Assembly: GCA_035714365.1 (NCBI GenBank)
Contig: DASTMB010000037.1
Location: 159,647-223,646 of the forward strand
Source of the DNA: Mycobacteriales bacterium
Lineage (GTDB): Bacteria > Actinomycetota > Actinomycetes > BP-191
Direction of reading: 5' to 3'
Length of the DNA: 64,000 nt
In this document: piece by piece, positions 1 to 64,000 of the stretch
Numbering within the stretch: the first letter of the stretch is position 1
Layout of the letters: the number at the start of each line of letters is the position of its first letter
Translations under genes and position numbers: made by a program
The notes under the pieces: model-generated
Database searches by the model: none
What the model saw: only the letters and a program-made list of their open reading frames with translations
What the model was told of the DNA's origin: nothing

Positions 1-26
1 TCGCCGATACCGGCTGGGAGCCGCGG

Positions 27-821
27 GTGGTCTACGACCACCTTGCGCGGCTCACCGCTGTCGCCGCCGAGGCCGGTATCCCAGTGGAACGGGTGAGCAG
101 CGGAAACCTCCGCGACGACCTGCTGCACGCTGAGCGGAGATTCGCGTCGATCCCGTACTACGTGCGCAACCCGGACGGGTCGCAGGGGATGGCCCGGCGT
201 CAGTGCACGTCGGAGTACAAGGTGAAGCCGATCAAGGCGCGGGTCCGCGAGCTACTGGGGTACCCGCATCCCCAGCCGGTACCGCGCTGGGTGTTCGCCG
301 AGCAGTGGGTGGGGTTCTCGACCGACGAGGTGCACCGGGTCGACGGCGGTAAGCACACGCCGCGGTACCTCCGGTCCCGGTATCCGCTGCTGGAGCTTGG
401 CATGTCACGCCGCGACTGTGAGCGTTGGCTGCGCGCTCGCGGCTGGGCCGCGACCAAGAGCGCGTGCATCGGGTGCCCATATCACGGCAATGCGGTGTGG
501 CGCCGGCTGCGTGACAACAGCCCCGCGGAGTGGGCCGAAGCGGTCGCGTTCGATGAGGCGATCCGCGCGGGCGGCGCGCGCGCTCACCCCCTCAAAGGGG
601 AAGCGTTCCTGCACCGCTCCTGCGTGCCGCTTGGCATCGCCCCGATCGACCATGTGACAAGTAATGAATGGCGGGAGCGGCAGGTCGACCTTCGTGACCT
701 GCTGGCGGAGGACGGCGACCCGGACGGCTGTTCACCATTCGGGTGCCGCAGCGGATCTCCCGTCAACGGCTCCCGGCCGGCACTCGAAAGCAGCGGCGAG
801 CGTCCGGGGGGAACGTCGTGA
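27..821 (+). CDS. Phosphoadenosine-phosphosulfate (PAPS) reductase-family protein. The frame stays open to position 1, so the gene probably starts upstream of the window.
   Basis: YKVKPI and C-terminal CIGCPYH resemble the KVxPI and Cys-His motifs of CysH/DndC-like PAPS reductase family. No stop between nt 1 and the first GTG at 27. Stop overlaps the next gene's start (GTGA at 818-821). Confidence 0.45.
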   Translation: MVYDHLARLTAVAAEAGIPVERVSSGNLRDDLLHAERRFASIPYYVRNPDGSQGMARRQCTSEYKVKPIKARVRELLGYPHPQPVPRWVFAEQWVGFSTDEVHRVDGGKHTPRYLRSRYPLLELGMSRRDCERWLRARGWAATKSACIGCPYHGNAVWRRLRDNSPAEWAEAVAFDEAIRAGGARAHPLKGEAFLHRSCVPLGIAPIDHVTSNEWRERQVDLRDLLAEDGDPDGCSPFGCRSGSPVNGSRPALESSGERPGGTS

Positions 822-2227
822 CCGAGAACCTGGCGAAGGTGCTGTTCGGGCCGCGGCCGCGGCGCGGCGTGGTGCTGGGGCTGCGGGTGCCGCAGCTCGC
901 TGTCCTCGTCGCCGGCGGCGCGGTGGCGACGGCGCTGCTCGGCCGGGGCCCGGCTGGGTCCCTCGCCGCACTCGTGGTCGCGGTCACGGCGGCCGGGGTG
1001 GCGCTGCTGCCGATCGGTGGGCGGCACGGTGACGAGTGGCTGCCGGTGTTGGCCCGCTACGCGACCCGGCCCCGCACGGCGCGGCGGCGCGTCGGCGCGC
1101 CGCCGGGCGGCGCGGCTGTTCTGGAGGTGCCGGGGGCGCGGCTGGAGCTGACGGCCGTCGAGGTGGCGGGTGGGCGGCGGGTCGGGGTGGTCGTCGACTC
1201 GCGGCGGCGGACGGTGACGGCGGTGGCGGCGCTGCGCGGCGCCGGGTCGCTGGCGCTGCTCGAACCCGGCGAGCAGTGGCGGCGCGGGCAGGGGTTCGCG
1301 GCGCTGCTCGCCGCACTCGGTCGGGACGGCGCGGCGGTCTTGCAGGTGCAGTGGGTGCACCGGACCCGCCCGATGCCCACCGTGGAACTGGACCGGGTCG
1401 CCGCGCCAGTGGCGCCGTCGCGGTGGGCGGCGGCCGACGCCTCCTACCGGGGACTGCTGGACACCGTCGGCGGGGAGCTGGTGCGCCACGACATGTTCCT
1501 CACGGTCACCGTCCGCGGCCGCGCCGGGGATCTCGACCCGCTGCTGCGCGAGTTGGCGACGGTGCAGGACAGCGCCGACGCGGCGGGCATCACCGTGACG
1601 GGGTGGCTGCCGCCGCGGCTGCTCGGCGCGGCGGTGCGCACCGGGTACGACCCCGGCGCCGTGGCGGTCGTCGCGGCGCGCGACGACGACCCGGACACGG
1701 CCGGCGTGCACCCCGGGGTAGCCGGGCCGGCGGCGACCCAGGAGGGGTGGCGGTGGTTCGCGTGCGACGGGGCGGTGCACGCCACGTACTGGGTCGCGGA
1801 GTGGCCGCGGGTGCCGGTCGCGGTGGACTTCCTCGCGCCGCTGCTGGTCGAGCTGCGGTGCGCGCACACCGTCGCGGTGGTGGCGCAGCCGCTGTCGTCG
1901 CGGGCGGCGCAGCGCGCGACCCGCGCCGCCCGCGCGACTGACCTGGCGGACGCGGACCTGCGGGCGCGGCTGGGGCAGCTCGACGGCGCGCGGGACGACG
2001 CGCAGGCCGACGCCGCGGACCAGCTCGACGCGGACCTCGCCGCCGGGCACACCCTGTTCCGGTTCCACGGCCTGCTCACCGTCACCGCCCCGACCCCCGA
2101 CGCGTTAGCGGCGGGCTGCGCGGAGGTGGAGCAGGCGGCGGCGCGGGCGCACCTGGACCTGCGCCGCCTCTACGGGCAGCAAGCCGAGGCGTTCACCTGG
2201 ACCCTGCCGGTCGGGGTCGGGCCATGA
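818..2227 (+). CDS. Conjugal-transfer membrane protein, possibly the N-terminal part of a split VirB4/TrbE-like component
   Basis: GTG start overlaps the upstream stop. Two hydrophobic helices near the N-terminus (LGLRVPQLAVLVAGGAVATALLG; LAALVVAVTAAGVALLPIG). Stop overlaps the ATG of the downstream Walker-A ATPase (ATGA at 2224-2227). No Walker motif of its own. Confidence 0.5.
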   Translation: MTENLAKVLFGPRPRRGVVLGLRVPQLAVLVAGGAVATALLGRGPAGSLAALVVAVTAAGVALLPIGGRHGDEWLPVLARYATRPRTARRRVGAPPGGAAVLEVPGARLELTAVEVAGGRRVGVVVDSRRRTVTAVAALRGAGSLALLEPGEQWRRGQGFAALLAALGRDGAAVLQVQWVHRTRPMPTVELDRVAAPVAPSRWAAADASYRGLLDTVGGELVRHDMFLTVTVRGRAGDLDPLLRELATVQDSADAAGITVTGWLPPRLLGAAVRTGYDPGAVAVVAARDDDPDTAGVHPGVAGPAATQEGWRWFACDGAVHATYWVAEWPRVPVAVDFLAPLLVELRCAHTVAVVAQPLSSRAAQRATRAARATDLADADLRARLGQLDGARDDAQADAADQLDADLAAGHTLFRFHGLLTVTAPTPDALAAGCAEVEQAAARAHLDLRRLYGQQAEAFTWTLPVGVGP

Positions 2228-3459
2228 CCGGCCGGCTGCCGTGGCAACTCGCCAGCACCGCCCAGCTCGCCGCCGCCCACCCGTGCCCCAGCGGCGGCGG
2301 CCCCGACGTGCCGGGCGCGCTGATCGGCGTCGACCAGCACGGGGCGCCGTTCTGCTTCGACGCGTTCGCCCTCTACGCGGCGCGGCGGTTGACGAACCCG
2401 AACATGCTCGTCGTCGGGGAGATCGGCGCCGGGAAGTCGGCGCTGGTCAAGACGCTGCTGTGGCGGCAGCAGGCGTTCGGGCACGCCGCGTGGGTCGCCG
2501 ACCCGAAAGGCGAGTACGGGCCGCTCGCCGCCGCGTCCGGCGTCACCCCGATCCGCCTCGACCCCGCCGGCGGCGCGCGGCTCAACCCGTTCGACAACGA
2601 CGACCACACCACCCCGGCGCAGCACGGGCCGCTGCTCGCCGCGCTCGCCGCGACCGCGGCCGGGCGGCCGCTGCGCCCCACCGAACACGCCGCCGCCGAC
2701 GTGGCGCTGACCGCCGCCGCCCGCCGCGGCCCGCTCCTGCTCCCCGCCGTCGTCGACGCCCTCCTCGACCCGGCCGAACCCGACGCCGCCGGGCTGCACC
2801 TGAGCGTCGACCGGCTCGCCGACGAAGGCCGCGACGTCGCGCTGGCGCTGCGCCGGCTGTGCCGCGGTGACCTCGCCGGGCTGTTCGACGGACCGACGAC
2901 GGTGCGGCCCCGCCACGACGACCCGCTCGTCGTCCTCGACCTGTCCGCCATCTACCAGCGTGCCCGCGACGCGCTGCCGCTCGCCATGACCTGCGCCACC
3001 GCCTGGTTACAGCACGCCGTCACCGCCGCCACCGCCCCGCACCGCTACGTCGTCCTCGACGAGGCGTGGGCGCTGCTCGCGCATCTGGACACCGCCCGCT
3101 GGCTGCAACAGTCCACGAAACTCGCCCGCGCCCGCGGTGTTGCGCACCTCATCGTGCTGCATCGCCTCTCCGACCTCACCGCCGCCGGCGACGCGCACTC
3201 CGAAACCGTCGCGCTCGCCCGCGGGGTGCTCTCCGACACCGGCGTCCGCGCCCTCTACCACCAGCCGCACAGCGAACTCGCCGCCGCCGCGACGCTGCTC
3301 GGGCTCAGCGACGCCGAAGCGGCGATCCTGCCCCACCTCGACCCCACCATCGGACTCTGGCTCATCGGCGACGCCCACCAGCTCGTCGCGCACCGCCTCG
3401 CCCCCGCCGAGCGGCCCATCGTCGACACCGACGACCGGATGATCGGCGACACCGCGTGA
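2224..3459 (+). CDS. VirB4/TraE-like conjugation ATPase (P-loop NTPase domain)
   Basis: Walker A VVGEIGAGKSALVKT and Walker B YVVLDEAWALL. Start and stop are both translationally coupled to neighbours (2224-2227 and GTGA at 3456-3459). Confidence 0.7.
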   Translation: MTGRLPWQLASTAQLAAAHPCPSGGGPDVPGALIGVDQHGAPFCFDAFALYAARRLTNPNMLVVGEIGAGKSALVKTLLWRQQAFGHAAWVADPKGEYGPLAAASGVTPIRLDPAGGARLNPFDNDDHTTPAQHGPLLAALAATAAGRPLRPTEHAAADVALTAAARRGPLLLPAVVDALLDPAEPDAAGLHLSVDRLADEGRDVALALRRLCRGDLAGLFDGPTTVRPRHDDPLVVLDLSAIYQRARDALPLAMTCATAWLQHAVTAATAPHRYVVLDEAWALLAHLDTARWLQQSTKLARARGVAHLIVLHRLSDLTAAGDAHSETVALARGVLSDTGVRALYHQPHSELAAAATLLGLSDAEAAILPHLDPTIGLWLIGDAHQLVAHRLAPAERPIVDTDDRMIGDTA

Positions 3460-5120
3460 ACCCCCGATCCAACCTGAATCACAAGCCCGCCGGCGACGCG
3501 GACACCACCGCCGCGCTGGTCGTCCTCGCCGCCGCCGCAGTCCTCCTACTCGCCGCGGCGCTTACCTGGGCGGCCGGCACCGGGGCGGCGCTCGCCACCG
3601 GCCGCGGCTGGCCCGCCCTCCCGGCCGGGGACGCGCCCGGCGCACTGCTGCGCCTCCCCCACCACCTCACCGACCCGGCCGCGGCGTGGCCCGACCCCTA
3701 CCGGCGCCACCTGCCCGGCCCGGTGCCCTACTACGCCGCGGCGCTCACCCTGCTCACCGCCGCTGGACTGCCGGCCGCCGCCGCGGCGCGGCGCTACCGC
3801 AGCCGGACACCGCAACGCCGGGCGCAGCCGTGGGCGCGCCGCGCCGAGGTTCGGCCGCTGCGCGTCCACGGCACCGCGGAGCCGGGACGGCTGCTGCTCG
3901 GGCAGCTCGGCCGCACCCGCCTCGCCGCGGAACCGCACCGCTCACTGCTCGTCTGCGCGCCCACCCGCGCCGGCAAGACGACCCGCATCGTCATACCGAA
4001 CGTGCAGGCGTGGAACGGGCCGGTGCTAGTCACCAGCGTCAAACCGGACGTGCTACACGCCACCGCCGACGCCCGCGCCGCCCGCGGCCCGGTGCTGCTG
4101 TTCGACCCCACCGGCTCCACCGGGATCGACAGCGTCAAATGGAGCCCGCTGCTCGGCTGCACCACCTACGCCGACGCCGAGCGGGTCGCGCGCTGGCTCA
4201 CCGACGCCGCCGCCGAGAACCGGTCCTCGGACAACGCCCGCTTCTGGGAACAGCTCGGCGCGAAACTCCTCGCGCCGCTGCTCTACGCCGCCGCCGGCAC
4301 CGGCCGCCACATGATCGACGTCGCCCGCTGGGTCGACCGCCGCGCCACCGCCGAACCCGAAGCCGCCCTACTCGGCCTCGGCGACCCCGACGCGCTCGAC
4401 GCGTGGGCCGCCAGCCGCGCCCGCGAAGAACGGCAACGGGAAAGCGTCTACGCCACCGCCGAAACGGTGCTCCGCGCCATCACCAGCCCCAGCGTCCGGG
4501 CCACCACCACCATCCGGCCCGAGGACCACGCCGACGAGCGCGTGTTCGACCCGGCGACGTTCCTCGACCGCGCCGCCACCCTGCACGTCGTCGCGCCGCC
4601 GCACGAACAAGACCGGCTCCGGCCCCTGTTCGAGGCGATCGTGCAGACCGTGCTCCGCGAGGCCGTCACCCGCCACCTCGCCACCGGGCAACCGCTCAAC
4701 CCGCCGCTGCTCGTCGTCCTCGACGAAGCCGCGAACATCGCCCCGCTGCGCGACCTCGCCCGCCACGTCAGCACCTGCGCCGCGCTCGGCGTCACGTTCC
4801 TCACCATCTGGCAAGACCTCGCGCAACTCCACCACCTCTACGGCGCCGAAGCCCGCACCATCGCGAACAACCACACCGGGCGGCTGTTCCTCGGCGGCAA
4901 CGCCGACCTCGACACCCTCACCACCCTGTCGCAGACCATCGGCGACACCACCCGAACCCGCGCCAGCACCACCATCGCCGCGCGGCACCGCTCCACCACC
5001 TACGCCGAACACACCGAACGCGCCGCCCCCGCCGACCAACTCCGCCAACTCCCCCTCGGCCAGGCGCTCCTCCTCTACGGAGGACTCCCACCCATCCGCG
5101 TCCGCCTGCCGCGGCCCTGA
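3456..5120 (+). CDS. Type IV coupling protein (VirD4/TraG/TcpA family)
   Basis: N-terminal TM helices; Walker A LLVCAPTRAGKTT; Walker B LLVVLDEAANIAPL. GTG start overlaps the upstream stop. Confidence 0.75.
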   Translation: MNPRSNLNHKPAGDADTTAALVVLAAAAVLLLAAALTWAAGTGAALATGRGWPALPAGDAPGALLRLPHHLTDPAAAWPDPYRRHLPGPVPYYAAALTLLTAAGLPAAAAARRYRSRTPQRRAQPWARRAEVRPLRVHGTAEPGRLLLGQLGRTRLAAEPHRSLLVCAPTRAGKTTRIVIPNVQAWNGPVLVTSVKPDVLHATADARAARGPVLLFDPTGSTGIDSVKWSPLLGCTTYADAERVARWLTDAAAENRSSDNARFWEQLGAKLLAPLLYAAAGTGRHMIDVARWVDRRATAEPEAALLGLGDPDALDAWAASRAREERQRESVYATAETVLRAITSPSVRATTTIRPEDHADERVFDPATFLDRAATLHVVAPPHEQDRLRPLFEAIVQTVLREAVTRHLATGQPLNPPLLVVLDEAANIAPLRDLARHVSTCAALGVTFLTIWQDLAQLHHLYGAEARTIANNHTGRLFLGGNADLDTLTTLSQTIGDTTRTRASTTIAARHRSTTYAEHTERAAPADQLRQLPLGQALLLYGGLPPIRVRLPRP

Positions 5121-5124
5121 CCCC

Positions 5125-5139
5125 GATTCAGCGCGAATC
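5125..5139. repeat. 15-bp dyad GATTCAGCGCGAATC (copy 1)
   Basis: Exact copy between convergent gene ends (5120 and 5163). Confidence 0.6.
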
Positions 5140-5162
5140 GGTGCGGCGCACTGACCTGGGGG

Positions 5163-5921
5163 TCACGGTGGGTCACGCCGTCGTCGGCCGACGGCGTTGA
5201 GGAACAGCCCGATCAGCACGACCCCGGTCACTGCCTCGCCGGCCACGAGGTAGCGGGCGTTGTCGCTGACCGGCACGATGTCGCCGTAGCCGACCGTCGT
5301 CACGGTCATGGCGCTGAAGTACAGCATCCGCCCGAACCGCTGCGTGGCGGCCGTCGGGTCACCGGCGTGCGCCTGGCGGAGCCGGCGGAACTCGTTCACC
5401 AACCCTGGACTCGCCGGAAGGTCCCAGTGCCGATAAACAATGGCGGCCTCCGACAGGTGGTGAATGTGCGGGGCCAAGCTGGCAAGACACGCTGAGCCGG
5501 CGGCGTCGGTGGGCTCGAATGCCAGCCACGCTATGCCAGGTTCGGCAGGGGGTGCCAGCGTCGGCCAGTCCTCGTATGAATGTAGGACCCCGTGACACTC
5601 AAGATCGGTGTGGGGGAAGAGTAGGCCGCCGCTTATCAGGGTGATGGTCAGCGATGGGTTGCTGCCGTCGGCCTGCCACATGACGTCGCCAACGAGCACG
5701 AAGTACCTCTCCTCATCACCCGTTCTCGTCGCGTTATATGCCACGTCCTGCAACTGCCAGTCGAAGTGCTGGTCGGCGGCGCGCAGGATGCCGGGTTCCC
5801 GGGCCAGGGTGGATTGGGTGAAGGCACCGTCCATGCGCGTGTAGCCCGCCGCGAACGCCGGGATGAGCGCCAGGTACGACAGGCCCCAGACGGCCGGTGA
5901 TCCGAGCAGCCGATGATGCAA
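5163..5921 (-). CDS. Potassium-channel-like protein (pore helix + TVGYGD selectivity filter + inner helix) with a very long loop between the outer TM helix and the pore
   Basis: C-terminal RMLYFSAMTVTTVGYGDIVPVSDNARYLVAGEAVTGVVLIGLFLNAVG matches KcsA-type pore/filter/TM2. The only candidate outer helix (SYLALIPAFAAGY) lies ~190 aa upstream. Start set at an in-frame TTG; the track ORF extends to 6191 through an Arg-rich, non-protein-like segment. Confidence 0.55.
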   Translation of the reverse strand: MHHRLLGSPAVWGLSYLALIPAFAAGYTRMDGAFTQSTLAREPGILRAADQHFDWQLQDVAYNATRTGDEERYFVLVGDVMWQADGSNPSLTITLISGGLLFPHTDLECHGVLHSYEDWPTLAPPAEPGIAWLAFEPTDAAGSACLASLAPHIHHLSEAAIVYRHWDLPASPGLVNEFRRLRQAHAGDPTAATQRFGRMLYFSAMTVTTVGYGDIVPVSDNARYLVAGEAVTGVVLIGLFLNAVGRRRRDPP

Positions 5922-6199
5922 CTTGTGGCGCGGCGCGTGCCGCCGGCGACGGAAGATCCACCGCGTCCGCGACGTACGGCCCTCGGCAACCGGCGACCGG
6001 CGCCGCCACCGCAGTCGCCGGTCAGTCCGCTCACGCTGACGCACACGGCAGACTTCGCCAATGTCTTGGGGCGCTCCTTGCGGATCGCGCTGAGTCCCGG
6101 CGGGAGCCGCATTTCCCTTGAATCGCGGTACAGCTCGTCGGCGGTGGCTCCTGCTGCGATCTCGATCTTGTTGTCGTGACCGGGCTCCCACAAAGGGCG

Positions 6200-6214
6200 G
6201 ATTCAGCGCGAATC
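6200..6214. repeat. 15-bp dyad GATTCAGCGCGAATC (copy 2)
   Basis: Exact copy in the 5921-6294 intergenic gap. Confidence 0.6.
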
Positions 6215-6293
6215 ACCCTGTCCGGCGCTGGCGCGGGGACGCGCCCGGGGCCGGTAGGCTCGCCCGGATGTGACGCCGCCGGTTGGAGTCGCG

Positions 6294-7772
6294 TTAGGCG
6301 GCGCGGTGCCAGGCGAAGGTGTCGGGGATTCCGTTGGTGTCGTCGGGGACGAGGTTGGGCGCGGCGCTGCTGAACGCGACGACGGACCCGTCGTCGCTGA
6401 CGGTGGGTTCGATGGCGTTGAGGGTGGCTTGGACGCCGTCGTTGGAGAGGGAGAGGAGTTGGTGCGCGCCGGTGGTCCGGTCGGTGAGGTACACGTCGCG
6501 GCCGCTGTCGTTCGTCACGGCTGGGGTGAGGTCGATGGGGCCGAGGTTGGTGGCAGCGCTTTCGTACGTGATCCAGCGGCCGTTGGCGCTGATCGCGGGG
6601 TTCGCGGAGAACTGGTCGGCGGGCAGCCCGCCGAGGCCGGTGGTGACGCGGCGCAGGGTGCCGGCGATCCGGTCGTAGAGGTAGATGTCGGGGGTGAGGT
6701 CGGGCTGGAGTTCCCGCCCGGCGGCGGTGGGGTCGCCGGGGACGAGGTTGTTGGCTTTGGACTGGAACACGATGTAGCGGCCGTCGCCGCTGAGGGTACG
6801 GTTCCCGCCACGATCAAAGTCGCTGAACGTCGTTTCGTTGTCCGCAGCCCAGCCCTCGGCGGAGCGGGAGATCATCCGGGTGCGCTTGGTGATCCGGTCG
6901 TAGAGAAAGACCTGGGTGAACCCTTCGCCGTTGAGGAACTGTCGGTGGAACGCCCATTCGGGTCCGTAGTCGGTGGTGTCGAAGATCGCCGCGTCGGCGG
7001 TCTGGAAGGTGATCCAGCGGCCGTCATCGGAGATCGACGCGTTGACCTTCTCGAAGCGGTGCGCGCGTGGGTGCGCGGAGCCGACCCGTTCGGTGCGGCC
7101 GGTGGTGAGGTCGCGGACGTAGACGTCCTGGACGAGGTTGTCGCCGTGACCGAGGGGGTCGTGCGGGACGAGGTTCGAGGCGCCGGATTGGAACACGACG
7201 TAGCGGCCGTTGCCGCTGATCGCGGGGTACTGCGCGTACGCGTTGTTCGGTTTGCCGTTGTAGCCGACCGAGACGGGGATGGTGCGGTGGCGCAGCCGGT
7301 CGCGCACGTACACGGCGAGCGTGTTCCCTGCTGGCTTGAAGCCGGGTACGAGCTGCCCGCAGCTGGTGAACGCGACGAACCGGCCGTCGCGGCTGACGGA
7401 GCTGGTTACCGGCGCGTCGGAGCCCTCCAATGTGGGGCAGCCGTGGGTGTCGGCGCTGACGAGTTCGGTGCGCCCGGTAGCGAGGTCCCGGGCGTAGACG
7501 TTGTAGCCGAGGCCGCCGTACCGGGCGGTGAGGCCGCAGTCCGCGGTGAGGCCACTGTCGTTGGAGGTAAAAGTGAGCAGGCGGCCGTTGCCGGACAGCG
7601 CAGGGTGGTCGGCGTAGCCGTACTGGGCGGTGCCTTGGCCGCCGCTGCTGCTCACTGATGCCCGCTCCAGTCGCCCGCTGGTCAGCGGCGGCGCGGCGCG
7701 GGTCGCGGGCGCGGCGGCGGCCACGGCGGCGAGGGCCGCTGCCGTGGCGAGGTGCGCTACCGCGCGCCGCAT
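6294..7772 (-). CDS. Secreted PD40/TolB-like beta-propeller repeat protein
   Basis: N-terminal signal peptide (MRRAVAHLATAAALAAVAAAAPATRA). Repeated ISxDGRxVxFxS ... D[VI]Y[VL]xD blades (DVYVRD, DIYLYD, DVYLTD). Confidence 0.7.
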   Translation of the reverse strand: MRRAVAHLATAAALAAVAAAAPATRAAPPLTSGRLERASVSSSGGQGTAQYGYADHPALSGNGRLLTFTSNDSGLTADCGLTARYGGLGYNVYARDLATGRTELVSADTHGCPTLEGSDAPVTSSVSRDGRFVAFTSCGQLVPGFKPAGNTLAVYVRDRLRHRTIPVSVGYNGKPNNAYAQYPAISGNGRYVVFQSGASNLVPHDPLGHGDNLVQDVYVRDLTTGRTERVGSAHPRAHRFEKVNASISDDGRWITFQTADAAIFDTTDYGPEWAFHRQFLNGEGFTQVFLYDRITKRTRMISRSAEGWAADNETTFSDFDRGGNRTLSGDGRYIVFQSKANNLVPGDPTAAGRELQPDLTPDIYLYDRIAGTLRRVTTGLGGLPADQFSANPAISANGRWITYESAATNLGPIDLTPAVTNDSGRDVYLTDRTTGAHQLLSLSNDGVQATLNAIEPTVSDDGSVVAFSSAAPNLVPDDTNGIPDTFAWHRAA

Positions 7773-7849
7773 GGTTGATCGTCCTCCGTGGCGGAGCCGG
7801 GCCGGCCCCTGGCATGTGCTTTCGACGGCGCCGGCCCGGCTCCCTGCCG

Positions 7850-10800
7850 TCAGGCTCCGGTGTCGGTGCTGCTCGTTGTCGTTGTGGTTCCGGTGACGGT
7901 GCAGCCGCTGGTCGCGCGGGTCTGCCCGTCGAGGTAGCTGGCGTTCGCCGTCCAGCAGACCTCGGCGGTCTCCCCGGCCGCGGGGTCGAACGAGGCGGAC
8001 GCCGGGTCGGTGACGGCCGCCTGGGCGGTGGCCGCGTCACCGGGCGCCGCGGTGTAGCTGCGGACGGGGTTGCCGGCGGCGTCGTGGACGGTGAGGGTGC
8101 AGCCGCTGATCGTCGTGGCGGTGGCGTCGGGTGACGCGGCGGCGGCGCAGCGGAACCCGTAGCCGGTGCTCGCCGGGTTCGTCGCGTCGCTGTCGTTGAC
8201 GCCTTCGTGCGGCGCCGCGCTCACGGCGGCGTCCCCGACGACCGTGTGGTCGGCGAGCGGGTTCGGCAGCACGAGCACCGTGACGGTCACCGGGTCGCCG
8301 AAGTAGGCGCTGTAGAGGCCGCCGGCGTTGCGGCGGATGTCGACGACGGGGCGGAACTGCTCGGTGATGAGCGCGCCCCACCACTTCGAGCCGGTGGGGG
8401 CGCGCAGCACCACGTCGAACACGACCTGCTGCCCGGGCCGGGCGGTGTCGGTGTTCACCGTGGCGCGGCACCGGGAGCAGGCGGTGCTCTTGGGCCAGGT
8501 AGCGGAGTCGTACAAGTCGCTGCTGTGCCCGTCCCGTCCGGCGGTGCCCAGGTAGACGACCTCGTTCGGGTACCAGGGGGCGGTGCGGGCGACGGTGTAG
8601 GCGAAGTGGACGGTCTGGGCGCCGCCGGCCGGGATGAGCAGCGGCGTGCCGACGCTGCCGGTGGCGGCGGCGACGGCGGTGGCGCCGAAGTTGCTGGTGG
8701 AGCGGGTGAGGGTGATCGCGGACCCGGACATCCACGGGCCGCCGTCGGCGACGAGGCGGAACGCGTCGGTGCCGCGGCTGCCGCCGGGGATCGACCCGTC
8801 GGGCTTGTACCGCAACCCGAAGGTGCCGGTGGAGCTGGACGGCGCGAAACCGGCGGGTTCGACGACCCCGAGACGGCCGGCGGAGAGCATCGTGGCGCGG
8901 CGGCAACTCAGCCACGGGTTACTCGCGTCGCGGGACGGGTCGGCGCTGCCGCCGACCGGCGGGTCGGCGACCGGACTGCACTGGTCGACGGCGCCGCTGC
9001 TCTGGTCGACGACACCGAGGCGGGTGGCGTGCGCGCCGCTGGCGAACCACGGCATGTTGCCGGTGTTCGTCACGGCGACGGCGCCGCTGGTGTAGCGGTG
9101 CCCGCGGGTGTACGTGCCGTCCGGCTCGGTGTGCGGGCGCGTCTTGGTGACGACGCGGTAGCTGTACCGGGGAGTGAACCCGCCGTAGGTGCAGCCGCCG
9201 GTCGCTCCGTCGTTGGACCACAGGTAGGTGACGCCGTTGGGGCCGACGGGCAGGTTCGCGCACAGGTCGGCGTTCTCCTGGCCGCGGCCGTCGAGCCACG
9301 CGTCGAGGTGCGGGTCGGTGACGGTCTCGGCGTACTCGTGGGACGCGACCTGCCGGAGCCCGTTCGAGGTGCCGCCGACGACGGTGCCGCATCCGTAGGT
9401 CCAGTCGTAGACCGGGGTGCGGCCGGGGAAGTTGATGCCGCTGTAGGCCATGTACTTCGTGCCGCCGCTGGTGCCGCCGCCGACCGTGGCGTAGGTGTGG
9501 AAACCGCACGGGAACCGCTGCTCGCCGCTGCTGACGAGCGGCGAGCCGGGCTGGAGAAACACCATGAACTGCGCGTCGGTGCTGATCGGCCAGCGATTCG
9601 CCTTCGCCGCCCGCAGCGCCTCCGCGGCGAGGTCACCGGACTGCGTGACCGCCGGCGGGCTGCTGGTGTCGACCCACGTGCCGCCGACGCGCATCGTGGC
9701 GGACACCGCGCCGGTGCTGTCGTAGTGCTGGCTCAACACGGCCTGGAAACCGCTGCTGTTCATGCTGGCGAACATCGCCGCGATGTCGCCGCGGTAGCCG
9801 GTCAGCGCCGGCCACTTCGGCCCCCAGAAGATCGGGTACACCACGGGGTGGTGCTGCACGGCGCCACCGTTCCAGCGCAGCGGCGGCGCGCAGGGTTCAG
9901 CGTTGCGGGTGTAGCAGCGGCCCTTCACGACACCGGTCGCGTCGAGGTCGCCGACCGCCGTGAGCGCCCCGGCCGTCGCCGTGGCGCTGGCGCCGGGGGC
10001 CGCGGCGGGGGGCTCGTCGTGGGTGACCGGCGCGGGCGCGGCGGTGACGTCCTCGGCGCTGATCTCCCACTCGGGCGCGCCCACGTGGACGCCGCCGCCG
10101 GCGTCGGCGGCGAGCAGGGCGTCGAGCGTGTCGTGCAGCTCGGTGGCGGCGTCCCCGGTCGCCGCCAACGCTGCCCCGGCGTCAGCCACGCCCGCGACCT
10201 GTCCGCCCAGCGCGATGAGGAGCTGGTCGCCGTCGGCGAGCGCGGCGTGGATACGCGCGGTCGGCAGGATCGGCAGGGGGCGGGAGAGGACGACCTGGGC
10301 GGCGCCCACGGTGTCGAGCAGGTCGGCGGGCGTCGGTAGGCCGGTGACGACCTCGTCGGCGACGGCGCCGGCCTGAGCCGCGACCGCGGTCGCGACGGCG
10401 CTCAGCCCATCGACGACCGCGGCCGGGTCCGTCGGTTGGACGGTGCCGATCGCGTCGGTGCGCACCCACGTCGTCGCCTGCACGGCGCTGACGCGCAGCG
10501 CGTCGAGGGCGACCGCGGCGCCGCCCGCCCAGGCGGTGAGCGTGGCGAGGGCCTGGTCGAGGTCGACCTGCGGCAACGCGGCGCGCAGCGCGGTGCTCCG
10601 CTGGGCGGACAGGGACGTGCGGTAGTCGTTGAGGGTCGCGACGTCGCGCTGCGCGCTGTTCGGTGTCGCGGCGTCGATGAGGTGGGTGAGGTCGGCGACC
10701 GCGGTGAGGGCAGGCAGCCAGGCGGTGACGTCGGTGCTGGCGGCCAGCGGTGTCGCCTCGGCGGCCAGGGCCGGCGGCGGCAACACGGCGGTGACGCACG

Positions 10801-10873
10801 CGAACGCCGCAGCGGTCAGCGTGAGCGTCGCCGCCCGGCGCCGCCACCTGGTGCGGATGAGTCTGCTGGACAT
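7850..10873 (-). CDS. Large secreted protein (1007 aa), function unknown
   Basis: Internal ATG at 10873 gives a signal peptide (MSSRLIRTRWRRRAATLTLTAAAFACVTAVLPPPALAAEA). Upstream part of the track ORF is P/S/T/R-rich junk. Ala-rich helical N-domain, a central Gly/Trp/Tyr-rich domain (VVYPIFWGPKW, HEYAETVTDP) and beta-rich C-terminal domains. Confidence 0.55.
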   Translation of the reverse strand: MSSRLIRTRWRRRAATLTLTAAAFACVTAVLPPPALAAEATPLAASTDVTAWLPALTAVADLTHLIDAATPNSAQRDVATLNDYRTSLSAQRSTALRAALPQVDLDQALATLTAWAGGAAVALDALRVSAVQATTWVRTDAIGTVQPTDPAAVVDGLSAVATAVAAQAGAVADEVVTGLPTPADLLDTVGAAQVVLSRPLPILPTARIHAALADGDQLLIALGGQVAGVADAGAALAATGDAATELHDTLDALLAADAGGGVHVGAPEWEISAEDVTAAPAPVTHDEPPAAAPGASATATAGALTAVGDLDATGVVKGRCYTRNAEPCAPPLRWNGGAVQHHPVVYPIFWGPKWPALTGYRGDIAAMFASMNSSGFQAVLSQHYDSTGAVSATMRVGGTWVDTSSPPAVTQSGDLAAEALRAAKANRWPISTDAQFMVFLQPGSPLVSSGEQRFPCGFHTYATVGGGTSGGTKYMAYSGINFPGRTPVYDWTYGCGTVVGGTSNGLRQVASHEYAETVTDPHLDAWLDGRGQENADLCANLPVGPNGVTYLWSNDGATGGCTYGGFTPRYSYRVVTKTRPHTEPDGTYTRGHRYTSGAVAVTNTGNMPWFASGAHATRLGVVDQSSGAVDQCSPVADPPVGGSADPSRDASNPWLSCRRATMLSAGRLGVVEPAGFAPSSSTGTFGLRYKPDGSIPGGSRGTDAFRLVADGGPWMSGSAITLTRSTSNFGATAVAAATGSVGTPLLIPAGGAQTVHFAYTVARTAPWYPNEVVYLGTAGRDGHSSDLYDSATWPKSTACSRCRATVNTDTARPGQQVVFDVVLRAPTGSKWWGALITEQFRPVVDIRRNAGGLYSAYFGDPVTVTVLVLPNPLADHTVVGDAAVSAAPHEGVNDSDATNPASTGYGFRCAAAASPDATATTISGCTLTVHDAAGNPVRSYTAAPGDAATAQAAVTDPASASFDPAAGETAEVCWTANASYLDGQTRATSGCTVTGTTTTTSSTDTGA

Positions 10874-10970
10874 GGTGTAGGGCCTCCCTGATCCGTGGTG
10901 GAGGCGCCGACCGCGAAAGGCGACGAACGCTGCGCATCCGCGCAGCGACCCCCGTCTGTCGTTCGCCGCC

Positions 10971-11771
10971 TCATTGCACGTACAACGGCGGCCACGCCGC
11001 CGCCCCGTGTGGCGGCACCGATTCGCCCGTCGGTGTCGCGTCTCCTGCGCGTGATGGTGCAACCGGCGCCGACGCGCCAGTGTCCGCGTCGTGGCGTGGT
11101 GCGGACGTGAGGACGCCGTTGCGTCCGGTGAACACCCGGTGCGCTGGCAGGTACCCGCCTGGGTGCTCGGGTTGGTGCGCGACGAGGACGCTCGTGTCCT
11201 CCCGGTCCGTGGTGACCGTGATCGCGGCCGTCGCCTCGGCGCGTGCCGCCCGGTTGAGGGTGTCGAGGAGCCCGTCGACGAGGAGCAGCCGGGGCCGCGC
11301 CGCGACCGCGACCGCCAGGGCGAGCAACGCGGCGTCGTCGGGGTTGAGCGACGAGGAGGCGCGGTCACGTCGCGCGGCGAGGGTCGGGAACCGGTCGAGG
11401 ACCTGTGCGATCCGCCGCGCCCGCGCCGCCGCGTCGCCGTTCCAGGGCTGGTGTCGCGCCGCGCCGAGCGCGAGCCACGCGGTGACGGGCGCGGCGTTGG
11501 GCGCGGCGGGGGTGGCGACGTACTCGACGCCGGCGCGGCGACGCTGGGCGGGGGTGAGGGTGAGCAGGTCGGTGTCGTCGTTGAAGGCGGCCGATGCGCC
11601 GATGGGGGGCAGGGCACCGGCGAGAGTACGGAGCAGCACCGACCCGGTTCGGTCACCGTGAATCACGATGATCGCACCGGTCGGTACGTCGAGGTCCAGC
11701 CACCCGACCGCGCCGGGGCGCAGCCGCACGCCGACCGACCGCAACGCGATCACCAGACCTACCTCGCTCAC
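10971..11771 (-). CDS. ABC-ATPase-like protein with a degenerate Walker A (predicted catalytically inactive)
   Basis: IIVIHGDRTGSVLLRTLAG replaces the GxxGxGKS/T P-loop. LSLNPDDAALLALAVAVAARPRLLLVDGLLDTL resembles the ABC signature/Walker B with D substituted by G after the LLLVD stretch. First gene of the minus-strand chain. Confidence 0.45.
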   Translation of the reverse strand: MSEVGLVIALRSVGVRLRPGAVGWLDLDVPTGAIIVIHGDRTGSVLLRTLAGALPPIGASAAFNDDTDLLTLTPAQRRRAGVEYVATPAAPNAAPVTAWLALGAARHQPWNGDAAARARRIAQVLDRFPTLAARRDRASSSLNPDDAALLALAVAVAARPRLLLVDGLLDTLNRAARAEATAAITVTTDREDTSVLVAHQPEHPGGYLPAHRVFTGRNGVLTSAPRHDADTGASAPVAPSRAGDATPTGESVPPHGAAAWPPLYVQ

Positions 11772-11848
11772 CGTGTGCGTCCGGCGCGTCGATGTGGCGC
11801 CGTCACCCGGGACACCGCGCGACCCCCCGGATTTGGGACACCGGCGCG

Positions 11849-11863
11849 GATTCAGCGCGAATC
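11849..11863. repeat. 15-bp dyad GATTCAGCGCGAATC (copy 3)
   Basis: Exact copy in the divergent promoter region 11771-11988. Confidence 0.6.
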
Positions 11864-11987
11864 AGCGGCCGTACCCACCGCGCCGCTGGGGGGTGAGCTG
11901 CCGGGGCGATGTGTCAGGTATCTGACAGATCCGGCCGTCCGGCGGGGTCACCCTCGACCACATCGGTAGTAGGGGGAGGCGGCCGGC

Positions 11988-12941
11988 ATGGACCGCACCA
12001 AGCAGTGGAGGGTGGCGGACCGGCACCGGGTGGAACTGGTCCGCTACCTGACGGCCCGCACCGGCGCCGCGGACATCGCCGAGGACGCCGCCGCGGAAGC
12101 GATCGCGGCCGCCGGGTCCGCTCATCTCCGCGACGAGCAGCACGCGCAGGCGTGGCTGCGCCGCGTCGGCTGGCATCGCTGCGTGGACGAGTTCCGGCAC
12201 CGCCGCACCCCGGAGTCGCTGTCGCGGGTCGCGGCGCCGTCGTCGACGCCCAGTGCGGAGGAGGTCGCCCTTGAGCATGACCTGGCGGTCCGGGTCCGGG
12301 CCGCGGTGGCGACGTTGCCGCCGCAGCAGCGCGTGGTCGTCACCGCCTACGCGCAGGGTGAGACGGTGCGGGTGATCGCTGCGCGACGGCGGCAGACCGT
12401 GAAGGCGGTGGAAGCGCAGCTCACTCGCGGGCTGGCGCGGGTGCGCGACGCGCTCAACGCGGGGGTCGCCGTGGTGTCGGGTCGGCTGCGGCTTCGCCGC
12501 GCTGCCGCGGTGTCGGCGGCGTCGATGGTCGTCACGGTCAGCGCCGCGCTGTGGCTCGGCGCGACCATCCCGGCGCCGGCCGCCACCTCCGGCGCGGCCG
12601 CCCACCCGGTGCGGTCGGACGCGTCCGGCGCTGTCGTCCGCGTCACCCACCGGGAGCGCACGCCAGCGGCGCGCCCGCAGTCGCCGGCGCCGCCGCACCG
12701 GCGGCCGCACCGCACGCCTGCCGTCCACCGGGCGGGGCACCGCGCGGCGTCGACGCTGCTCGCCCCGCCCGGGGTCACGGGTCCGGCCGGTATCTCGGTC
12801 CAACCGGGCAGCGTGGATCGGGACGGCGGCCGTCTCGGTGACGGGTTCGTCGCCGACGTGCTCGCCTGCATCGGGCATGGCGTGCGGGTCGAGGAGCAGC
12901 GGGTGTCGTGTCGGCCCGACGCCACCGTCTACATGCTGTAG
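11988..12941 (+). CDS. ECF sigma factor with a C-terminal TM helix and extracytoplasmic extension (membrane-tethered sigma/anti-sigma-like fusion)
   Basis: Region 2 (ELVRYLTARTGAADIAEDAAAEA ... AWLRRVGWHRCVDEFRHRR). Region 4 HTH (LPPQQRVVVTAYAQGETVRVIAARRRQTVKAVEAQLTRGLARVRDAL). Hydrophobic helix AAAVSAASMVVTVSAALWLGA, then ~130 aa. RBS GGGGGAGG upstream of the ATG. Confidence 0.65.
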   Translation: MDRTKQWRVADRHRVELVRYLTARTGAADIAEDAAAEAIAAAGSAHLRDEQHAQAWLRRVGWHRCVDEFRHRRTPESLSRVAAPSSTPSAEEVALEHDLAVRVRAAVATLPPQQRVVVTAYAQGETVRVIAARRRQTVKAVEAQLTRGLARVRDALNAGVAVVSGRLRLRRAAAVSAASMVVTVSAALWLGATIPAPAATSGAAAHPVRSDASGAVVRVTHRERTPAARPQSPAPPHRRPHRTPAVHRAGHRAASTLLAPPGVTGPAGISVQPGSVDRDGGRLGDGFVADVLACIGHGVRVEEQRVSCRPDATVYML

Positions 12942-13363
12942 CCGACGACGATGCCTTCGCTGCCGGGCTGCCACTTGAAGATCGCGGAGATCGGCGTCGG
13001 CGGGTCGACGTCGCTGCGGTAGGTGAACAGCACGTCGTAACTTCCGGTGTCGGCGCCGTTCTTCGGCACCGTCCAGCAGACCTGCGCGGTCGGCTGCGTC
13101 GCCGTCGACGTCGTGTAGTTGATCGCGGTGCCGTTGCTGCGCGCGCCGGTGAACTCGATGGTCCACAGCGGCCCGGTCGTGGGCGGGACCCGCAGTTCGC
13201 CGTTGCCGCAGATGGTCTGTCCGCTGGTGGTGAACGACGCGGTGAACCACATGTGCGGCCGTTCCACCTGGGGCAGCGGATCGGTGTCCGCGTGGGCGCC
13301 GTGGGCGGTGAGGAGGGTTCCGGCGGCCGTGGACGCGACGAGCACGACGCGGGCGACGCGCAT
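12929..13363 (-). CDS. Small secreted protein (144 aa), unknown function
   Basis: Signal peptide MRVARVVLVASTAAGTLLTAHGAHA. Immediately downstream of, and co-directional with, the sigma-fusion gene. Confidence 0.5.
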   Translation of the reverse strand: MRVARVVLVASTAAGTLLTAHGAHADTDPLPQVERPHMWFTASFTTSGQTICGNGELRVPPTTGPLWTIEFTGARSNGTAINYTTSTATQPTAQVCWTVPKNGADTGSYDVLFTYRSDVDPPTPISAIFKWQPGSEGIVVGYSM

Positions 13364-13381
13364 GGAGAACCTCCGGACGGG

Positions 13382-14500
13382 TCAGCCTCCCGGCGGCGGG
13401 GGGAGGGGAACATCGTAATGCGGGTCCCCGTCGGTTCGGCACTGTACGGCGTCCTGCTGCTCGGGCACCCACGGGCAGACGGGGGCGACCTCTTCCTGGA
13501 CCTCGAATCCGGGCACCGCGGAGACGCTGAGCACGTCGGCGTTCACCGGTGACGTGGTGCAGGTCGGCTGTCCGTCGATCGGCACGCACGCCCCGACCTC
13601 CCCGTCGGGCAGCGCGCCCGGCAGTCGCGGCAGCCGCACGCCGGTCACGAGCCGGCGGGCCGCTGCTGCCGGTGCCCGGCGCAGCAGCCGGCGCGCGGTG
13701 CGGGTCACCCCCACCGCGTCGCCGGTCGCGACCGCGGCGGCGGCGTCGCCGACACCATCGAGGACCCGGGCGACGGCGCGGGGGACCCGGTGCAGCGAGA
13801 TCGGCACCGGCAGTGGCTGTGTGGCGACGGCGGTCATGAAGACGCCGACCAGCGCCGCGTTCGCCACCGCGACCATCGCCGTCGACACCGCCCCGGGTGC
13901 GGCCGACCGGCGCCGAAGCCGGCCCCGCAGCGCGGCGAGGAACGCGGCGATGAGCCCGCCCCGTTGGCGCACGGCGTGCAGCGCCCGCGTCACCCGTTTC
14001 CGCGTCGCGGCCTCGGTCAGTCCCGTCTCGTCCGCGAGTTGGGAGTACGGCGCGGCGTCCACGTAGCGGCGGCGCAGCAACTCCTGCACCTCGGCGGGCA
14101 GCTCCTCGTAGGCCATGACGACGCGCGTCGCCGCGGTGACCCGCGGGGTCGCCCATAGCGAGACCGCGCCGTCCGGCGGATACGGGACCAGGGCCGGGCG
14201 GCGCCGCGCCCGCCGCCGCGCGTCCGTCGCCGCGTGACGTGCCGCGGTGAACAGCAGCGCGCGCCGGTGGTCGTCGTCAGTCAGCGCCGCCCACGACCGG
14301 TACACCGCGAGGTAGGCGCGCTGCGCCACGTCGTCACACTCGCTGCGATCCACGTACGCCAGTGACGACAGGAAGCGGTAGAGACCCGCGACCGTCTCGG
14401 CGTGGAACTCCTCGAACTCGCGCCCGATCCCCCGCGCGGTCTGACACGCGACCACCGACTGCCCCTTCACGTCCACGCCGCAGGCTGCGGCCACCCGCAC
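13382..14500 (-). CDS. ECF sigma factor fused to a TM helix and a Cys-rich C-terminal domain
   Basis: Region 2 (FEEFHAETVAGLYRFLSSLAYVDRSECDDVAQRAYLAVYRSW). Region 4 (LPAEVQELLRRRYVDAAPYSQLADETGLTEAATRKRVTRALHAVRQR). Hydrophobic segment AVSTAMVAVANAALVGVFMTAV. C-terminal domain with six Cys. Confidence 0.6.
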   Translation of the reverse strand: MRVAAACGVDVKGQSVVACQTARGIGREFEEFHAETVAGLYRFLSSLAYVDRSECDDVAQRAYLAVYRSWAALTDDDHRRALLFTAARHAATDARRRARRRPALVPYPPDGAVSLWATPRVTAATRVVMAYEELPAEVQELLRRRYVDAAPYSQLADETGLTEAATRKRVTRALHAVRQRGGLIAAFLAALRGRLRRRSAAPGAVSTAMVAVANAALVGVFMTAVATQPLPVPISLHRVPRAVARVLDGVGDAAAAVATGDAVGVTRTARRLLRRAPAAAARRLVTGVRLPRLPGALPDGEVGACVPIDGQPTCTTSPVNADVLSVSAVPGFEVQEEVAPVCPWVPEQQDAVQCRTDGDPHYDVPLPPPPGG

Positions 14501-14577
14501 GTCGGGGCATGACGTGCGGCCGATTCATGCCACGTGACAGTCTCACGCACCAGCGCGGTACTGCTTTCACTAGCGGC

Positions 14578-14610
14578 CGTGGAACTTGTGCCGCTGACAC
14601 AAGTTCCACG
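14578..14610. promoter_or_regulatory. Perfect 13-bp inverted repeat CGTGGAACTTGTG-N7-CACAAGTTCCACG in a divergent promoter region
   Basis: Lies in the lower-GC gap between the sigma-fusion gene (minus, start 14500) and the LuxR gene (plus, start 14827). Confidence 0.5.
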
Positions 14611-14826
14611 AGCGTCCACCCCCCGACCGGGTAGATCCTCGACGGAGCGCCACCTCCCCCCGGTGGCGCTCCCCGCCCGTCGGCGAAAGTCCGCACTCCT
14701 TCGCCGAGGTGTCCCAAAAGGCGCCCCCGCGGCGGTGTCACGGGTGGGACCGGGCGTTTCTGTAGGGGCGCCCGGTCCCCCTCACCCGGCGCGAACCGAC
14801 GCGCCGCCCGTCCAGGGGGAGTCCCC

Positions 14827-15759
14827 ATGCCCGACCTAACCGCCGTCGGCATCACCGCCGACGACGAACCCGTCTACCGCGTCCTGCTCGACACCGACCG
14901 GCACCTCACCGTCGACCAGCTCGCCGCCGCCCTCGACCAACCGACCCGCGCCGTCGAGGACGCGATCGAACGACTACAACACCGCGGCTTCGTCGCCGAC
15001 GACGACCACGGCGCCGTCACCGCCGTCCCGGCCTGCGTCGCCGTCACCCGCGCCGCCGCGCGCCGGGAACAGGTTCTGCTCGACCAGCTCGCCGCGGTAC
15101 GCCGCGCCCGCAGCCAGTACACCGCCACCGCGCTACCGGTCGACCCGAGCCCGCACAGCGGCTCCCCGTTCCTCGGCATCATCACCGACCCCGGCGAACT
15201 GCACCGCTGGCGTAGCCGCGTCGCGGCGATGGCCGTCGATACCCTGCGCCGCACCGTCGTCGACGACGCGCCGCTACCCGAGCACGACCCCGACGTCGTG
15301 CGATTCGACCTGTATCAGCAGTCGGCGCTCACCGACGCCACCCGCCTCGCCGCGATCGACGACCCCGACCGGGGGCACCAGGTCCACGTCGTTGCCGCGC
15401 CGCTGCCCCCGCTGCTCATCGCCGACACCACAGTCGCCCTGTTCGAGCTCGGCCCGAGTAGCGGGTTCGTGCTCTACCCGTCGCGGCTCCTCGACGCGCT
15501 GCACGACTACTTCGCCCTCCTGTGGCGCGCCGCCGTGCCCATAGGCGCCCGCGACCCGGAAGGAGCCTGGCAACTCGACCAGGACCGGCGGCGGCTGCTG
15601 CGCCTACTCGCCACCGGCGCAAAGGACCAGGCGATCGCGCACCTGCTCGGCCTCGGATTGCGGACCGTCACCCGCCAGGTTGGTGAACTCCTCCGCGCCT
15701 TCGACGTGGAGACCCGCTTCCAACTCGGGGTGCAGGCCGCTGTCCACGACCTGCTCTAG
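14827..15759 (+). CDS. LuxR-family transcriptional regulator (paralog A)
   Basis: C-terminal GerE/LuxR HTH (RRRLLRLLATGAKDQAIAHLLGLGLRTVTRQVGELLRAFDVETRFQL). N-terminal winged-helix-like segment. RBS GGGGGAG before the ATG. Confidence 0.65.
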   Translation: MPDLTAVGITADDEPVYRVLLDTDRHLTVDQLAAALDQPTRAVEDAIERLQHRGFVADDDHGAVTAVPACVAVTRAAARREQVLLDQLAAVRRARSQYTATALPVDPSPHSGSPFLGIITDPGELHRWRSRVAAMAVDTLRRTVVDDAPLPEHDPDVVRFDLYQQSALTDATRLAAIDDPDRGHQVHVVAAPLPPLLIADTTVALFELGPSSGFVLYPSRLLDALHDYFALLWRAAVPIGARDPEGAWQLDQDRRRLLRLLATGAKDQAIAHLLGLGLRTVTRQVGELLRAFDVETRFQLGVQAAVHDLL

Positions 15760-15862
15760 CCCTGGCCGAGAAGCGCCAGCACAAAATTTGCGGGCGGGTG
15801 TCCCAACGCGGGGGGTCGCGGCGGGGTCGGGGTGACGACCCCTCAGTCCGCAGGAGACCGCG

Positions 15863-16321
15863 ATGCAGTGCGCCACGCCCACCGACGACGCGACGCGCCA
15901 CCGCGCGGTCCAGCGACCGCTGGTCGAGCCCGACGTGGTGGAGTCGCTGGCCCGCACCGCCGGGGAGCTGCTCGACCTGCACGCCGGCGTCCGTGACGTG
16001 CAGGTGAAAGCGGAGCAGGCGACCCGCGACGTCGCCGAGGCGTTGAAGGCGGTGCTGCGTCTCGCCGCGGTCGGCTCCCCGGTGGAGGCGTTCGCGCCGC
16101 TGGTCGACGCGGTGGACCGGGCGATCCTCACCGCCCTCCTCGAAGGAGTGTCGGCGCGGGCGCTGCCCGGGCGCGTCGGGTTGAAGAAGCATGTGGTGCG
16201 GGAGCGGGTCGCGCGGATGAAGGTCCTCACCGGCGCGGACACGCTGTTCCAGCTCGGTGTCGCCGCGGGCGCGTTCGGCTGGGTCGACCCGCCGCAGACA
16301 CCCGCCGACACCGAGTCCTGA
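15863..16321 (+). CDS. Small LuxR-type HTH protein
   Basis: C-terminal LTALLEGVSARALPGRVGLKKHVVRERVARMKVLTGADTLFQLGV resembles a GerE HTH. RBS CAGGAG. Confidence 0.45.
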   Translation: MQCATPTDDATRHRAVQRPLVEPDVVESLARTAGELLDLHAGVRDVQVKAEQATRDVAEALKAVLRLAAVGSPVEAFAPLVDAVDRAILTALLEGVSARALPGRVGLKKHVVRERVARMKVLTGADTLFQLGVAAGAFGWVDPPQTPADTES

Positions 16322-16504
16322 AATTGGTGTGAGGGCTGGGGCCGTCTCGCCCGTGTACCAGGTGAGAGGCACGACACGGACCCCGCGCCGTGACCGCTCC
16401 GACGCCAACCATCACGGGGGCGCCGTAGCCGCCGAACCAACCGGCCGGCGGCTCGGGACAGGCCCGGCACACAACAGCCGGAGCCGCAGCACAAGGAGCA
16501 CATC

Positions 16505-16927
16505 ATGCGACTCAGCACCCGCACCGCCGCCCTGCTCACCACCGCGATCCTCACCGCCGCGCCGATCGCCGCGCACGCCAACGACGTGACGAAGGACGCG
16601 ACGCTCATCGGCAGCGGCGTCGGCACCACCTACCGGATCGACGGCGTGTCCTCGCCGACGCAGAACGCGCTGCTGGTGTCGGCGAGCCACGGCGGCGCCA
16701 CCACCGTCGACCTCAGCACGACCCCGCCCGGGACGGTGCAGATCCAGAACAACAGCACCGCGTCCTACACGTTCCGCAGCACCCTGTTCAACACCTCGGT
16801 GACCGTGCAGGCCGGCGCCACCGGCGTGGCGACCGTCAAGTCCACCAGTGCCGGCGCGTGCGCGACCGTGACGGCGGAGATCGCGGAGGGCACGGTCGTC
16901 GCGACCATCACCGTGTGCGTCGCCTAG
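16505..16927 (+). CDS. Small secreted protein (140 aa)
   Basis: AAGGAG RBS. Signal peptide MRLSTRTAALLTTAILTAAPIAAHA. Followed by a stem-loop. Confidence 0.6.
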   Translation: MRLSTRTAALLTTAILTAAPIAAHANDVTKDATLIGSGVGTTYRIDGVSSPTQNALLVSASHGGATTVDLSTTPPGTVQIQNNSTASYTFRSTLFNTSVTVQAGATGVATVKSTSAGACATVTAEIAEGTVVATITVCVA

Positions 16928-16946
16928 CCCTGACGCGGTAACGGGT

Positions 16947-16980
16947 CGGGGGCTCCACCGTCGCGCCTGGTGGAGCCCCC
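16947..16980 (+). terminator. Rho-independent-like hairpin GGGGGCTCCACC-N8-GGTGGAGCCCCC
   Basis: 12-bp perfect stem directly after the stop of 16505..16927. Confidence 0.55.
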
Positions 16981-16995
16981 GATTCAGCGTGGATC
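16981..16995. repeat. 15-bp dyad variant GATTCAGCGTGGATC (copy 4)
   Basis: Abuts the hairpin, between convergent genes. Confidence 0.5.
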
Positions 16996-16997
16996 GG

Positions 16998-17180
16998 CTA
17001 GGGGCAGGGGTAGGTGACCTCCGGGGTGGTAACCGTGTGGCCGGCGGCGCCGACGGTGGTGGAGTGGATGGTGCACCAGGCGGCCAACGGCCGCGGCGCT
17101 GGTCGGCTGGCGGTGGCGGCGAGGGCCGGTACCGCGGCCAGGATCGCGGCGGCGGCGAACAGTTGGCGGGCTGCGGGCAT
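16998..17180 (-). CDS. Possible small secreted Cys-containing peptide (60 aa)
   Basis: Signal-peptide-like MPAARQLFAAAAILAAVPALAATA followed by CTIHSTTVGAAGHTVTTPEVTYPCP. Lies between a PD40 gene and a terminator. Weak evidence. Confidence 0.3.
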   Translation of the reverse strand: MPAARQLFAAAAILAAVPALAATASRPAPRPLAAWCTIHSTTVGAAGHTVTTPEVTYPCP

Positions 17181-17327
17181 GGTGATGCTCCTTCACAGGT
17201 GGGCCTCGACGGGAGGCGGGTGGGGGATCGGCCACGGCCCGGGCGGGGCGTGGCGCAGCGGCGTTCACCACCCCGGGCGGGGCGGTGGCGGTCGGCGCTA
17301 GCTAGGGGCGCAGGGAGTGGCGCGGGA

Positions 17328-18677
17328 TCAGTCGGCGTGCAGGTAAATGTCGGAGCGGCCGTTGCTGTCCTCGGGGTCGTAGCCGAGGGACGTCCTGATC
17401 GCGAGGACCCGCCCGTCGTTCGAGGTCTGGACGTGGCCGATCGCGGGTGTGATGTTGGCGTTCCAGAAGCCGTTGACAACGTCGGTGTCGGCGCGCTGCG
17501 GCAGGTCCGGGGTGACCCGGGTGACGGCGCCGCTGCCGCGGTCCCAGCGGTAGAGCGTCGTCTCCCCGGACGGGCCGGCGGTGCCGGCGTCGGTGCGGTA
17601 GTGCGCGGTGAAGAACACGTGCTGACAGTCCCCGGTCACATCGGCGTGCGGATCGGTGGTCCAGCCCGACTCCCCGACCTCGGTGTGCACCAGCGTCACC
17701 GCGCCCGTCGTGAGGTCACGGAGCCAGACACGTGAAACCTTGCCGTCGCCAGCAAGGAACAACACGCAGCGGCCACGGGAGCCGAACTGCGGCTCGTAGT
17801 ACCAGTTCCTGTAGAGACTGCCGCCGTTGGAGGAGCGAGGGTCACCGACGCACTGGTTGTTGAGCGGGTCTAGGTCCCCGGTGAGCAGTGTCGTCGCGCC
17901 GGTGACCACATCCCGCACGAACAAATCCGGGGAACAGGCCGAATTGGTGCGACGGTCCTCGTCGGTCTCCTGCTCGCAGGAGGAGTAGACGACGTAGCGG
18001 CCGTCGTCGCTAAGCACCGGAATCACGCCGCCGCAGTTGACGTGCATGGCGACGGTGAACAATTCCCGGGTCGCCACCCGGTAGCCGACGAGGCCGCAGT
18101 CCGATTCGATGCAGTCCTCGTAGACGACCAGCGAACCGTCGCCGCTCATAGCCGCTGCGCCGTTTGCGTAATGGAGAGCGGGCGCGTGCCCACGGGTGAT
18201 GAACGTCGTGTAGTGCCGCAGCCGGTCCCGCAGAAAAAGGTCATCGAGGCCGTTGCCCCTGCCCGGCGCCAGATTGGAGGCCGCCGACTGATACAGCACG
18301 AAACGGCCGTCGTCACTAACCGACCTGGCCACGGACATGTCATTCCCGTAGCGGCCACCCAACCCCACGCTCACCAGCTCCCGGCGCCGAGTCCGCCGGT
18401 CGAACAGGAACACCTGATACGAATGCCAGTCGTTGGCGCGCAGCGGCGCGGTCCACACCACCACCGACCCGTCCCGGCTCAACAACGGATCGAGCGGAGC
18501 CGACTGCACCCCGTCCGCCTGCCGCGGATCAACCACCCGCACCCACCCAGGGCCGCCACCCGCACCCCGGGTACTAGCCGCTCCTCGGGTGCTCCCCACG
18601 CCAGGGCCGGCGGCGACCGCGGGTGCGGTAAGGCCGGCGGCGAGCAGGATCGCCAATAAGGCACGCGCACTTCTCAT
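17328..18677 (-). CDS. Secreted PD40/TolB-like beta-propeller repeat protein (paralog of 6294..7772)
   Basis: Signal peptide MRSARALLAILLAAGLTAPAVAA. Repeated SDDGR[FY]V[LV]YxS and DLF[LV]RD / DIYLHAD blades. Confidence 0.7.
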   Translation of the reverse strand: MRSARALLAILLAAGLTAPAVAAGPGVGSTRGAASTRGAGGGPGWVRVVDPRQADGVQSAPLDPLLSRDGSVVVWTAPLRANDWHSYQVFLFDRRTRRRELVSVGLGGRYGNDMSVARSVSDDGRFVLYQSAASNLAPGRGNGLDDLFLRDRLRHYTTFITRGHAPALHYANGAAAMSGDGSLVVYEDCIESDCGLVGYRVATRELFTVAMHVNCGGVIPVLSDDGRYVVYSSCEQETDEDRRTNSACSPDLFVRDVVTGATTLLTGDLDPLNNQCVGDPRSSNGGSLYRNWYYEPQFGSRGRCVLFLAGDGKVSRVWLRDLTTGAVTLVHTEVGESGWTTDPHADVTGDCQHVFFTAHYRTDAGTAGPSGETTLYRWDRGSGAVTRVTPDLPQRADTDVVNGFWNANITPAIGHVQTSNDGRVLAIRTSLGYDPEDSNGRSDIYLHAD

Positions 18678-18860
18678 TCACTAACCCCCGAATCGCCACG
18701 CCAATGCGGAATGACGCTGATGATTCGCAGGAGGCGGTGCATTTCCTAGATAAGCGCAGTAGGAATGTTGTGCAAATGCACACACTGGAATGGTCGGGAC
18801 GGGTGGTGGGGCGTGGGCGCTGCGGTAGGACGGAGGGGAGGCGACGGAGGGGACGACCCG

Positions 18861-19820
18861 GTGCTGGAACCGCTCGGCGTGACGGAGGTCGATGAGGCTG
18901 TCTACGAACAGGTCCTCGCCGCCGGCGCGGCGACCGACGCTGACCTCGCGCGGACGACCGGCCTCGACCGGACGGCGGTGAGCGCCGCCCTCGCGCAGCT
19001 CCAGCGGCTCGGCCTGGTCAACCGCCTCGCCACCGCGGAGCAGACTGTGGTGGCGCTACCGCCCGCCTTGGCGATCGAGGCGTTAGCGTTCCGCCGCTAC
19101 CGGGAAGTCGACGAGGCCCGCGCCGCCGCCGAGCGGTACGCGCGGCTGCACCAGCAGCGCCCCACTGGTGACGCCGCCGTCGGCTACGTCCAGGTTGTGC
19201 AGGGGGCGGCGGCGCTGTTCCAGCAGTCCACCCAACTCCAGCTCGGCGCCCGCGAGCAGATGCGGGTGTTCGACCGGCCCCCCTACGCCCGGGTCGAGAG
19301 CGTGGTCGAGGAGACGACGCTGCTCTCCCGCGGTGTCCGCTGCCGCGCCGTCTACGACCCCTGCGGCGATGCCGGCCGTTGGTCCGCCGCGGTGGCTGGC
19401 GGGGAAGATGCCCGGCTCGCGACCACCGAGTTGCCGATGAAGCTCGGCATCGCCGACGACACGCTCGCGCTGATCCCTCTCCTCGACGACGCCCACGTCC
19501 GCGAACCCACCGCGCTCCTCGTCCGCCCCTCGACCCTTCTCGCCGCGCTCATCGACTTGTTCGAGTCTCACTGGCAGCGCGCCGCCCCGATCCGCAGCGA
19601 CGGCTCCGTCGACACCGACGCCACTGCGCAACTCCCAGCCGACACCGGGCTCATCGCATCCCTGCTCGTCGCCGGCGTCACCACCGACGCCATCGCCCGG
19701 CAACTCGGCATCACCCGCCGGACATTGCACAACCACATCGACGCCGCGAAGGCCGCGCTCGGCGTCGACAACAAGTACCAACTCGTGCTGCGCGCCAAGG
19801 AACTCGGCCTGCTCGACTGA
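18861..19820 (+). CDS. LuxR-family transcriptional regulator (paralog B)
   Basis: GTG start with GGAGG 10 nt upstream. N-terminal HTH-like segment (DADLARTTGLDRTAVSAALAQLQRLGLV). C-terminal LuxR HTH (DAIARQLGITRRTLHNHIDAAKAALGVDNKYQL). Same architecture as 14827..15759. Confidence 0.6.
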   Translation: MLEPLGVTEVDEAVYEQVLAAGAATDADLARTTGLDRTAVSAALAQLQRLGLVNRLATAEQTVVALPPALAIEALAFRRYREVDEARAAAERYARLHQQRPTGDAAVGYVQVVQGAAALFQQSTQLQLGAREQMRVFDRPPYARVESVVEETTLLSRGVRCRAVYDPCGDAGRWSAAVAGGEDARLATTELPMKLGIADDTLALIPLLDDAHVREPTALLVRPSTLLAALIDLFESHWQRAAPIRSDGSVDTDATAQLPADTGLIASLLVAGVTTDAIARQLGITRRTLHNHIDAAKAALGVDNKYQLVLRAKELGLLD

Positions 19821-19838
19821 CCGCGCGGCATCGCCGCC

Positions 19839-19853
19839 GATTCAGCGCGAATC
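19839..19853. repeat. 15-bp dyad GATTCAGCGCGAATC (copy 5)
   Basis: Exact copy between convergent gene ends 19820 and 19869. Confidence 0.6.
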
Positions 19854-19868
19854 CGGTTGGTCGCGCCG

Positions 19869-20822
19869 TCAGCGGCCTCGCGGTGTCGGAACGGGCAGCG
19901 GGTAGCCGAGCGGGTCGGAGCAGGGCGGCACTTCCGCGGGCGGGCGGATATCCGCGGGCACGAGCGTCGTGGTCACCGTCGCAACCTCGGTGGGGGCGCT
20001 GGGCAGCGGCCCGGTGCGGGTGGGTTCCGGCGGGGTGAGGGGCGGCTTGGTCTCTAGTTGGAGGATCACCGGGTCCCCGTTGGCGTCGAGGACGGGGCGG
20101 CCGCAGCGGTCCACGATCCCGCTGCGCAGCGGCCGCGGCGGGCCGTGCCGGTGGCCCGGTCCGACGATCAACGACGTGCCGCCGGCGACGAGCAAGGCGA
20201 CGACCGCGCCGGTGAGGACCCGCCCGACGAGCAGGGTCATGCCGCGGCGGGCCACGCGGGCACCGGGCCGGGGTGCGGCCTGGTGGCTCGGTTCTGCCGC
20301 TGGGGTGGGGAGGGGCCGGCGGTGCGGGTCGGGCGGGAGCTGGGGTGGCACGAGGTGGACGACCTTCCGGGCGCGGAACGGCGGGATGAGGCCGCGGGCG
20401 GTGATGGTGACGGACAGGTGGGTGATGCGCCGCGCGGTCGGCATGGTGAACGCGCTGAGGCGGTACCTCTGTCCGGCGCGTAGCGGGAACGAGGGGACGA
20501 TGTTGAACAGCGCGTAGTGCTCGTCATCGACTGCGCCGAGGCGCTGATGCAGCGCGGCGATGAGCCGCGGCCCGGTCGGATAGGTCGTCGGCTGCTCGTC
20601 CCGGTCGACGGCGAGCTGGTAGCAGACGCGGGTCACGACGGCGGGTCCGAGGCCGCTGTTGGTGAGGTGGGTGACCCACGCGCCCGCGTCATTGCCATGG
20701 TCGACGAGTGGCGCGGGCGCGTAGGGATCGGATGCGGCGACGGAGCCGAGCAGCGGCCGCGCGAGCAGCCCGGCGAGCAGCCACGCGGTGGCGGCGAGTG
20801 CGGCCGCTGCTGCGGCGATCAT
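19869..20822 (-). CDS. Membrane protein (two TM segments), unknown function
   Basis: ATG overlaps the stop of the upstream protease gene (ATGA). TM MIAAAAAALAATAWLLAGLLARPLL and TM LLVGRVLTGAVVALLVAGGTSLIV. Confidence 0.5.
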   Translation of the reverse strand: MIAAAAAALAATAWLLAGLLARPLLGSVAASDPYAPAPLVDHGNDAGAWVTHLTNSGLGPAVVTRVCYQLAVDRDEQPTTYPTGPRLIAALHQRLGAVDDEHYALFNIVPSFPLRAGQRYRLSAFTMPTARRITHLSVTITARGLIPPFRARKVVHLVPPQLPPDPHRRPLPTPAAEPSHQAAPRPGARVARRGMTLLVGRVLTGAVVALLVAGGTSLIVGPGHRHGPPRPLRSGIVDRCGRPVLDANGDPVILQLETKPPLTPPEPTRTGPLPSAPTEVATVTTTLVPADIRPPAEVPPCSDPLGYPLPVPTPRGR

Positions 20823-22252
20823 CCGTCGGTGGTCTCGACGCCGGAGAGGCCGAGGGCCTTGGTGGCCGCGTACATCGGCGTGTAGTACTTGCGGGTGGTG
20901 ACGCTCCCGGGGCGGGTGCCGCCGCTGTGGATGCCGTCGGCGCGGTACTTGCACACCCGGGTGCCGAAGACGCTTCCGCCGCTATCACCGGGGGCGGAGT
21001 AGTAATCCGTCATGTTCTGCTCGACGAGGGTGGTCTGCCGCTTCGTGTCCGGGTCGGTGTAGGTCACGGAGGCGTGGGTGCGGAGCAGCTTGCCGGTGCG
21101 GTAGCCGCCGGTGCGGGCACCGGAGATGATCTCCAACTGCCCCTTCTTCACGTCGGTCGTCATCATGCAGTGGATGCGGCGGTAGTCGCCCGATTCGACC
21201 GCGACCTCGTTCGACTTGTAGGCGGGCTGGGCGATCGCGATGGAAAGCGCGTCGGCGTTCGTGCCGCTGTGGTACTCGTTGAACTGGCTCTGCCCGATCA
21301 CCTGGTTGCGCTGGAACCACACCGCGCCGCTAACGCCCTCGTCCAACTCGTTGGTCTCGCAGTGGCCGGCCGTCAGAAGGTAGTAGGTGTAGTCGAAGAC
21401 GGCCGGGACCTCGCTCCGTTCGACGTGGTAGGCAACGAAGGCGGAGGTGCATTGCGCCTCGTACCGGGGGTTCTCCGGCAGCGGCCGGTTGACGAGCTGG
21501 CCGCCTCGGAACGGCGGGGCGTTCGGCCCGTCGATGCCGTCGAGCACCGGTCGGTCCTCGTACTCGACCTTGATGGGTGAGCCGGAGAAGCGGGACTCGA
21601 TCACGTTGCGGGCGCGGGTGGTGTCGCTGGCGGCGGCGACGTAGACGGTGTTCGCCTCCTCGTCGATCGAGGTGCTGGTGACATCGACGCTGTTCGCGCG
21701 CAGCTCGCTCGCCGCCTGGTCGACGGCGTGCTGCACGGCGTAGAGCTGGTCGAGGGAGTAGTGCATGAGCTCGACGTGCCAGATCGCGGTCGTCTGCCCG
21801 ATCCGCGCCGCCAGCTCCTGCTCGACCTGCGTCTTGTTGGCGGTGACGCCGACACCGACGAGACCCTTGGCCTGGTCGATCCACGCCCCGGCGTAGATCT
21901 CGCGGTGCGCCTTGAAGTAGTCGTCGATGACGGCGGTGACCTGGTCGACGGCGTTGGTGCGGGCGTCGAGGATCGCCGCCTCGTCTGGGGTGACGATGCC
22001 GCCGACGTCGGTGCTGGCCTGGATCAGGCCGGCGCGGGCGTCGTCGAACAGCTTCTTCACGTAGGGGCGGTCGGCGCGCAGACCCGCCTCGGCACGGAAG
22101 CGCATGTCGTTGACGAGCTGCTGGTCAGTCGCGGCGGGCACGGTCGGGTTGCGGTAGGGGCCGCTGCGCGGCTGCGCCGACGCCGTGGTGGTTCCGGCGA
22201 GGGCCAGCGCGAGCGCGGTGACGGCGGCGATCCGCCGAGGACGCAGGTTCAA
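20819..22252 (-). CDS. Secreted S1-family serine protease of the alpha-lytic protease / streptogrisin type, with N-terminal pro-region
   Basis: Signal peptide. Catalytic His context LTAGHC and Ser context GDSGGS. ~190-aa pro-domain. Confidence 0.8.
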   Translation of the reverse strand: MNLRPRRIAAVTALALALAGTTTASAQPRSGPYRNPTVPAATDQQLVNDMRFRAEAGLRADRPYVKKLFDDARAGLIQASTDVGGIVTPDEAAILDARTNAVDQVTAVIDDYFKAHREIYAGAWIDQAKGLVGVGVTANKTQVEQELAARIGQTTAIWHVELMHYSLDQLYAVQHAVDQAASELRANSVDVTSTSIDEEANTVYVAAASDTTRARNVIESRFSGSPIKVEYEDRPVLDGIDGPNAPPFRGGQLVNRPLPENPRYEAQCTSAFVAYHVERSEVPAVFDYTYYLLTAGHCETNELDEGVSGAVWFQRNQVIGQSQFNEYHSGTNADALSIAIAQPAYKSNEVAVESGDYRRIHCMMTTDVKKGQLEIISGARTGGYRTGKLLRTHASVTYTDPDTKRQTTLVEQNMTDYYSAPGDSGGSVFGTRVCKYRADGIHSGGTRPGSVTTRKYYTPMYAATKALGLSGVETTDG

Positions 22253-22372
22253 CAGTTCCTCCGTAGGGGGTGCAGCGTCGGCGAGTCCGGCGCCAGTAGA
22301 GGTAGTCGCGCGCGCGGCCGCGATGCCGTGGCTCTCTCGGGCTATTGGCGTGAGTCAGCCAGCGGGAGCCCC

Positions 22373-22387
22373 GATTCGCGCTGAATC
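22373..22387. repeat. 15-bp dyad GATTCGCGCTGAATC (copy 6, opposite orientation)
   Basis: Reverse complement of GATTCAGCGCGAATC in the divergent region 22252-22498. Confidence 0.6.
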
Positions 22388-22497
22388 CGCGCCACCGCCT
22401 CCCCGGGTCTGGCAGGAGCCGGCTCCGGTGGCGGCGAAGCGAACCCACAACGACGGTGCGGTACTGCGCCGGTGACGGGGTGAGGGGACGACGCGAG

Positions 22498-23286
22498 ATG
22501 AGGCGGCTTTTCGCGGCGCTGCTGCCGCTGCTGTGCGTTGTGCCGCTCGCGTCGGCGCGCGCCGCGTCCGACGCGCCGACCGGGACACTGGTCGTGAAGG
22601 CGCCGCGCCACGCGAAGGTCGCGGTCACCTTGCGGCATGCCGTGACGTTCTGGCTCGCCGACCGCGGCGACGAGTACGGGCCGGTCGTCGAGGGCAGCAG
22701 CCTCCACACCGGGTTCCTGCTGGTGCCAGCGACTCGCGCGGTGGCGACCATCGGCTGGGTTCGGGTGCCCGGGGCGCCGAACACGCGGATCGAGCTGGTG
22801 GCGGGGAACAACGACCATCCGACGGTCCCCGCCGGGCGCTACACGCTGGAGGTTGTCGGCGAGCGGCCGGTCACCATCACGATGCGGGTCCGCGGCCTGC
22901 CGAACACCACGTGGTCGGCGACGGCGCCGCTGACCGTGCGGCGAGCCGCCGCCACCTTCGACAGCACCGTGGGGCACAACCTCCCCGGCCACGCGAGCGT
23001 CACCCTCACCGCGACGAGTGCCGTGTTTACCGTCGCGTTGTGGCGCTCGACCGGCAACGCCATCTCCGCGTCGTGGTGCCTCGGCCACTCCGCCTGCGGC
23101 GGTGGCCCGCCGAAGCAGGCCACCGCCGGCAGTTTCCTCCCGCCGGTGGTCGACAAGGTCAGCGGCGTGTGGTTCTACCTCGCGCCGCGTACTCCGCGCA
23201 GCGCCGGCTCTTGGACGTCGTTGTGGACGCTGGACTCGAACGTGCTGGCGCGCGACCCGAGCGCCTACGCGCTGGTGATCGGCTAG
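22498..23286 (+). CDS. Secreted hypothetical protein
   Basis: ATG with GAGGGGA RBS. Signal peptide MRRLFAALLPLLCVVPLASARA. Confidence 0.5.
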   Translation: MRRLFAALLPLLCVVPLASARAASDAPTGTLVVKAPRHAKVAVTLRHAVTFWLADRGDEYGPVVEGSSLHTGFLLVPATRAVATIGWVRVPGAPNTRIELVAGNNDHPTVPAGRYTLEVVGERPVTITMRVRGLPNTTWSATAPLTVRRAAATFDSTVGHNLPGHASVTLTATSAVFTVALWRSTGNAISASWCLGHSACGGGPPKQATAGSFLPPVVDKVSGVWFYLAPRTPRSAGSWTSLWTLDSNVLARDPSAYALVIG

Positions 23287-23383
23287 GTCCAGCCGCCGTA
23301 ACAACGCGCGCGCTCGGTCGTACTGCTCAACGAGCGGGCGCCCACCGCCTTCCCTCGATAGCGTGCCCGGGCGCCCGTCCCGT

Positions 23384-23914
23384 TCAGCCGACAGCTCCGC
23401 TGGGGTGGTGGTCGGCGAGGCGCTGGCGCAGGCGGCGACGTAGCTCAACGGTGCGGTCTCGGAGGTGTCGTGCGGTCGTTCCGCGCGCCGCGGCCATGTC
23501 CTGGTAGCCCGTGCCGTGGTGGTACCGCTCGACCAGGAGCACCTGGTCCTGCGGATGTAGCTCGGCGACCGCCGAGCGCACCGCGTCCACGTTCTCCGCT
23601 CGGACCACGTGATCCAACGGCGTACGCCGCGGGCACGGCACATTGACGTCGTACCCCGGGACTGACACCTCGCGGGGGCGACGGCGCGCCACATCGACCG
23701 CCGCTCGCCGGAGCAGAACAGCGAGGAACGCATCCGGGCTGGTCACCGTCGGCCACGCCCGCCACAAGTCGAGGCACGCCTCCTGCCACGCGTCCTCGAC
23801 ATCCGACCGCTCCGCGAGGAGCCGGCGCAGCGTCGCCATCGCCCGCGGCGCCGCCTCGCGGACAAACGCCGTGTACGCGGCATTGCCGCGGCCCGTCGTC
23901 GATGGTGCGTTCAC
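23384..23914 (-). CDS. ECF sigma factor
   Basis: Region 2 (AWQEACLDLWRAW) and region 4 (LHPQDQVLLVERYHHGTGYQDMAAARGTTARHLRDRTVELRRRL). Confidence 0.65.
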   Translation of the reverse strand: MNAPSTTGRGNAAYTAFVREAAPRAMATLRRLLAERSDVEDAWQEACLDLWRAWPTVTSPDAFLAVLLRRAAVDVARRRPREVSVPGYDVNVPCPRRTPLDHVVRAENVDAVRSAVAELHPQDQVLLVERYHHGTGYQDMAAARGTTARHLRDRTVELRRRLRQRLADHHPSGAVG

Positions 23915-24060
23915 GTTCCCCCGTCCCCCTCGCCAACCACGTCCCGTACCGGTTGCCCGATCTCGTTCGCGATGCGGCGCGGCACCCCTGCACGCCCATC
24001 ACGAGCGGACGCGCCGCGAACATGCCGTTGGCGCGGCCGCGCCGCCGCGCATCGCGGTGC

Positions 24061-24510
24061 TCACCAGCGCAGCGTCTCCAGCCGCCGACCTGTCTCCTCG
24101 ACACGCCAGAACCGCCAGCCGTTGGTCTGCGCGGCGGCCCGCTCGGGGTTCAGCGCCGCAACGACCGCGCGAGCTGCCCCGGTCGCCGAGGTGAAGGACT
24201 GGTCGGCCAACGGCTGACTGGTCACGACGACCCGCTTGGTGGCCTGAAGGTAGGTGCCGGTGATCCGCTGACCGCGGTACTCCGCGTAGATCGCGACGGG
24301 ACCCCACGGGTCGCGTGGCGGTGCGGCATGGGTTTCGTGGTCGCGGGTGTAGTCCTTGACCGCGCGCGCCACGATTTCCGATTCGCTCACCTCGAACATG
24401 CGGGCCGCGAACCGCACCAGCCGCAGCGTGGCAACGTCGAGCCGCACCGTTCCACCGCTGACCACTGGACGAGCGGCGCCGCCCCCGGCCGGGGTTGCCT
24501 TCGAATTCAC
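24061..24510 (-). CDS. Small protein with an N-terminal RHH/CopG-like segment and a conserved C-terminal NGWRFWR motif (tandem paralog 1)
   Basis: VRLDVATLRLVRFAARMFEVSESEIVARAV (RHH-like). GTYLQATKRVVV ... SATGAARAVVAALNP ... TNGWRFWRVEETGRRLETLR. Start overlaps the stop of paralog 2 (24507-24510). Confidence 0.5.
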   Translation of the reverse strand: MNSKATPAGGGAARPVVSGGTVRLDVATLRLVRFAARMFEVSESEIVARAVKDYTRDHETHAAPPRDPWGPVAIYAEYRGQRITGTYLQATKRVVVTSQPLADQSFTSATGAARAVVAALNPERAAAQTNGWRFWRVEETGRRLETLRW

Positions 24511-24953
24511 GTTGAATCTGCCATCGTGTTCGAGTGCTTAGCCGCCGTGGCGTTAGGAGGCATGTACCGCACGGTGTCCAGACGCGCGCCAGAGTCCGCT
24601 ATTCGCCAGAAGTGCCACCCGTTGGTCTGCGTGTGGGAGCGCCGCGGGTTCAGCATCTCGACCACCGCGCGCGCCGCGCCCGACGGAGACCGGAATGACC
24701 GCTCCGTCGACTCGCCCGGGTTCACGACTAGGCGCCGCGTGGCCGGGAGGTACGTGCCGTCCACACGGACCCCCGCGTACTCGCAGAACACCGGCACCGG
24801 CTCCCAACGGTGCGCCGGGCCGCTACCTCGGGCACCGATCTGCGCCACCGCCCGGATCACAACCTGCGAGTCCGTGATGCCGTGAAGCCGTGCGGCGAAC
24901 CGGACCGCGAGCGCGGTCGCCTGATCGACCACGATGGTGTCGCCGTAGTTCAT
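24507..24953 (-). CDS. Small protein with an N-terminal RHH-like segment and a conserved C-terminal NGWHFWR motif (tandem paralog 2)
   Basis: ALAVRFAARLHGITDSQVVIRAV. GTYLPATRRLVV ... SPSGAARAVVEMLNP ... TNGWHFWRIADSGARLDTVR. Collinear with paralog 1. Confidence 0.5.
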   Translation of the reverse strand: MNYGDTIVVDQATALAVRFAARLHGITDSQVVIRAVAQIGARGSGPAHRWEPVPVFCEYAGVRVDGTYLPATRRLVVNPGESTERSFRSPSGAARAVVEMLNPRRSHTQTNGWHFWRIADSGARLDTVRYMPPNATAAKHSNTMADST

Positions 24954-25094
24954 GGCGCGAGTGTGCTGGGGGCGGCCGTAAGGCGCCGCGCGTGTCGCCG
25001 AGGATGTTCACGCCCCCTCCGCTTGGCATGAACGCGCCAGCAGCCAGGACGCCCTCGCGGCCGCACGAACATCACCACCCCGTGCGGGTGCGGG

Positions 25095-28000
25095 CTAGCG
25101 ATCGAGTGGTTCCGGCAGGTCGCGGGCGGTGTCGTCGCGCAGGAGGAGCTGCGCGTGCTCGACGGCGGCGAGTTCCGGGTGCTCTGGGTTGGCTCGGTCG
25201 AGGGGGCCGAGGGGCTGGTCGGGGTCGGTGATGCCGTGGGTGAGGCGGTAGGTCTCGATGGTGTGGGCGGCGTGGCGCCAGATGCCGCGCCGGTAGGGGT
25301 CGTGGGGGCGGGGGCCGAGGGTGGTGGTGAGGTAGCGGGGCGGGTTGTGTTCGATGTTGGTGAGGCGTTGGTGGGCGCGGTGGTTGATTTCGTCGCGGGC
25401 CTGGTCGGCTGCGCGCCGCTCGGGGGCGGTTGCGTGTTCGTGGTGGAGCCGCTGCTGTTCGTGGGCTTCGAGGGCGTGCGCGCGTTGCAGCGCGGCGGTC
25501 TCGCGTTGGGTGGCGTGCTGGACGCGGCGTTGGGCGGCGCGGAGTTGGTGGGCGTGGTCGCGGCGGCGGCGTGGGTGGAGGCGTTGCCGGCGGGGCTGGT
25601 CACGTAGGTGGCCTATGGCCTCGTGGCCGGCGGCGGCGTCGAGCGCGGCGTTGGCGGCGTCGGTGTAGGCGGCGGCGAGTTCGGCGCGCCGGTTGGGGAG
25701 CATGGCGCGCTGGGCGGCGTCGCCGCGGCTGACGGCGGCGCGGAGCTGGTCGTCGGTGGCGTCGGCGAGGGGCCGGTTGTCCTCGTCGATGGGCGTGGCG
25801 GCGCCGGTGGCGTCGCGGTGCTGGTGGAGGGCGTGGCGGGCTTGGTGCCAGTCGTCGTGCCGGGCGGGCGGGTCGGCGCTGGTGGGGGCGGGGCCGAGGG
25901 GGCGGTGGTCGGTGTCGGGGATGTGCCAGCGGTCGCGGTAGGTCTGGATGTGGCCGGCGGCATCGCGCCAGGTGCGGCGGCGGGTGACGTTGTTGGTGGG
26001 TGGGGGGCCGAGGGCGGTGAGGTGGGGGGCGGTTCCGGCGCGGGCGGCGCGTTCGGCGGTGATGCCTTGGCGGCGGAGGTGGTCGCGGTAGGCGGCGTCC
26101 GCGTCGTCCGCCGCGGCCGGGCTGTGGTGGGGGTCGGCGGCGTGGTCGGCGTGGGTGGCGCGCAGGACGGCGGTGGTGTTGTCGCCGGGGCCGCCGTCGT
26201 GGAGGTCGAGGGCGGCGCGTTGGGCGCGGGAGCGGGTCGCGGCGGTGGTGAGCTGGGTGAGCGGCGGCGGGTCGCCGGCGGGTGGGTGGTGTTCGGCGCG
26301 CAGGAGCTGGGTGTCGTGGTCGCGGTCGGGGTTGGTGGCGTAGAGCTGGGTGTGTTGGCGGCCGCGGGAGAGGGTGGTGTAGAGGCTTTCCCGGTAGAGG
26401 GCGTCACCGGCGGCGTCGACGAACACGTGCTCGGCGCTGAGCCCTTGGGCGCGGTGCAGGGTGTGCGCATAGCCGTGGTCGAGGCCGCCGCGGCGCAGGT
26501 AGCGGGCGCTGACCTGGTGGTGGGTGCCGTCGGGGAGGGTGACGGTGAGGGTGCCGGCCTCGGGGTCGACGGTGGTGACGGTGCCGAGGTCGCCGTTGAG
26601 CAGGCCGCTGTTGCGGTAGTCGTTGCGCCGCGCGGCGACGAGGTCCCCGACGGCGAAGCGGCGTTCGCCGAGCGGGCCGGCGGTGACGACGAGGTCGGGG
26701 CCGGTGAGCAGCCCGGCGTCGGTGAGGCGGGCGCGGGCGCGGGTGTTGAGGTCGGCGACGGCGCGGCGGCGGGTGGCGAGCATGACGTGCGCCTCGGGTG
26801 ATTCAGCCAGAATCCGGGCGGCCGGTGTGCCGGTGCTGGTGGCGGTGGTGTGGAGGGCGGTCCACCAGTCGGTGACGAGCTGGTCGCGGGCGGCGTCGAC
26901 GTCGGGTTGCACGGTGACCCGCCCGTGGTCGACGTAGGCGTCGAGGGCGGCGTGGACGACGGGCGGGGCGGCGTCGCGGATGGCGCCCAGCGCGGCCCGT
27001 TCCCAGCCGTGGACTTGGCGCATGTTGCGGGTGAGGGTGACCGGCGCGAGTCGGTGCGCGAGGGCCCGGAACAGCCCCCCGGCGTCGATCTCGGGGAGTT
27101 GCCGGTAGTCACCGACGAGGACGAGCTTCGCCTGGTCCCGCCGCGCGTAACCGTGCAGGGCGGCGAGATCGCGGCTGCCGAGCATCCCGGCCTCGTCGAC
27201 GACGATCACGCTGCCGGGCGGCATCGGCCCGTGCCGTGGGTCGTCGAGCTCGGCGAGGAGGCGGGTGATGGTCCAGGTGGTGATGCCGGTGGCGTCGGTG
27301 AGCCGGGCGGCGGCGCGGGCGGCGACGGCGGCGCCGACGACGTGGTGCCCGCCGGCGGTCCAGGCGTCGTGTACGGCGCCGAGGAGGTGGGTCTTACCGG
27401 CGCCGGCGACGCCGATGACGACCTCGACTCCGGCGCCGCCGGTGAGGAGCCGGACGGCGGCGAGTTGCTGCTCAGGGTTGAGGTGGTGCCGTTCCAGGGT
27501 GGCGCCGAGGACGGCGGCGGGCACGACCCCGAGCCCGTCGTGGGCGCGGTCGGCGGCTTGGGTGATCACGGTCCGTTCGAGGTGGAGGAGGTCGGTGGTG
27601 GTGTAGCGGGTCTCGCCGTGCCCGGGAGGGCGGGTGTCGCCGTGGCGTTCGTCGGGGACTGCGCGCAACGCCACCACGTCGCGGTGCCGGAGGAACGCGG
27701 CGGCGTCCGCCTCGATCGCCTCGATCGGGTCGCCGTCGACGCGCGCGACGCAGAGTGCTTGGACGACGTCGCGGCGGTGGAAGTGCGACGCGGCGGCGGT
27801 GAGCCCAGTCGGGGCGAGCATCGCCGCCTGCTCCTGCGCCCGGTCGACCGGCGCCCGGTGGTGGCGGTGCAGCAGCGCGTAGCGGGTGGGGGCGGTGAAC
27901 CCGAGCTGGTCGGCGCGGGCCTGCCAGTCGGCGGCGAGGCGGTGCTGGTCGTAGGGGTGCTTCCGGCGCCGCGTGTCCAGGGTGGCGACTTGCGCGGCAC

Positions 28001-28766
28001 GCGGCCCGTCGAGGCCGAGTTCGGCGAGGCGGGCCTGGATCTCCTCCGCGCGTTGCGAGAAGGCGCGCAGCACCTCGGCGGGGATGCCCTCGACCTCGGA
28101 CAGGCCGTTGCCGCGCACCGTCCAGGCGAGGCCGAGGTCGCGCACGTTGTGCCGGAGTTGGGAGCGGTAGAGCATCCCCGCGGTCTTGGCTTCCCGGAAC
28201 AGGGCGCGCCCGTCGACGGCGTACCAGCGGCCGTCACTGCCCTGCACGGTGTTCGCGGTGACGACGTGGGTGTGCAGGTGCGGGTCCCCAGCACGGGAGA
28301 CGCGGTGTCGGAACGCCGCGCCGACGAGGCCCCGGCCGGGTTCGACCGTGACCCCGTCCTTGCCGCGCCGGACGTGGCCGGCGTGCCGGTCGAGGTAGCC
28401 GAGCGCGGCGGCGACAGCGTGGTCATGCGCGGCGCGGATCTGCTCCGCGAGTTCGGGCTGCCCCAGCGCGGCGAGGAGGCTCAGCGACTTCGGGGCGTTG
28501 AACGTGAGGTCGTAGCCGCGGACCCGGCCGGCGCGGCGCTGCGCGAGCAGGTCCACGCCGGTGCCGGGCTGGTAGCCATCGAGGAGGGTACGCAGCGGGT
28601 CGGCGGTCACTTCCCCGGTGAGGCCGAGCTGGTGCCGGCCGGCGCCGACCCAGTAGCCGGGCGCCTCCCCGGCGCCGAGGTAGTACGCCTCGGTGGTGCG
28701 CGCCACCTTGTTCAGGTAGTAGTCCTCGCCGCGGCCGCCGGCGCCGAGGACCTGAATGCTCAACAT
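25095..28766 (-). CDS. MobF/TrwC-family relaxase fused to a C-terminal helicase (TraA/TraI-like conjugative relaxase)
   Basis: N-terminal Tyr pairs (EDYYLNK ... EAYYLGAGEAPGYWVGAG). Three-His motif GDPHLHTHVVTANTVQ. Helicase Walker A VVIGVAGAGKTHLLG and Walker B VIVVDEAGML. Long C-terminal region. Confidence 0.85.
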   Translation of the reverse strand: MLSIQVLGAGGRGEDYYLNKVARTTEAYYLGAGEAPGYWVGAGRHQLGLTGEVTADPLRTLLDGYQPGTGVDLLAQRRAGRVRGYDLTFNAPKSLSLLAALGQPELAEQIRAAHDHAVAAALGYLDRHAGHVRRGKDGVTVEPGRGLVGAAFRHRVSRAGDPHLHTHVVTANTVQGSDGRWYAVDGRALFREAKTAGMLYRSQLRHNVRDLGLAWTVRGNGLSEVEGIPAEVLRAFSQRAEEIQARLAELGLDGPRAAQVATLDTRRRKHPYDQHRLAADWQARADQLGFTAPTRYALLHRHHRAPVDRAQEQAAMLAPTGLTAAASHFHRRDVVQALCVARVDGDPIEAIEADAAAFLRHRDVVALRAVPDERHGDTRPPGHGETRYTTTDLLHLERTVITQAADRAHDGLGVVPAAVLGATLERHHLNPEQQLAAVRLLTGGAGVEVVIGVAGAGKTHLLGAVHDAWTAGGHHVVGAAVAARAAARLTDATGITTWTITRLLAELDDPRHGPMPPGSVIVVDEAGMLGSRDLAALHGYARRDQAKLVLVGDYRQLPEIDAGGLFRALAHRLAPVTLTRNMRQVHGWERAALGAIRDAAPPVVHAALDAYVDHGRVTVQPDVDAARDQLVTDWWTALHTTATSTGTPAARILAESPEAHVMLATRRRAVADLNTRARARLTDAGLLTGPDLVVTAGPLGERRFAVGDLVAARRNDYRNSGLLNGDLGTVTTVDPEAGTLTVTLPDGTHHQVSARYLRRGGLDHGYAHTLHRAQGLSAEHVFVDAAGDALYRESLYTTLSRGRQHTQLYATNPDRDHDTQLLRAEHHPPAGDPPPLTQLTTAATRSRAQRAALDLHDGGPGDNTTAVLRATHADHAADPHHSPAAADDADAAYRDHLRRQGITAERAARAGTAPHLTALGPPPTNNVTRRRTWRDAAGHIQTYRDRWHIPDTDHRPLGPAPTSADPPARHDDWHQARHALHQHRDATGAATPIDEDNRPLADATDDQLRAAVSRGDAAQRAMLPNRRAELAAAYTDAANAALDAAAGHEAIGHLRDQPRRQRLHPRRRRDHAHQLRAAQRRVQHATQRETAALQRAHALEAHEQQRLHHEHATAPERRAADQARDEINHRAHQRLTNIEHNPPRYLTTTLGPRPHDPYRRGIWRHAAHTIETYRLTHGITDPDQPLGPLDRANPEHPELAAVEHAQLLLRDDTARDLPEPLDR

Positions 28767-28886
28767 GGCCGAGCCTGTGGTGGCCGACGAGCTCCGCTGC
28801 GCTGCTGAACGTCACCCGCCGGTCCGGCGTCCGCTACCCGCGTCGCCGTGTCCGAAGCGCGGTGGCCGGCGGCGGGTGGTGTGGGC

Positions 28887-29188
28887 GGTTGACCAGCTCC
28901 GCGCGGTGCGCCGCCGCCGGCGTTGACCACCGCCCTGCCGGGGCCGGCATCGCCAGATGCAAGGGTGTACCGGGTCGGGCGGCCGAAGGCCGCAGCGATC
29001 GGGCGTGCCGGGGACAGGGCAGCGGGTGCGGTCGGCGGCGGCGTCCGGGTCGGCGGTGAGGGTCGTGGTGGCATGGCGGGCAGGGTCGGCGGCGGGGTTG
29101 ACCGGGCGTTGACCAGGGCGGCGCGGCGATCGATTCAGCGTGAGTCGGGGCATGCGAAAGCCGCCGCCCCGGGTTGACCAGGGCGGCG
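28887..29188. repeat. Iteron cluster of five GTTGACC(A/G)(G/C) repeats (two identical 16-mers GTTGACCAGGGCGGCG), plus one GATTCAGCGTGAGTC dyad variant at 29132-29146; candidate oriT region
   Basis: Direct repeats at 28887, 28922, 29098, 29108 and 29171. Located immediately upstream of the relaxase start, between relaxase and ssb. Confidence 0.5.
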
Positions 29189-29209
29189 GCTCTCGTCGCG
29201 AGGGTGCGG

Positions 29210-29644
29210 CTACGCGGCAGTGGGCTCCCGCCGCGTCTCGGTCCCGGCGGCGGGCTGCGTGGTGTGCTGGTCGGCACCGGCGCGGGTGCTGCGCTGGATC
29301 GTCACCGTCGCCATGCGCAGCGACGCGGCGACCTCGTCCGCGTCGATCTCGTACCGGTACTGCTTCACACCGTCCTTGTCGTCCCAGGACCGCTGCACGA
29401 GCCGCCCGTGGACGACGACGCGGCTGCCGCGCTCCACGGACTCGGCGACGTGCTCGGCCAGCGCCCGCCACGCCACCACGTCGATGAACGTCGTGTTCGC
29501 GTCCTTCCACTGCTTGCTGTTCGCGTCGTAGTACCGCTGCGACGACGCGAGGCGGAACCGGCACCAGGCGTGCCCGCCCGGCGTGTAGCGCAGGTCCGGG
29601 TCGGCCACAACGTTGCCGGTCATGGTGATGCTGCTGTCACTCAT
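29210..29644 (-). CDS. ssb: Single-stranded DNA-binding protein
   Basis: OB-fold SSB signature: TGNVVADPDLRYTPGGHAWCRFRLASS ... DVVAWRALAEHVAESVERGSRVVVHGRLVQRSWDDKDG. Confidence 0.85.
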   Translation of the reverse strand: MSDSSITMTGNVVADPDLRYTPGGHAWCRFRLASSQRYYDANSKQWKDANTTFIDVVAWRALAEHVAESVERGSRVVVHGRLVQRSWDDKDGVKQYRYEIDADEVAASLRMATVTIQRSTRAGADQHTTQPAAGTETRREPTAA

Positions 29645-29714
29645 GGCTGTGCTCCTTCTCCTGTGGGGTGCCGGGGCGGGCGCCGTGCCTGCCCGCCCCG
29701 GCCGGCGGGGTCGG

Positions 29715-31523
29715 TCAGGCGACGCGGCGGGACCGCGACGCCCGGGTCGGCTTGCTGGTGCGCTTGGGGTTCTGCGGCTTGGGCTGCTGCCGGGTGCCGG
29801 ACTTGCGGTTGCGCCGCTTCGCCAGCGACACCGGCTCGGTCGGCTCCGCGTCCGGCTCGGCCCCCGGCTTGTCCTCGGTCGGCTCCGGCTCGCTGCCGGG
29901 GTCCGCGTCGGGCTCGGGCTGCTCGTCGCCGGTCCACGTCCGCGCGTCGTCGCTGCCCGCGTTGGCGGCGGTGGTGCCGTCGGGGTCCGGCTGCTCGGCG
30001 GGACCGTCGATCAGGGCGCGCTCGGCCGGGCTGGGCTCGTAGCCGAGGGCGGTGAGGAGGTCGAAGTGGCGCTGCTCCTGGGCGTCGAGTGCCCGCACCG
30101 GATAGTAGGTGCCGCTGGGCACCCACTTCTCGACCAGGGCGAAGCACACCGCGAGCGCGGCCCGCCACAGGTTCTGCTTGCTCACCTGCGCGTAGGTGAC
30201 GAGCGGTTCGGCGTCGTCCTCGTCCGGTTCGGGCAGGCCGAGGAGGGAGCGCGCGTCGGTGCTGAGGTCGTACTCGTTGGCGTAGCCGACGATCTGCTGC
30301 GCGACGTGCTCAGTGACGAGGGCCTGCGGCGGCTTGCCGGTGGTGAGCAGGGTGCAGACGAAATCGGCGCGCCGCTGCTTGGCGGCGCGCAACTCCTCCC
30401 GCTGCTGCTCCCGGCGGGTCTGCTCGGCCTCGCGCTGGGCCTGCTCGGCCTCGGCCTTCTCGCGCTGCGCCTTCTGCTCGGGCGTCTCCTCGGCGGGGAC
30501 CGCCTTCGCCTTCCCGTTCACCGTCGCCGCGCTGCTCGCGCCGTCGGCGGCGGCGGTGCTGGCGGTGGCGGGCTGGTGGCGGGTGGGGTCGGTGCAGACG
30601 TAGACGACCTGGGCGACGCTGCTGACGGTGGCGGCGTGGCAGGGCTCGCTGGCGTGGTCGTCCACCGCGACGTTGACCTGCCCGGGGAGGCTGCCCAGCG
30701 GCTTCTCGGGCCGTCCGCTCCACGTGCCGTACGGCGGGTACGGCACGAGGGTGAGGTTCTGCTTCTTCAGCGCGGCGATGGTCTTGGCGACCCTGCGCTC
30801 AGCCTCCTCGTCGGCGACGGCGTTGCGCGCGGCGTTGACGATGTAGCCGCGCCCGGCGTTGAACGCCTTGAGCAGACGCGTCTGGTCCTTGATGCGGGCG
30901 AGTTCGAAGCCCTCCTCGAAGGTGATCTGCTCCTTGATGAGCGCGGCGAGCACGTCGTCGGGGAGGCGGAGGATGGACAGGCGGCGCTGGACGGAGGGCT
31001 GCGAGAGGCCGACCAGGGCGGCAATGTCCTCCTGCTTGCGGATGCCGTGGTCCTGGGCGAGGGAGGCGAGTTCGCGGGCCTCCTCGACCGGCGTGAGGGC
31101 CTTGCGGTGCAGGTTCTCGGCGATGCGGTCCACGTCCCTGGCGAGCGTGTCGGCGCCGTCGATCACTTCGCAGGTGGCGGTGGGGATGTTCGCAGCGGTG
31201 AGGGCGAGGTAGCGGCGCTCCCCGAACACGATCAGGTAGCCGCCGTCGGGGTCGGGCTTGACGCGCAGCGGCGTGAGCAGTCCGTGCTTCGTGATCGACG
31301 CGGCGAGGGCGGCGATGTCGCCGTAGTCCTCCCGCTTGTTCTTCGGGTCGGGGTGCAGGTCGCTGAGCGGGATCTGCACGAACGTCCGCTCGACCGGCTG
31401 CGCGGGCGGGGCGCCGTTCGGGCTGGTCGCGCGGGTCTTGCCGTTGGCGCGGGGCGTGCCGTTGCTGCTGGTGGTGCCGTTGGTGTTGGTCTTGCTGGGT
31501 CGGTTCTTGGTGGTGGTCGCCAT
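29715..31523 (-). CDS. ParB-like nuclease-domain (ParB/Srx) protein with a long acidic, Pro-rich C-terminal tail
   Basis: ATG at 31523 with AAGGAGAA RBS. ParB N-domain IPLSDLHPDPKNKRE ... LLTPLRVKP ... IVFGERRYLA. Mid-protein coiled-coil segment (EQKAQREKAEAEQAQREAEQTRREQQREELRAAKQRR). Acidic C-terminus. The upstream 170 codons of the track ORF are Arg/Pro junk. Confidence 0.75.
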   Translation of the reverse strand: MATTTKNRPSKTNTNGTTSSNGTPRANGKTRATSPNGAPPAQPVERTFVQIPLSDLHPDPKNKREDYGDIAALAASITKHGLLTPLRVKPDPDGGYLIVFGERRYLALTAANIPTATCEVIDGADTLARDVDRIAENLHRKALTPVEEARELASLAQDHGIRKQEDIAALVGLSQPSVQRRLSILRLPDDVLAALIKEQITFEEGFELARIKDQTRLLKAFNAGRGYIVNAARNAVADEEAERRVAKTIAALKKQNLTLVPYPPYGTWSGRPEKPLGSLPGQVNVAVDDHASEPCHAATVSSVAQVVYVCTDPTRHQPATASTAAADGASSAATVNGKAKAVPAEETPEQKAQREKAEAEQAQREAEQTRREQQREELRAAKQRRADFVCTLLTTGKPPQALVTEHVAQQIVGYANEYDLSTDARSLLGLPEPDEDDAEPLVTYAQVSKQNLWRAALAVCFALVEKWVPSGTYYPVRALDAQEQRHFDLLTALGYEPSPAERALIDGPAEQPDPDGTTAANAGSDDARTWTGDEQPEPDADPGSEPEPTEDKPGAEPDAEPTEPVSLAKRRNRKSGTRQQPKPQNPKRTSKPTRASRSRRVA

Positions 31524-31606
31524 GGTGGCGTTCTCCTTGGTGAGAGTGGGTTGGGTGGGGTGGCGCGCGGGTGGCGGCGGTGCGCGGGCGGTTCGGCGGG
31601 GGCGGG

Positions 31607-32545
31607 TCACGGCGTCGCCTGGGCGGTGAGGGGGTCGGTGGGGGTGCCGGTGGTGGCGGCGATGCGGTCGAGGACGGCCCGGGCGGTGGTGGTGACGGCG
31701 CGGGCGCTGGCGGCGAGGACGTCGAGGTCTCCGGCTGCCCACTGCGCGACGTAGGGGAGGGAGTAGTCGTCGCTGGGCAGGCCGCTGGCGTGGCAGACGA
31801 TGTAGGCGACGGACTCGGCTTCGACCTCGCCGCGTTCGCGGGGGGTGGTTCCCTCGGCGTGCAGGAGGACGTGCGCGAGTTCGTGGGCGAGGGTCTTGCA
31901 CGCCTGGGCGGCGCTGAGGTCGGCGCGGACCCGGACTTCGCGGGTGGCGAAGTTGGCCCACCCGTTGGCGTGGCCGCAGTCGCCGCGATTCAGCGCGTAT
32001 CCGGCGTCGCGGATCTGCGCGGCGAGGGCGTCCCACAGTCGGCCGGGGTCGGCGCCGTCGAGGAGGAGCGGCGGCACGTCGGGGATGGGGTCGCCGTCGG
32101 TCTGCGACACGTCGAACACGTAGGCGATGCGGAAGCCGCGCAGCCGTCGGCGGGGCGGGGTGGCGTCGGGCCTCTCGCCGGTGCTGGCGCTGGGGGTGCT
32201 CTGGTCGTCGTCGGGCTGGTCGATCCGGTACCGCAGGGGCGCGAAGATCGCGATGCCGCGCTCTCCCTTGCGGACCTGCCGTCCGACGCGCTGCCAGGTG
32301 CGGTATCCGGCGACGCGGGTCGCGTCGGGGCGCTGCATGACGATCAGGAGGAGGTTGTGCAGCGAGTAGTCATGGAACCGGGCGGCGGCGGTGAGCATCG
32401 CCTGCCACTGCTGGCCGTGGACTAGCCCGGCGACGCGTTCGGTGAGTTGCTCGTGGAGGGCGGCGATTCGGTCCGAATCGCGAACGGCGGCGGCGACGCG
32501 TCGGCCGCGCTGCGCGGCTCGGGCGCGGGTTGTGGTGGTAGCCAC
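31607..32545 (-). CDS. ArdC-like antirestriction protein (N-terminal ssDNA-binding ArdC domain + C-terminal zincin-like metallopeptidase domain)
   Basis: FHDYSLHNLLLI (ArdC-N). HELAHVLLH HExxH motif in the C-terminal domain. Confidence 0.75.
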   Translation of the reverse strand: MATTTTRARAAQRGRRVAAAVRDSDRIAALHEQLTERVAGLVHGQQWQAMLTAAARFHDYSLHNLLLIVMQRPDATRVAGYRTWQRVGRQVRKGERGIAIFAPLRYRIDQPDDDQSTPSASTGERPDATPPRRRLRGFRIAYVFDVSQTDGDPIPDVPPLLLDGADPGRLWDALAAQIRDAGYALNRGDCGHANGWANFATREVRVRADLSAAQACKTLAHELAHVLLHAEGTTPRERGEVEAESVAYIVCHASGLPSDDYSLPYVAQWAAGDLDVLAASARAVTTTARAVLDRIAATTGTPTDPLTAQATP

Positions 32546-32953
32546 GAGTGGAGTCCTCCCGTCACTGGGCCTGCGGACCGGGTGTGGAGGCGTCCTGACG
32601 GCCGCCTCAAAAACCGGGTCTCCCGACGCAGCAGTGGGGCGCGGGCGCAGGGGCCCCGGGCAAAGGACGGCCGGAGGCCGAGGCGCGGCGAAATAAGCGG
32701 AGCCGGCCGAGGGCCGGCGCAGCGCGTCGCGCCGGTCCTTTGTCTGGGTGGGGCGCCCGTGCCACGCTGAGGCGGCGGGAGAGCCGGTTTGAGGGCTCTT
32801 TCAGCGCCGCCCGTAGGGCGGCTCCACATTGCCCCGCAGGGGCCGCCGCCGCAGGCGGCGCTGCTCTGTTCGGGTGGTTGTCGGGAGCTGCCGCGACATT
32901 GCGTGCCGCGTCGGCGAACCCATCACGGCGGCGGGACCGCATTCCGGCCGCTG

Positions 32954-33000
32954 CTGGTCAACAGGTGGTCAAAGGCCGGTCAATGGCTGGTCAATGGCTG
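32954..33000. repeat. Array of (C)TGGTCAA repeats, the reverse complement of the GTTGACCAG iteron, including an 11-bp tandem GGTCAATGGCT x2
   Basis: CTGGTCAAC, TGGTCAAAG, then CGGTCAATGGCTGGTCAATGGCTG. Same motif as the 28887-29188 array but inverted; sits upstream of the LysM/BTAD gene. Confidence 0.5.
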
Positions 33001-33093
33001 TGGGGACGCTCGCGGTGAAAGGAATCCGCGGCTGCTGCGTGTGGTCGTACGGGCGCCGGCTAGCGCGGCAATAGGTGTTACGGGGGAACAGAC

Positions 33094-36000
33094 ATGAGCG
33101 GGTGGCGTAGGTCTCGGTATGCCGTCGCGGCGGCGCCGGCTCGGCGTCGGTCCGGGCCGGGGTTGCTGGCGTGGCTGCGGCGGCTGCTGCGGGCGCTGCT
33201 GTCGCTGGCTGGGCTCACCGCACTAGCTGGGGGCGTGCCGGTGGCGTTGTGGCGGGTCGCCGGCTGGCCGCTGCCGCACCGGGTACCGGCGTGGGCGGCG
33301 CTGCGCCGGGGCCTGACCGAGCCGGTCGACGACCGGGTGCTGCTCAACGTGATCGTCGTCGTCACGTGGCTGGCGTGGGCGTACCTGCTGGTGACGATCC
33401 TGGTCGAGATCGCCGCCGCGGTGGCGCCGCGCCGAGTTCGCTGGCATGTCCCCGGCCCCGGCGCGGTGATCGCCCGCCGGCTCATCTCGGGACTGCTCGC
33501 CGCGTCCGCGGCGGTGCCGGTGGTGGCGCTGCCCGCATCCGCCGCCGCCCCACCGGCGCGCCCACCCGCCGCGACCAGCGTCCTCAACGCCGCCGCGCCG
33601 ACCGCCGGCCCCTCCACCGGCGCCGCGGCGCGGCCGGACACCTACACCGTCCGCCCCGGGGATACCCTGTGGGGCATCGCCGCCCACGAGCTCGGCCCCA
33701 CCTCGTCACCGGCGCAGGTCGCGGCGCGCTGGCCCCGCTGGTACGCGGCGAACCGCGGCCGCCCCCAACCCGCCGGCGGCGGGGCACTCACCGACCCGAA
33801 CCGGCTACTGCCCGGCTGGCAACTCCGCGACCCCGACACCCCCGCCCCACACCACACGCCGCCGGCGCGGGCGACCCGCCGCCGCACCACACCGCCCCCC
33901 TCCCCGGCCCCGGCCCCGGCGCCGCACCGCCCGGCGGCCCGGCACACCCCGCCACCCGCGGCGCGCCCCGAGCAGCCCTCCACGCCCGCCGACGCGGCAC
34001 CGACGCGGCACTCCGGCCGCCCCGACGACCAGCCAGCGAACCGGTCGGCGATCCCCGCCGCCCTCGTGCCGATCGGCGGCAGCGCCCTGTTCGCCGCCGC
34101 GGTCGTCTCCACCCTCACCCGGGCGCGACGGCGGCGCGGCGCCCCCGCGCTGCCCGCCCCGCAGGCGGCGGCGCGGCTCGAAACCCTGCTCCGGGTCGCC
34201 GCCGAACCCGACGACCTCACCGACCTGCTCCGCGCCCTCGACCTCCTCGCCGCCCGCCTCGCCGACACCACCATCGACGTGCCACCGATCCTCGGCGCCC
34301 GGCTGCGCCCCACCGCCGTCGACCTACTCCTCGCCGCCACCCGCACCGACGCACCCGCACCGTTCCGCCCCCTCGACGGCGGGCGCGTCTGGACCGTCCG
34401 CCGCACTCAGCTCCCCGCCGTCCGCGACGACGCCACCCCCTGCCCACTACCCACGCTCGTGCCCGTCGGCCGCGACACGGACGGGCTCGTGCTGCTCCAC
34501 CTCGAACACGCCGGCGCCGTCGCGGTCACCGGCACCCCCGACGCGCGGCGACGCCTGCTCACCAGCATCGCCGCCGAACTCGCCGTCGCCCCCTGGCCCA
34601 CCTGGGTCGACGTCACCACCCTCGGCCTACCCCGCGACCTCACCCGCCTCGACCCCGAACGCCTCCACCCCGCCACCACCCTCGACGAGCCGACGCTGCG
34701 CACCCTCACCGCCGCCGACACCCCCACCAGCACCGACCCGGAGGCGCCGGCCGCCGCCCGTATCCGCGCCCCCTGGCAGGACCGCCCCGCGCCCCGCGTC
34801 CTCCTCGCCGCCACCCCACTACCCGAAGCCGCCCTCGCCGCGCTCGGCGAGCACGCCACCCGACCCGGCTCCACCCTCACCGCCCTGACCGCCGGCGAAT
34901 GGCCGCACGCCCGCTGGACGTTCCACATCGACGACGACGGCACCCTCACCGTCCCCGAACTCGGCCTGCGGCTCCACGCCGTCACCGTCACCACCACCCG
35001 GCTCCCGCAACTCGCCGAACTCCTCGAGAACGCCCGCGCCGCCACCACCGACGACGACGACGAGGACCCGCGCGCACCCGCCGCGGCCACCAGCACCCCC
35101 GCCGACGACGCCGGGCAGGCGCCGCCCGACCCGGCCGCAGTCGACCCGGACCCGCAGCCCGCGCCGCCGCAGACCAGCCCCGCCGATTCAGCCCGAATCG
35201 ACGCGAACCCCACCCCCGCCGCCACCACGACCGCGGCCCCCGCCGCCACGGTCACCGACCCGACCCCCGCCGCCGGCCACGCGGTCGACGGCACCGCCGC
35301 GTTGGCCCTCGCGGACCCGGGCGACGACCTCGACCGCGCCGTCGCCGCCTACCTCACCGCCGCGCCCGGCACCGTCCAAGTCCGCGGCTTCGCCGGCCCC
35401 GCCGTCACCGCCCCCGGCACCATCGAATCCCGCCGCGTCGCCACCCTCACCGAACTCGTACTCCTCCTCGCCGCCAACCCCACCGGCCTCTACCCCACCG
35501 ACATCGCCGCCGCCCTATGGCCCGACCGCACCGTCAGCTCCCAAACCATCAGCGCCACCCTCTGCCGCGCCCGCGGCTGGCTCGGCACCGCCACCGACGG
35601 CACCCCACACCTCCCCCCGGCCGGCGCCGGACGAGTCCGTCTCTCCCCCACCGTCCTCGTCGACTGGCAGCTATTCACCGCCCTGGTCGACCGCGCCCGC
35701 CGCCACCCCGACCGGGCACCCGCCGACCTCACCACCGCCCTGCACCTCATCAACGGCGGGTTCCTCACCGACCGCCCCGACGGCCGCTACCACTGGCTCA
35801 CCGACACCGACCTCGAACACACCCTCCCCGCCGCCGTCCTCGACGCCGCGCACCAACTCGCCCGCCACCACCTCGACACCGGCAACCCCGCCGCCGCCCG
35901 CGATACAGCCCGAATCGCGCACCGCGTCGACGACTGCGACGAACGCCCCTGGCGCGACCTCATGGAAGCCGAAGCCGCCCTCGGCCACCCCCAGCGCGTC

Positions 36001-36117
36001 GCCCAACTCCGCGACCAACTCATCCGCCACCTCGACTACGAAGTCGAAGAAGACCTCACCCCTGAAACCGTCCAACTCCTCGACCGGCTCCTCCCACGCG
36101 GGCAGGCCGGCGCGTAG
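33094..36117 (+). CDS. Large membrane protein with a LysM domain and a C-terminal BTAD (SARP-like bacterial transcriptional activator) domain
   Basis: RBS GGGGGAA before the ATG. TM helices near the N-terminus (LLNVIVVVTWLAWAYLLVTILVEIAAAV). LysM (YTVRPGDTLWGIAAHELG). Pro-rich linker. C-terminus resembles AfsR/DnrI-type BTAD helices (WQLFTALVDRARRHP ... LHLINGGFL ... RDLMEAEAALGHPQRVAQLRDQL). Confidence 0.65.
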   Translation: MSGWRRSRYAVAAAPARRRSGPGLLAWLRRLLRALLSLAGLTALAGGVPVALWRVAGWPLPHRVPAWAALRRGLTEPVDDRVLLNVIVVVTWLAWAYLLVTILVEIAAAVAPRRVRWHVPGPGAVIARRLISGLLAASAAVPVVALPASAAAPPARPPAATSVLNAAAPTAGPSTGAAARPDTYTVRPGDTLWGIAAHELGPTSSPAQVAARWPRWYAANRGRPQPAGGGALTDPNRLLPGWQLRDPDTPAPHHTPPARATRRRTTPPPSPAPAPAPHRPAARHTPPPAARPEQPSTPADAAPTRHSGRPDDQPANRSAIPAALVPIGGSALFAAAVVSTLTRARRRRGAPALPAPQAAARLETLLRVAAEPDDLTDLLRALDLLAARLADTTIDVPPILGARLRPTAVDLLLAATRTDAPAPFRPLDGGRVWTVRRTQLPAVRDDATPCPLPTLVPVGRDTDGLVLLHLEHAGAVAVTGTPDARRRLLTSIAAELAVAPWPTWVDVTTLGLPRDLTRLDPERLHPATTLDEPTLRTLTAADTPTSTDPEAPAAARIRAPWQDRPAPRVLLAATPLPEAALAALGEHATRPGSTLTALTAGEWPHARWTFHIDDDGTLTVPELGLRLHAVTVTTTRLPQLAELLENARAATTDDDDEDPRAPAAATSTPADDAGQAPPDPAAVDPDPQPAPPQTSPADSARIDANPTPAATTTAAPAATVTDPTPAAGHAVDGTAALALADPGDDLDRAVAAYLTAAPGTVQVRGFAGPAVTAPGTIESRRVATLTELVLLLAANPTGLYPTDIAAALWPDRTVSSQTISATLCRARGWLGTATDGTPHLPPAGAGRVRLSPTVLVDWQLFTALVDRARRHPDRAPADLTTALHLINGGFLTDRPDGRYHWLTDTDLEHTLPAAVLDAAHQLARHHLDTGNPAAARDTARIAHRVDDCDERPWRDLMEAEAALGHPQRVAQLRDQLIRHLDYEVEEDLTPETVQLLDRLLPRGQAGA

Positions 36118-36219
36118 CGCGCAGAACACGGCTGCCAGGCTGTGGGCGCGCGCTGACGCGTTCGTGCAAACCCGCTGGTTCGGATGGAGTGTGGTGTTAG
36201 GCCGCGCGGTGAGATCCAA

Positions 36220-36255
36220 CATATCGGTACGCGGTGACGCGCGACCGCCGATATG
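36220..36255. promoter_or_regulatory. Inverted repeat CATATCGG-N20-CCGATATG in the lower-GC leader of the DUF3800 gene
   Basis: 8-bp arms; lies about 60 nt upstream of the TTG start at 36315. Confidence 0.35.
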
Positions 36256-36314
36256 TCCGATATTCCTGCAATACTCTGCGGTTCTGGCGCAGTAATTAGG
36301 AACTGAGGAGACCG

Positions 36315-36899
36315 TTGCCGAGCCCCCCCGAAGAGGAGGTTTCCGCCTACGTCGATGAGTCGTTATCCTTCGAGGGCGGTGGCTGGTACCTCCTTGCAGC
36401 AGCCATTGTTAGCAAGTCAGATAAACACGAAGTTCGCCAAAGGCTGCATGATCTTCTGCTCCCGGGACAGCGCCGTCTCCACTGGCGCGACGAGAACGAC
36501 AGCCGCCGCGTGGATTTAGCGAAGGGAATCGCGGAGCTGCCTGTGACGAAGTTGGCAGTCGCCTGTCGTCACGTCACCCGTGACACGCAAGAGCGCGCGC
36601 GGCATCAGTGCCTTACCCGACTCCTGTGGGAGCTCGATCGTCGGCATGTCGCCCACCTCGTGTGCGAAAGTCGACAGACGCGTCTTGATGCCGGTGACCT
36701 CTCCGTTGTTCGAGGTGTCCGGCGGACAGGAGGGATATCACCTCTCCTTCGCGTCTCCTTTTGCGCCGCGCCTGACGAATCCCTCTTATGGATCGCAGAC
36801 ATTCTCGCCGGAGTAATAAGCAGATCGCTTCGGGACAAGGCGGCGCAGCCCGGCCTCGGGTTCACGCCCGTGCGAGAAATGATTTGGCTGCACGACTGA
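36315..36899 (+). CDS. DUF3800-family protein (paralog 1)
   Basis: N-terminal YVDESLSFEGGGWYLLAAAIV and C-terminal LLWIADILAGV, matching the DUF3800 YxDESG ... QxADLxA pattern. GAGGAG RBS. Lies in a locally lower-GC segment. Confidence 0.6.
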   Translation: MPSPPEEEVSAYVDESLSFEGGGWYLLAAAIVSKSDKHEVRQRLHDLLLPGQRRLHWRDENDSRRVDLAKGIAELPVTKLAVACRHVTRDTQERARHQCLTRLLWELDRRHVAHLVCESRQTRLDAGDLSVVRGVRRTGGISPLLRVSFCAAPDESLLWIADILAGVISRSLRDKAAQPGLGFTPVREMIWLHD

Positions 36900-37213
36900 T
36901 GCTCAAACAGCGCGAAGGCCGGGGTCCCGTCGTCCGGCGGGCATACCCGGCCCCACTTCTGGAACCCTCGTGAGTCCCAGCACACGGATTGTGCCTCGAA
37001 CGGTTGGGTTCGTCAACGCATGATGGCTCCACGGATGCGCGAAGCACTGGTGGTGGTGGCGCGGGTGAACCTTCCGCGCACTCGGGGGTTAGCCGCCGAG
37101 CACATGCATGTGCTCGGCGGCCGGGTAGTCAACGCACGAATAGGTGCCGCGCGGGCGCGCGAGGCAACCATTCGGGTAAGTCGGCGCGTGTGTCGTCTTG
37201 TAGAGGAGGAACG

Positions 37214-37441
37214 ATGCCAAGCGCGGGTGACGACACCTTTGACGATGATCGGATCATCGCGCTACTCAAGGACTCGGTACCAACAGCGCCCGTTGCTATC
37301 GATCCAGTAGCCGTCAGAGATCTAGCCCAGCAGACGGAGTCGGGCAGCGACGGCTTCAGTAGCCACCGTCTCCTTCCGGAGCGAAGGCGTTACTGGCACG
37401 CAGCGGGCTGTGCGTTACCGCGCTCGCCGCGATGCCACTGA
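37214..37441 (+). CDS. Small hypothetical protein (75 aa)
   Basis: Strong RBS GAGGAGG 6 nt before the ATG, in the lower-GC segment. No recognisable domain. Confidence 0.3.
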   Translation: MPSAGDDTFDDDRIIALLKDSVPTAPVAIDPVAVRDLAQQTESGSDGFSSHRLLPERRRYWHAAGCALPRSPRCH

Positions 37442-37769
37442 ACCGGCGCACGATCAGCGGGGACGCGGTTGAGCGGCCTGGACGGCGCCATGCGGCCGCC
37501 TATGCTCTAGGCGCCGTCACCAAGACGCCACAACGGAGTCGCGTTCAGGAGCTGGCGCTGGGCCTGGGTCGCGGGAGACGAGCCCGTCGCGCGTTTCACC
37601 CGCAAAATCTGGTGCTGTCACCGACAGCACGTAGCCGGATGAAGCCGATATACTGCTGAGCAAGACGGAGGTCCCTGAGCACGGAACATCGGGGCAACGC
37701 CGTTTCGGCAGGTCAGAGCGGTGCCTCGATCGGTTTCGATTCCCGTCACCCGCTCCAGCCCGGGCCGTG

Positions 37770-38312
37770 TCAGCAGGCGCGCGAGCCCGCCACCGTGACC
37801 GTCCGGCAGCCGAGATACTCCGAGTCGCTGCTCGTGCTCGCGCCCGCGAACACGAAGATGAACACCAGCCCCATGATCACGATGTTCGCCCAGGCGATGA
37901 CCCGGGCGGCGGTGACGAACCCGCTGCCGCTCAGCCGGCCCTGCGAGGCGCGGATCGACCGCGACGCCTGGCCGGCGAGCACCAGCGCGACGATGGCCGG
38001 GATGACCGGGCAGACGACCCAGGCGACGAGCGACGTGACGAACGCGCCGATCGCCTTGCCGTCCGTCTGCGGCGGGCCGTAGCCGTACCCGTAGCCGGGC
38101 GGCGCGTACGGCGGCGGCGTGCCGTAGCCGGCGTAGCCGGGGTACTGGCCGTACCCGGGCTGCTGGCCGTACCCGGGCTGCGCGCCGTACCCGGGCTGCG
38201 CGCCGTAGTCGCCCGGCGGCGGGCCGGGCGGCTGCGCGCCGGGGCCCGGGGTCCAGCCGGAGGGCGGGAGGCCCCAGCCGGGCGCGTTCGGGTCGTTGCC
38301 GCTGTCGGTCAC
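37770..38312 (-). CDS. DUF4190-family membrane protein with a Pro/Gly/Tyr-rich N-terminal region
   Basis: PGYG repeats, then GKAIGAFVTSLVAWVVCPVIPAIVALVLAGQASRSI and a second hydrophobic helix. Confidence 0.6.
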   Translation of the reverse strand: MTDSGNDPNAPGWGLPPSGWTPGPGAQPPGPPPGDYGAQPGYGAQPGYGQQPGYGQYPGYAGYGTPPPYAPPGYGYGYGPPQTDGKAIGAFVTSLVAWVVCPVIPAIVALVLAGQASRSIRASQGRLSGSGFVTAARVIAWANIVIMGLVFIFVFAGASTSSDSEYLGCRTVTVAGSRAC

Positions 38313-38348
38313 GCAAGCCCCCTCGGCTCGGGTCCGGTGCGGCGGAGC

Positions 38349-38708
38349 CTAGCCGAGCGAGGTGGCCGACGCGGCGCCTACGCCGATGACGAGGAGGAAG
38401 ATCAGCAGGAGCAACGCCGCGAACCCGAGGTGCACCCAGGCGATGATCTTCGCGGCGGTGACGATGCCGTCGCCGCCGACCCGGCCGTTGCCGGCCGCGA
38501 TCTCCGCGCGCGCCTTCGGCACGAACACGAGCGCGACGATCGCGGGGACGACGGGGCAGACGAAGAACGCCGCGATCGCGAGCACGAGCGCGAGGACGGC
38601 GTTGGTGCTGGTCGTGGTGGCCGGCGCGTAGGCGTAGCCGGGCGGCGGCTGCTGCTGCCCCCACTGCGGCTGCTCGCCGCCGTACTGCGGCATCCCCGGG
38701 TCCGACAT
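38349..38708 (-). CDS. DUF4190-family membrane protein (second copy)
   Basis: Internal ATG start (MSDPGMPQYGGEQPQWGQQQPPPGYAYAP). AVLALVLAIAAFFVCPVVPAIVALVFVPKARAEI motif. The upstream part of the track ORF is Arg/Cys-rich junk. Confidence 0.55.
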   Translation of the reverse strand: MSDPGMPQYGGEQPQWGQQQPPPGYAYAPATTTSTNAVLALVLAIAAFFVCPVVPAIVALVFVPKARAEIAAGNGRVGGDGIVTAAKIIAWVHLGFAALLLLIFLLVIGVGAASATSLG

Positions 38709-38739
38709 CGCCACCCCTTCCGGTCGAGTGGCGGGAAGG

Positions 38740-39822
38740 CTACTCGTTCGCGGCCGACCGCAGGCGCGCCAGCGACCGGGCCAGCAGCCGCGAGACGTGC
38801 ATCTGGCTGATGCCGACGCGCGCGGCGATCGCCGACTGGGGCAGCCCCTCGAAGAACCGCAGCCGCAGGATGTCCCGCTCCCGCTGCGGCAGCGCGGACA
38901 GCGCCGGCACCAGCCAGGAACGCTCCTCCACCACGCGGTAGCCGTCCTCGACGGCCGGCGTGTCGTGCCAGGCGCCGGTGTCGTCGTCGTCGCGCGGCCG
39001 GTCGAGCGAGTCGACATGCAGCGCCGACCGCGCCTCGAGCGACTCGATCACCTGCTCCTCGGTCGCGCCGAGGCGCACGGCGAGCTCCTTCGGCGTGGGG
39101 GTGCGGCCGAGCTCCTGGGTGAGGTCCTCGCTCGCCGCGCGCGCGGCGAGGTACAGCTCCTGCACCGGGCGGGCGACGTGCAGCGTCCAGGCGTGGTCGC
39201 GGAAGTACTTCTTCAGCTCGCCGACGATCGTCGCCTGGGCGAACGTCGCGAACTTGTTGCCGCGCCCCGCGTCGAACCGCTGCGCCGCCGTCACCAGCCC
39301 GACGTACGCCACCTGCCGCAGGTCCTCGGCCGGCTGGCCGCGCCCGGTGAACCGGGCGGCGAGGCGCTCGGCGAGGTCCCGGTGCGTCCGGACCAGCGTC
39401 TCCACGTCGTCCGAGTGCGGCGGCACGGCGCGCAGCCCGGGCGCCGCGCCGGGCACCGGCTGCGGCGCCACCTCCGCCGGCGGGGCGATGTCCTCGACGC
39501 ACGCCGCCAGCCCCGGGTCGGCCGCCAGCAGCACCTCGGCGACGTGCGCGGCGGGGTGCGCGAGCACGAACCGCCGCCCGGCGCTCTCCACGATCTCGCG
39601 GGCCTCGCCGAGGGTGCGCACCGCCCGCGGGGCCAGCGCCGTCACCGCCGCCAGGTCCAGCACGACGAGCGGCGCGTCGGCGCGGCAGGCGCTGGCGACG
39701 CAGGCGTCGACCAGGACGCCGCTCTCTCCGTCGATCTCCCCCGAGACGTCGATGTGGGCGACGCCGTCCCGTCCGCTCACGAGCCGCAGCTCGGCCTGCA
39801 TCCGCATGCCGGGTGATCCCAT
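38740..39822 (-). CDS. Fusion of an N-terminal STAS (anti-sigma-factor antagonist) domain to a SigB/SigF-type group-3 sigma factor
   Basis: STAS-like N-terminus (LRLVSGRDGVAHIDVSGEIDGESGVLVDACVASACRADAPLVVLDLAAVTALAPRAVRTL). Sigma regions 2-4 (DLRQVAYVGLVTAAQRFDAGRGNKFATFAQATIVGELKKYFRD ... LPQRERDILRLRFFEGLPQSAIAARVGISQMHVSRLLARSL). Exact start among M1/M6/M8 is uncertain. Confidence 0.65.
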   Translation of the reverse strand: MGSPGMRMQAELRLVSGRDGVAHIDVSGEIDGESGVLVDACVASACRADAPLVVLDLAAVTALAPRAVRTLGEAREIVESAGRRFVLAHPAAHVAEVLLAADPGLAACVEDIAPPAEVAPQPVPGAAPGLRAVPPHSDDVETLVRTHRDLAERLAARFTGRGQPAEDLRQVAYVGLVTAAQRFDAGRGNKFATFAQATIVGELKKYFRDHAWTLHVARPVQELYLAARAASEDLTQELGRTPTPKELAVRLGATEEQVIESLEARSALHVDSLDRPRDDDDTGAWHDTPAVEDGYRVVEERSWLVPALSALPQRERDILRLRFFEGLPQSAIAARVGISQMHVSRLLARSLARLRSAANE

Positions 39823-39900
39823 CCGATCACGCGGCCGCCGGCGATGCCGGAGCCGCGACCCCGACGAGCGCCGTGCTCTCGACCTCGTTCTCCGTGCTGC

Positions 39901-40911
39901 TTACCCGCCGCCGGGGGCGGTAACCGCCGCCCCCGCGACGGCGCGGACACGCCACCCGGCCCGCACCGCGCCGGGCTCGGCGAGGGCGACGACGCACCCG
40001 CCGAAGCCGCCGCCGGTCATCCGCGCGCCGTGCACGCCCGGCGTCGCCCTGAGCCGCTCCGCCAGCCGGTCCAGCGCGGGCGTCGTCACCGCGAAGTCCT
40101 CGGCGAGGCTGGCGTGGCTCTCCACCATCGCGCAGCCCGCGGTGCGCAGGTCGCCCGACCGCAACGCGTCCGCGAACGCGCGCACCCGGGCGTTCTCCGT
40201 CACGACGTGCCGGGCGCGGCGGCGCAGCAGCGGGTCGCCGATCGCGTCGACGTCGGCCAACGACGCGTCCGCCAGCGGCCCGACCAGCGCGGCGGCGGCC
40301 TCGCACTCGGCGCGGCGGTCGGCGTACGCGGTGCCGGCGAGGACGCGTTCGCCGGAGTTCACGACGACGACCTCGACGCCGTCCGGCAGCGGCACCGGCG
40401 TGACGTCGAACCTCGTGAAGTCGACGACGAGCGCGTGCCCGTCGCGGCCGAACGCCGACGCCATCTGGTCGAGCAGCCCGGTCGGCGTGCCGGTGGCGAG
40501 GTGCTCGGCGCGCTGGCAGGCGCGGGCCAGCTCCATCGGCGGCCCGGCGAAGCCGAGCGCGAGCGCGACGGCCAGCTCCAACGACGCCGACGACGACAGC
40601 CCGGACCCGATCGGCACGGTGGACGAGACGGCGCCCACCCCGCCCGTCGCGGGCCGCAGCACCGCGACGACGGCGGCGACGTACCGCGCCCAGTCCGGCG
40701 TCACGGCCGCCGGGTCGGCGACGTCGAGCGGCACCTCGCACGGCTCGGGCCGCACGTCGCTGGTGAGCCGCACCACCGGGCCCCCGCGCCGCAACGTCAC
40801 CGTGGTGCCGAGGTCGATCGCCATCGGGCAGGCGAGACCGCCGGCGTAGTCGGTGTGGTCGCCGATGAGGTTGACCCGCCCGGGGGCGAACGCGCGCACG
40901 GTGTCGCTCAC
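39901..40911 (-). CDS. galK: Galactokinase
   Basis: GRVNLIGDHTDYAGG galactokinase signature. GHMP ATP-binding motif PIGSGLSSSASLE. Confidence 0.85.
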   Translation of the reverse strand: MSDTVRAFAPGRVNLIGDHTDYAGGLACPMAIDLGTTVTLRRGGPVVRLTSDVRPEPCEVPLDVADPAAVTPDWARYVAAVVAVLRPATGGVGAVSSTVPIGSGLSSSASLELAVALALGFAGPPMELARACQRAEHLATGTPTGLLDQMASAFGRDGHALVVDFTRFDVTPVPLPDGVEVVVVNSGERVLAGTAYADRRAECEAAAALVGPLADASLADVDAIGDPLLRRRARHVVTENARVRAFADALRSGDLRTAGCAMVESHASLAEDFAVTTPALDRLAERLRATPGVHGARMTGGGFGGCVVALAEPGAVRAGWRVRAVAGAAVTAPGGG

Positions 40912-40962
40912 GCCCGCAGTCCTACCGCGCGCGTACCGTCGGGCGCGAGCGGAGGTTCGCCG

Positions 40963-41937
40963 ATGATCACGCCGGGTAACAGCGGCGCCATGAAGCCGAG
41001 ATCACTGCCGTGGCGCTCCCCGCGCGGCGTGCTGGGCCTCACCCCGCCGTACGGCGGGCTGAAGGACCCGTGCGTCGTCCGCCTCGGCGACGAGTGGCAC
41101 CTGTTCGCGACCGGCTGCAAGGAGGGCTGGACCTACGACGTGGTGCACGCCGTCGCGCCGCACCCGCTGGGCCCGTGGACGATGCTGCCGCCGTCGGTCG
41201 TCACCGGCGCGACCGGCCCGTCGACCTGCGCGCCCGGTGTCGTCGCCGACGGCGACCGGCTGCACCTGTTCCTGCACGAGGCGTACAACCTGCTCGGCGG
41301 CACCGTCACGCACCTGGTCTCCGACGACGCGGGCGCGTCGTTCGCCGCGGTGTCGACGGCGCTCACCGCGCTGCCCGGCACGGCCGAGGCCGGCCTCTAC
41401 GACGCCCACCCCGGCGCGGTCGGCGGCGAGCGGTACCTCGTCTACTCGGCGTTCGCGACGGTCGGCGAGCCGGACCTGCACCTGGCTCGCAGCGAGTCCG
41501 GCACCTGGGACGGGCCGTGGGAGCGGCTCGGCCCGGTGCTCGCCCACGACGACGTGCCGTTCCACAACCGGCGCGGCTGCGAGCACTACGAGTGGGGCCT
41601 GGAGGGCGGGCAGCTCGTGGAGCTGCCGGACGGCCGGACGCTGCTGCTCGGCGTCTGCTTCCTGCCGACGGGCGCGCCCGGGGCGCGGCAGCGGGCGTTC
41701 CTCGCCGTCGCCGACCGGCCGGCCGGACCCTACGAACTGGTCGGGCCGGCGCTGGACCCGCGGTCGTACGGCCGCACCGGCGAGAACGGCCACGGCGCGG
41801 CGGTCGTGCACGACGGCGAGGTGTACCTGTTCTTCCAGCACCGCGACGGCGACGGGCTGCCGTGGGACCTGCACGTCGCCTCCGTGCCGGCCGACGCGCT
41901 GCCGGGCCGCGCGGAGCCGTTCGCCGTGGTGGCGTGA
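40963..41937 (+). CDS. Glycoside hydrolase, five-bladed beta-propeller type (GH43/GH130-like)
   Basis: GGAGG RBS 7 nt upstream of the ATG. LKDPCVVRLGDEWHLFAT resembles the GH43-type DP-containing first blade. Repeated W/Y-rich blades. Confidence 0.6.
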   Translation: MITPGNSGAMKPRSLPWRSPRGVLGLTPPYGGLKDPCVVRLGDEWHLFATGCKEGWTYDVVHAVAPHPLGPWTMLPPSVVTGATGPSTCAPGVVADGDRLHLFLHEAYNLLGGTVTHLVSDDAGASFAAVSTALTALPGTAEAGLYDAHPGAVGGERYLVYSAFATVGEPDLHLARSESGTWDGPWERLGPVLAHDDVPFHNRRGCEHYEWGLEGGQLVELPDGRTLLLGVCFLPTGAPGARQRAFLAVADRPAGPYELVGPALDPRSYGRTGENGHGAAVVHDGEVYLFFQHRDGDGLPWDLHVASVPADALPGRAEPFAVVA

Positions 41938-41968
41938 CGTTCGTCGCGCAACGGGGTAGGCAGGCGCC

Positions 41969-42985
41969 ATGACGCTCCCCACCGCCCCGCTGGGCACGAC
42001 CGGTCTCGACATCACGCGCGTGGGCTTCGGTGCCTGGGCCATCGGCGGCGGGGGCTGGGTCGGCGGCTGGGGCAGCCAGGAGGACGACGAGTCGGTCGCC
42101 GCGATCCGCGCCGCCGTCGAGCGCGGCGTCAACTGGGTCGACACCGCCGCGATCTACGGCCTCGGCCGCTCCGAGGAGGTCGTCGGGCGCGCGCTCAAGG
42201 ACATCCCCGACAACGACCGCCCGTACGTGTTCACGAAGTGCGGGCTCACCTGGGACGACAACGGCGACGGGCCGCACAACGTCATGGCGCCGGACTCGGT
42301 GCGCCGCGAGGTCGACGCGTCGCTGCGCCGCCTCGGCGTGGACCGGATCGACCTGTACCAGGTGCACTGGCCGCCGACGGACGGCACGCCGCTGGAGGAG
42401 TACTGGGCGGTGATGGCCGAGCTGAAGGAGTCCGGCCAGGTCCGCGCGATCGGCCTGTCCAACCACGACGTGAAGCAGCTCGCGCAGGCGGAGGAGGTCG
42501 CGCACGTCGACTCGCTCCAGCCGCCGCTGTCGCTCATCGCGCGCGACGCCGCCGCCGACGTGATCCCGTGGTGCGCCGAGCACGGCACCGGCGTCGTCGT
42601 CTACAGCCCGATGCACTCCGGCCTGCTCACCGGCGCGATGACGCCGGAGCGGGTGGCGTCGCTGCCGGACGACGATTGGCGGCGTTCCAACGACGACTTC
42701 ACCGGCGACAAGGGCCGCGCCAACATGGCGCTCGCCGACGCGCTGCGGCCGGTGGCCGAGCGGCACGACGTGCCGGTCGCGGCGGTGGCGGTGGCGTGGA
42801 CGCTGGCTTGGCCGGGCGTCACCGGCGCGATCGTCGGCGCCCGCAACGCCGGCCAGGTCGACGGCTGGCTGCCTGGCGCGTCGTTGCGGCTGACGGACGA
42901 GGACCTGGACGAGCTGGCGGCGGCGGTGCGCCGCACCGGCGCCGGCAGCGGGCCGCTCGACCCGCGCGCCGAGCCGCGCGGCTGA
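41969..42985 (+). CDS. Aldo/keto reductase
   Basis: [30 protein letters not shown] and IGLSNH motifs. Confidence 0.85.
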
Positions 42986-43005
42986 CCGCCGTGGCCCCGC
43001 GCACG

Positions 43006-44043
43006 ATGCGGGCCGCCTACCTGCCCGGGGGACGGGTCGTCGACCTGCGGGAGATCGAGGTCCCGGTACCGGGGCCGGGCGAGCTGCTGCTGCGGATGGG
43101 CGCGTCCACCATCTGCGGCTCCGACCTGCGGGCGATCTACCGGGAGCACCTGGGCCACGGCGCGGAGGCGTACCAGGGCGTCGTCGGCGGGCACGAGCCG
43201 TGCGGCGAGGTGGTGGAGGCGGGGCCTGGCGTCACGGCGTTCGGGCCGGGCGACCGGGTCGTCGTCTACCACATCGCCGGCTGCGGCTCCTGCGCCGACT
43301 GCATGGACGGCTACGACATCTCCTGCCAGTCGCCGGAGCGGAAGGCGTACGGCTGGCAGCGCGACGGCGGCCACGCCGACTTCATCCTCGCGGACGAGCG
43401 GTCGCTGGTCCGGCTGCCGGAGGAGCTGTCGTTCCTCGACGGCGCCAGCGTCGCGTGCAGCGTCGGCACGGCGTACGAGGCGCTCTGCCGGATCGGCGTC
43501 TCCGGCCGCGACGCGCTGCTCGTCACCGGCCTCGGCCCGGTCGGGCTGGCCGCCGGGCTGCTCGGCAAGGCGATGGGCGCGACGACGGTGATCGGTGTCG
43601 ACCCCGCGCCCGAACGCCGCGCGCTCGCGGTGGGGACCGGCGCCGTGGACGAGGCGGTGCCCGCGGACGCGAACGCCGCCGCCGAGGTGCGCCGGCTCAC
43701 CGGCGGGCACGGCTGCGAGACGGCCGTCGATTGCTCCGGCGCGGCGTCCGGCCGGCTCACCGCGGTGGACGGCGCGCGGCGCTGGGGACGGGTGGCGTTC
43801 GTCGGGGAGGGCGGCCGGGTCGACCTCGACGTCAGCCAGCAGCTCATCCACCGCAACCTCACCGTGCTCGGGTCCTGGGTGACCAGCCGGTGGCGCACCG
43901 CCGAGCTGCTGGAACGGCTCGTAAGGTGGGGGCTGCACCCCGAGGTGCTGGTGACCCATCGGTTCCCGCTCGAGCAGGTGGCGGAGGCGTACGCAGTGGC
44001 CGACAGCGGCGTGGCGGGCAAGGTCGCGGTGGTCGGGAGGTGA
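43006..44043 (+). CDS. Zinc-dependent alcohol dehydrogenase (MDR family)
   Basis: [21 protein letters not shown] structural-zinc motif, and Rossmann fold [10 protein letters not shown]. Real start is an internal ATG of the longer track ORF. Confidence 0.85.
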
Positions 44044-46808
44044 GCGCTCCGCTCGCCTTCGACGAGTACGGCGTCGCGTCGCTCGACGGTGTCTGGGCGT
44101 TCACGCCCGAGGGCGGCGAGCCCACCACCATCGAGGTCCCGGGGCTGTGGGAGGCGCAGGGGCACCTGGAGCTCGACGGCGCCGCCGAGTACTGCCGCCG
44201 CTTCGCGCTCGCCGACACGGCCGGCTACTGGACCCTGACGTTCGGCGCGGTGATGGACCTGGCCGAGGTCTGGCTCAACGGCACCCGCCTCGGCGAGCAC
44301 GACAGCGCGTTCACGCCGTTCTCGTTCGACGTCTCGGGGCTGCTGCGCGACGACAACGAGCTGCGCGTGCGCGTCTACGACCCGTCGCTGGCGGAGCCGG
44401 AGCACATCCGGCTGCCGCACGGGAAGCAGGGCTGGGCGAACAACCACTTCCCCAGCCGGCCGAGCCTCTACATGACGTACGGCGGCATCTGGCAGTCGGT
44501 GACGCTGCGCCGGCACGGGCCGCTCGTCGTGGACGACGTGTTCGTCAACGCCGACCCGGACGACCTGCGGGTGCGCGTCGAGGTGACCAACCGCGGCGCC
44601 GAGCCGGTCGCCGCGCGGCTCGGCGTGCGCGCCGTCGCGCGGGTGCGGATCGAGGACGTGACGGTGGCGCCGGGCGCGACAGAGGTCGTGGAGGCCGCAT
44701 TCGGCGCGACCGACGCGAAGCGCTGGTCGCCCGCCGCGCCGAACCTCTACACCGCGCTGGTCGACGTGCTGGTCGGCGGCGAGCAGAGCGACACGGCGCG
44801 GGTGCGGTTCGGGCTGCGGACGCTGCGGCTCGACGGCCCGACGCTGCTCATCGACGGCGAGCCGTACCGGATGAAGTCGGTGCTCGTGCAGGGGTTCACC
44901 GCGGACCGGCTCTACGCCGAGGGCACCCGCGAGGAGGTCGAGCGCGAGGTGCGCGCGGCGCGGGACATGGGGTTCAACACGCTGCGCCTGCACATCAAGG
45001 CGTTCGACCCGGTCTACCTCGACGTCTGCGACGAGCTCGGCATGCTGCTCGAGTGCGACCTGCCGGTCGCCGAGCCGATCGACCACGACGACATGGGTGC
45101 CGACACCGAGACGGCGCGCGCCTGCCTGCGCGCGATCCGCGAGCAGGTCCGCCGCGACCGCAACCACCCGTCGGTGATCCTCTGGGCCGCGATGAACGAG
45201 CTGACGCTCGACCGCGAGGGCGCCCACTACTGGGACAGCTACGAGGAGTTCGCGAAGACGCTCTACGACGCCGTGGTCGAGCTGGACCCGACCCGGCCGT
45301 GCATCGAGAACGAGTGGGTCGAGCCGGAGCCGGAACGCGTCTTCCGCTCGCCGATCCTCACCGCCCACTGGTACGGCCGGCTGCACGCCGAGTACCTCGC
45401 CAAGCTCGAACGCGAGTCCGCGCGCTACCGCGACGTCGGGATGCCGCTCTACGTCACCGAGTACGGCGACTGGGGCCTGCCGCAGATGCCGCTGCTGCCG
45501 GACGCGCCGTTCTGGGACACCCACGACATCTACGCGACCGGGCTCGCGGCGTCGTTGTGGCCGTCGACGGTGGCGCGGTTCGTGACCGAGACGCAGCGGT
45601 ACCAGGGGCTGTCCGACCGGCTGCAGACCGAGGTGTTCCGCCGGCACGACCACATCGGCGGCTACTGCCTCACCGAGCTGACCGACGTGCCGCACGAGCT
45701 GAACGGCGTGCTCGACCTGCACCGCAACCCGAAGCCGCTCGCGGTGGCCGAGGTCGTGCGGATGAACCAGACCGTGCTGCCGATGCTGGAGCTGGAGTCG
45801 CTGGTACACACGGCCGGGACGCTGCTCTCCGCGCCGTTGCACGTGAGCAACGACGGCCCGGCGCTGGCCGACGTGACGGTCGAGGTGCGCTTCGGCGACA
45901 CCGCCGCGTCGCTGTCGCCGGAGGAGCTGGCCGGGCTGGACGCGAGCGAGCTGAACGAGGCGAAGGCGCTGGCGCGCTTCGACGAGTCGTCGTGGGGCAC
46001 GCGGATCCCGGTGCTCGACGCGTACCGCGCCGCGCCGCACGGCGAGGTCGTCATCGCGGTGCCCGAGGTGCCGGGCAGCCACGACCTGGTGCTGCGGCTG
46101 TCGGCCGGCGGCGTTCCGGTCGCCGAGAACCGCTACCCGATCCACGTCGTGCGGCCGCCGGACGCGGCGTACGCCGTGCGGGTCGTCGGCGAGCGGCGGA
46201 CCGCGGAGGCGCTGTCGCTCGTCGGCGCGACGGTCGGCGACGACGGCCCGACGTTCGTCGCCGAGTACGGCCTGACGCCGGACCTCACCGCCGACCTCGC
46301 CGAGCGGCTGGCCCGCGGCGAGACGGTGGTGGTGCTGGCGCAGCGCGCCGAGGCCGGGCCGCACTACCCGGTGCCCGCCGAGATCGTCGACGTCGAGACG
46401 GTGTGGGGCTCGACGGTGTTCCACTTCACGACCGACGAGGGGTCGCTGCCGTCGCTGCCGCGCCGCGCCGTCCTCGTCGCCGAGGACTCCACGATCCAGG
46501 CCACGGCGATCGTCGTGCGGCTCGGCGGCGAGGCGTGGCCGGACGTGCCGGAGGTCATCGCGTACAAGCCCGCGCCGAACGCCGTCACCGGCCGCATCGT
46601 CGGCTCGCACCGGGTCGGCGCGGGGCGGCTGGTCGTCTGCCAGTACCGGCTGGTCGGGCCGGCGCTGCGCGGCGACGCGGCCGCGCTCGCCGTGCTGTCC
46701 GACCTGGTGCGCTGGGCCGCCGACCCGCCGCCGCGGCTGACCCGCGACCGGCTGGTGAAGGACGACGGCCGGACCGTGACGTTCTACTCGTGGGAGCCCG
46801 TCGCATGA
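44040..46808 (+). CDS. Glycoside hydrolase family 2 (beta-galactosidase/beta-mannosidase-like)
   Basis: GTG start overlaps the ADH stop (GTGA). [22 protein letters not shown] sugar-binding domain. [13 protein letters not shown] acid/base region. TEYG nucleophile region. Confidence 0.8.
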
Positions 46809-47791
46809 CCGGAGAGCGCCGCCGCAACCCCACGGCCGACGAGTGGACGACGTTCGCGACGCACCGGCAGGACCGGACGTTCCTCCCGCCGGCAGAGCAC
46901 TGCCCGCTCTGCCCGACGCGCGACCCGGAGCACCCCACCGAGATCCCGCGGGCGGCGTACGACTTCGTCGTCTTCGACAACAAGTTCCCGTCGCTCGTCC
47001 ACGACGCGCCGGCCCCGGCCACGCCCGCCGGCGGCGTCTACGACGTGGCGCCCGCCGTCGGCGCCACCGAGGTCGTCGTCTACTCCGACGACCACGACCT
47101 CAAGCTCGCCGACATGCCGGCCGAGCGGATCGCCCGGCTGGTCGACGTGTGGGCGGACCGGTACGCCGAGCTGGGCCGCCGCGACGAGGTAAAGTACGTC
47201 TTCGTCTTCGAGAACAAGGGCGAGGCGATGGGCGTCACGCTGCACCACCCGCACGGGCAGGTGTACGCGTACCCGGAGATCCCGCCGCGCCCGATGCGCG
47301 AGCTGACCGCCGCGCTCGACCACTTCGCCGCGCACGGCACCTGCGTGTTCTGCGACGTCGTCGCGCGGGAGCGCCGGGACGGCGTCCGCGTCGTCGCCGG
47401 CAACGAGAGCGTCGTCGCGTACGTGCCGTTCTGGGCCCGGTACCCGTACGAGGTGCACATCGCGACCCGCCGCCACTGCGCGTCGCTGCTCGACGTGACC
47501 GCCCCCGAACGCCGCGCCCTCGCCGAGGTGCTCCGCGCCGTGCTGCGCGCGTACGACGGGCTGTTCGGCTTCCCGCTGCCCTACGTCATGTCGATGCACC
47601 AGGCGCCGACCGACGACGGCCAGTGGCAGCACGTCTCGCACCTGCACCTGGAGCTGACGCCGCCGCACCGCACGGCGACGAAGCTCAAGTACCTCGCCGG
47701 CTCCGAGCTCGGCGGCGGGGCGTTCATCAACGACACCGTCCCCGAGCAGACCGCCGCCGAGCTGCGCCGCGCGCTGGCGGCGTCCCTGTGA
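46805..47791 (+). CDS. galT: Galactose-1-phosphate uridylyltransferase
   Basis: ATG overlaps the GH2 stop (ATGA). HCPLCP zinc motif. HPHGQ active-site HxHxQ. Confidence 0.85.
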   Translation: MTGERRRNPTADEWTTFATHRQDRTFLPPAEHCPLCPTRDPEHPTEIPRAAYDFVVFDNKFPSLVHDAPAPATPAGGVYDVAPAVGATEVVVYSDDHDLKLADMPAERIARLVDVWADRYAELGRRDEVKYVFVFENKGEAMGVTLHHPHGQVYAYPEIPPRPMRELTAALDHFAAHGTCVFCDVVARERRDGVRVVAGNESVVAYVPFWARYPYEVHIATRRHCASLLDVTAPERRALAEVLRAVLRAYDGLFGFPLPYVMSMHQAPTDDGQWQHVSHLHLELTPPHRTATKLKYLAGSELGGGAFINDTVPEQTAAELRRALAASL

Positions 47792-48819
47792 CGCCGGAGG
47801 TCGCGGCCAAGCACGCGCGGGTCGTGGCGCTGCTGGACCGGCTCGGCCTGGACTCCCTCGTGCTGCGCCGCCCCGGCAACGTCGCGTGGCTCTCCGGCGG
47901 CGGCCGCACCCACATCCTCGCCACGCCCGAGGCCGGCGTGGCCGTGGTGCGGGTGCGGCGCGACGGCATCGAGGTGCACACCGCCGTCAACGAGGCGGAC
48001 CGGCTGCGCGCGGAGGAGCTGGCCGCCCTCGACGCGGAGTGGCACGTGCTGCCGTGGTCCGCGCCGCTCGCCGTCGACGGCCCCGACGACACGACGTACG
48101 CCGCCGAGGTCGGGGCGCTGCGCCGCTCGCTGCTGCCCGCGGAGGTCGACCGCTACCGGGACGTCGGCCGGGCCGCCGCCGAGGCGATGACCCAGGCGGC
48201 CGGGATGCTGTCGCCGGAGCTGTCCGAGCACGCCGCGGCCGCCGCGCTCGGCGCGGAGCTGCTCGTGCGCGGGCTGGACCCGGTCGTGCTGCTCGTCGCC
48301 GGCGCGTCCCGCGTCGGCGTCCACCGGCACCCGCTGCCGACGGCGGCGCCGTTGGGGGAGATGGTCATGCTCGTCGCCTGCGCGCGCGGCCCCGGCCTCA
48401 TCGCCAACCTCACCCGCTTCGTGTCGTTCGGGCCGGTCCCGGCGGAGTACGAGCGGCTGCTCGACGTGGAGGCGGCGTTCCTCGACGCGACGGTGCCGGG
48501 CACGCCGGTGGGCGAGGCGTTCGCGGCGGGGACGTACGCGTACGCGGCGGCCGGCTTCCCCGCCGACGAGGCGACGCGGCACCACCAGGGCGGCCCGACC
48601 GGCTACGAGACCCGCGACTACCTCGCCGACGCGACGTCCGCGCCCCCGGTCGAGGAGTGGCAGGCGTTCGCCTGGAACCCGAGCGTGCCAGGGCTGAAGG
48701 TCGAGGACACCGTGCTCGCGACGCCGGGCGGCGTGGAGGTGCTGACGGTGGACCCGGCGTGGCCCACGGTCACCGCGCACGGGCGCGCGCGCCCCGCGGT
48801 GATGGTGAGGAGTCACTGA
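47788..48819 (+). CDS. M24-family metallopeptidase (Xaa-Pro aminopeptidase / creatinase fold)
   Basis: GTG start overlaps the galT stop. Pita-bread fold motifs VGVHRHPLP and HHQGGPTGYETRDY. Confidence 0.7.
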   Translation: MTPEVAAKHARVVALLDRLGLDSLVLRRPGNVAWLSGGGRTHILATPEAGVAVVRVRRDGIEVHTAVNEADRLRAEELAALDAEWHVLPWSAPLAVDGPDDTTYAAEVGALRRSLLPAEVDRYRDVGRAAAEAMTQAAGMLSPELSEHAAAAALGAELLVRGLDPVVLLVAGASRVGVHRHPLPTAAPLGEMVMLVACARGPGLIANLTRFVSFGPVPAEYERLLDVEAAFLDATVPGTPVGEAFAAGTYAYAAAGFPADEATRHHQGGPTGYETRDYLADATSAPPVEEWQAFAWNPSVPGLKVEDTVLATPGGVEVLTVDPAWPTVTAHGRARPAVMVRSH

Positions 48820-48918
48820 CCGGTGCGTTATGTCCGGAAGGTCACGGGGTAGGCGGAGGGCAGACGGCCCGCGCGAGACAAGACGCGGGCCCTGCGTCGC
48901 CGTCCCCTGGAGGCCCGG

Positions 48919-50049
48919 TTGCACCCGTCCGAGCGTGACGAGCTCGTCGTCCTGTCCCACCTGCGGTGGGACTGGGTCTGGCAGCGCCCGCAGCACCTGA
49001 TCTCGCGGATCGGGCGCGGGCGCCGCACGTGGTTCGTGGAGGAGCCGCTGCCGTCGCCGGACGTCACCGAGCCCCGGCTGGTCACCGTCGACGCCGGCAC
49101 CGTCACCCGCGTCTGGCTCGAGGTGCCCGGCGAGGCGGGCGCGCACGTCGGCTTCGGCGACGCCGTCGCCGGCGGGTACCTCGCGGCGCTGACCGACCTC
49201 CTCGGCGTCCCCGAGGGCGCGCGCGACGTCTGGCTCTACACGCCGATGGCGCTCGACCTCGCGCTCGCGCTCGTGCCGCGGCTGCTCGTGTACGACGTGA
49301 TGGACGACCTCGCGTCGTTCGCCGGCGCGCCGCCGGAGCTGCTGCTGCGGCAGCGGCAGGCGCTGCACGAGGCGTCGCTGGTGTTCACCGGCGGGCGGTC
49401 CATCCACCGCGGCGTCGCCGGGCAGAACGACCGGACGTTCCTGTTCCCCAGCGGCGTCGACATCGAGCACTACGCGCCCGCGCGGCGGCTCCGGCCCGAG
49501 TCGCGCGACCGGCACGTCGCCGGCTACGTCGGCGTCATCGACGAACGCCTCGACCTCTCGCTGGTCGCCTCGCTCGCCGCGGCGTTGCCGGACTGGACGA
49601 TCGAGCTGGTCGGCCCGGTCTGCAAGATCGACGAGGCGTCGCTGCCGCAGGCGCCGAACATCGCCTACCTCGGCAAGCAGCCGTACGAGAAGCTGCCGGA
49701 CGTCATGGCCGGCTTCGACGTCGCACTCATGCCGTTCGCGCTCAACGAGGCGACGCGCTCGATCAGCCCCACCAAGACGCTCGAGTACCTCGCCGCCGGC
49801 CTGCCCGTCGTGTCCACCCGGGTGCCGGACGTCGTCAGCGACTTCGGGGCGTTCGTGCAGCTCGAGGACGACGGCGACGGCTTCGCCCGCGCCTGCCGCA
49901 ACGTCCGCCGCCACGACGTCGCCGAACGCGACGCGCGGCTCGCGCCGGTGCTCACCCGCTACCGGTGGGACTGGATCGCCGACCGGATGGCGCGCCACAT
50001 GGACGACGTCCTCAGCGGCGCCACCGCGACCGTCGAGGAGACGGCGTGA
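48919..50049 (+). CDS. Glycosyltransferase, GT-B fold (GT1/GT4-like)
   Basis: C-terminal nucleotide-sugar-binding region (FDVALMPFALNEATRSISPTKTLEYLAAGLPVVST). Confidence 0.7.
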   Translation: MHPSERDELVVLSHLRWDWVWQRPQHLISRIGRGRRTWFVEEPLPSPDVTEPRLVTVDAGTVTRVWLEVPGEAGAHVGFGDAVAGGYLAALTDLLGVPEGARDVWLYTPMALDLALALVPRLLVYDVMDDLASFAGAPPELLLRQRQALHEASLVFTGGRSIHRGVAGQNDRTFLFPSGVDIEHYAPARRLRPESRDRHVAGYVGVIDERLDLSLVASLAAALPDWTIELVGPVCKIDEASLPQAPNIAYLGKQPYEKLPDVMAGFDVALMPFALNEATRSISPTKTLEYLAAGLPVVSTRVPDVVSDFGAFVQLEDDGDGFARACRNVRRHDVAERDARLAPVLTRYRWDWIADRMARHMDDVLSGATATVEETA

Positions 50050-51443
50050 GCCTGCCGGACAACCCCCGCATCGTCATCGTCGGCGCCGGCCCCACCGGGC
50101 TCGGCGCCGGCTACCGCCTCAACGAGCTCGGCTACGACGACTGGGTGATCCTCGAGGCGAACGACTACGTCGGCGGCCTCGCCACGTCGTTCACCTCCGA
50201 GAACGGCTTCACCTACGACGTGGGCGGCCACGTCATGTTCAGCCACTACAAGTACTACGACGACCTCGTCGAACGCCTCATGGGCGACGAGTACACCGAG
50301 CTCAAGCGCGAGGCCTGGGTGTGGATGGAGAACCGCTTCATCCCGTACCCGTTCCAGAACAACGTCGGCGGGCTGTCGCCGGAGACGACGTTCGACTGCG
50401 TCATGGGCGCGATCCGCGCGCGGTACGAGCCGACCGGCGAGACGCCGCAGAACTTCCGCGAGTGGGTCCTCGCCACCATGGGCGACGGCATCGCCAAGCA
50501 CTTCATGCTGCCGTACAACTTCAAGGTCTGGGCCACCCCGCCCGAGCTGATGAACTACGTCTGGATCGGCGAGCGCGTCGCCGTCGTCGACGTCGAGGAC
50601 CTCCTGCGCAACGTGCTGTTCGAGAAGCCGGAGACCACCTGGGGGCCGAACTCCACGTTCAAGTACCCGCTGCGCGGCGGCACCGGCTTCCTCTACGAGG
50701 GGATGCGGCGCTACGTCGAGCCGCACCTCGAGCTCAAGACCACCGTCGCGTCGATCGACCCCGTCGCCAAGGTCGTCCGCACCACCGACGGGCGGGACTG
50801 GCCGTACGACGTGCTGCTCAACACCATGCCGCTCAACAAGCTCGTCTCGTCGTTCACCGGCGGCGTCCCCGACGCCGTCCGCGACGCCGTGGGCGGGCTG
50901 GTGTGGAGCGGCTCGCACATCGTCGGCATCGGCGTCGACCGGCCCGCCATGTCCAACAAGAACTGGATCTACTTCCCCGAGCCGGACGTGCCGTTCTACC
51001 GGGTGACGTACCTGTCGAACTACTCGCCGTACCTCGCCGCGACCCCCGACCAGACGATCTTCCTCACCGAGACGTCGCGGTCGACGTTCAAGCCCGAGGC
51101 CGCCGACACCATCGTCGACCGGGTCGTCGACGGGCTCTGCTCCACCGGCCTCATGGAGGAGTCCGACCGCGACCTCGTCGTCGACCGCTGGCTCTGCTCG
51201 CCGGACATGTCGTACCCGGTGCCGTCCGTCGGGCGCGACCAGGCACTCGGCACCATCCAGCCGTGGCTGCGTTCGCAGGGGATCTTCTCCCGCGGCCGGT
51301 TCGGCGCCTGGCTCTACGAGATCGGCAACATGGACCACTCGGCGATGCAGGGCGTGGAGTTCGTCAACCACGTGCTGCACGGCGAGCCGGAGACCGTGTG
51401 GATCCCGCGCGGCGAGGGCGAGGCCGGCGCCGGGATCCGTTGA
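50046..51443 (+). CDS. FAD-dependent oxidoreductase of the amine-oxidase fold, UDP-galactopyranose-mutase-like
   Basis: GTG start overlaps the GT stop. Dinucleotide-binding IVIVGAGPTGLGAGYRL ... ILEANDYVGG. Placement next to a GT and galactose genes. Confidence 0.6.
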   Translation: MSLPDNPRIVIVGAGPTGLGAGYRLNELGYDDWVILEANDYVGGLATSFTSENGFTYDVGGHVMFSHYKYYDDLVERLMGDEYTELKREAWVWMENRFIPYPFQNNVGGLSPETTFDCVMGAIRARYEPTGETPQNFREWVLATMGDGIAKHFMLPYNFKVWATPPELMNYVWIGERVAVVDVEDLLRNVLFEKPETTWGPNSTFKYPLRGGTGFLYEGMRRYVEPHLELKTTVASIDPVAKVVRTTDGRDWPYDVLLNTMPLNKLVSSFTGGVPDAVRDAVGGLVWSGSHIVGIGVDRPAMSNKNWIYFPEPDVPFYRVTYLSNYSPYLAATPDQTIFLTETSRSTFKPEAADTIVDRVVDGLCSTGLMEESDRDLVVDRWLCSPDMSYPVPSVGRDQALGTIQPWLRSQGIFSRGRFGAWLYEIGNMDHSAMQGVEFVNHVLHGEPETVWIPRGEGEAGAGIR

Positions 51444-51534
51444 CGGGCGGTCGGCCCTCCATTACTCTGACCACGCGGTTTGGCCACGGTCGCCGCCCAG
51501 CCTTAGACCCCGCCCCGGCGGGGTCTTCGTGCGT

Positions 51535-52221
51535 CTAGGGCACCCAGCACGAGATCCGGTGCACACGCGGCTCGATCCGCGCCCACAACGCCGCGTTCGC
51601 GCGCACCGCGCGCTCGTCGCGTTCGACGCCCGACGTGATCCGCCGGTGCAGGAACGCCACCAGGTCGGCGGCCTGGAGCAGCCGGCTGGCGCGTGACGGC
51701 GCGAAGTGCAGCGTGTCCGCGATCCGCGTCAGGTGCCGCGGCCGGTAGCCCGGCGTCGGGCCGCGCTGGAAGCGCCAGATGTGCTCCCGATACCCGTCGG
51801 CTCCGGCGACCTCGTCCGCGATGAGCAGCAGCCGCTCGTCGCGGTCCTCGGCGAGCCGGTCGACCCGCTCGGCGAGGTGCTGGAGCACGACCGCGTGCGG
51901 GTGGACCGTGTGCCGCGCCCGGAGCGCCGGGACGTCCACGCCCTGGAGGACGAGCCGCACGTCGTGCGCCGCGATCGCGGCGAGCGCCGCGTGGTAGACG
52001 CCGAGCCGGGCCCGGACGCGGCGTGCGAACGGCGCCCACTCCTGCGAGCCGTGGAACAGCGCGTGCCCGTGCAGCTCGGCCTGGTCCGGCACGCCGGGCG
52101 CCGACGCGACGACGGCGTCCAGCGCGTGCATCAGCGGGATCGCCTGGTCGTCGGGACAGACGAGTCCGCAGAGCCAGTAGCGGGCGCGGTCGTACGACTC
52201 GTCCAGGTACGTGAGCAGCAT
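51535..52221 (-). CDS. DUF3800-family protein (paralog 2)
   Basis: N-terminal LLTYLDESYD and C-terminal LLQAADLVAF, matching the DUF3800 pattern. Confidence 0.6.
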   Translation of the reverse strand: MLLTYLDESYDRARYWLCGLVCPDDQAIPLMHALDAVVASAPGVPDQAELHGHALFHGSQEWAPFARRVRARLGVYHAALAAIAAHDVRLVLQGVDVPALRARHTVHPHAVVLQHLAERVDRLAEDRDERLLLIADEVAGADGYREHIWRFQRGPTPGYRPRHLTRIADTLHFAPSRASRLLQAADLVAFLHRRITSGVERDERAVRANAALWARIEPRVHRISCWVP

Positions 52222-52387
52222 CGGACCCAGCGTTGCAGCGCCGGAGGGCTTGTGACGGAGCCGGAGCCGATCTGTGGACAGCCATTTCCCTTCGTTGACG
52301 CGGTGGTCATTCGTCCCTATCGTGCGCGTTCGTCACGAATGGTGCGATGCCGTCACCGGCGGCATTGGTCGAGCGCACGGGGGACGA

Positions 52388-53197
52388 ATGAGGGCGCGCA
52401 TTCTCGCGCTCGCGGTGGCGGCGGCTCTCGCCGCGCCCGCACCCGCGACGGCGACGGTCACCGCGGCTGACGGCCGAGCCCTCCCGGTCGGCTCCGTCGT
52501 CGCGTACGGCGCCCGCCACGGCGACACCTGCACGTTCGACGCTCCCTCGGTCGCCCTCGCCGGCGACGAGGTCGCACTCGGGCTGCGTGCCGACGACGGC
52601 TGCCGGCTCGTCGTGTGGACCGTCTCGCCCGCGGTGGCGGACTCGCTGGTGCAGGTGGGACGCCCGAAGACGGATGCGGACGGTGCCACGGCACCGAACG
52701 CTGCGGACCTCACGAGCAGCGGGTCCGGACCGACGGTCTCCGGTCCGGAGGCCGCGGCGGTGGGCATCGTCACCGCCGCGGCGTCGCAGGACGAACGGCA
52801 GGTGCTGCTGCGGCAGAGCGTCTACAAGCCGGGCGGGGTCCGCGTCTACGAGGACGAGGCGGAGGCGGTGTACCTCGTCGACCGGCGCACGGGCGCGCTG
52901 TCCGGGCTGCAGCCGACCGGCGGCTACTGCGCCGGTGACCTGCTCAGCGACTTCGTCTACTCGCCGTTGACCGAGGTGGTCGACTGCTACTACAAGCGCC
53001 GCTACGGCGGCCCCGACCGGATCGGCTTCCTCTCCGGCGGCTACTACCGCGAGGTCGTGGCGGGCATCCAGACCGACGGGCGGACGCTCACCGAGACGTT
53101 CAACCGGTATCGCGGCAAGCCGGCGACCTGGACCTACGACGCGGGCGGTGCGCTGCCCGTGGGCTGGTACACCTACTTCTACGCGCGGGACGTCTGA
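52388..53197 (+). CDS. Secreted hypothetical protein
   Basis: Internal ATG gives signal peptide MRARILALAVAAALAAPAPATA. Stop overlaps the next gene's start (ATGA... 53195-53199). Confidence 0.5.
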   Translation: MRARILALAVAAALAAPAPATATVTAADGRALPVGSVVAYGARHGDTCTFDAPSVALAGDEVALGLRADDGCRLVVWTVSPAVADSLVQVGRPKTDADGATAPNAADLTSSGSGPTVSGPEAAAVGIVTAAASQDERQVLLRQSVYKPGGVRVYEDEAEAVYLVDRRTGALSGLQPTGGYCAGDLLSDFVYSPLTEVVDCYYKRRYGGPDRIGFLSGGYYREVVAGIQTDGRTLTETFNRYRGKPATWTYDAGGALPVGWYTYFYARDV

Positions 53198-53982
53198 TGG
53201 GCAGCCGGGTGCGGGGCGCGGCCGTCGTGGCGCTGCTCCTGCTCGGGATCGCGCCCGGCGCGCGGGCCGCGGCACCGCCGCTCCTCACGGTGAGCGGTGA
53301 CCACTCCGCCGGCGCGGCGATCACGCTGACGACCCGCACGACGCTCGACTTCGAGGACGCGCTCGTCACGACGCACGGGGGGTACGCGGTCCTGACCCTG
53401 TACTCCGCGGCCGGCCGGGAGGTCGGCGGGGTGGCGCGGCTGCCCGAGCTGACCGACCCGGCACAGCCGGACCCGCTCGCGCCGCCCACGGTTCTGGGCA
53501 GCGGTCTGGTCACGCTGGACCCGGGCCGTTACCGCCTCTACCTCCTGACCGACGCCTCCACCACGGTCACGGTGCCGCTCCTCGCCGGCGAGGGCAGCGC
53601 GGTGACGCCGACGGCGCCGCTGCGCGCCACCCACAGCGCGGCCCGCACCTCGGTCACGCGGCCGACGGCGACGCTCCGGCTGCCGCTCGCGGAGCGGCGT
53701 GGCGCGGTCACGCTGGCGGTGGCGCAGTACACCGCCGGCACCGCCAACCTGGGGACGCACACGTTGCGGCTCTGCTTCACGCGCCGCGGGCGTGCCTGCG
53801 TGGACGGCCTCGCGTACACCGGGCAGGCGGTGCACTCGTCGCAGATCGGCTACGAGTTCAACTCCCCGCCCCGCCACGGCAACGACCTCCGGGCGGAGCT
53901 GCGCACGGCGCCGACGGCGCCACCGCCCGCACCGACCGACACGCTCGGGCTCGTCCTGCTCCAGTACGACGTGGCGCGCTAG
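53197..53982 (+). CDS. Secreted hypothetical protein
   Basis: Signal peptide MGSRVRGAAVVALLLLGIAPGARA. Translationally coupled to the upstream gene. Confidence 0.5.
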   Translation: MGSRVRGAAVVALLLLGIAPGARAAAPPLLTVSGDHSAGAAITLTTRTTLDFEDALVTTHGGYAVLTLYSAAGREVGGVARLPELTDPAQPDPLAPPTVLGSGLVTLDPGRYRLYLLTDASTTVTVPLLAGEGSAVTPTAPLRATHSAARTSVTRPTATLRLPLAERRGAVTLAVAQYTAGTANLGTHTLRLCFTRRGRACVDGLAYTGQAVHSSQIGYEFNSPPRHGNDLRAELRTAPTAPPPAPTDTLGLVLLQYDVAR

Positions 53983-54872
53983 GGACGCCAGGGGCCGACG
54001 GACGCGATCTCGGCCGAGGACACCGGGTACGGCAGCGCGAGCTCGTCGCACGCCCACCGCAACGACGCCACCGCCTCGCGGCGCATCGTCTCCAGCAGCC
54101 GCGGGATCGGCGGCACCGGTCCGGCGAGCCAGCCGGCCGCGAGGCCGGCCATCCACGCCGCCCACTCCGGGTGCCCGGCGGCGAGCACGTGCCCGCCGGG
54201 CCCGCCGGCGGCGCGGACGCCGGCCTCGCCCATGGCGAGCATCGCGGCCGGGTTGCCGGACGACGCCCCGGCCCAGTCGACGACGACGGCGCCGCGGCCG
54301 GGGAGCCGGCACCAGTTCTGCAGCCACAGGTCGCGGTGGACGAGCCGGTCGCCGGCCGGGTCGGCTTCGACCGCGGCGGCGGCGAGCACCGGGACGTGCA
54401 CCGTCCAGGCCGCGTCGACCAGGCCGCAGGCGACGAGCGGCGACGGGTCGTCGGCCCAGGCCGGCACGTGGGCCGGCTCGGCCAGCCCGGGGAACGCCGC
54501 CACGGAGCCGAGCGCGGTCAGCGCCTGTCGCAACGCGACCGCGTCGGCGGCGGTGACCGGCGCGCCCCAGGCCGCGGCGGAGAGGTCCTCGGTCACGAGC
54601 ACGCGCGGCACGTCGCCGCCGCCGGGCTCGTACGCGACCAGCGCGGGCAGGTGCGGCGAGTCGACGGTGGCGTAGACGAGCCGCTCGACGGCGACGCCCC
54701 AGCCGTCGGCGCGCGGCGGCTGCTCGGCCTTGACGAACGCCGTACGCCCGCCGGGCAGCGTGACCGACCACCGGCCGGTGTCGGAATAGCCGCCCTCGCG
54801 CAGCGGCCGCACCGTCTCCGGCGCGGCGCCGAGCAGCGCGGCGACGACCGCCGCGACGACCTCGTACTCCAC
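53979..54872 (-). CDS. Aminoglycoside-phosphotransferase-like (APH/ChoK family) kinase
   Basis: VHRDLWLQNW (HxDxxxxN catalytic loop) and VVDWAGASSG (DxG). Confidence 0.65.
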   Translation of the reverse strand: MEYEVVAAVVAALLGAAPETVRPLREGGYSDTGRWSVTLPGGRTAFVKAEQPPRADGWGVAVERLVYATVDSPHLPALVAYEPGGGDVPRVLVTEDLSAAAWGAPVTAADAVALRQALTALGSVAAFPGLAEPAHVPAWADDPSPLVACGLVDAAWTVHVPVLAAAAVEADPAGDRLVHRDLWLQNWCRLPGRGAVVVDWAGASSGNPAAMLAMGEAGVRAAGGPGGHVLAAGHPEWAAWMAGLAAGWLAGPVPPIPRLLETMRREAVASLRWACDELALPYPVSSAEIASVGPWRP

Positions 54873-54932
54873 CGGCGCAGCGTTTCACGCCGACCGGCCA
54901 GGGCAACCGAACGGGGACGCGAGGAGGACGAC

Positions 54933-55532
54933 GTGGACGCGACGAACGACGGCCTGTCCCTGCTGCGGGAGGACCACCGGGCGATGGTGGAGCTGTTCCA
55001 GCAGATCGAGGCGGTGCCGCGGGGCATCCCAGCGGACACGGAGGGCATGCAGCGCAAGCGGAAGCTGTTCGAGCAGGTGTCGGCGGCGCTGTCGCGGCAC
55101 GCCATGGCGGAGGAGCAGCTGCTCTACCCGCTGGCCCGCCGGGTGCTGGACGGCGGCGACGCGCTCGCCGACCACGCCCTGGCCGAGCACCAGCAGGTGA
55201 AGGAGACGCTGGTCCGGCTCGACGGCCTGAGCGTCGACAACCTCGACTTCGACGGCGAGATCCGCTCGCTCATGGCGACGATCCGCGACCACGTCAAGGA
55301 GGAGGAGAACGACCTCTTCCCGGCGCTGGAGTCGCGCCTCACCGCGGGCGAGCTGGCCGAGCTGGCCCGCGACCTGGAACGCGCCGAGCGCATGGCGCCG
55401 ACCCGGCCGCACCCGAACGCGCCGAACCAGCCGCCGTTCAACGTCCTGGCCGGCGCGGGCGTGGCGGTCGTCGACAAGGCGCGCGACGCGCTGTCCGGGC
55501 GCGGCGACATCCGGCCGGGGAGCGACGAGTGA
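54933..55532 (+). CDS. Hemerythrin HHE cation-binding domain protein
   Basis: GAGGAGG RBS then GTG. Repeated H..EE..L(Y/F)P motifs (AMAEEQLLYPL; HVKEEENDLFPAL). Confidence 0.65.
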   Translation: MDATNDGLSLLREDHRAMVELFQQIEAVPRGIPADTEGMQRKRKLFEQVSAALSRHAMAEEQLLYPLARRVLDGGDALADHALAEHQQVKETLVRLDGLSVDNLDFDGEIRSLMATIRDHVKEEENDLFPALESRLTAGELAELARDLERAERMAPTRPHPNAPNQPPFNVLAGAGVAVVDKARDALSGRGDIRPGSDE

Positions 55533-56530
55533 GACGGGACCTGGCGGGCCGCGTGGCCGTCGTCGTCGGCGCGTCGTCGGGCATCGGGCGCGCGGCCGCG
55601 AACAGGCTCGCGGCCGAGGGCGCGGTCGTCGTCTGCGCGGCGCGCGGCAAGGCGGCGCTGGACGCGACGGTGGCGGAGATCCGGCACGCGGGCGGCAAGG
55701 CGCACGCGGTGCCGTGCGACGTCGCCGACCGCGAGCAGGTCGAGTCGCTGGCCCGGCAGGTCGCCGCCGAGCACGGCCGGATCGACGTGTGGGCCAACGT
55801 CGTCGGCATCGCGACCTACGGCACCGTCGAGCAGACGCCGCCGGAGGAGTTCGAGCGCGTCGTGCGGGTCAACTTCCTCGGCCACGTGTGGGGCGCCTAC
55901 GCCGCCCTGCCGCACCTGCGCGAGACGGCCGGGACGCTCATCGGCGTCTCCTCGGTGGTGGGCGTGCGCGCGGTGCCGCTGCTCGCGTCCTACTCGGCGT
56001 CGAAGTGGGCGCTGCGCGGCTTCTACGACGCGTTGCGGATGGAGCTGCGCCGGGAACGCACCGGCGTCGAGGTGACGACGATCCTGCCGTCGTCGGTCGA
56101 CACGCCGTTCTTCCTGCACGCGCGGTCGCGGCTCGGCACCCGGCCGCGGCCGATCCCGCCGGTCTACGACCCGGACGTCGTCGCGGCGGCGATCGTGCGC
56201 GCCGCGAAGCGGCCGACCCGCGAGGTCGTCGTCGGCGGCTCCGGCGCCGGGCTGCTCGTCCTGCAACGGCTCGCGCCCGCGTTCTCCGACCGGCTGCTCA
56301 ACGCCGGCGGGCTGGTCTGGCGGCTGCAGCGCGACACCCGCCCCGACGACGTCCACGACACCTTGGACGAGCCGCTCGACGGCGCGGGAGCGGTTCGCGG
56401 CGGGTGGCGCGGGCACGTGTCGCACACCAGCGCGTACACCGCGCTGGCCGGGCAGCGGCCCTGGGTGACCCGGGCGCTGGTCGCGGGAACGGCGGCGTTG
56501 ACGGTACGACGGCTGCGGAGGTGCCGATGA
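55529..56530 (+). CDS. Short-chain dehydrogenase/reductase (SDR)
   Basis: VVVGASSGIGRAAA cofactor motif. YSASK catalytic motif. GTG start overlaps the upstream stop. Confidence 0.8.
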   Translation: MRRDLAGRVAVVVGASSGIGRAAANRLAAEGAVVVCAARGKAALDATVAEIRHAGGKAHAVPCDVADREQVESLARQVAAEHGRIDVWANVVGIATYGTVEQTPPEEFERVVRVNFLGHVWGAYAALPHLRETAGTLIGVSSVVGVRAVPLLASYSASKWALRGFYDALRMELRRERTGVEVTTILPSSVDTPFFLHARSRLGTRPRPIPPVYDPDVVAAAIVRAAKRPTREVVVGGSGAGLLVLQRLAPAFSDRLLNAGGLVWRLQRDTRPDDVHDTLDEPLDGAGAVRGGWRGHVSHTSAYTALAGQRPWVTRALVAGTAALTVRRLRRCR

Positions 56531-56781
56531 GCACGGTGTGGGTGACGAACGGCGATGCCACCGGCGGCGCCGCCGAGGGCGACTACGTCCTCAAGCCGGC
56601 CGGCGACCTGGTGGAGGTCGGGCGGGTCGAGGGCGGCGAGGTCTGCTGGCTCCAGCCGGTCCCCGCCTCGACGCTGCCGGACCTCGGCACCGCCGACGGG
56701 CTCACCGAGGCGCCCGAGCAGGACCGCGCGCTCGCCGCCGTCCGCGGCGTCGAGACCGCCCTGAACACCCGCGGCGGCTGA
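56527..56781 (+). CDS. Small hypothetical protein (84 aa)
   Basis: GGAGG RBS then ATG, overlapping the SDR stop. Confidence 0.4.
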   Translation: MSTVWVTNGDATGGAAEGDYVLKPAGDLVEVGRVEGGEVCWLQPVPASTLPDLGTADGLTEAPEQDRALAAVRGVETALNTRGG

Positions 56782-56785
56782 CCGC

Positions 56786-57184
56786 GTGACCGAACGCGCC
56801 GTGCCGTGGATCGCGGTAGGCCTGGTGGTCGTCGCCCTCGCCGGCGCGGCCGCCCTGGTCGCCGGACCCGCCCGCGGCGCGCGCGCCGACATCGCCCGCC
56901 AGCAGCGCGACGTCGCCGCGCAGCGCGACCTGCTGGAACGCCAGCTCGCCGCCGTCGAGCGGCAACGCGACCTGACCCGGGCCCAGCTCGACACGGCCCG
57001 CGCGCAGCTCGCCGTCAGCCGCGAGACGCGCGACATCGCCCAGCGGCAGCTCGCCGCCACCGGCACGCTGCTCGCGTTGCAACGCCGCCTGGTGGCGCTC
57101 GCCGAGCAACTCCTCGCGCAGGTACGGGAGATCAACCGGAAGACGCCCCCCGCCGGGGCGGTGACGAACGGAGTGACGCGATGA
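56786..57184 (+). CDS. Membrane-anchored coiled-coil protein (132 aa)
   Basis: TM helix WIAVGLVVVALAGAAALVA followed by QR/LA-rich heptad-like repeats. Confidence 0.45.
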   Translation: MTERAVPWIAVGLVVVALAGAAALVAGPARGARADIARQQRDVAAQRDLLERQLAAVERQRDLTRAQLDTARAQLAVSRETRDIAQRQLAATGTLLALQRRLVALAEQLLAQVREINRKTPPAGAVTNGVTR

Positions 57185-57369
57185 CGAAGCCTCAGCAGAA
57201 CGAGTTGCGGCGGTCCGGCAAGGGGGCTACCGACCAGAGCTCGGCCGAGCTGAAGCCGGAGGCCGGGCAGGAGCTCTCCACCAAGGGACGCGGCGGGCCC
57301 GTGCCGCCGGCGAACGAGCCCGGCTGGGTCGGCCGCACGGGTCCCGCCAAGAACTACCCGGACAAGTAA
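57181..57369 (+). CDS. Small hypothetical protein (62 aa)
   Basis: ATG overlaps the upstream stop (ATGA). Followed by a large hairpin. Confidence 0.35.
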   Translation: MTKPQQNELRRSGKGATDQSSAELKPEAGQELSTKGRGGPVPPANEPGWVGRTGPAKNYPDK

Positions 57370-57376
57370 CCGTCCT

Positions 57377-57461
57377 GGGGTGTCCGGTGGGGGTGGCGCT
57401 AGATTCCGCGCCGCCCCTTGGGCGGCGCTCCCTTTAGTCGCGCCACCCCCACCGGACACCC
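57377..57461 (+). terminator. Nested double hairpin: outer 23-bp perfect stem GGGGTGTCCGGTGGGGGTGGCGC / GCGCCACCCCCACCGGACACCCC enclosing an inner GCGCCGCCCC-TTGG-GGCGGCGC hairpin
   Basis: Directly read; lies 8 nt after the stop of 57181..57369. Far longer than a usual intrinsic terminator. Confidence 0.5.
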
Positions 57462-57507
57462 CTTTCCGTACGTGTGTTCGAGCGCCGTTCGCGGGTAGTC
57501 ACCCGGC

Positions 57508-57723
57508 ATGACGACGACGAATCAGGACGTCAGTCCGAACCCCGAGAAGGACCCGGACGAGTGGGTCACCGGTGACGAGCCGATGACCGGGCCGCAGGCG
57601 TCGTACCTGAAGACGCTGGCGCACGAGGCCGGGGAGGAGTTCGACGCGACGCTGTCCAAGGCCGACGCGAGCAAGCGGATCGACGAGCTCCAGGAACGCA
57701 CCGGGCGCGGCGCCGACGCCTGA
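57508..57723 (+). CDS. DUF3072-family small protein
   Basis: PMTGPQASYLKTLAHEAGEEFDATLSKADASKRIDELQ matches the DUF3072 conserved core. Confidence 0.55.
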   Translation: MTTTNQDVSPNPEKDPDEWVTGDEPMTGPQASYLKTLAHEAGEEFDATLSKADASKRIDELQERTGRGADA

Positions 57724-57783
57724 GCCCGGCAACGCGAAAGGGGTGGGCGCCGGGCGCCCACCCCTTCGTCGTCGCTGGTGTGG

Positions 57784-58380
57784 CTAGCGGCGGCTCTTGC
57801 CGGTCGGCACGTTGGTGCCGGGGACGCGGTCGACACGGCCGGCGCCGCTCACCTGCGGCGGCAGCAGCCCGCCCATCGGCTCGAACCCCTCCGCCTGCGT
57901 CTGCTCGTCGGCGACGCGGACGCCGTAGCGGTAGCTCATCTTGCCGCCGAGCCAGCCGGAGACGCCGAGCACCGCCAGCGAGACGACGGTGAGGACCAGC
58001 AGCCCCATCGGGACCTCGCGGTCGGTGCTGCCGAGCCGGGCCAGGAACGACGCGCCGAGGGCGACGACGACGAGGAGGTTCAGGACCAGGTGCGTCGTGG
58101 CGACGCGGTTCGCCTTGGTGCCCTTCTCGAGCTGCGCGTAGTCCATGAAGCCGAAGATCGCGGCGAGCAGCGCGCCGGCCAGGCCGACGCCGAGCGTGAC
58201 GGTGGCGGCGCGGGCGTAGCCGGTGCCGTTCCCGGCGGTGCGGGACGCGACGTCGAGCACGAGCGTCGTGACGAACGCGCCGATCGGCACGGGCACGAGC
58301 GAGGCGTGGAACGGGTGGCCGTACGGCCCGGCGAGCGCCGAGGCGGGCCGCTTGGCGCGGAGCTGCGCGTTGTTCTTCAT
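57784..58380 (-). CDS. DUF2231-like integral membrane protein
   Basis: Internal ATG (MKNNAQLRAK). HPFHASLVPVPIGAF motif and four hydrophobic helices. Confidence 0.5.
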   Translation of the reverse strand: MKNNAQLRAKRPASALAGPYGHPFHASLVPVPIGAFVTTLVLDVASRTAGNGTGYARAATVTLGVGLAGALLAAIFGFMDYAQLEKGTKANRVATTHLVLNLLVVVALGASFLARLGSTDREVPMGLLVLTVVSLAVLGVSGWLGGKMSYRYGVRVADEQTQAEGFEPMGGLLPPQVSGAGRVDRVPGTNVPTGKSRR

Positions 58381-58474
58381 CGACTGCCTCCGTGGCGGGA
58401 AACGCTGCTGCCCTGCGGCTACCCGCGCCGCGGTTGCGCCGAACGTCCCGCTTCGCCCGCTACGGTACGGCGGC

Positions 58475-59317
58475 ATGAGGACCCGACCCCGCCCCCTCCC
58501 CGCGCTGCTCGGCCTCGCCGCCGGCTACCTGTCCGCGTGGGGCCTGTACCACCTGATGCTCATCGGCTCGTGCTCGACACCGGCCGGGCCCGGCGAGACG
58601 CCGTGCCCGCCGGGCAGCGAGCGGTACTTCTTCGCGGTGTTCATCGGCATGTTCGGCGGCATCCTGCTCAGCGCCGCGGGCGGCGGGTGGGTCGCGTTCC
58701 TCGCGCTGTTCGGCGGCATCGGCGGCGCGGGCGTCGCGGCCGGGACGCACGGCGGCGAGGGCTGGTTCGTGTGGTTCGGGCTCTGCTTCCTGCTCACGCC
58801 GTTCCTCAGCCTGGTCGGCGCGGTCATGGGCGGCGCGAAGCGGATGCGCGCGGCGCGGCTGCTCAGCGGCGGCGTCCAGGCGATGGGGACGGTGCTCGCC
58901 GTCGACGACACCGGCGTCACCATCAACGGGAACCCGCGGGTGCGGATGCGCTTCCGGATCGAGCCGATGGGTGGCGTGCGGCCGCCGTACGAGGCGACGA
59001 AGACGGCGACGGTGCCGCGCATCGCGATCCCGCGCGTCGGCGACCGCTACCCGGTCTGGGTCGACCCGGACAACCCCGACAACTGGATGTTCGCGGCCCA
59101 CCCGCCCGGCCAGGAGCCGGCGCTGCCGCCGAACCTGCGCAAGGTGGTCGAGCTGGCCCGCCGCGGCAGCGCGCCGACGATGCCGCCGCCGCAGGCGACG
59201 TCGGTCGACACGGTGGCCGAGCTGAACACGCTCAACGAGCTGCACCTGACCGGCAAGATCAGCGCGGACGAGTTCGCGGCGCGGACCTCGGCGCTGCTGT
59301 CGCGCCCGGAGGCGTAG
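58475..59317 (+). CDS. Membrane protein with a DUF3592-like segment and a C-terminal SHOCT-like motif
   Basis: Multiple TM helices. GTVLAVDDTGVTINGNPRVRMRFRIEP. C-terminal LNELHLTGKISADEFAARTSALL. Confidence 0.5.
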   Translation: MRTRPRPLPALLGLAAGYLSAWGLYHLMLIGSCSTPAGPGETPCPPGSERYFFAVFIGMFGGILLSAAGGGWVAFLALFGGIGGAGVAAGTHGGEGWFVWFGLCFLLTPFLSLVGAVMGGAKRMRAARLLSGGVQAMGTVLAVDDTGVTINGNPRVRMRFRIEPMGGVRPPYEATKTATVPRIAIPRVGDRYPVWVDPDNPDNWMFAAHPPGQEPALPPNLRKVVELARRGSAPTMPPPQATSVDTVAELNTLNELHLTGKISADEFAARTSALLSRPEA

Positions 59318-59788
59318 GTGCACGCGAACGCCGAACGCGTCCAGGCGGCGCTGCGCGCGGCCGGGTGCGCGGCCGAGGTCGTGGAGCTGGCCGACTCGGC
59401 GCGCACGGCGGCGGAGGCGGCGGCCGCGCTCGGCGTCGAGGTGGGGCAGATCGCGAACAGCCTGGTCTTCGTCGCCGACGGCGAGCCGCTGCTCGTCATG
59501 ACGAGCGGCGCGAACCGTGTCGACACCGCGCGCGTCGGCGCGCTGCTCGGCGCGACGGTCGGCCGGGCCGACCCGGAGACGGTGCGGGCGGCGACCGGCT
59601 TCCCCATCGGCGGCGTGGCGCCGGTCGGGCACCCGGCGCCGTTGCGGGTGCTCGTGGACGAGGACCTGCTCCGCTACGACGCGATCTGGGCGGCCGCGGG
59701 CACGCCGCACACGGTGTTCCCGACGACGGGCGCGGAGCTGGTGCGGATCACCGGCGGCACCGCCGCCGCGGTGCGCGCCGAGCGGTAG
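59318..59788 (+). CDS. YbaK/ProX-type aminoacyl-tRNA deacylase domain protein
   Basis: ANSLVFVADGEPLLVMTSGANRVD ... GFPIGGVAPVGH matches the YbaK deacylase fold. Confidence 0.7.
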   Translation: MHANAERVQAALRAAGCAAEVVELADSARTAAEAAAALGVEVGQIANSLVFVADGEPLLVMTSGANRVDTARVGALLGATVGRADPETVRAATGFPIGGVAPVGHPAPLRVLVDEDLLRYDAIWAAAGTPHTVFPTTGAELVRITGGTAAAVRAER

Positions 59789-59789
59789 G

Positions 59790-62141
59790 TCAGGCAGTGC
59801 GGCGGCGCAGCCGCGCCGCCACCGCCGCCGAGCCGGCCGCCACGAGCGCGACGCCGAGCGGCCAGCCGGGCCCGCCGGTGGCGGGGATGCCGCTCCCGCC
59901 CGAGCCGGAGCCGGAGCCGCCGGAGCCGCCCGGCCCGCCGGTGCCTTCGGTACCGCCGGTGTGGCCGCCCGTGTCACCGCCGCCGGGCGCGGCGGGCGGG
60001 CCGGGCAGCACGAAGTCGAACGCCGCCGTCTCGTCGACCGGGTACAGGAACGTCCCCAGCTCCGGCACCGACACGCTGCCCATGGTGAACACCGTGCCGG
60101 AGTAGAGCCGGGAGACGCCGGGCCTGCTCGCGGGGCCGGCGACGGGACGGCCGTGCTCGTCCAGCGCGCCGGTCAGCGCCTTGAGCACCGACCGCGGCGC
60201 GGACAGCCGGATGATCCCGGCGTCCTGGTTGACCTCCAGCGGGACCTTGGTGGCGCCGGGGTACTGGAGGCACTTCGGGTCGGCGCTGGTGCCGAAGCAG
60301 GTGACCGAGCCGGTGGCGAAGTCGTCGAAGCCGCCGGCGAAGCCGCGCACCGGGTCCCAGTGCACCGACAGCGCCGCGGGCTGGTAGCCGTTGATCCAGC
60401 GGAACGCCCAGATCAGCGACGACGCGTCGGTCCCGGTCAGGGCCTTCTGCAGCTCGGCGCCGCTGAGGTCGGCGACCTTCATCGTCACCGTGATGCCGCC
60501 GTCGGCGACCGGCGCGCCGGTCTCCAGGTCGACCTGCGGGCCCACGTCGACGCGCAGCACGTCGAGCGCGGGCTGGTTGGCCTGCGCCGGCTTCGGCGGC
60601 GGCTCCGGCAGCGTCAGGCTGGACGCCGAGTACGGCGACTGCGCGTCGCCGTCCGGGTCGTCGGAGAACGTCCGCACGACCTCCTTGCGCAACGTCACGT
60701 CCTCACCGCCGAGGTTCGACGGGCCGGTGTTCTGGACGAGGACGTTCGGGATCGCGACCGGGCCGCTCGCGCCGTCGGGGACCTTGCCGGACTCGTCGTA
60801 GACGATGACGAGCCGGCGCCCGGCCGGGTCGAGCGCCATCGCGAAGAAGTCGGCCAGCGAACGGTCGCCGCCCGCGGCGCAGAGCAGGCCGGAGAGGCAG
60901 ACCTGGTCGTAGTGCATCGGGTGCGTCGTCGCCTTGACCTGCGTCCACACCGGGCTGGCGGCGCGCGCATCGAGGGTCTGCGCGACGTAGACGTCCCACG
61001 GCCCCTTGAAGTCCGGCGAGTCGGCGACGCCGCGCGTGGTGCTGCCGTACCAGGTCATCGCGACGCGCCCGGGGGCGCCGCTCGCGACGAGCCACGGGAA
61101 GACCAGCGTCCGCGTCGGCGCCCGCTCCACCGTGACCGGCGCGGAGAAGCCGGGGTTGGTGTCGGTGTCGGTGCAGGAGGCGAGCTTGGCGACCGGCAGC
61201 CACGCCAGCTGCGCGTGGAACGAGCCGGGCTGGCCGCCCTTCTCGCCCCAGCCGACGTAGACGTTGCCGTCGCTGTCCTCGTCGGCGACGACGAAGCCGT
61301 TGGTGGGGTCGAGGTCGGACTCGGCGACGAGGCACGTGGTCCACGTGTCGCCGGCGTCGGTGGACAGCGCGAGCTTGACGTTCGCGTCCTCGCTGAAGCC
61401 GAAGTAGACGAGCGGCGTGCCGGGGTGCGCGGTGTTGTGGGCGCCGTTCGTGTCGGCGTTCATCGGGCCGGGGAAGCCGTTCTGCGGGCCGATGTCGCGC
61501 TGCGCGGTCTCGCTGCACGGGCCGTACGCGTCGTAGGTGAGGCCGCCGTTGGTGGACTTCTGCACGACCAGCTCGCCGCGGCCGATGTCGTTGTAGGTGA
61601 CGAACGACGTCGTGGCGTCGATGAACGTCGTCCACTGCCGGTCCGTCGCGCCGGAGCAGGTGGTCGGCGTCGCGCCGAACGTCGCGCCGTTGTCCTCGCT
61701 GTGCGCGGTCGTGAAGTCGGTGTCGGCGAGGCCGACGTAGGACAGCGCGTACGTGCCGGTCTCCGGCCCGCCGGGGCCGTCCAGCTTCTTCTTGCCGGTG
61801 GACAGGTAGCAGTCGCCGCCGCCGCGGTCGGCGAGCTGCCCGCGCGGCGGCGTGCCGAGCAGGTGGAACTGGTCGCCGCCGTCGGTCGACACCTGCGCGT
61901 AGTCGGCGCCGGTCGTGAACCCGGTCGGGCCGCAGGTGTAGATGCGGCCGTCCGGGTCGATCTCGATGTTCGGCTCGCCCTGGTCGCGCTGCGGGTCGGC
62001 CGGCTGGGCCGGCCCGAACGACAGCGGCGCCGGCGCGGCGCTCGCCACCGGAACCGACGCGGTGAACGCGGGGAGCGCGGCGGGGGCGGCGAGCAGCGCA
62101 CCGAGGAGGGCGAGCCGGGCACGGCGGGAGGGCGTTGGCAT
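59790..62141 (-). CDS. Secreted BNR/Asp-box repeat (sialidase-like) beta-propeller protein with a C-terminal sortase-type anchor-like signal
   Basis: Internal ATG gives signal peptide MPTPSRRARLALLGALLAAPAALPA. Asp-boxes STDGGDQF, STNGGLTYD and STDAGDTW. C-terminal Gly/Ser linker, then IPATGG, then a hydrophobic helix, then RLRRRTA. Confidence 0.65.
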   Translation of the reverse strand: MPTPSRRARLALLGALLAAPAALPAFTASVPVASAAPAPLSFGPAQPADPQRDQGEPNIEIDPDGRIYTCGPTGFTTGADYAQVSTDGGDQFHLLGTPPRGQLADRGGGDCYLSTGKKKLDGPGGPETGTYALSYVGLADTDFTTAHSEDNGATFGATPTTCSGATDRQWTTFIDATTSFVTYNDIGRGELVVQKSTNGGLTYDAYGPCSETAQRDIGPQNGFPGPMNADTNGAHNTAHPGTPLVYFGFSEDANVKLALSTDAGDTWTTCLVAESDLDPTNGFVVADEDSDGNVYVGWGEKGGQPGSFHAQLAWLPVAKLASCTDTDTNPGFSAPVTVERAPTRTLVFPWLVASGAPGRVAMTWYGSTTRGVADSPDFKGPWDVYVAQTLDARAASPVWTQVKATTHPMHYDQVCLSGLLCAAGGDRSLADFFAMALDPAGRRLVIVYDESGKVPDGASGPVAIPNVLVQNTGPSNLGGEDVTLRKEVVRTFSDDPDGDAQSPYSASSLTLPEPPPKPAQANQPALDVLRVDVGPQVDLETGAPVADGGITVTMKVADLSGAELQKALTGTDASSLIWAFRWINGYQPAALSVHWDPVRGFAGGFDDFATGSVTCFGTSADPKCLQYPGATKVPLEVNQDAGIIRLSAPRSVLKALTGALDEHGRPVAGPASRPGVSRLYSGTVFTMGSVSVPELGTFLYPVDETAAFDFVLPGPPAAPGGGDTGGHTGGTEGTGGPGGSGGSGSGSGGSGIPATGGPGWPLGVALVAAGSAAVAARLRRRTA

Positions 62142-62236
62142 GGCTCCATGGTGCACCCCGCGGCCAGGTACGCGAACGCGGGCCGACCTGGCGACGCACC
62201 GGGCCGGCGATGGTTCCGTCGTCCGAGCGGCCGGCG

Positions 62237-62758
62237 CTACCCCTGCGGCTGCCGGTACTCCGGCCGCTCCGACGGGAAGTCGTCCGGGAACACAGCCACG
62301 ACCAGCTCTCCCGCGAGGACAGCAGCGAGGAACGCCGTGGCCGAGCCCGTGAAGGACACCCACTCCGGCCCCCGCGCGCCGTTCACCACGACCGGCCAGG
62401 TCCCGGCGTCCGCCGTCCCGCTCGTCAGCCAGTAGCAGACGTCCCCGTTGTCCGTGACCGCCCACGGCAGCAGCGTGTCGACCGGGTACGGCACCGGCTC
62501 GCCGCTCGCCGCGACCTCGCGCAACGCATCGATGCGGACCGTCCGCTGTCGCTCCAGATCCAGGTTCGGGTTCGCGGCGGACGGCTGGAGCACCCACAGG
62601 AACTCGTCGAACGTCCCGGGGCCGTAGGTGTCGACCAGTGCTCTGTAGTCGGCGGGGAGGCGGCCGACTCGCGCGGTCACGCCGGCCCAGTCGATCGTGG
62701 GCACGCTCGACGACGGCGGGGGCGGTACGACGGCTCTGAGCCGGTCGAGGTCACTCAT
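62237..62758 (-). CDS. SMI1/KNR4 (SUKH-1) family protein
   Basis: IDWAGVTARVGRLPADYRALVDTYGPGTFDEFLWVLQP matches the SMI1/KNR4 N-terminal signature. Confidence 0.6.
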   Translation of the reverse strand: MSDLDRLRAVVPPPPSSSVPTIDWAGVTARVGRLPADYRALVDTYGPGTFDEFLWVLQPSAANPNLDLERQRTVRIDALREVAASGEPVPYPVDTLLPWAVTDNGDVCYWLTSGTADAGTWPVVVNGARGPEWVSFTGSATAFLAAVLAGELVVAVFPDDFPSERPEYRQPQG

Positions 62759-62901
62759 CGGCTACGGCTCCCGTTCCTCACGCTGACGTCGAACGGTTCG
62801 CCTCCTGCCCCAGGAACCCTGCGGCCTTGACGGGCTGGCCACCCGTCACACCGTTCGCTACCCTCTTAGTTACCGACGGGTAACAACGGGAGCGCCGCAC
62901 C

Positions 62902-64000
62902 ATGAGCCACTACCGGAGCAACCTCCGCGACATCGAGTTCACCCTCTACGAGGTGCTCGGCACCAACGAGCGGCTCGGCCGGGGACCGTTCGCGGACATG
63001 GACCTCGACACCGCGAGGAACGTGCTGCGCGAGGTCGAACGGCTCGCCACGGAGGACTTCGCGGCGTCGTTCGAGGAGGGCGACCGGACGCCGCCGACGT
63101 TCGACGCGGCCACCGGCTCGGTGACGTTGCCGGCGGGGCTGCGCAAGAGCCTCGACGCGTTCTTCGGCGGCGAGTGGTTCCGGCTCGACCTGCCCGAGCA
63201 CCTCGGCGGCTACGGCGCCCCGCCGAGCCTGCGCTGGGCCTGCGCGGAGCTGCTCTGCGGCGCCAACGCCCCGGCGTTCATGTACGCCGTCGGCCCGCTG
63301 TTCGCGAAGATCCTCGACGGCATCGCGACCGACGAGCAGCGCAAGCGGTTCGTCGAGCCGATGATCGAGCGCCACTGGGGCGCGACCATGGTCCTCACCG
63401 AGCCGGACGCCGGGTCGGACGTGGGCGCCGGGCGCACGCGGGCGTTCCAGCAGGCGGACGGCACCTGGCACATCGAGGGCGTCAAGCGGTTCATCACCAG
63501 CGGCGACTTCGACTGGCCGGAGAACATCGTCCACCTCGTCCTCGCCCGCCCCGAGGGCGCCGGGCCCGGCACGAAGGGCCTGTCGCTGTTCATCGTGCCG
63601 AAGCTCTGGGTCAACGAGGACGGCAGCCTCGGCGAGCGCAACGGCGTCTACGTCACCAACGTCGAGCACAAGATGGGCCTCAAGGCGTCCGCCACCTGCG
63701 AGATCACGTTCGGCGACAAGGCCCCGGCGCGCGGCTTCCTCGTCGGCGAGGTCCACGACGGCATCGCGCAGATGTTCAAGGTCATCGAGTACGCCCGGAT
63801 GATGGTCGGCACCAAGGCCATCGCGACGCTGTCCACCGGCTACCTCAACGCGCTCGAGTACGCGAAGACCCGGCTGCAGGGCGCGGACATGACGCAGATG
63901 ACCGACAAGACCGCGCCGCGCGTGCCGATCGTGCAGCACCCCGACGTCCGCCGGATGCTCATGACGCAGAAGGCGCACGCCGAGGGCATGCGCGCGCTCG
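62902..64000 (+). CDS. Acyl-CoA dehydrogenase, long type (5' portion; continues beyond the window). Not in the ORF track because it has no stop inside the window.
   Basis: ATG at 62902. [21 protein letters not shown]-terminus typical of large FadE-type ACADs. [19 protein letters not shown] and GVKRFITSG motifs. Confidence 0.75.

Follow-up and report, generated by a model that had tools for sequence, protein, structure and literature searches.

A tandem pair of proteins joining an RHH-like segment to a divergent RAMA domain on an actinobacterial conjugative element

Analysis of a 64-kb stretch of actinobacterial DNA (the window) revealed that two adjacent genes, A and B, encode small proteins whose C-terminal domain is, by sequence comparison, a divergent RAMA domain (Restriction enzyme Adenine Methylase Associated; PF18755), preceded by an N-terminal segment that is RHH-like (ribbon-helix-helix) with support of moderate strength. 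Both genes are carried by a T4SS-type ICE, and the combination of RHH and RAMA is widespread in actinobacteria and apparently undescribed so far. The best-supported reading of A and B, held with moderate confidence, is that these RHH-RAMA proteins control the transcription of element genes in a sequence-specific manner, probably as repressors or autoregulators. A regulatory role had been predicted originally, and it is favoured by the position of such genes across the family, as the first in small operons, and by palindromes resembling operators in a sister ICE; for the pair in the window it is a proposal. The features discussed are listed in Table 1.

Table 1. Coordinates of genes, domains and intergenic regions in the window.
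Feature	Position (nt)	Strand	Details
Transfer ATPases	2224..5120	(+)	VirB4-like AAA_10 2224-3459; T4CP (T4SS-DNA_transf/TrwB) ~3456-5120
ECF-type sigma	23384..23914	(-)	176 aa (151 aa in JGI call); downstream of B
B-sigma gap	23915..24060	(-)	146 nt; imperfect inverted repeat 23968-23983 / 24041-24056, meaning uncertain
Paralog B	24061..24510	(-)	149 aa from GTG 24510 or 134 aa from GTG 24465
B, RAMA domain	~24064-24312		
B, RHH segment	~24340-24453		
Paralog A	24507..24953	(-)	148 aa, pI 10.1; ORF, GC3, family profile
A, C-terminal tail			17 aa after RAMA; unconserved
A, RAMA domain	24561-24812		~residues 48-131; hhalign spans residues 52-134
A, RHH segment	24828-24941		~residues 5-42
Relaxase-A gap	24954..25094	(-)	141 nt between relaxase stop and A start; possible promoter/operator region
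MobF/TrwC relaxase-helicase	25095..28766	(-)	1223 aa; E 1e-83; upstream of A
oriT candidate	28888..29179	(-)	SSB-relaxase gap; hairpin GCGGCCTTCGGCCGC 28979-28993
SSB	29210..29644	(-)	144 aa
ParB_N / HTH_ParB protein	29715..31523	(-)	602 aa
ArdC-type anti-restriction protein (ArdcN + Peptidase_M78)	31607..32545	(-)	312 aa; first gene of string

The two paralogs of 148-149 aa described in the original prediction, with their shared motifs, were recovered as open reading frames with 46% identity over 131 aa (BLASTP, E 5e-39). Both proteins are basic (pI of B, 10.2-10.5), both match the family profile (A, E 3.7e-44; B, E 6.2e-47), and the motifs GTYL.AT.R, GAARAVV and TNGW.FWR are common to the pair and kept in the alignment of homologs. 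GC3 of A and B (0.83-0.85) lies far above GC at codon position 2 (0.56-0.58), as expected at a genome GC of ~73%, which argues that both are genuine genes. Each protein is closer to other family members (A to P0002, 53%; B to P0003-5, 55-58%) than to its partner (46-48%); A and B thus belong to different sublineages, and recent tandem duplication as the origin of the pair is ruled out.

The 4-nt overlap of A and B holds if B begins at GTG 24510 (GTGA), but start of B at the in-frame GTG 24465, which is the JGI gene call and gives an N-terminus closer to the family and to A, leaves a 41-nt gap. Because the overlap depends on the start codon, and a good Shine-Dalgarno sequence was found at neither of the two starts, the translational coupling of A and B is possible and uncertain. 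The predicted read-through into the ECF sigma gene is compatible with the shared strand and with the lack of a terminator-like site (a scan of 23300-25200 found neither intrinsic terminators nor consensus sigma-70 promoters), but the 146-nt gap leaves the sigma gene uncoupled. The sigma gene itself was identified by matches to TIGR02937 (52.7 bits, cut-off 42.9) and Sigma70_r2 (E 9e-9). It is an orphan, its only match at E<=1e-10 being itself, so a link between A/B and sigma gains no comparative support.

The C-terminal domain, which spans ~85 residues of A and B, had been tentatively likened to domains attached to restriction-modification (R-M) proteins, and profile-profile comparison together with family-wide Pfam matches identified it as RAMA. 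The domain of A aligned with a set of 15 canonical RAMA domains at an hhalign probability of 98.3% (E 1.2e-14, 77 columns). Individually, A (21.6 bits, E 2e-4) and B (18.7 bits, E 0.0018) both fall below the Pfam gathering threshold for PF18755 of 35.2 bits; among 120 family members, 87 matched PF18755 at E<=0.01, the best (E 2.9e-8) at about the Pfam threshold. Conversely, the family HMM matched the C-termini of HSDR_N+RAMA proteins, nine of ten of which pass the Pfam threshold at 39-65 bits. The RAMA motifs S-x-S/T-x-AA and QTNGW-x-FW are present in the alignments, with no variation at N111, G112, W113 and W116. RAMA, a module that binds dsDNA and is carried by many restriction enzymes and adenine methylases, is characteristic of R-M proteins, and its known fusions include methyltransferase, nuclease, McrB, SeqA and deubiquitinase modules (PMC4738411). 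[quoted passage not shown] By homology, the RAMA domains of A and B should likewise contact the dsDNA backbone.

The prediction of an RHH N-terminus likewise gained support of moderate strength, from profile matches that are weak and consistent, from a G-x-S/T turn and from two predicted helices. Against the PDB, the N-terminal profile matched RHH proteins only, led by VapB26 (E 0.06) and followed by SeqA-N (E 0.2), CopG, FitA and Rv0298; each of these matches (E 0.06-0.5) is weak alone. Pfam RHH_1 matched four of the 120 family members (best E 1.5e-4), and RHH_10, VAPB_antitox and PSK_trans_fac also matched some of them. The AF2 model of A (pLDDT 80) predicts an extended N-terminus followed by helices at residues 11-24 and 28-41 (pLDDT 94-95), a topology that fits RHH, in which the strand is expected to form in the dimer alone. 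The turn that caps helix 2, G-x-S/T-x-x-E, reads HGITDSQ in A and FEVSESE in B, with Glu in place of Gly, compared to a family consensus of FGVSESE.

As had been proposed, the pair lies on an element, next to the relaxase. This element is a T4SS-type ICE with an integrase, a VirB4-like ATPase, VirB6/TrbL, a T4CP, ArdC, ParB and SSB. The integrase lies just left of the window, together with an excisionase-like HTH_17 protein, WhiB, SLT and TrbL. A and B sit near the end of a run of co-directional genes, ArdC-ParB-SSB-TrwC-A-B-ECF sigma. Neither R-M genes nor methylases were recognised in the 64-kb window.

Comparison across genomes placed A and B in an RHH-RAMA family with 362 cluster representatives. 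Almost all of these are actinobacterial and single-copy, and the family is frequent in Streptomyces, Actinoplanes, Frankia and relatives of these. Searches retrieved two family members among 72,556 plasmid records and none among phage records, which rules out that this is a plasmid or phage gene family. Instead, the survey of genomic context showed that the family gene recurs as the first gene of small operons encoding conflict systems. In nine Micromonosporaceae loci, it leads a cassette that bears a promoter and encodes a PIN toxin, whose gene it overlaps by 4 nt in most cases, and this PIN-linked subclade alone has an acidic C-terminal tail, SDDWDSPEVNESIADDFG. At ~8 loci, the family gene heads a FAM-p125-p367-DUF4365 cassette beside a Type I R-M system. 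Further associations include Type I HsdR/HsdMS neighbours (6-8 loci), an N6-MTase/S fusion preceded by the family gene (L033), a Type ISP enzyme ~7 kb from the family gene on a plasmid, and an integrase before the family gene (4-5 loci). The occurrence of the family as the leading gene of toxin-antitoxin and R-M-linked cassettes, and in this case on a conjugative element, suggests that it may serve generally to control mobile and defence islands in actinobacteria.

Evidence bearing on operators came from the sister ICE, L108, whose relaxase is 59% identical to that of the window and is adjoined by two family genes. The L108 locus contains seven copies of TGGCGT-N4-ACGCCA (0.96 expected), of which five cluster just upstream of each family gene, and in a motif-agnostic palindrome test the observed score was reached in two of 100 shuffles. 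In contrast, the window contained six matches to this consensus against 6.6 expected, and a lone match with two mismatches in the relaxase-A gap (25024-25039) was non-significant. Since GC-only half-sites dominate, raw palindrome counts had no power and were replaced by a composition-weighted statistic, and this test also detected no operator-like palindromes in the window; no significant repeat was found in 24954..25094. The 12-mer GGCATGWWCGCG has exactly two occurrences in the 64 kb, one in the gap on either side of the pair, but was rejected as a shared operator; it was derived from those two sites, and 298 of 300 shuffled gap pairs match equally well or better.

Several other functions were weighed against transcriptional regulation. 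The RHH fold and the location of the pair, whose genes directly follow that of the TrwC relaxase in the same orientation, would suit accessory proteins of the relaxosome such as TraY, TrwA or PcfF; a pair also adjoins the L108 relaxase. In this role A and B would bind oriT near nic, bend the DNA and help TrwC to nick and load, and the tandem arrangement would mimic F TraY, in which two RHH repeats are fused. We nevertheless consider this unlikely. The other 57 family loci contained no homolog of this relaxase, and no relaxase of any kind among the immediate neighbours of the family gene; of the three closest ICEs only L108 has the family (L107 and L109 do not, nor do the more distant L110-L112). 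The conserved oriT candidate moreover lies ~4 kb from the pair, in the SSB-relaxase gap. It includes a block, GTACACCCTTGCATCTGGCGATGCC (28946-28970), that is invariant in four ICEs save one G/A position, and five GGTCAAC iterons, which are also present in ICEs without the family. Finally, the L108 palindromes that would be the sites of the family proteins (7069-7663 and 9412) fall outside the L108 oriT-candidate gap (2031-2322). The shared strand and string with ArdC, ParB and SSB, typical early establishment genes, points in another direction, that A and B act as anti-restriction or establishment proteins on DNA or restriction enzymes directly, with a RAMA domain derived from R-M systems coating or marking incoming DNA or competing with host RAMA nucleases for substrate. 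The ~10-12 of 57 family loci with a defence protein as immediate neighbour and the typical home of RAMA fit this proposal; the support for the anti-defence role originally suggested is contextual (ArdC on the same strand, a family often beside R-M genes). Such activity is, however, unsupported for any RAMA protein, the RHH module points to sequence-specific binding rather than coating, the family mostly heads operons like a regulator or an antitoxin, and it is nearly absent from plasmids and absent from phages; we regard direct anti-restriction as improbable.

The nine PIN cassettes, in which the family protein with its acidic tail takes the antitoxin slot, and the related relaxase locus L112, which has a 60-aa + PIN module in the post-relaxase slot, raise the possibility that A and B are orphan or remnant VapB-like RHH-RAMA antitoxins whose toxin was lost and which now are anti-addiction modules or lack an element-specific function. 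This appears quite doubtful given that no PIN or other toxin gene adjoins the pair in the window, that neither protein has an acidic toxin-binding tail (the tail of A is unrelated and B is tailless) or is near the PIN-linked subclade, and that both ORFs are intact with coding-type GC3. It is highly improbable that A and B control the ECF sigma at the protein level, as anti-sigma or anti-anti-sigma-like factors. The pair lies directly upstream of a sigma gene with no recognisable anti-sigma gene beside it, and the L108 pair comes after a sigma-like gene, but A and B contain no anti-sigma domain or zinc-binding motif, both of their domains are DNA-binding folds, and sigma-like genes make up only 2-3 of the 108 immediate neighbours across the family. 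Supporting features were absent for the anti-sigma reading and equally for a partition (ParG-like) role.

Under transcriptional regulation, we infer that A and B bind DNA at target promoters and repress them. An RHH dimer, either homomeric or formed by A with B, would insert its β-ribbon into the major groove of an operator, while the RAMA domains would clamp the flanking duplex, where they may also sense adenine methylation. In this way A and B would adjust their own expression and that of the downstream ECF sigma, and possibly also that of the establishment and transfer string after entry into a new cell, similar to Reg576. A more speculative extension, which we think has a small chance of being correct, is that RAMA makes these RHH repressors sensitive to adenine methylation of their own operators, so that they act as an epigenetic sensor of a new host. 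Repression would then depend on the marks placed on the element DNA by the current host; upon encountering a different methylome, or as single-stranded or hemimethylated DNA, the element would escape a repressor that fails to bind, and the establishment genes and ECF sigma would fire until the DNA was re-marked. Sensing of this kind would also account for the leading position of the family gene in PIN cassettes and in operons linked to Type I R-M systems. The recurrent pairs, A with B here and RHH-only with full-length proteins in L063, L064 and L108, could form heterodimers with one or two reader domains.

To our knowledge, RAMA is often cited as a candidate N6-methyladenine reader and bacterial study has been scarce beyond CcrM. 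A protein of ~130 residues with RHH and RAMA would be the simplest natural setting for asking whether RAMA reads methylation and what it contributes to a protein that binds specific DNA sequences, and A and B are concrete candidate regulators of the post-transfer programme of the ICE and of the element-encoded sigma. If they are ordinary autorepressors, the result is no surprise but a useful annotation, turning two 'hypothetical proteins' into RHH-RAMA DNA-binding proteins.

Comparison of A and B with characterized proteins revealed relatives of each part and partial parallels to the whole. The RAMA domains of CcrM (C-terminal domain, PDB 6PBD) and human MPND are homologous to the C-terminal region of A and B, with S-x-S-x-AA...V and QTNGW-x-FW in common, but A and B differ from known RAMA proteins in placing the domain on an RHH segment of ~45 residues in a small stand-alone protein. 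The best PDB match to that segment, VapB26 of M. tuberculosis (PDB 5X3T), is an antitoxin; VapB antitoxins have no RAMA between RHH and tail, and A and B have no adjacent toxin or toxin-binding tail. TraY of F contains an internal duplication of the RHH unit, which two RHH units in A and B recall, and TraY and TrwA (R388) share with the pair both the fold and a gene beside a MobF relaxase. RAMA is, however, unknown in relaxosome proteins, the A/B family is not conserved with the relaxase, and the candidate sites in L108 are outside oriT. Like A and B, SeqA combines an N-terminal RHH-like dimerisation module with a DNA-binding domain tied to adenine methylation, but the C-terminal folds are unrelated, that of SeqA binding hemimethylated GATC, and its role is sequestration of the replication origin and not in mobile elements. 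Reg576 of Bacillus pumilus plasmid p576, an RHH repressor of establishment genes in the same cluster as ardC, is a model for transient post-transfer expression via repeated operators (PMC6294495). It has no RAMA domain and no detectable sequence relationship to A and B, and its operators are direct heptamer repeats. Nevertheless, it is, like them, a small RHH protein of a conjugative element clustered with ardC, and the clustered palindromes of L108 resemble its operator layout.

The two small paralogous genes predicted beside the relaxase, A and B, were found exactly where they had been placed, on a 335-kb contig that public records assign to a metagenome-assembled 'Mycobacteriales bacterium' genome. 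Against a window GC of ~0.70-0.77, their codon-position GC (GC3 0.83-0.85 versus GC2 0.56-0.58) showed the pattern of real genes, and BLASTP bore out their paralogy, aligning 131 residues at 46% identity (E 5e-39). Of the flanking genes, one was verified to encode a TrwC/MobF relaxase-helicase (E 1e-83) and the other an ECF-type sigma factor (TIGR02937, 52.7 bits versus a cut-off of 42.9). The 4-nt GTGA overlap proposed between A and B holds if B starts at GTG 24510 but is lost if B starts at the in-frame GTG 24465, the start chosen by one of two public gene callers, which yields a 134-aa protein whose N-terminus (MVSGGTVRLD) aligns better with that of A (MNYGDTIVVD) and with the family consensus (MxTVELD). 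Neither candidate start is preceded by a convincing Shine-Dalgarno sequence. B lies 146 nt from the sigma factor gene, and a scan found no terminator-like site between them.

Several lines of analysis identify the C-terminal domain of A and B, tentatively likened in the original prediction to domains of restriction-modification (R-M)-associated proteins, as a divergent RAMA domain. Individually, the two C-termini matched RAMA (PF18755) at 21.6 and 18.7 bits, below the Pfam cut-off of 35.2, with further sub-threshold matches to DUF4357 and, weakly, to the CcrM C-terminus. A profile of A, B and six homologs, searched against 1.84 billion proteins, retrieved 362 cluster representatives, 262 of them at E<=1e-10, most being 125-140 aa long and aligned end to end with the profile. 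Individual Pfam scans matched RAMA in 87 of 120 family members (best E 2.9e-8). The family HMM also matched the C-termini of larger metagenomic proteins; all ten that were scanned combined an HSDR_N restriction-endonuclease-like domain with RAMA, which in nine exceeded the Pfam threshold (39-65 bits). Profile-profile comparison with 15 canonical RAMA domains drawn from these HSDR_N proteins gave 98.3% probability (E 1.2e-14, 77 columns) over residues 52-134 of A. The family-wide Pfam matches, the HSDR_N proteins and the profile-profile comparison together underlie this assignment. RHH and RAMA are each already known; the apparent novelty is their combination, in which a DNA-binding or reader domain derived from R-M systems has been joined to an RHH regulator or antitoxin scaffold. 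A search of an incomplete literature collection found no paper describing the RHH-RAMA fusion or the family, although the architecture may already be listed in domain databases.

The pair resides on a T4SS-type integrative conjugative element (ICE), and A is next to the relaxase, as had been proposed. Public gene calls and precomputed Pfam annotation revealed a co-directional string encoding the anti-restriction protein ArdC, a ParB_N/HTH_ParB protein, SSB, the TrwC relaxase, A, B and the ECF sigma factor. T4CP, a VirB4-like AAA_10 ATPase and TrbL/VirB6 are encoded to the left of this string, and just beyond the window edge lie genes for an SLT transglycosylase, WhiB, an excisionase-like HTH_17 protein and a tyrosine integrase adjoining dcd. 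Comparison starting from the relaxase was more informative than comparison starting from family loci or the sigma factor, which has no close homolog anywhere we searched. The three closest relaxases (L107-L109, 59-64% identity) share ParB-SSB-TrwC synteny, and their SSB-relaxase gaps align with the 443-nt gap in the window. A 25-nt block within it is identical in all four elements save one G/A position, a GC hairpin lies just upstream of this block, and five of the 14 GGTCAAC heptamers in the window (6.5 expected) are iterated within the gap, making it the best candidate for, and probably, the oriT of this ICE family. The ICE also encodes at least three sigma-like genes, and its relatives L107-L109 have sigma-like genes of 336-381 aa close to the relaxase, suggesting that these elements encode a transcription programme of their own.

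Coordinates of features in the window and in compared loci
Feature	Locus	Position	Strand
Paralog A, 148 aa	window	24507-24953	-
Paralog B, 149 aa	window	24061-24510	-
TrwC/MobF relaxase-helicase, flanks pair	window	25095-28766	
ECF-type sigma factor, flanks pair	window	23384-23914	-
Further sigma-like gene	window	11988-12941	+
Further sigma-like gene	window	13382-14500	-
Probable oriT	window	28888-29179	-
Probable oriT	L107	7539-8000	
Probable oriT	L108	2031-2322	
Probable oriT	L109	1841-2209	
25-nt block	window	28946-28970	
GC hairpin	window	28979-28993	
Upstream family copy with in-frame TAG	L108	7122-7652	-
RHH-only ORF	L063	1170-1361	
RHH-only ORF	L064	1758-1970	
Family-PIN cassettes	L035, L037, L038, L040, L043, L044, L046, L047, L057	~9990-10860 in most	
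Composite island, Type I HsdR + HsdM/S fusion versus family gene-p125-p367-DUF4365	L004, L010, L011, L017	~5000-12500	
Variants of composite island	L012, L014, L016, L048		
STAS-sigma-70 protein	window	38740-39822	-
Low-GC patch	window	36001-38000	
DUF3800 ORF	window	36315-36899	
tRNA-Arg(gcg)	window	46056-46134	+
Glycoside-hydrolase-2 ORF	window	43200-46808	
Very large ORF	window	7850-11656	-
CBASS-like operon; 60-aa + PIN module	L112	1181-6158; 10605-11209	
Multi_ubiq-ThiF-BubE set	L111	5428-7263	

A survey of 57 genomic loci carrying the family, all from Actinomycetota (including Streptomyces, Actinoplanes, Micromonospora, Frankia and Pseudonocardia) except for L056, a Chloroflexota MAG locus whose match was weak and partial, revealed a single family copy within +-10 kb at every locus and diverse neighbourhoods with three recurring themes. 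In nine Micromonosporaceae loci, a PIN gene (E ~1e-20) lies directly 3' of the family gene, mostly with a 4-nt overlap, a conserved ~75-nt promoter-like block precedes the family gene, and the family proteins carry an additional acidic tail, SDDWDSPEVNESIADDFG. This arrangement is laid out like a VapBC toxin-antitoxin module, and a tripartite antitoxin (RHH, RAMA and acidic tail) before a PIN toxin appears to be undescribed so far. At about eight loci, mostly in Streptomyces, the family gene is oriented divergently to a Type I R-M system comprising HsdR and an HsdM/S fusion and heads a small operon encoding a 125-aa protein (p125), a 367-aa protein (p367) and a DUF4365 protein. Neither p125 nor p367 had a Pfam match; the CxxC...H...CxxCNH pattern of p367 suggests an HNH-like nuclease. 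The third theme is a tyrosine integrase directly upstream of the family gene, found in four or five loci. In Frankia L033, 45 nt separate the family gene from an N6-MTase/S fusion downstream, and immediate neighbours flagged by PADLOC also included DpdF, BrxH and Type I methylases. Among 72,556 plasmid records the family occurred in two, both times subtelomerically on linear Streptomyces plasmids, and none was found in phages. The overall picture is of a small DNA-binding protein heading cassettes in mobile and defence islands.

None of the genes neighbouring A and B in the window recurred in the 57 loci. A is nearest to family member P0002 (53% identity) and B to P0003-P0005 (55-58%), versus 46-48% between A and B, and a distance tree placed B within the mainstream clade and A on a longer branch. 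A recent A/B duplication was ruled out, each being closer to other family members than to its partner. The sister ICE L108 has two family genes just past the relaxase on the opposite strand: an intact downstream copy and a divergent upstream copy with an in-frame TAG exactly in the RHH-RAMA linker, which could mark a pseudogene, stem from a sequencing error or yield an RHH-only product by design. Similarly, L063 and L064, loci of close relatives in the family, have a short RHH-only ORF (weak match, E 0.002-0.003) just upstream of the full-length gene. Thus, in this branch a conserved full-length copy is repeatedly accompanied by a divergent or truncated one, as would suit RHH heterodimers. The family is missing from L107 and L109 and from three relaxase loci that are more distant, and is therefore an accessory, not core, part of these ICEs.

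We put about even weight on A and B being RHH-type transcriptional regulators of element genes, the best-supported reading of the regulatory role originally suggested. In favour are the recurrence of family genes at the head of operons and palindromes in L108, but no operator was found in the window. The annotation is solid and the family sizeable, but the function of the pair in the window is a proposed one. The L108 palindrome, TGGCGT-N4-ACGCCA (16 bp), occurs seven times at <=2 mismatches versus 0.96 expected, a count reached in none of 200 shuffles; five copies form two clusters, one directly upstream of each family gene, and in one case the palindrome overlaps the probable initiation codon of the upstream family gene. 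Since this motif was first spotted by eye, a second, motif-agnostic and composition-weighted test was run over all half-sites and spacers; in L108 it recovered the same sites (score reached in two of 100 shuffles), and in the window it found nothing. The L108 consensus was not enriched in the window either, and a 12-mer common to both gaps flanking A/B failed an unbiased control.

As regulators, A and B would act as RHH dimers, homo- or heterodimeric, reading an operator through the beta-ribbon, with RAMA adding DNA-backbone contacts, as in the CcrM and MPND structures (PMC9963953). RAMA may in addition read adenine methylation, its originally predicted function (PMC4738411), and putative methylation-state-sensitive repression is the most exciting reading. 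The closest functional precedent is Reg576 of plasmid p576, an RHH repressor encoded beside ardC. As a dimer of dimers it binds repeated operators, and under its control the establishment genes show a transient burst of expression after transfer (PMC6294495). For A and B, what the analysis established is their domain identities, their place on an ICE, the recurrence of family genes at operon heads and the L108 palindromes, from which DNA binding, its targets, the direction of regulation, heterodimerisation and sensitivity to methylation are inferred.

The RHH fold and the adjoining relaxase make a TraY/TrwA-like role as relaxosome accessory factors attractive. This role is weakened because the family is not conserved alongside the relaxase, the candidate operators are at a distance from oriT (no L108 palindrome falls within the L108 oriT-candidate gap) and ICEs without the family have the oriT iterons too. 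For direct anti-restriction activity of A and B the argument is one of genomic context, and for an anti-sigma function we found no supporting feature. Descent from antitoxins, with A and B as orphans, is possible historically, although they have neither a toxin partner nor a toxin-binding tail.

Other features were observed in the window and related loci. One unusual polypeptide combines an N-terminal STAS domain, normally an anti-anti-sigma module, with a complete sigma-70 (regions 2, 3 and 4). A low-GC patch (0.645 versus ~0.74) holding a DUF3800 ORF may mark where the ICE ends on the right or may have been inserted later. ARAGORN predicted a tRNA-Arg(gcg) within the glycoside-hydrolase-2 ORF, indicating either an over-extended ORF or a false-positive tRNA. 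The ICE also contains a very large ORF (1007-1268 aa by start chosen) whose GC3 is strongly that of a coding sequence and for which Pfam gave no match. Finally, defence cargo flanks related MobF relaxases in two more distant loci: L112 carries a CBASS-like SMODS-ThiF-JAB-SAVED operon and a 60-aa plus PIN module directly after the relaxase, and L111 carries a Multi_ubiq-ThiF-BubE set.

Follow-up and report, generated by a model that had tools for sequence, protein, structure and literature searches.

The spacer between ssb and the MobF relaxase gene is very probably the oriT of this element. A hairpin followed by GTGT, resembling the nic sites of F and R388, is its probable nic site and lies among short heptamer repeats, and the phased copies of these repeats have a geometry that makes them look like SARP-activator boxes on promoters. 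An oriT spacer that combines a nic site with SARP boxes is the best explanation that we can offer for the locus, and we consider it somewhat better than an even bet. The window analyzed was a stretch of 64,000 nucleotides from a Mycobacteriales genome, which was compared with three independent syntenic relatives (L003, L004, and L005).

Genes and gene order at the locus

The relaxase gene (25095-28766, minus strand) encodes a TrwC-type MobF relaxase-helicase of 1223 aa (Pfam TrwC, E 1.2e-83; AAA_30; UvrD_C_2), and its translated N-terminus contains tyrosine pairs (DYYLNKV...AYYLG) and the motif HLHTH. As in MOBF systems, the predicted nic site lies beside the gene for a cognate relaxase of the TrwC family that has paired catalytic tyrosines and a histidine triad. 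Three further genes are located on the minus strand, namely ssb (29210-29644; Pfam SSB, E 8.5e-31), a parB-like gene (29715-31523; 602 aa; ParB_N and HTH_ParB), and an ardC-like gene (31607-32545; ArdC-N and a metallopeptidase-like region); the LysM-SARP gene (33094-36117; 1007 aa; BTAD and a weak LysM match) is located on the plus strand. Pfam agreed with each of the gene identities proposed in the first-pass annotation (relaxase, SSB, ParB-like, ArdC, and LysM/BTAD). The ParB-like protein had just 4 relatives below E 1e-10 in a search of 5.8 billion proteins.

Because the relaxase, ssb, parB, and ardC genes all lie on the minus strand, the spacer at 28.8-29.2 kb, which had been described as lying upstream of the relaxase gene, is also downstream of ssb. 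The proposal that ssb-parB-ardC constitutes a leading region fits both the position and the strand polarity of these genes. The relaxases of the window and the three relatives are just 59-64% identical. A search of the 8.2-kb region against a plasmid database revealed no match, and Rfam gave no match anywhere in 28.6-33.2 kb. A metagenome scan with the relaxase N-terminus yielded relatives of at most 58% identity in the best segment (at most 53% for matches of more than 110 residues), and heptamers were found in none of them.

The predicted nic site and predicted direction of transfer

The predicted nic site (28947-28969, plus strand) consists of the hairpin GCATC-gcca-GATGC (28947-28960) followed by AAGGGTGT/A, with the nick predicted between 28968 and 28969. 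The predicted substrate on the plus strand is 5'-GGCATCGCCAGATGCAAGGGTGTACCGGGTC-3', with a putative cut after GTGT. A 57-nt block is invariant in the window, L003, L004, and L005, the rest of the spacer being scrambled; the nic region differs among the four by one loop base only, and the stem is kept. On the strand that templates the relaxase gene, the layout comprises 5-bp arms, a 4-nt loop, 8 nt ending in GTGT, and a purine.

The nic site of R388 is GCGCACCGAAAGGTGCGTATTGTCT/A (PMC4814116) and that of F is TTTGCGTGGGGTGT/GG (PMC2504302); in R388, the arms must be 5 nt and the loop 4 nt long, and position +1 must be occupied by a purine (PMC4176350). The stretches preceding the cut are AAGGGTGT/A here, GTATTGTCT/A in R388, and GTGGGGTGT/G in F. 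The spacer has the following sequence features of a MOBF nic site: a stretch of 8-9 nt ending in GT(G/C)T with a purine at +1, an inverted repeat with arms of approximately 5 bp and a short loop located 5' of the predicted cut on the transferred strand, and conservation among relatives in a position from which the relaxase gene would be transferred last.

A loose pattern (5-bp hairpin, G[TC][GC]T, and purine) occurs 0.32 times per kb and is therefore not diagnostic; the stricter TGC-anchored form alone was enriched. TGC-N3-6-GT[GC]T-purine was found 70 times in 513 kb, and 17 of these 70 occurrences were on the template strand at most 600 nt upstream of relaxase genes, compared with approximately 2 expected by chance according to our own estimate. 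Approximately a dozen distant MobF loci carry the extended form (A/C)A(G/C)(G/T)(G/T)GT(G/C)T on the same strand, 50-200 nt from the start codon. The nic layout and these same-strand motifs at distant MobF genes together suggest that the plus strand would be the one transferred. The relaxase would recognize GCATC-N4-GATGC and the 8 nt that follow on the plus strand, and would cut after GTGT at 28968/28969. The plus strand would enter the recipient 5' end first, bringing in the template strand of ssb, parB, and ardC early and the relaxase gene at the very end. Leading-region genes are reported to be templated by the T-strand (PMC11541004), as these three then would be.

A second inverted repeat, GCGGCC-gaa-GGCCGC (28979-28993), is located 10 nt 3' of the predicted nick; its GCGGCC/GGCCGC stem is invariant in the window and the three relatives, with GAA or GGA as the loop. 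This repeat was also considered as the one 5' of a nic site on the relaxase-sense strand, with the relaxase gene leading. That reading was dropped because the reverse complement reveals an R388/F-type hairpin with GTGT/purine and because the distant loci show the same arrangement on the template strand. A genome scan with the nic block gave a lone match in a Pantoea plasmid, cut off at the locus end and lacking context, which is probably due to chance.

The first-pass annotation had put forward the repeats next to the relaxase gene as a candidate oriT. The spacer is the best oriT candidate; a role of the repeats as its nic determinant was not supported. The nic-like element is a different and better conserved sequence. 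The locus offers a testable nic sequence, namely the hairpin plus AAGGGTGT/A, and the simple motif TGC-N4-(G/T)GT(G/C)T-purine, placed ahead of the relaxase gene, fits about a dozen more metagenomic elements. Our literature search turned up no description of an oriT or of a regulatory circuit in actinobacterial MobF/T4SS-type elements.

Distribution and conservation of the heptamers

The heptamer GTTGACC (GGTCAAC on the other strand) occurs 14 times in the window, compared with 6.6 +/- 2.6 expected, and TTGACCAG occurs 7 times, compared with 0.53 expected, with 5 of the 7 within the two intergenic regions. The five plus-strand copies of GTTGACC reported near the relaxase gene were found at 28888, 28922, 29097, 29108, and 29173, and the identical 16-mers GTTGACCAGGGCGGCG were confirmed at 29108-29123 and 29173-29188. 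The inverted array reported with an 11-bp tandem is real (32953-32996), but it contains four reverse-complement units rather than two; these are GGTCAAC, GGTCAAA, GGTCAAT, and GGTCAAT, spaced exactly 11 bp apart. Clustering is far above chance both at 28888-29179, in the spacer between ssb and the relaxase gene, and at 32956-32995, where the orientation is inverted. Pairs of GGTCAA spaced by 11 bp are confined to these two clusters in the 64-kb window and to the two equivalent places in L003, and triple 11-bp-phased heptamers occur, among approximately 20 loci scanned, only in the inverted array of the window and in the array of L004.

Two of the heptamers, the single copies of GTTGACC at 28888 and 28922 (28888-28928, plus strand), are located in the interval that runs from the relaxase start to the nic hairpin. 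The repeats, whose conservation in homologous elements the earlier annotation proposed to check, recur in all three independent syntenic relatives. In each of these, one heptamer lies at a distance of 5 nt from the nic hairpin, and L005 has GGCCAAC three times in this part of the spacer. In L005, GGCCAAC occupies all five positions and GGTCAAC occurs nowhere. This joint change of all L005 sites suggests that a single factor reads every heptamer site.

The designation of the repeats as iterons was not borne out. Plasmid replication iterons are repeats of approximately 17-22 bp located at a replication origin beside a rep gene, whereas the units here measure 7 + 4 bp, and the genes flanking the arrays are ssb, relaxase, ardC, and LysM-SARP, with no rep gene adjacent.

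The ssb gene is followed by a terminator-like hairpin (29155-29195, minus strand) with 18-nt arms that are 89% complementary, and the heptamer at 29173-29179 lies in its loop. The corresponding loops contain GGTCAAC in L003, GGTCACC in L004, and no heptamer in L005. A reading of the arrays as promoters leaves this loop heptamer and the single heptamers beside nic unexplained. Between the terminator and the first array, a conserved motif GATTCAGCGTG (29132-29142; C(A/G)CGCTGAATC on the minus strand) is present in the window and all three relatives.

Phased arrays as candidate SARP-box promoters

Array A (29082-29114, minus strand) is a SARP-box promoter candidate that faces the relaxase gene. 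It comprises GGTCAAC at 29114-29108 and 29103-29097, a 9-nt spacer, and the -10-like hexamer GACCCT at 29087-29082. Its spacing is identical in L003, L004, and L005, where the spacer sequence varies and CGAC(C/G)CT is invariant; the repeat is present in two copies in the window and L003, in three in L004, and in two (GGCCAAC) in L005. Array B (32956-33010, plus strand), the candidate facing the LysM-SARP gene, comprises GGTCAA(C/A/T) at 32956, 32967, 32978, and 32989, a 9-nt spacer, and GACGCT at 33005-33010. It lies approximately 100 bp upstream of the LysM-SARP gene in the window and in L003, where its counterpart upstream of the orthologous gene reads GGTCAAT three times, 9 nt, and GACATT. 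In six arrays from four lineages, the 9-nt gap from the heptamers to GAC(C/G/A)(C/T)T is identical and the spacer sequence is variable.

Two or more heptameric direct repeats with an 11-bp periodicity are characteristic of SARP boxes, and such repeats (7 + 4) were found at both arrays, the tandem copies in this set of elements numbering 2-4. A classical SARP site measures 11 bp and overlaps the -35 region (PMC5930380, PMC10972967), and the afs box spans -40 to -19, with CACTGT as its -10 (PMC10936776). The -10-like hexamers here begin with G, which is non-consensus. An ATG is conserved exactly 6 nt past the array A hexamer in three of four relatives; this is the position expected for a transcription start.

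A possible leaderless upstream ORF (28760-29074, minus strand) begins at the conserved ATG 6-7 nt after the -10-like hexamer, crosses the nic region, and has a stop that overlaps the relaxase start (ATGTTGA). The frame and the overlap are the same in the window and the three relatives, with lengths of 49-104 codons. It was rejected as an accessory gene: its codon-position GC (0.81/0.81/0.69) is not gene-like compared with that of the relaxase gene (0.81/0.53/0.93).

We propose that the GGTCAAY repeats would be binding sites of an OmpR-type winged-helix activator. Its protomers would bind head-to-tail on 11-bp units that take the place of a -35 element, and would bring RNA polymerase to the weak -10 (GACNNT). 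Array A would turn on the relaxase gene, and array B would turn on the activator's own gene, resulting in positive autoregulation. The arrays mirror each other because the relaxase and LysM-SARP genes that they face run in opposite directions, and the earlier suggestion that the mirrored array is a second site cluster is supported, as a cluster for the same factor. The activator may also join the relaxosome by way of the single heptamers beside the nic hairpin.

Alternatively, an ECF-like sigma factor encoded by the element might read the heptamer as its -35 element, or a host sigma-70 might use the opposite-strand TTGACC as a -35 box. Genes for proteins with Sigma70_r2/r4 domains occur close to the relaxase gene in the window and all relatives, TTGACC is similar to TTGACA, and GGTCAAC...CGAC bears a loose likeness to the AAC...CGT pattern of ECF promoters. 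However, a single -35 box requires no 2-4 helically phased copies, and AAC and CGAC are separated by 8 or 19 nt, compared with a usual ECF spacing of 16-17 nt. No sigma-like gene has GG(T/C)CAA upstream, so a signature of autoregulation is missing; a sigma-70 consensus scan found no promoter at the arrays, including none that uses TTGACC; and array A, read on the TTGACC strand, would be directed into the terminal part of ssb, at its 3' end. We consider a sigma factor quite unlikely to be the reader of these sites.

Purely relaxosomal sites are another possibility: an accessory protein, ParB-like or other, would bend or melt oriT and bring the two ends of the leading block together, and the sites would play no part in promoters. 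The heptamers do cluster around nic, with 5 of the window's 20 GGTCAA hexamers within 443 bp and a like enrichment in L003, L004, and L005. Moreover, a heptamer abuts the nic hairpin in the three relatives, the L005 sites all change together, and R388 provides a precedent in its 11-bp-periodic stbDR arrays, which are located beside oriT and bound by StbA (PMC3098194). Nevertheless, nothing in such a role calls for the constant 9-nt gap that separates the repeats from a conserved -10-like hexamer in all six arrays. In addition, array B lies 4 kb away from nic and immediately upstream of the SARP gene, and the units are direct repeats rather than palindromes. ParB, which had appeared to be the obvious binder, does not covary with the sites: its recognition helix SQPSVQRRL is identical in the window, L003, and L005 despite the differing L005 sites, and the helix of L004 differs (SQPTVHRLL) with the sites unchanged. 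A purely relaxosomal function is, in our judgment, unlikely, though less so than a sigma factor.

The absence of covariation also bears on whether the arrays are parS-like centromere sites of the ParB-like protein, flanking its operon for partition or spreading. A gene with ParB_N and HTH_ParB domains does lie between the two arrays. However, parS sites are usually palindromic and those here are short, non-palindromic direct repeats, and L003 retains both arrays though a deletion took the N-terminal domain of its ParB. We rate a centromere as the least probable of the alternatives.

The LysM-SARP protein as the putative activator

The putative heptamer binder, and the most likely one, is the C-terminal SARP module of the adjacent LysM protein. 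In the AF2 model (pLDDT 93.7), an OmpR-type winged helix and a BTA domain make up the last 275 aa, residues 733-1007 or thereabouts. The best Foldseek matches in the PDB were the AfsR SARP domain (8K60, 8HVR) and EmbR (2FEZ), over approximately 255 columns with TM 0.61-0.67; a protein with a SARP domain is encoded alongside the arrays, and the fold matches cover both of its subdomains. The winged helix was undetected by Pfam or by PDB sequence search and was revealed by structure and profile alone, the family profile giving strong matches to LysM domains and weak ones to the winged helices of CadC and ToxR. The SARP domain of L003 is 77.6% identical, with the identical recognition helix TISATLCRAR, and L003 has the same heptamer. 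The homologue search gave no close match for a SARP gene of the L005 genome, GCA_975249425.1, and distant LysM-SARP homologues located inside Tad-pilus operons have no analogous arrays. The SARP module is carried on a large protein with N-terminal hydrophobic segments.

To our knowledge, SARP activators are known almost solely from antibiotic-pathway control, and the literature search found no paper tying them to conjugative DNA processing. The SARP-box reading would link these activators to the control of conjugative DNA processing.

A conserved hairpin upstream of ardC

An imperfect hairpin of approximately 190-200 nt (32605-32795, plus strand) is located upstream of ardC and is a candidate single-strand (T-strand) promoter or priming signal. 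Its 3' arm contains TTGTCT (32740-32745), 17 nt, and CACGCT (32763-32768), a weak match to -35/-10 that reads TTGGCT-16-CACGCT in L003, and the A of the -10-like hexamer (-11 A) is bulged in the fold. The hairpin is 92% identical to that of L003 over 212 nt, compared with 69-75% for the neighboring genes, and has no Rfam match. Its folding energy is -85.1 kcal/mol (z -6.3) for the plus strand and -68.5 kcal/mol (z -3.2) for the minus strand, a preference shared by L003, and the hairpin is the top plus-strand folding outlier in 20-40 kb. In a control scan, the two strands of this DNA commonly differed by approximately 9 kcal per 200 nt (1 sd); the preference is no more than modest when base composition is taken into account, and the strand-preference argument was downgraded accordingly. 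As in Frpo/ssi elements, a long hairpin on the predicted T-strand lies in the leading region upstream of T-strand-templated genes; this polarity follows from the nic assignment. If the hairpin were a single-strand promoter, leading-region expression from the incoming strand would extend to high-GC Gram-positives.

A bolder and rather improbable reading combines two roles: the LysM-SARP protein, possibly membrane-anchored, would be a master switch as well as a relaxosome factor, and the hairpin would be the first actinobacterial Frpo-like promoter to be described, driving ardC-parB-ssb from the incoming strand. The LysM domain would sense a cell-wall or mating-contact cue, and the SARP boxes would let the protein switch on both its own gene and the relaxase gene; it would also sit beside the nic hairpin.

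Comparison with known systems

In R388 (TrwC) and F (TraI), as here, a TrwC-family relaxase gene adjoins oriT, and the site has 5-bp arms, a 4-nt loop, a stretch ending in GT(G/C)T, and a purine past the cut (PMC4814116, PMC4176350, PMC2504302). In both plasmids, and by prediction here, the strand that is cut serves as template for the relaxase gene, which is consequently the last to be transferred. The hairpin-to-nick distance is 8 nt here (predicted) and 9 in R388 and F, the stem GCATC/GATGC is unlike theirs, the host is a high-GC actinobacterium, and no trwA- or traY-like accessory gene lies between oriT and the relaxase gene.

The afs box at the afsS promoter of S. coelicolor, bound by AfsR, likewise consists of tandem direct repeats of 7 conserved + 4 variable bp (PMC10936776). 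SARP boxes overlap the -35 region at a fixed distance from a weak -10 (xACxxT), as the arrays may do (PMC5930380, PMC10972967), and a protein with the winged helix and BTA fold is encoded alongside. Rather than antibiotic biosynthesis, the candidate targets here are the gene of a conjugative relaxase and that of the activator itself; moreover, unlike in classical SARPs, the SARP module is C-terminal in a 1007-aa LysM protein, the repeats number at most four, and the consensus is GGTCAAY. The stbDRs of R388 are also short direct repeats with an 11-bp periodicity (9 + 2) at a promoter beside a MOBF oriT; additional copies lie at other promoters, and StbA regulates both transcription and conjugation (PMC3098194). 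StbA, however, belongs to a different protein family, represses, and acts in segregation, whereas the arrays here resemble activator boxes.

Frpo/ssi elements of F-like leading regions are, similarly, long imperfect hairpins on the T-strand (predicted here), the present one lying upstream of ardC-parB-ssb (PMC11541004). Frpo/ssi stems carry -35 and -10 elements with a bulged -11 A, to which the weakly matching hexamers and the bulged A of the present hairpin may correspond, and Actinobacteria are not among the Frpo/ssi reports in PMC11541004. Finally, the membrane-bound one-component activators ToxR and CadC resemble the LysM-SARP protein in having an OmpR-type winged helix, hydrophobic segments (N-terminal here), and an extracytoplasmic-type domain (LysM here), but the domain order of the LysM-SARP protein is reversed, with the sensor-like domain first and the DNA-binding domain last, and a BTA domain is added.

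Repeat arrays in two intergenic regions

The minus strand of the window, whose G+C content is 73.7%, carries a block comprising the genes for a TrwC-type MobF relaxase-helicase of 1223 aa (25095-28766), ssb (29210-29644), a parB-like gene (29715-31523), and ardC (31607-32545), from which a LysM/BTAD gene encoding 1007 aa (33094-36117) diverges. The heptamer GTTGACC/GGTCAAC concerns two non-coding stretches: the 443-bp ssb-relaxase spacer and the 548-bp divergent region between ardC and the LysM/BTAD gene. The repeats reported in the first-pass annotation are real, with 14 copies in the window against 6.6 expected, five of them at 28888-29179, and both identical 16-mers exist. The sequence TTGACCAG occurred seven times (0.53 expected), five of the seven within the two spacers. 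The reverse-complement array was confirmed at 32956-32995 as four heptamers with exact 11-bp spacing. GGTCAA pairs 11 bp apart are confined to the two spacers across the window, and triple 11-bp-phased heptamers were found, among approximately 20 loci scanned, only in the array facing the LysM/BTAD gene (array B) and one relative's equivalent array.

The left side of the element carries genes for an AAA_10 ATPase, sigma-like regulators, and a trypsin-like protease, whereas chromosomal-looking genes (glycoside hydrolases, aldo-keto reductase) lie right of approximately 39.8 kb; an integrated element is probable, its leading block lying close to one end. At its apparent edge sits a gene (38740-39900, minus strand) in which an N-terminal STAS domain is fused to a complete sigma-70 (regions 2, 3, and 4). 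ARAGORN called a 79-nt tRNA-Arg (gcg) at 46056-46134, inside the long ORF called at 42894-46808, the GH2 domains of which stop well short of the tRNA. This ORF call is probably over-extended, and the tRNA could mark an integration site.

Conservation of the repeats in related elements

The ParB-like protein is rare, with four matches besides itself among 5.8 billion proteins. Relatives of the relaxase number three at 59-64% identity, with hundreds more below 50%. The gene order parB-ssb-spacer-relaxase is common to the contigs of the three relatives, L003, L004 (near-duplicate L001), and L005. Their spacers are mostly scrambled, and five features are retained: a hairpin 3' of ssb; C(A/G)CGCTGAATC as a short motif; a set of two or three heptamers at 11-bp intervals, then 8 nt of variable sequence, an invariant CGAC(C/G)CT, and CCCATG; an invariant block of 57 columns; and one to three additional heptamers ahead of the relaxase start. 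The second feature, which reads GATTCAGCGTG on the other strand, lies at 29132-29142 between the ssb terminator and the array facing the relaxase gene (array A), and is kept in all four elements. It has CACGCTGA in common with the -10-like region of a hairpin upstream of ardC.

When the repeats were checked in these homologous elements, the heptamers were retained in L003 and L004, with GGCCAAC in their place in L005. This variant occupies five of five positions in L005, and GGTCAAC is absent throughout, which argues for functional sites that are all read by a single factor. In L003, a deletion derivative, ardC and the ParB N-terminal domain are gone, and both arrays, the ardC-upstream hairpin, and the predicted oriT/nic block are still present; the apparent deletion (L003 7574-7760) fuses the first approximately 25 ardC codons to the parB helix-turn-helix region.

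Repeats were also observed upstream of the relaxase in distant MobF loci, as GTTACGCG pairs 11 bp apart (L011, approximately 9700-9950), CGTGGAC spaced 11-12 bp (L010, approximately 4480-4520), and a 20-mer present three times (L007, approximately 3850-4000). Such arrays may be general upstream of MobF relaxases, with the motif differing by element.

Predicted nic site and transfer polarity

The invariant block reads GCATC-gcca-GATGC-AAGGGTGT-A on the relaxase-template strand (window +, 28947-28969). The nic substrates of R388 and F are GCGCACCGAAAGGTGCGTATTGTCT/ATAGCC (PMC4814116) and TTTGCGTGGGGTGT/GGTGCTTT (PMC2504302), respectively. The R388 hairpin has 5-nt arms and a 4-nt loop of free sequence, its proximal arm and the single-stranded nucleotides after it are essential, and a purine is required directly after the cut (PMC4176350). 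The 28947-28969 block agrees with R388 in each of these respects, its distance from hairpin to predicted cut being one nucleotide shorter. A metagenome scan using the relaxase N-terminus yielded 21 distant loci, approximately a dozen of which carry a motif of the same type on the template strand, 50-200 nt upstream of the relaxase start; these include GCACG-cct-CGTGC-AAGTGTGT/G, GCACC-gaacg-GGTGC-AGGTGTGT/G, and GCATT-cccc-AATGC-ACATGTCT/G. The anchored pattern occurred 70 times in 513 kb, with 17 occurrences within approximately 14 kb of relaxase-upstream regions. A looser pattern was uninformative as a diagnostic.

On the basis of the R388/F-type layout and the motif in distant loci, we place the candidate nick between 28968 and 28969 on the + strand. 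An invariant inverted repeat, GCGGCC-N3-GGCCGC (28979-28993), lies 10 nt downstream of it on the leading side. The first-pass annotation was thus right to locate a candidate oriT in the ssb-relaxase spacer and wrong about the mechanism, the nic-like sequence being distinct from the repeats. Under this polarity it is the + strand that would enter the recipient, ssb, parB, and ardC leading and the relaxase gene coming last. The three leading genes would then be templated by the incoming strand, as reported for anti-defence and SSB genes of leading regions (PMC11541004). The earlier proposal that ssb, parB, and ardC belong to the leading region is supported by this polarity. Searching 596 Gb of reference genomes for GCATC-N4-GATGCAAGGGTGTA returned one exact match, in Pantoea sp. 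plasmid pAPP145_3 (L032 7944-7966), where the locus stops just past the match; this is probably chance.

A hairpin upstream of ardC

An imperfect hairpin of approximately 190 nt lies between ardC and array B (32605-32795; L003 7316-7525), with a + strand folding energy of -85.1 kcal/mol (z -6.3). It is 92% identical between the window and L003 over 212 nt, against 69-75% for the adjacent genes at the DNA level. The hairpin is single-copy, and an Rfam search with it returned no match. Both hairpins fold better on the predicted transferred strand (G.T versus A.C arm mismatches: 6 versus 0 in the window, 3 versus 2 in L003); however, a control showed that differences of similar magnitude between the strands are not unusual across this DNA, which leaves the strand argument modest. 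The 3' arm contains the -35/-10-like hexamers TTGTCT and CACGCT, separated by 17 nt, with the A at the would-be -11 bulged, in an orientation suited to ardC-parB-ssb transcription from a single strand. The hairpin is a tentative candidate for a priming signal or a single-strand promoter like Frpo of F-like leading regions, a role we consider possible but less likely than not.

The repeats as putative SARP boxes

In six of six arrays (relaxase side in the window, L003, L004, and L005; LysM side in the window and L003), the last heptamer is followed, after exactly 9 nt of unconstrained sequence, by GAC(C/G/A)(C/T)T. In array A (29082..29114, minus strand), an ATG lies 6 nt past this hexamer in three elements and 7 nt past it in the window. 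The 22-bp box of the AfsR-afsS complex covers -40 to -19, with CACTGT as the -10 element (PMC10936776). A consensus promoter scan of the region found nothing; the array promoters, if real, would be activator-dependent and non-canonical. The repeats are best read, from their arrangement, as SARP boxes. Array A points toward the relaxase gene and array B toward the LysM/BTAD gene, and the opposite directions of these targets explain the mirrored orientation without a pairing function. A role of the heptamers as oriT/nic determinant is not supported, the nic-like block being a separate sequence and the heptamers having a SARP-box layout.

An ORF at 29074..28760 (minus strand), with equivalents in L003, L004, and L005 (49-104 codons across the four elements), starts at the conserved ATG 6-7 nt past the -10-like hexamer, runs through the predicted nic site, and terminates at a TGA overlapping the relaxase start. 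Its codon-position GC is not gene-like; a leaderless upstream ORF that provides translational coupling is one possible reading.

The promoter model leaves over a heptamer inside the ssb terminator loop and single heptamers by the nic hairpin (5 nt off in three relatives). TrwA is a relaxosome accessory factor in R388, and by analogy the SARP-box-binding protein may double as such a factor. R388 StbA, which binds 11-bp-periodic repeats beside oriT and at other promoters (PMC3098194), is a further precedent.

Candidate binding protein

The family consensus of the LysM/BTAD protein's C-terminus carries the SARP sequence signature. AlphaFold modelled residues 733-1007 confidently (pLDDT 93.7), with the AfsR SARP domain and EmbR as the top PDB matches of the model (approximately 255 columns). 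The family profile gave strong matches to LysM domains and weak ones to the winged helices of CadC and ToxR. In L003, the SARP module is 77.6% identical, and the recognition helix and heptamer are the same. These findings point to the C-terminal module as the putative heptamer binder. ParB fits poorly as the binder: the window, L003, and L005 share one ParB recognition helix although the sites of L005 are different, and L004 has another helix with unchanged sites. The reading of the heptamer as the -35 box of an ECF-type sigma factor fits badly, because the spacing is poor, tandem copies are left unexplained, and none of the sigma-like genes is preceded by a heptamer.

Distant homologues of this LysM-SARP protein (approximately 30% identity; L027-L031) are each the product of the final large gene in a Tad-pilus operon (CpaF/TadA, TadB/C, TadE, prepilin peptidase). 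The operons adjoin genes for a T4SS coupling protein and for SLT (lytic-transglycosylase) and M23 hydrolases, suggesting that actinobacterial conjugative elements may carry Tad-type pili. This position argues that the family is part of actinobacterial conjugation machinery generally. The heptamer feature is real, and we judge the locus, from its sequence, to be an unusual combination of known kinds: a predicted MOBF oriT together with putative SARP-dependent promoters.

Follow-up and report, generated by a model that had tools for sequence, protein, structure and literature searches.

The genome of an uncultured Mycobacteriales bacterium (a MAG) carries a complete ~43.9-kb T4SS-type integrated conjugative element (ICE), previously undescribed, whose right end lies within the window, the whole 64,000-nt stretch of DNA that was analysed and to which all positions refer; L001 denotes the same contig, reaching beyond the left window edge. 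This integration, with a low-GC islet as the tip of the element and a putative DUF3800-like nuclease/RNA module within the islet, very probably explains the region. The boundary itself is ordinary biology: it delimits the complete 43.9-kb ICE and assigns the GATTCAGCGCGAATC dyads to it, and is otherwise bookkeeping only. The DUF3800-RNA pairing, on the other hand, recurs in a clade mostly missed by gene callers and Pfam, and besides this ICE its carriers are 92 plasmids of actinobacteria, Clavibacter pCM1 among them, and phage Gaia, with the RNA alone occurring in cultivated Streptomyces phages. These tractable phages and plasmids would allow the relation between RNA and nuclease, and a possible phage counter-measure, to be tested directly.

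The DUF3800-like gene and its 3' RNA element

The module consists of two adjoining features:

36315..36899, + strand: DUF3800-like gene, 194 aa, predicted RNase HII/H2-like fold; TTG start, RBS GAGGAG at 36305-36310
36901..37013, + strand: conserved structured element of ~110 nt, directly after the stop codon of the DUF3800-like gene

The initial annotation had read this gene as DUF3800 from its letters. Its product matches PF12686 at the border of the cut-off (21.3 bits against 21.0, E 4.7e-4), and 8 of 32 clade members match that family at E <=0.01. Motifs, fold and the PGAP naming of homologues all support the assignment. The motifs described for DUF3800 are an N-terminal DE and a C-terminal QxxD (PMC7736814). 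Forty homologues were found, at identities of 48% or less; the residues D14-E15 (VDES), H56, E60, R65, R96 and D162 are invariant, so that the N-terminal DE and D162 are kept while the Q of QxxD is replaced (LLW[LI][PA]D). The AlphaFold2 model (pLDDT 91.3) found its best Foldseek matches in RNase HII/H2 structures (3p83, 2dff, 3puf and 1eke; E 4e-6 to 1e-4, TM 0.5-0.58, probability 1.00), and the modelled fold is RNase HII/H2-like, in line with PMC7736814. Homologues stand alone in unrelated gene contexts and occur on 92 plasmids, where PGAP names them 'DUF3800 domain-containing protein'. The same annotation had also coloured the gene as one of defence or abortive infection, which exceeds the evidence. 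The protein matched nothing in PADLOC, PHROG or NCBIfam, no PADLOC-DB 2.0 family reached E <=0.1 for either this protein or the small ORF downstream, and the published links of DUF3800 to type VII retrons and to Cas12a2/a3 accessory proteins are associations only (PMC7736814, PMC10910872, PMC13594972).

The element behind the gene folds into a stem P1 (36917-36923 with 36946-36952) that encloses P2 (36927-36930 with 36937-36940), with a conserved 5' flank AGCGCGAA, a conserved loop UCGUCCGG and CCACUUCU at 36953-36960, followed by a variable hairpin, P3. A covariance model of it (R1) has its sole match in the window here, at 84 bits and E 1e-18. The element follows homologous genes in 71 of 84 sources, always on the gene strand, and it also stands behind homologues outside the seed, in mycobacteriophage Gaia, Clavibacter plasmid pCM1 and Nonomuraea. 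Across a 48-sequence alignment 99.2% of cells are paired and eight of the 11 pairs have changed on both sides, values reached by none of 500 shuffles. A U-G pair is kept in 44 of the 48 sequences, and A-to-G changes preserve pairing with U. Two positions of the P1 extension AAG/CUU are always pairable and the third pairs in only 29 of 48; support for P3 is moderate (mean z -1.06). On this comparative evidence the element is a conserved, covarying structure that consistently adjoins DUF3800-family genes. The initial annotation had not noticed the stretch 36901-37013.

Copies that lack the gene occur in Streptomyces phages (Kela-like), between the DnaB helicase and primase genes, and the RNA is thus not strictly tied to the gene. 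Neither gp184 nor gp186 of Kela is related to the DUF3800-like family (no Pfam match; hhalign probability 0.2). Searches of Rfam 15 at E <=10 with the window region, 16 element loci and a 161-nt query brought up no DUF3800-* family, and the hits from scans of the islet, 19 element loci and two tight 161-nt windows were at chance level, so that the element matches no Rfam family.

Since 2017 it has been known that DUF3800 genes adjoin structured RNAs of at least 11 unrelated kinds, for which no functional hypothesis was offered (PMC5737381). At minimum, the present element would be a twelfth DUF3800-associated RNA class, structurally unlike the catalogued ones as far as these are represented by Rfam models. 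As to function, we suggest that the DUF3800-like RNase H2-fold nuclease would be co-transcribed with the conserved 3' RNA, that the RNA would be the specific partner of the nuclease, which would bind or process it and be regulated or neutralised by it in turn, and that the pair may give the element a stabilising or anti-phage function. We put forward as a tentative proposal, unlikely as it must still be called, that the two form a new RNA-protein module resembling type III toxin-antitoxin or abortive-infection systems, in which the RNA would restrain the nuclease and the gene-less phage copies would be viral mimics that disarm it.

A plainer account would make the 3' element a terminator or an mRNA-stabilising hairpin with no specific relation to the protein. 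The element does lie directly after the stop codon and on the gene strand, its 3' part forms a hairpin whose sequence varies, and several DUF3800-associated motifs precede terminators (PMC5737381). However, the unpaired segments AGCGCGAA, UCGUCCGG and CACUUCC are kept in different orders of Actinomycetota and behind proteins with only 30-48% identity, neither a U-tract nor a terminator-like site was found, and a phage has the same element between two genes, behind one that is unrelated. We therefore consider this account rather doubtful.

Less probable still is that gene and element together form a selfish mobile or homing unit, in which the element would mark an end or target in DNA and the gene-less phage copies would be remnants or vacant sites. 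What recommends this idea is the company that the gene keeps: homologues stand alone in unrelated gene neighbourhoods, the pCM1 gene and the stop codon of a serine recombinase gene overlap, the Gaia gene lies among HNH endonuclease genes, and one locus (L002) has tandem duplicates of the gene, each with its own element. The RNase H fold is also that of DDE transposases, although the nearest structural matches here are RNase HII/H2 enzymes and not transposases. The regions that precede the DUF3800-like genes were searched and showed neither sequence conservation nor an inverted repeat that stays constant, which makes a two-ended mobile element unlikely. Furthermore, the compensatory changes, the kept U-G pair and the A-to-G changes point to selection on an RNA fold. 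A putative nuclease paired with an RNA partner remains our preferred reading of the module.

Composition of the low-GC islet

Besides the module, the islet contains the following:

36120..37731, unstranded: the lower-GC islet itself, the attR-proximal end of the ICE, with the accessory module and the P arm of attP
36214..36261, unstranded: inverted repeat within the DUF3800-like gene's leader, 9-bp core ACATATCGG/CCGATATGT, 20-nt spacer
37092..37121, unstranded: perfect 30-bp palindrome, GCCGCCGAGCACATG followed by CATGTGCTCGGCGGC, flanked by GTCAACGCA direct repeats at 37012 and 37128
37214..37441, + strand: orphan 75-codon ORF, putatively coding, strong RBS GAGGAGG at 37203-37209

A drop in base composition over about 1.6 kb after the transfer genes had been reported for this stretch, and it is borne out: GC is 0.632 in the islet (36120-37731) against 0.737 to its left (1-36117) and 0.745 to its right (37760-64000). 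The four 500-bp windows of 36001-38000 have values of 0.616, 0.628, 0.656 and 0.682 next to 0.746 and 0.770 in the adjacent ones, and 0.616 is the lowest of all 128 such windows. The AT-rich strings (36218-36231 and 36271-36311), the leader inverted repeat and the small RBS-bearing ORF that had been pointed out are likewise present. The islet was probably gained from a lower-GC donor, and it holds a self-contained two-part module, the orphan ORF and the P arm.

The arms of the leader repeat (36214-36227 and 36248-36261, 14 nt each) are 86% complementary around a perfect 9-bp core. The repeat is not conserved upstream of homologous genes and is thus specific to this locus, where it may act as an operator or end transcription of the preceding gene. 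Similarly, the 30-bp palindrome is a possible terminator or operator. The small ORF has no match in Pfam, NCBIfam, PHROG or PADLOC, and phmmer against 1.84 billion representatives returned two matches, both to repeats of long repetitive proteins that carry unrelated Pfam domains (an Ig-like surface domain and EccE).

Integration at tRNA-Gly(CCC)

The junction and the ICE are marked by these features:

1..37755, unstranded: body of the T4SS-type ICE, extending 6.2 kb past the left window edge to attL
2224..3459: VirB4-like AAA_10 gene, 28.7 bits against a cut-off of 27.5
3456..5120: T4CP gene (T4SS-DNA_transf), E 1.8e-37
25095..28766, - strand: TrwC relaxase gene, E 1.2e-83
37612..37630, unstranded: two inverted GACAGCAC copies in the P arm, ~105-125 nt left of the core, candidate integrase arm sites
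37731..37755, + strand: attR core, copy of the tRNA-Gly(CCC) 3' end from T-loop to discriminator
37770..38312, - strand: first chromosomal gene right of the element, a membrane protein with the Pfam domain DUF4190

The initial annotation had taken the 26-mer at 37732-37757 for the T-arm, acceptor and CCA of a tRNA without a matching 5' half, and had proposed an ICE boundary at a tRNA 3' end. Sequence comparison supports this: the 26-mer is attR, where a conjugative element of ~44 kb left a copy of the tRNA-Gly(CCC) 3' end. It is found once in the window, where 0 are expected by chance. An intact tRNA-Gly(CCC) gene lies on the same contig and in the same orientation, at L001 2931-3002, 6.2 kb left of the window edge, and its 3' end (L001 2982-3002) has 21 exact bases in common with window 37735-37755; the same 21-mer is present in the tRNA of a relative, a Frankiaceae MAG (L170). 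The finer description of the 26-mer stood in part. Identity to the tRNA is limited to 37731-37755 (25 nt with one mismatch). The opening GGT of the 26-mer does not make a proper 5' strand of a T-stem, and the CA at 37756-37757 is the rest of the original chromosomal CCA. The 5' half is indeed absent, and neither ARAGORN nor Rfam calls a tRNA at the fragment. Elsewhere in the window, a tRNA-Arg called by ARAGORN at 46056-46134 was rejected as a false positive that sits inside a glycoside hydrolase gene.

From the end of attL core to the end of attR core the ICE unit measures 43,936 bp. An integrase had been predicted beyond the left window edge, and a tyrosine integrase gene (PF00589; phrog_1 E 4.5e-61) was found at L001 3095-4345, starting 93 nt after the tRNA. 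In addition to tRNA-Gly and the integrase, L001 encodes an excisionase-type HTH_17 protein (40.5 bits against excisionase domain TIGR01764, cut-off 28.8), WhiB, SLT and TrbL_3, and the part of the ICE within the window also has SSB, ParB and ArdC genes. In agreement with the earlier remark that dyads are absent right of the fragment, the eight occurrences of GATTCAGCG in the window (0.36 expected) all lie at or before 31995. All 10 copies of the GATTCAGCGCGAATC dyad lie between attL and attR; the GATTCAGCG and GATTCAGCGCGAATC dyads are ICE-specific and stop at both element boundaries.

On its right, the attR fragment is separated by 14 nt from the stop codon of the DUF4190 gene listed above. 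Next to that gene on the chromosome come another DUF4190 gene, one for a STAS-SigB-type sigma factor, and galK. A comparison with an empty site had been suggested, and we located one by searching for homologous proteins and then examining the contigs that encode them. The Frankiaceae MAG (L170-L172) has, without the element, a Fer4/CCG gene, the identical tRNA-Gly(CCC) in intact form and then DUF4190 x2, STAS-sigma and galK; the Fer4/CCG gene and the DUF4190 x2/STAS-sigma/galK block are the two flanks of the element here. This evidence comes from one family-level relative with a sigma factor 64% identical, and the flanks match at block level only. No tRNA was found near the DUF4190/sigma block of two closer relatives (L168 and L169; 73% and 68%). 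A scan of genome contigs with the STAS-sigma factor gave Streptomyces/Kitasatospora SigB paralogues only (~52% identity, in the sigma domains) and no orthologous locus.

These observations show how the element very probably integrated. Its tyrosine integrase recombined attP of the element with the chromosomal tRNA-Gly(CCC) gene at the 3' end of the latter. At attL the full tRNA was rebuilt from its chromosomal 5' part and an element-supplied 3' end without encoded CCA, and at attR the original 3' end with its encoded CCA was left as an orphan of 21-25 nt. Excision by the integrase and the HTH_17 excisionase would presumably rejoin 37731 leftwards to the int-proximal arm, with a predicted attP junction of ...GGTGCCTCGATCGGT-TTCGATTCCCGTCACCCGCTC-TGATGGACACCGTGTCC... 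and a predicted attB junction of ...GCTTGCAACGCGGG-TTCGATTCCCGTCACCCGCTC-CAGCCCGGGCCGTGTCAG.... It would also gather four GACAGCAC sites as arm sites: two direct copies lie in the P' arm, past the attL core and ahead of the int start codon (L001 3063-3081), and together with the inverted P-arm pair they place four sites inside the ~400 bp that would form attP. Scans found five GACAGCAC sites in the window and four in L001, stretches that overlap by ~12 kb, with no overall enrichment, and it is by clustering alone that the copies become candidate arm-type integrase sites.

The islet, or its right part (37006-37731), might instead be the remnant of a second integrative element, acquired by tandem CIME-like accretion at the same tRNA. 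GC falls sharply once the last backbone gene has ended, one copy of a 14/15-nt direct repeat, GTGCCTCGA(A/T)CGGTT, stands at 36991-37005 and the other (37721-37735) directly at the attR core, and the closest relative ICE found (L173) has different genes after its BTAD/LysM gene. By our estimate, however, chance would give about one such 14/15 repeat in 1.9 kb. The tRNA-derived core has two copies only in 73 kb, even with three mismatches allowed, which leaves no internal att site, and the GACAGCAC pair left of attR matches the pair beside the int gene of this very ICE. Tandem accretion is thus highly improbable. That the fragment resembles a tRNA by chance, or is a pseudo-tRNA in decay with no tie to integration, as its missing 5' half and the lack of an ARAGORN or Rfam call might suggest, is refuted by the attL/attR pair and has next to no probability, given 21 bases identical to a real tRNA 43.9 kb upstream (chance expectation 0) and an integrase and full conjugation module between the two. 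Insertion of a single ICE at tRNA-Gly(CCC) is the reading that we retain.

Comparison with known systems

The element resembles actinobacterial T4SS-type ICEs (Ghinet et al. 2011, PMC3218068; Bordeleau et al. 2012, PMC3429521) in having its integrase beside a tRNA, an attR that repeats the tRNA 3' end in direct orientation, and a relaxase, a coupling protein, a VirB4-like ATPase and lower-GC cargo. It differs from the known ones in that the nearest relative found is only 64% identical (in the BTAD/LysM protein) and has other cargo at its end. In contrast, AICEs of the pSAM2/SLP1 type transfer dsDNA by a single FtsK-like Tra protein and have a Rep protein; with its relaxase, T4CP and VirB4/TrbL-like genes, the present element is not a member of that group.

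The DUF3800-I to -XI motifs (Weinberg et al. 2017, PMC5737381) are likewise structured RNAs beside DUF3800 genes, often followed by a terminator-like hairpin. The RNA described here accompanies an actinobacterial clade of genes that are mostly below the Pfam threshold, and has no Rfam 15 match. The DUF3800-like protein has several traits in common with DUF3800 proteins from type VII retrons and with the TPR-DUF3800 accessory proteins of Cas12a2/a3 systems: an RNase H2-like fold, the DE motif, loss of the QxxD Q and association with a structured nucleic acid. Unlike them, it is a stand-alone protein of ~190 aa, and its neighbourhood has neither a CRISPR array nor genes for a reverse transcriptase, a Cas protein or a TPR domain. 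ToxIN and its phage pseudo-ToxI mimic (PMC3475682) also combine a nuclease gene with a structured RNA on mobile elements and nuclease-less RNA copies in phages. This likeness is one of layout only: the ToxIN RNA is a tandem repeat array upstream of a toxin that is not RNase H-like, whereas the DUF3800-like module has a single-copy RNA downstream of its gene.

The orphan tRNA fragment is an attachment site

The 26-mer at 37732–37757, which the initial annotation had read as a tRNA-3'-end-like remnant at a candidate element junction, occurs once in the window (chance matches expected, 0) and, as that annotation stated, has no tRNA 5' half, no tRNA being found there by ARAGORN or Rfam. Starting from the window's first complete protein, we reached 10 kb further left on ENA ERZ27253090 k141_421683 (237 kb; this left extension is L001, with L001 x = window x + 9183). 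In order, L001 carries a Fer4/CCG oxidoreductase gene, a 187-aa ORF, dcd, an intact tRNA-Gly(CCC) and a tyrosine integrase gene, and thus both the intact tRNA with a matching 3' end and the integrase past the left window edge that had been anticipated.

Features of the integrated element (L001, left extension; all others, window)
L001 2931–3002, + strand: tRNA-Gly(CCC), intact
L001 3095–4345: tyrosine integrase (PF00589; phrog_1, E 4.5e-61)
L001, after the integrase: HTH_17 protein, excisionase-type (TIGR01764, 40.5 bits vs cut-off 28.8)
L001, after the HTH_17 protein: WhiB, lytic transglycosylase, TrbL-like protein
2224–3459: VirB4-like AAA_10 ATPase (Pfam)
3456–5120: coupling protein (T4SS-DNA_transf, E 1.8e-37)
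25095–28766: TrwC relaxase-helicase (E 1.2e-83)
Within 1–36117: SSB, ParB, ArdC (Pfam)
Within 1–36117: several sigma factors and HTH regulators (Pfam)
33163–36117: LysM/BTAD protein, 984 aa, last backbone gene (LysM motif, C-terminal BTAD domain)
36315–36899: DUF3800-like ORF (TTG start, GAGGAG RBS)
5125, 6200, 11849, 16981, 19839, 22379(-), 29132, 31987: GATTCAGCGCGAATC
L001 4449, 6647(-): GATTCAGCGCGAATC

The tRNA ends in 21 bases, TTCGATTCCCGTCACCCGCTC, that recur without change at 37735–37755, and the identity spans 25 bases with one mismatch (37731–37755). No third copy was found in the window and L001 at up to three mismatches, leaving two in all. Beyond the repeat the attL copy continues as TGATGG, in element DNA toward the integrase gene, and the attR copy as CAGCCC, so that the encoded CCA is kept in the orphan only. 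This layout is the one expected from integrase-mediated recombination between attP and a tRNA-gene 3' end. The fragment is therefore attR of a ~43.9-kb T4SS-type integrated conjugative element (ICE) in tRNA-Gly(CCC), with 43,936 bp from attL core end to attR core end, and the lower-GC islet to its left lies within the ICE, at its attR end. Both the observation and its interpretation in the initial annotation were correct. ARAGORN also called a 79-nt tRNA-Arg(GCG) at 46056–46134, which lies inside a glycoside hydrolase family 2 gene (922 aa, 44040–46808) and was discarded as a false positive.

The octamer GACAGCAC forms an inverted pair at 37612–37630, ~105–125 nt left of the attR core, and a direct pair at L001 3063–3081, between the attL core and the integrase start codon. 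Overall the octamer is not enriched (5 sites in the window and 4 in L001, which overlap by ~12 kb). Four of the sites in the two scans nevertheless cluster within the ~400 bp forming the predicted attP, and we regard these as candidate arm-type integrase sites.

We found relatives of the locus through homologues of the STAS-sigma factor to the right; a scan of genome contigs with it gave only Streptomyces and Kitasatospora SigB paralogues (~52% identity over the sigma domains) and no orthologous locus. The arrangement recurs, with an identical islet, in a second sample (JGI 3300034009). In a Frankiaceae MAG (GCA_035556555.1) and two metagenome contigs, where the sigma factor is 64% identical, the order is galK, STAS-sigma, two DUF4190 genes, a 139-aa ORF, tRNA-Gly(CCC), MFS, a 137-aa ORF and Fer4/CCG. 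The tRNA is intact there and equals the one here in sequence, the 21-mer included. Both ICE flanks therefore border one intact tRNA in this relative, ~2.4 kb apart vs ~46 kb here, which supplies the proposed empty site as a match of gene blocks, with dcd missing and the 139-aa ORF extra. The corresponding place is without a tRNA in two relatives whose sigma factors are closer (73% and 68%).

Pfam scanning of the ORFs at 1–36117 returned a type-IV-secretion conjugation set. The closest relative of the LysM/BTAD protein, 64% identical, belongs to another T4SS-type ICE (L173 10001–12928), in which the downstream genes differ, encoding a trypsin-like protease and an SLFN/AlbA_2 protein. Right of 37760 the genes are ordinary chromosomal ones, for two DUF4190 membrane proteins, the STAS-SigB-type sigma factor, galK and other galactose-metabolism genes. 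The GATTCAGCG dyads, said to be missing right of the boundary, number 8 against 0.36 expected, with none beyond 31995. All 10 copies of the near-palindrome GATTCAGCGCGAATC lie between attL and attR, mostly in intergenic DNA, and there is none in the 26 kb right or the 3 kb left of the ICE. It is also enriched in the related ICE (L173 7257, 10584(-) and 18514; 3 copies vs 0.2 expected), and is probably the operator for an ICE-encoded regulator.

The low-GC islet and its DUF3800-like protein

The described drop in GC was borne out, with 0.632 over 36120–37731 vs 0.737 in the DNA to the left and 0.745 to the right, in a window of ~74% GC. Successive 500-bp windows over 36001–38000 have GC 0.616, 0.628, 0.656 and 0.682, between 0.746 before and 0.770 after, and 0.616 is the minimum of the whole window. 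The AT-rich strings quoted earlier were all located, together with the leader inverted repeat (arms 36214–36227 and 36248–36261), which is not conserved in homologous loci, and the small ORF with its RBS (37214–37441; GAGGAGG at 37203–37209). A search of 1.84 billion representative proteins turned up no credible relative of this 75-codon ORF, which may or may not be protein-coding. A perfect 30-bp palindrome (37092–37121), between the RNA element described below and the small ORF, is flanked by GTCAACGCA direct repeats (37012–37020 and 37128–37136). A further 14/15-nt direct repeat, GTGCCTCGA(A/T)CGGTT, has one copy in the 3' part of the RNA-element match (36991–37005) and a second adjoining the attR core (37721–37735); it may be due to chance or be a trace of rearrangement in the P arm. 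Tandem accretion is an unlikely rival account of the islet.

The DUF3800 gene reported in the islet is a DUF3800-like ORF that just reaches PF12686 (21.3 bits vs a cut-off of 21.0); only 8 of 32 clade members hit that family at E <=0.01. The ORF was left uncalled in this genome by the ENA and JGI gene callers (L165 and L166, gap 12755–13727). Its 40 homologues (~189 aa, <=48% identical) nearly all lack Pfam annotation, and the clade is therefore largely invisible to annotation-based surveys. Homologues are single genes in unrelated chromosomal neighbourhoods, and 92 plasmids from Clavibacter, Mycobacterium, Rhodococcus, Arthrobacter and other actinobacteria carry them too, some under the PGAP name 'DUF3800 domain-containing protein'. 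The protein has no match in PADLOC, PHROG or NCBIfam models. Invariant in the alignment are D14-E15 (AYVDES), H56, E60 (HWRDE), R65, R96 and D162. The AlphaFold2 model (pLDDT 91.3) has an RNase H2-like fold; it is matched best in the PDB by RNase HII of archaea and RNase H2A of human and mouse (E 4e-6 to 1e-4, probability 1.00, TM 0.5–0.58).

A covarying structured element follows the gene

Comparison of the DNA 3' of the stop codons of three homologues revealed a common sequence, and a metagenome scan with the family alignment added 80 loci, the majority with the element. It consists of AGCGCGAA, the 7-bp stem P1 enclosing the 4-bp stem P2 with loop UCGUCCGG, the P1 3' strand, CNCACUUCC, the hairpin P3, variable in sequence, and a loosely conserved AGUnUAC. 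In a 48-sequence alignment, 99.2% of P1 and P2 cells are paired; sliding the partner columns lowers pairing to 26–59%. Both sides change in 8 of 11 pairs (51 cells), a level reached in 0 of 500 shuffles. One U-G pair persists in 44 of the 48 sequences, and A-to-G changes beside P1 still pair with U, as expected for a structure of RNA and not of DNA. Most sequences contain P3, whose support is moderate (mean z -1.06).

When this alignment was turned into a covariance model, 71 of 84 sources proved to carry the element, always on the gene strand; at eight loci with sufficient downstream DNA it is absent. The window has a single match, 36901–37013 (84 bits, E ~1e-18). Outside the seed alignment, the element stands directly 3' of a homologous gene at three more places: mycobacteriophage Gaia gp134 (50.8 bits), Clavibacter plasmid pCM1 (43 bits) and Nonomuraea gerenzanensis (94 bits). 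The structured element is thus coupled to the DUF3800-like family, and we infer that gene and RNA are co-transcribed and that protein and RNA are specific partners. The rival reading of the element itself is a plain terminator.

Several of these loci have their own peculiarities. The Gaia pair (L178 2510–3150) sits among HNH endonuclease genes, and in pCM1 (L180 2492–3172) the DUF3800 gene and a serine recombinase gene overlap at the latter's stop codon. In Nonomuraea sp. NN258 (L002 8001–9408) two DUF3800-like paralogues stand in tandem; their leaders are nearly identical, and each gene is followed by its own element copy (8589–8706 and 9255–9372). On one metagenome contig (L064 491–1347), a tRNA-Gly(CCC) gene in convergent orientation stands no more than 60 nt beyond gene and element, the module abutting the 3' end of the tRNA species targeted by the ICE here.

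An IMG/VR pattern scan and blastn of GenBank phages uncovered copies without the gene, in the Streptomyces phages Kela, JustBecause, Kradal, EhyElimayoE, Quantum and Frankenweenie and in three IMG/VR contigs.

Element copies without the gene
L177 4007–4116 (MT310898.1 ~116660–116770): Kela
L179 2996–3104: Frankenweenie
L174–L176: further copies in large Streptomyces phages

Two model-scored GenBank phages reach 58.9 and 78 bits, and the three IMG/VR contigs 62–80 bits. In these large phages the element is on the transcribed strand, in the ~200 nt of intergenic DNA that follow a small hypothetical gene, and within the replication module it lies between the genes for the DnaB helicase and the primase. 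Its surroundings include no detectable DUF3800-like gene, and the flanking proteins are unrelated to that family.

Possible role and known systems

We hypothesize that the DUF3800-like protein and the RNA could work as one module, stabilising or anti-phage in function, with the RNA restraining the nuclease, and that the gene-less phage copies may act as mimics of the RNA, an idea with a precedent in a phage-encoded pseudo-ToxI RNA (PMC3475682). The rival here is that gene and element constitute a selfish homing unit.

Type VII retron DUF3800 proteins, in common with the protein here, matched structures 3puf and 1eke, and Mestre et al. described in them a DE motif with loss of the Q of QxxD (PMC7736814). 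Weinberg et al. reported 11 mutually unrelated RNA motifs beside DUF3800 genes, with no functional hypothesis (PMC5737381). Rfam 15, which includes DUF3800-I and DUF3800-IX, gave no family match to the element with a 161-nt query at E up to 10, and it is this result that would set the element apart from the eleven motifs. Ghinet et al. found 17 T4SS-type ICEs in 275 genomes, with attR typically a tRNA-gene 3' end and cargo of lower GC (PMC3218068). The element described here joins the T4SS-type ICEs of Actinobacteria as a new member and is not a pSAM2-type AICE. Its boundary is ordinary; the interest lies in an uncatalogued RNA with an RNase H2-like gene and in the gene-less phage copies, the cargo being of a known kind, a DUF3800 gene accompanied by a structured RNA, with an RNA that matches no catalogued model.
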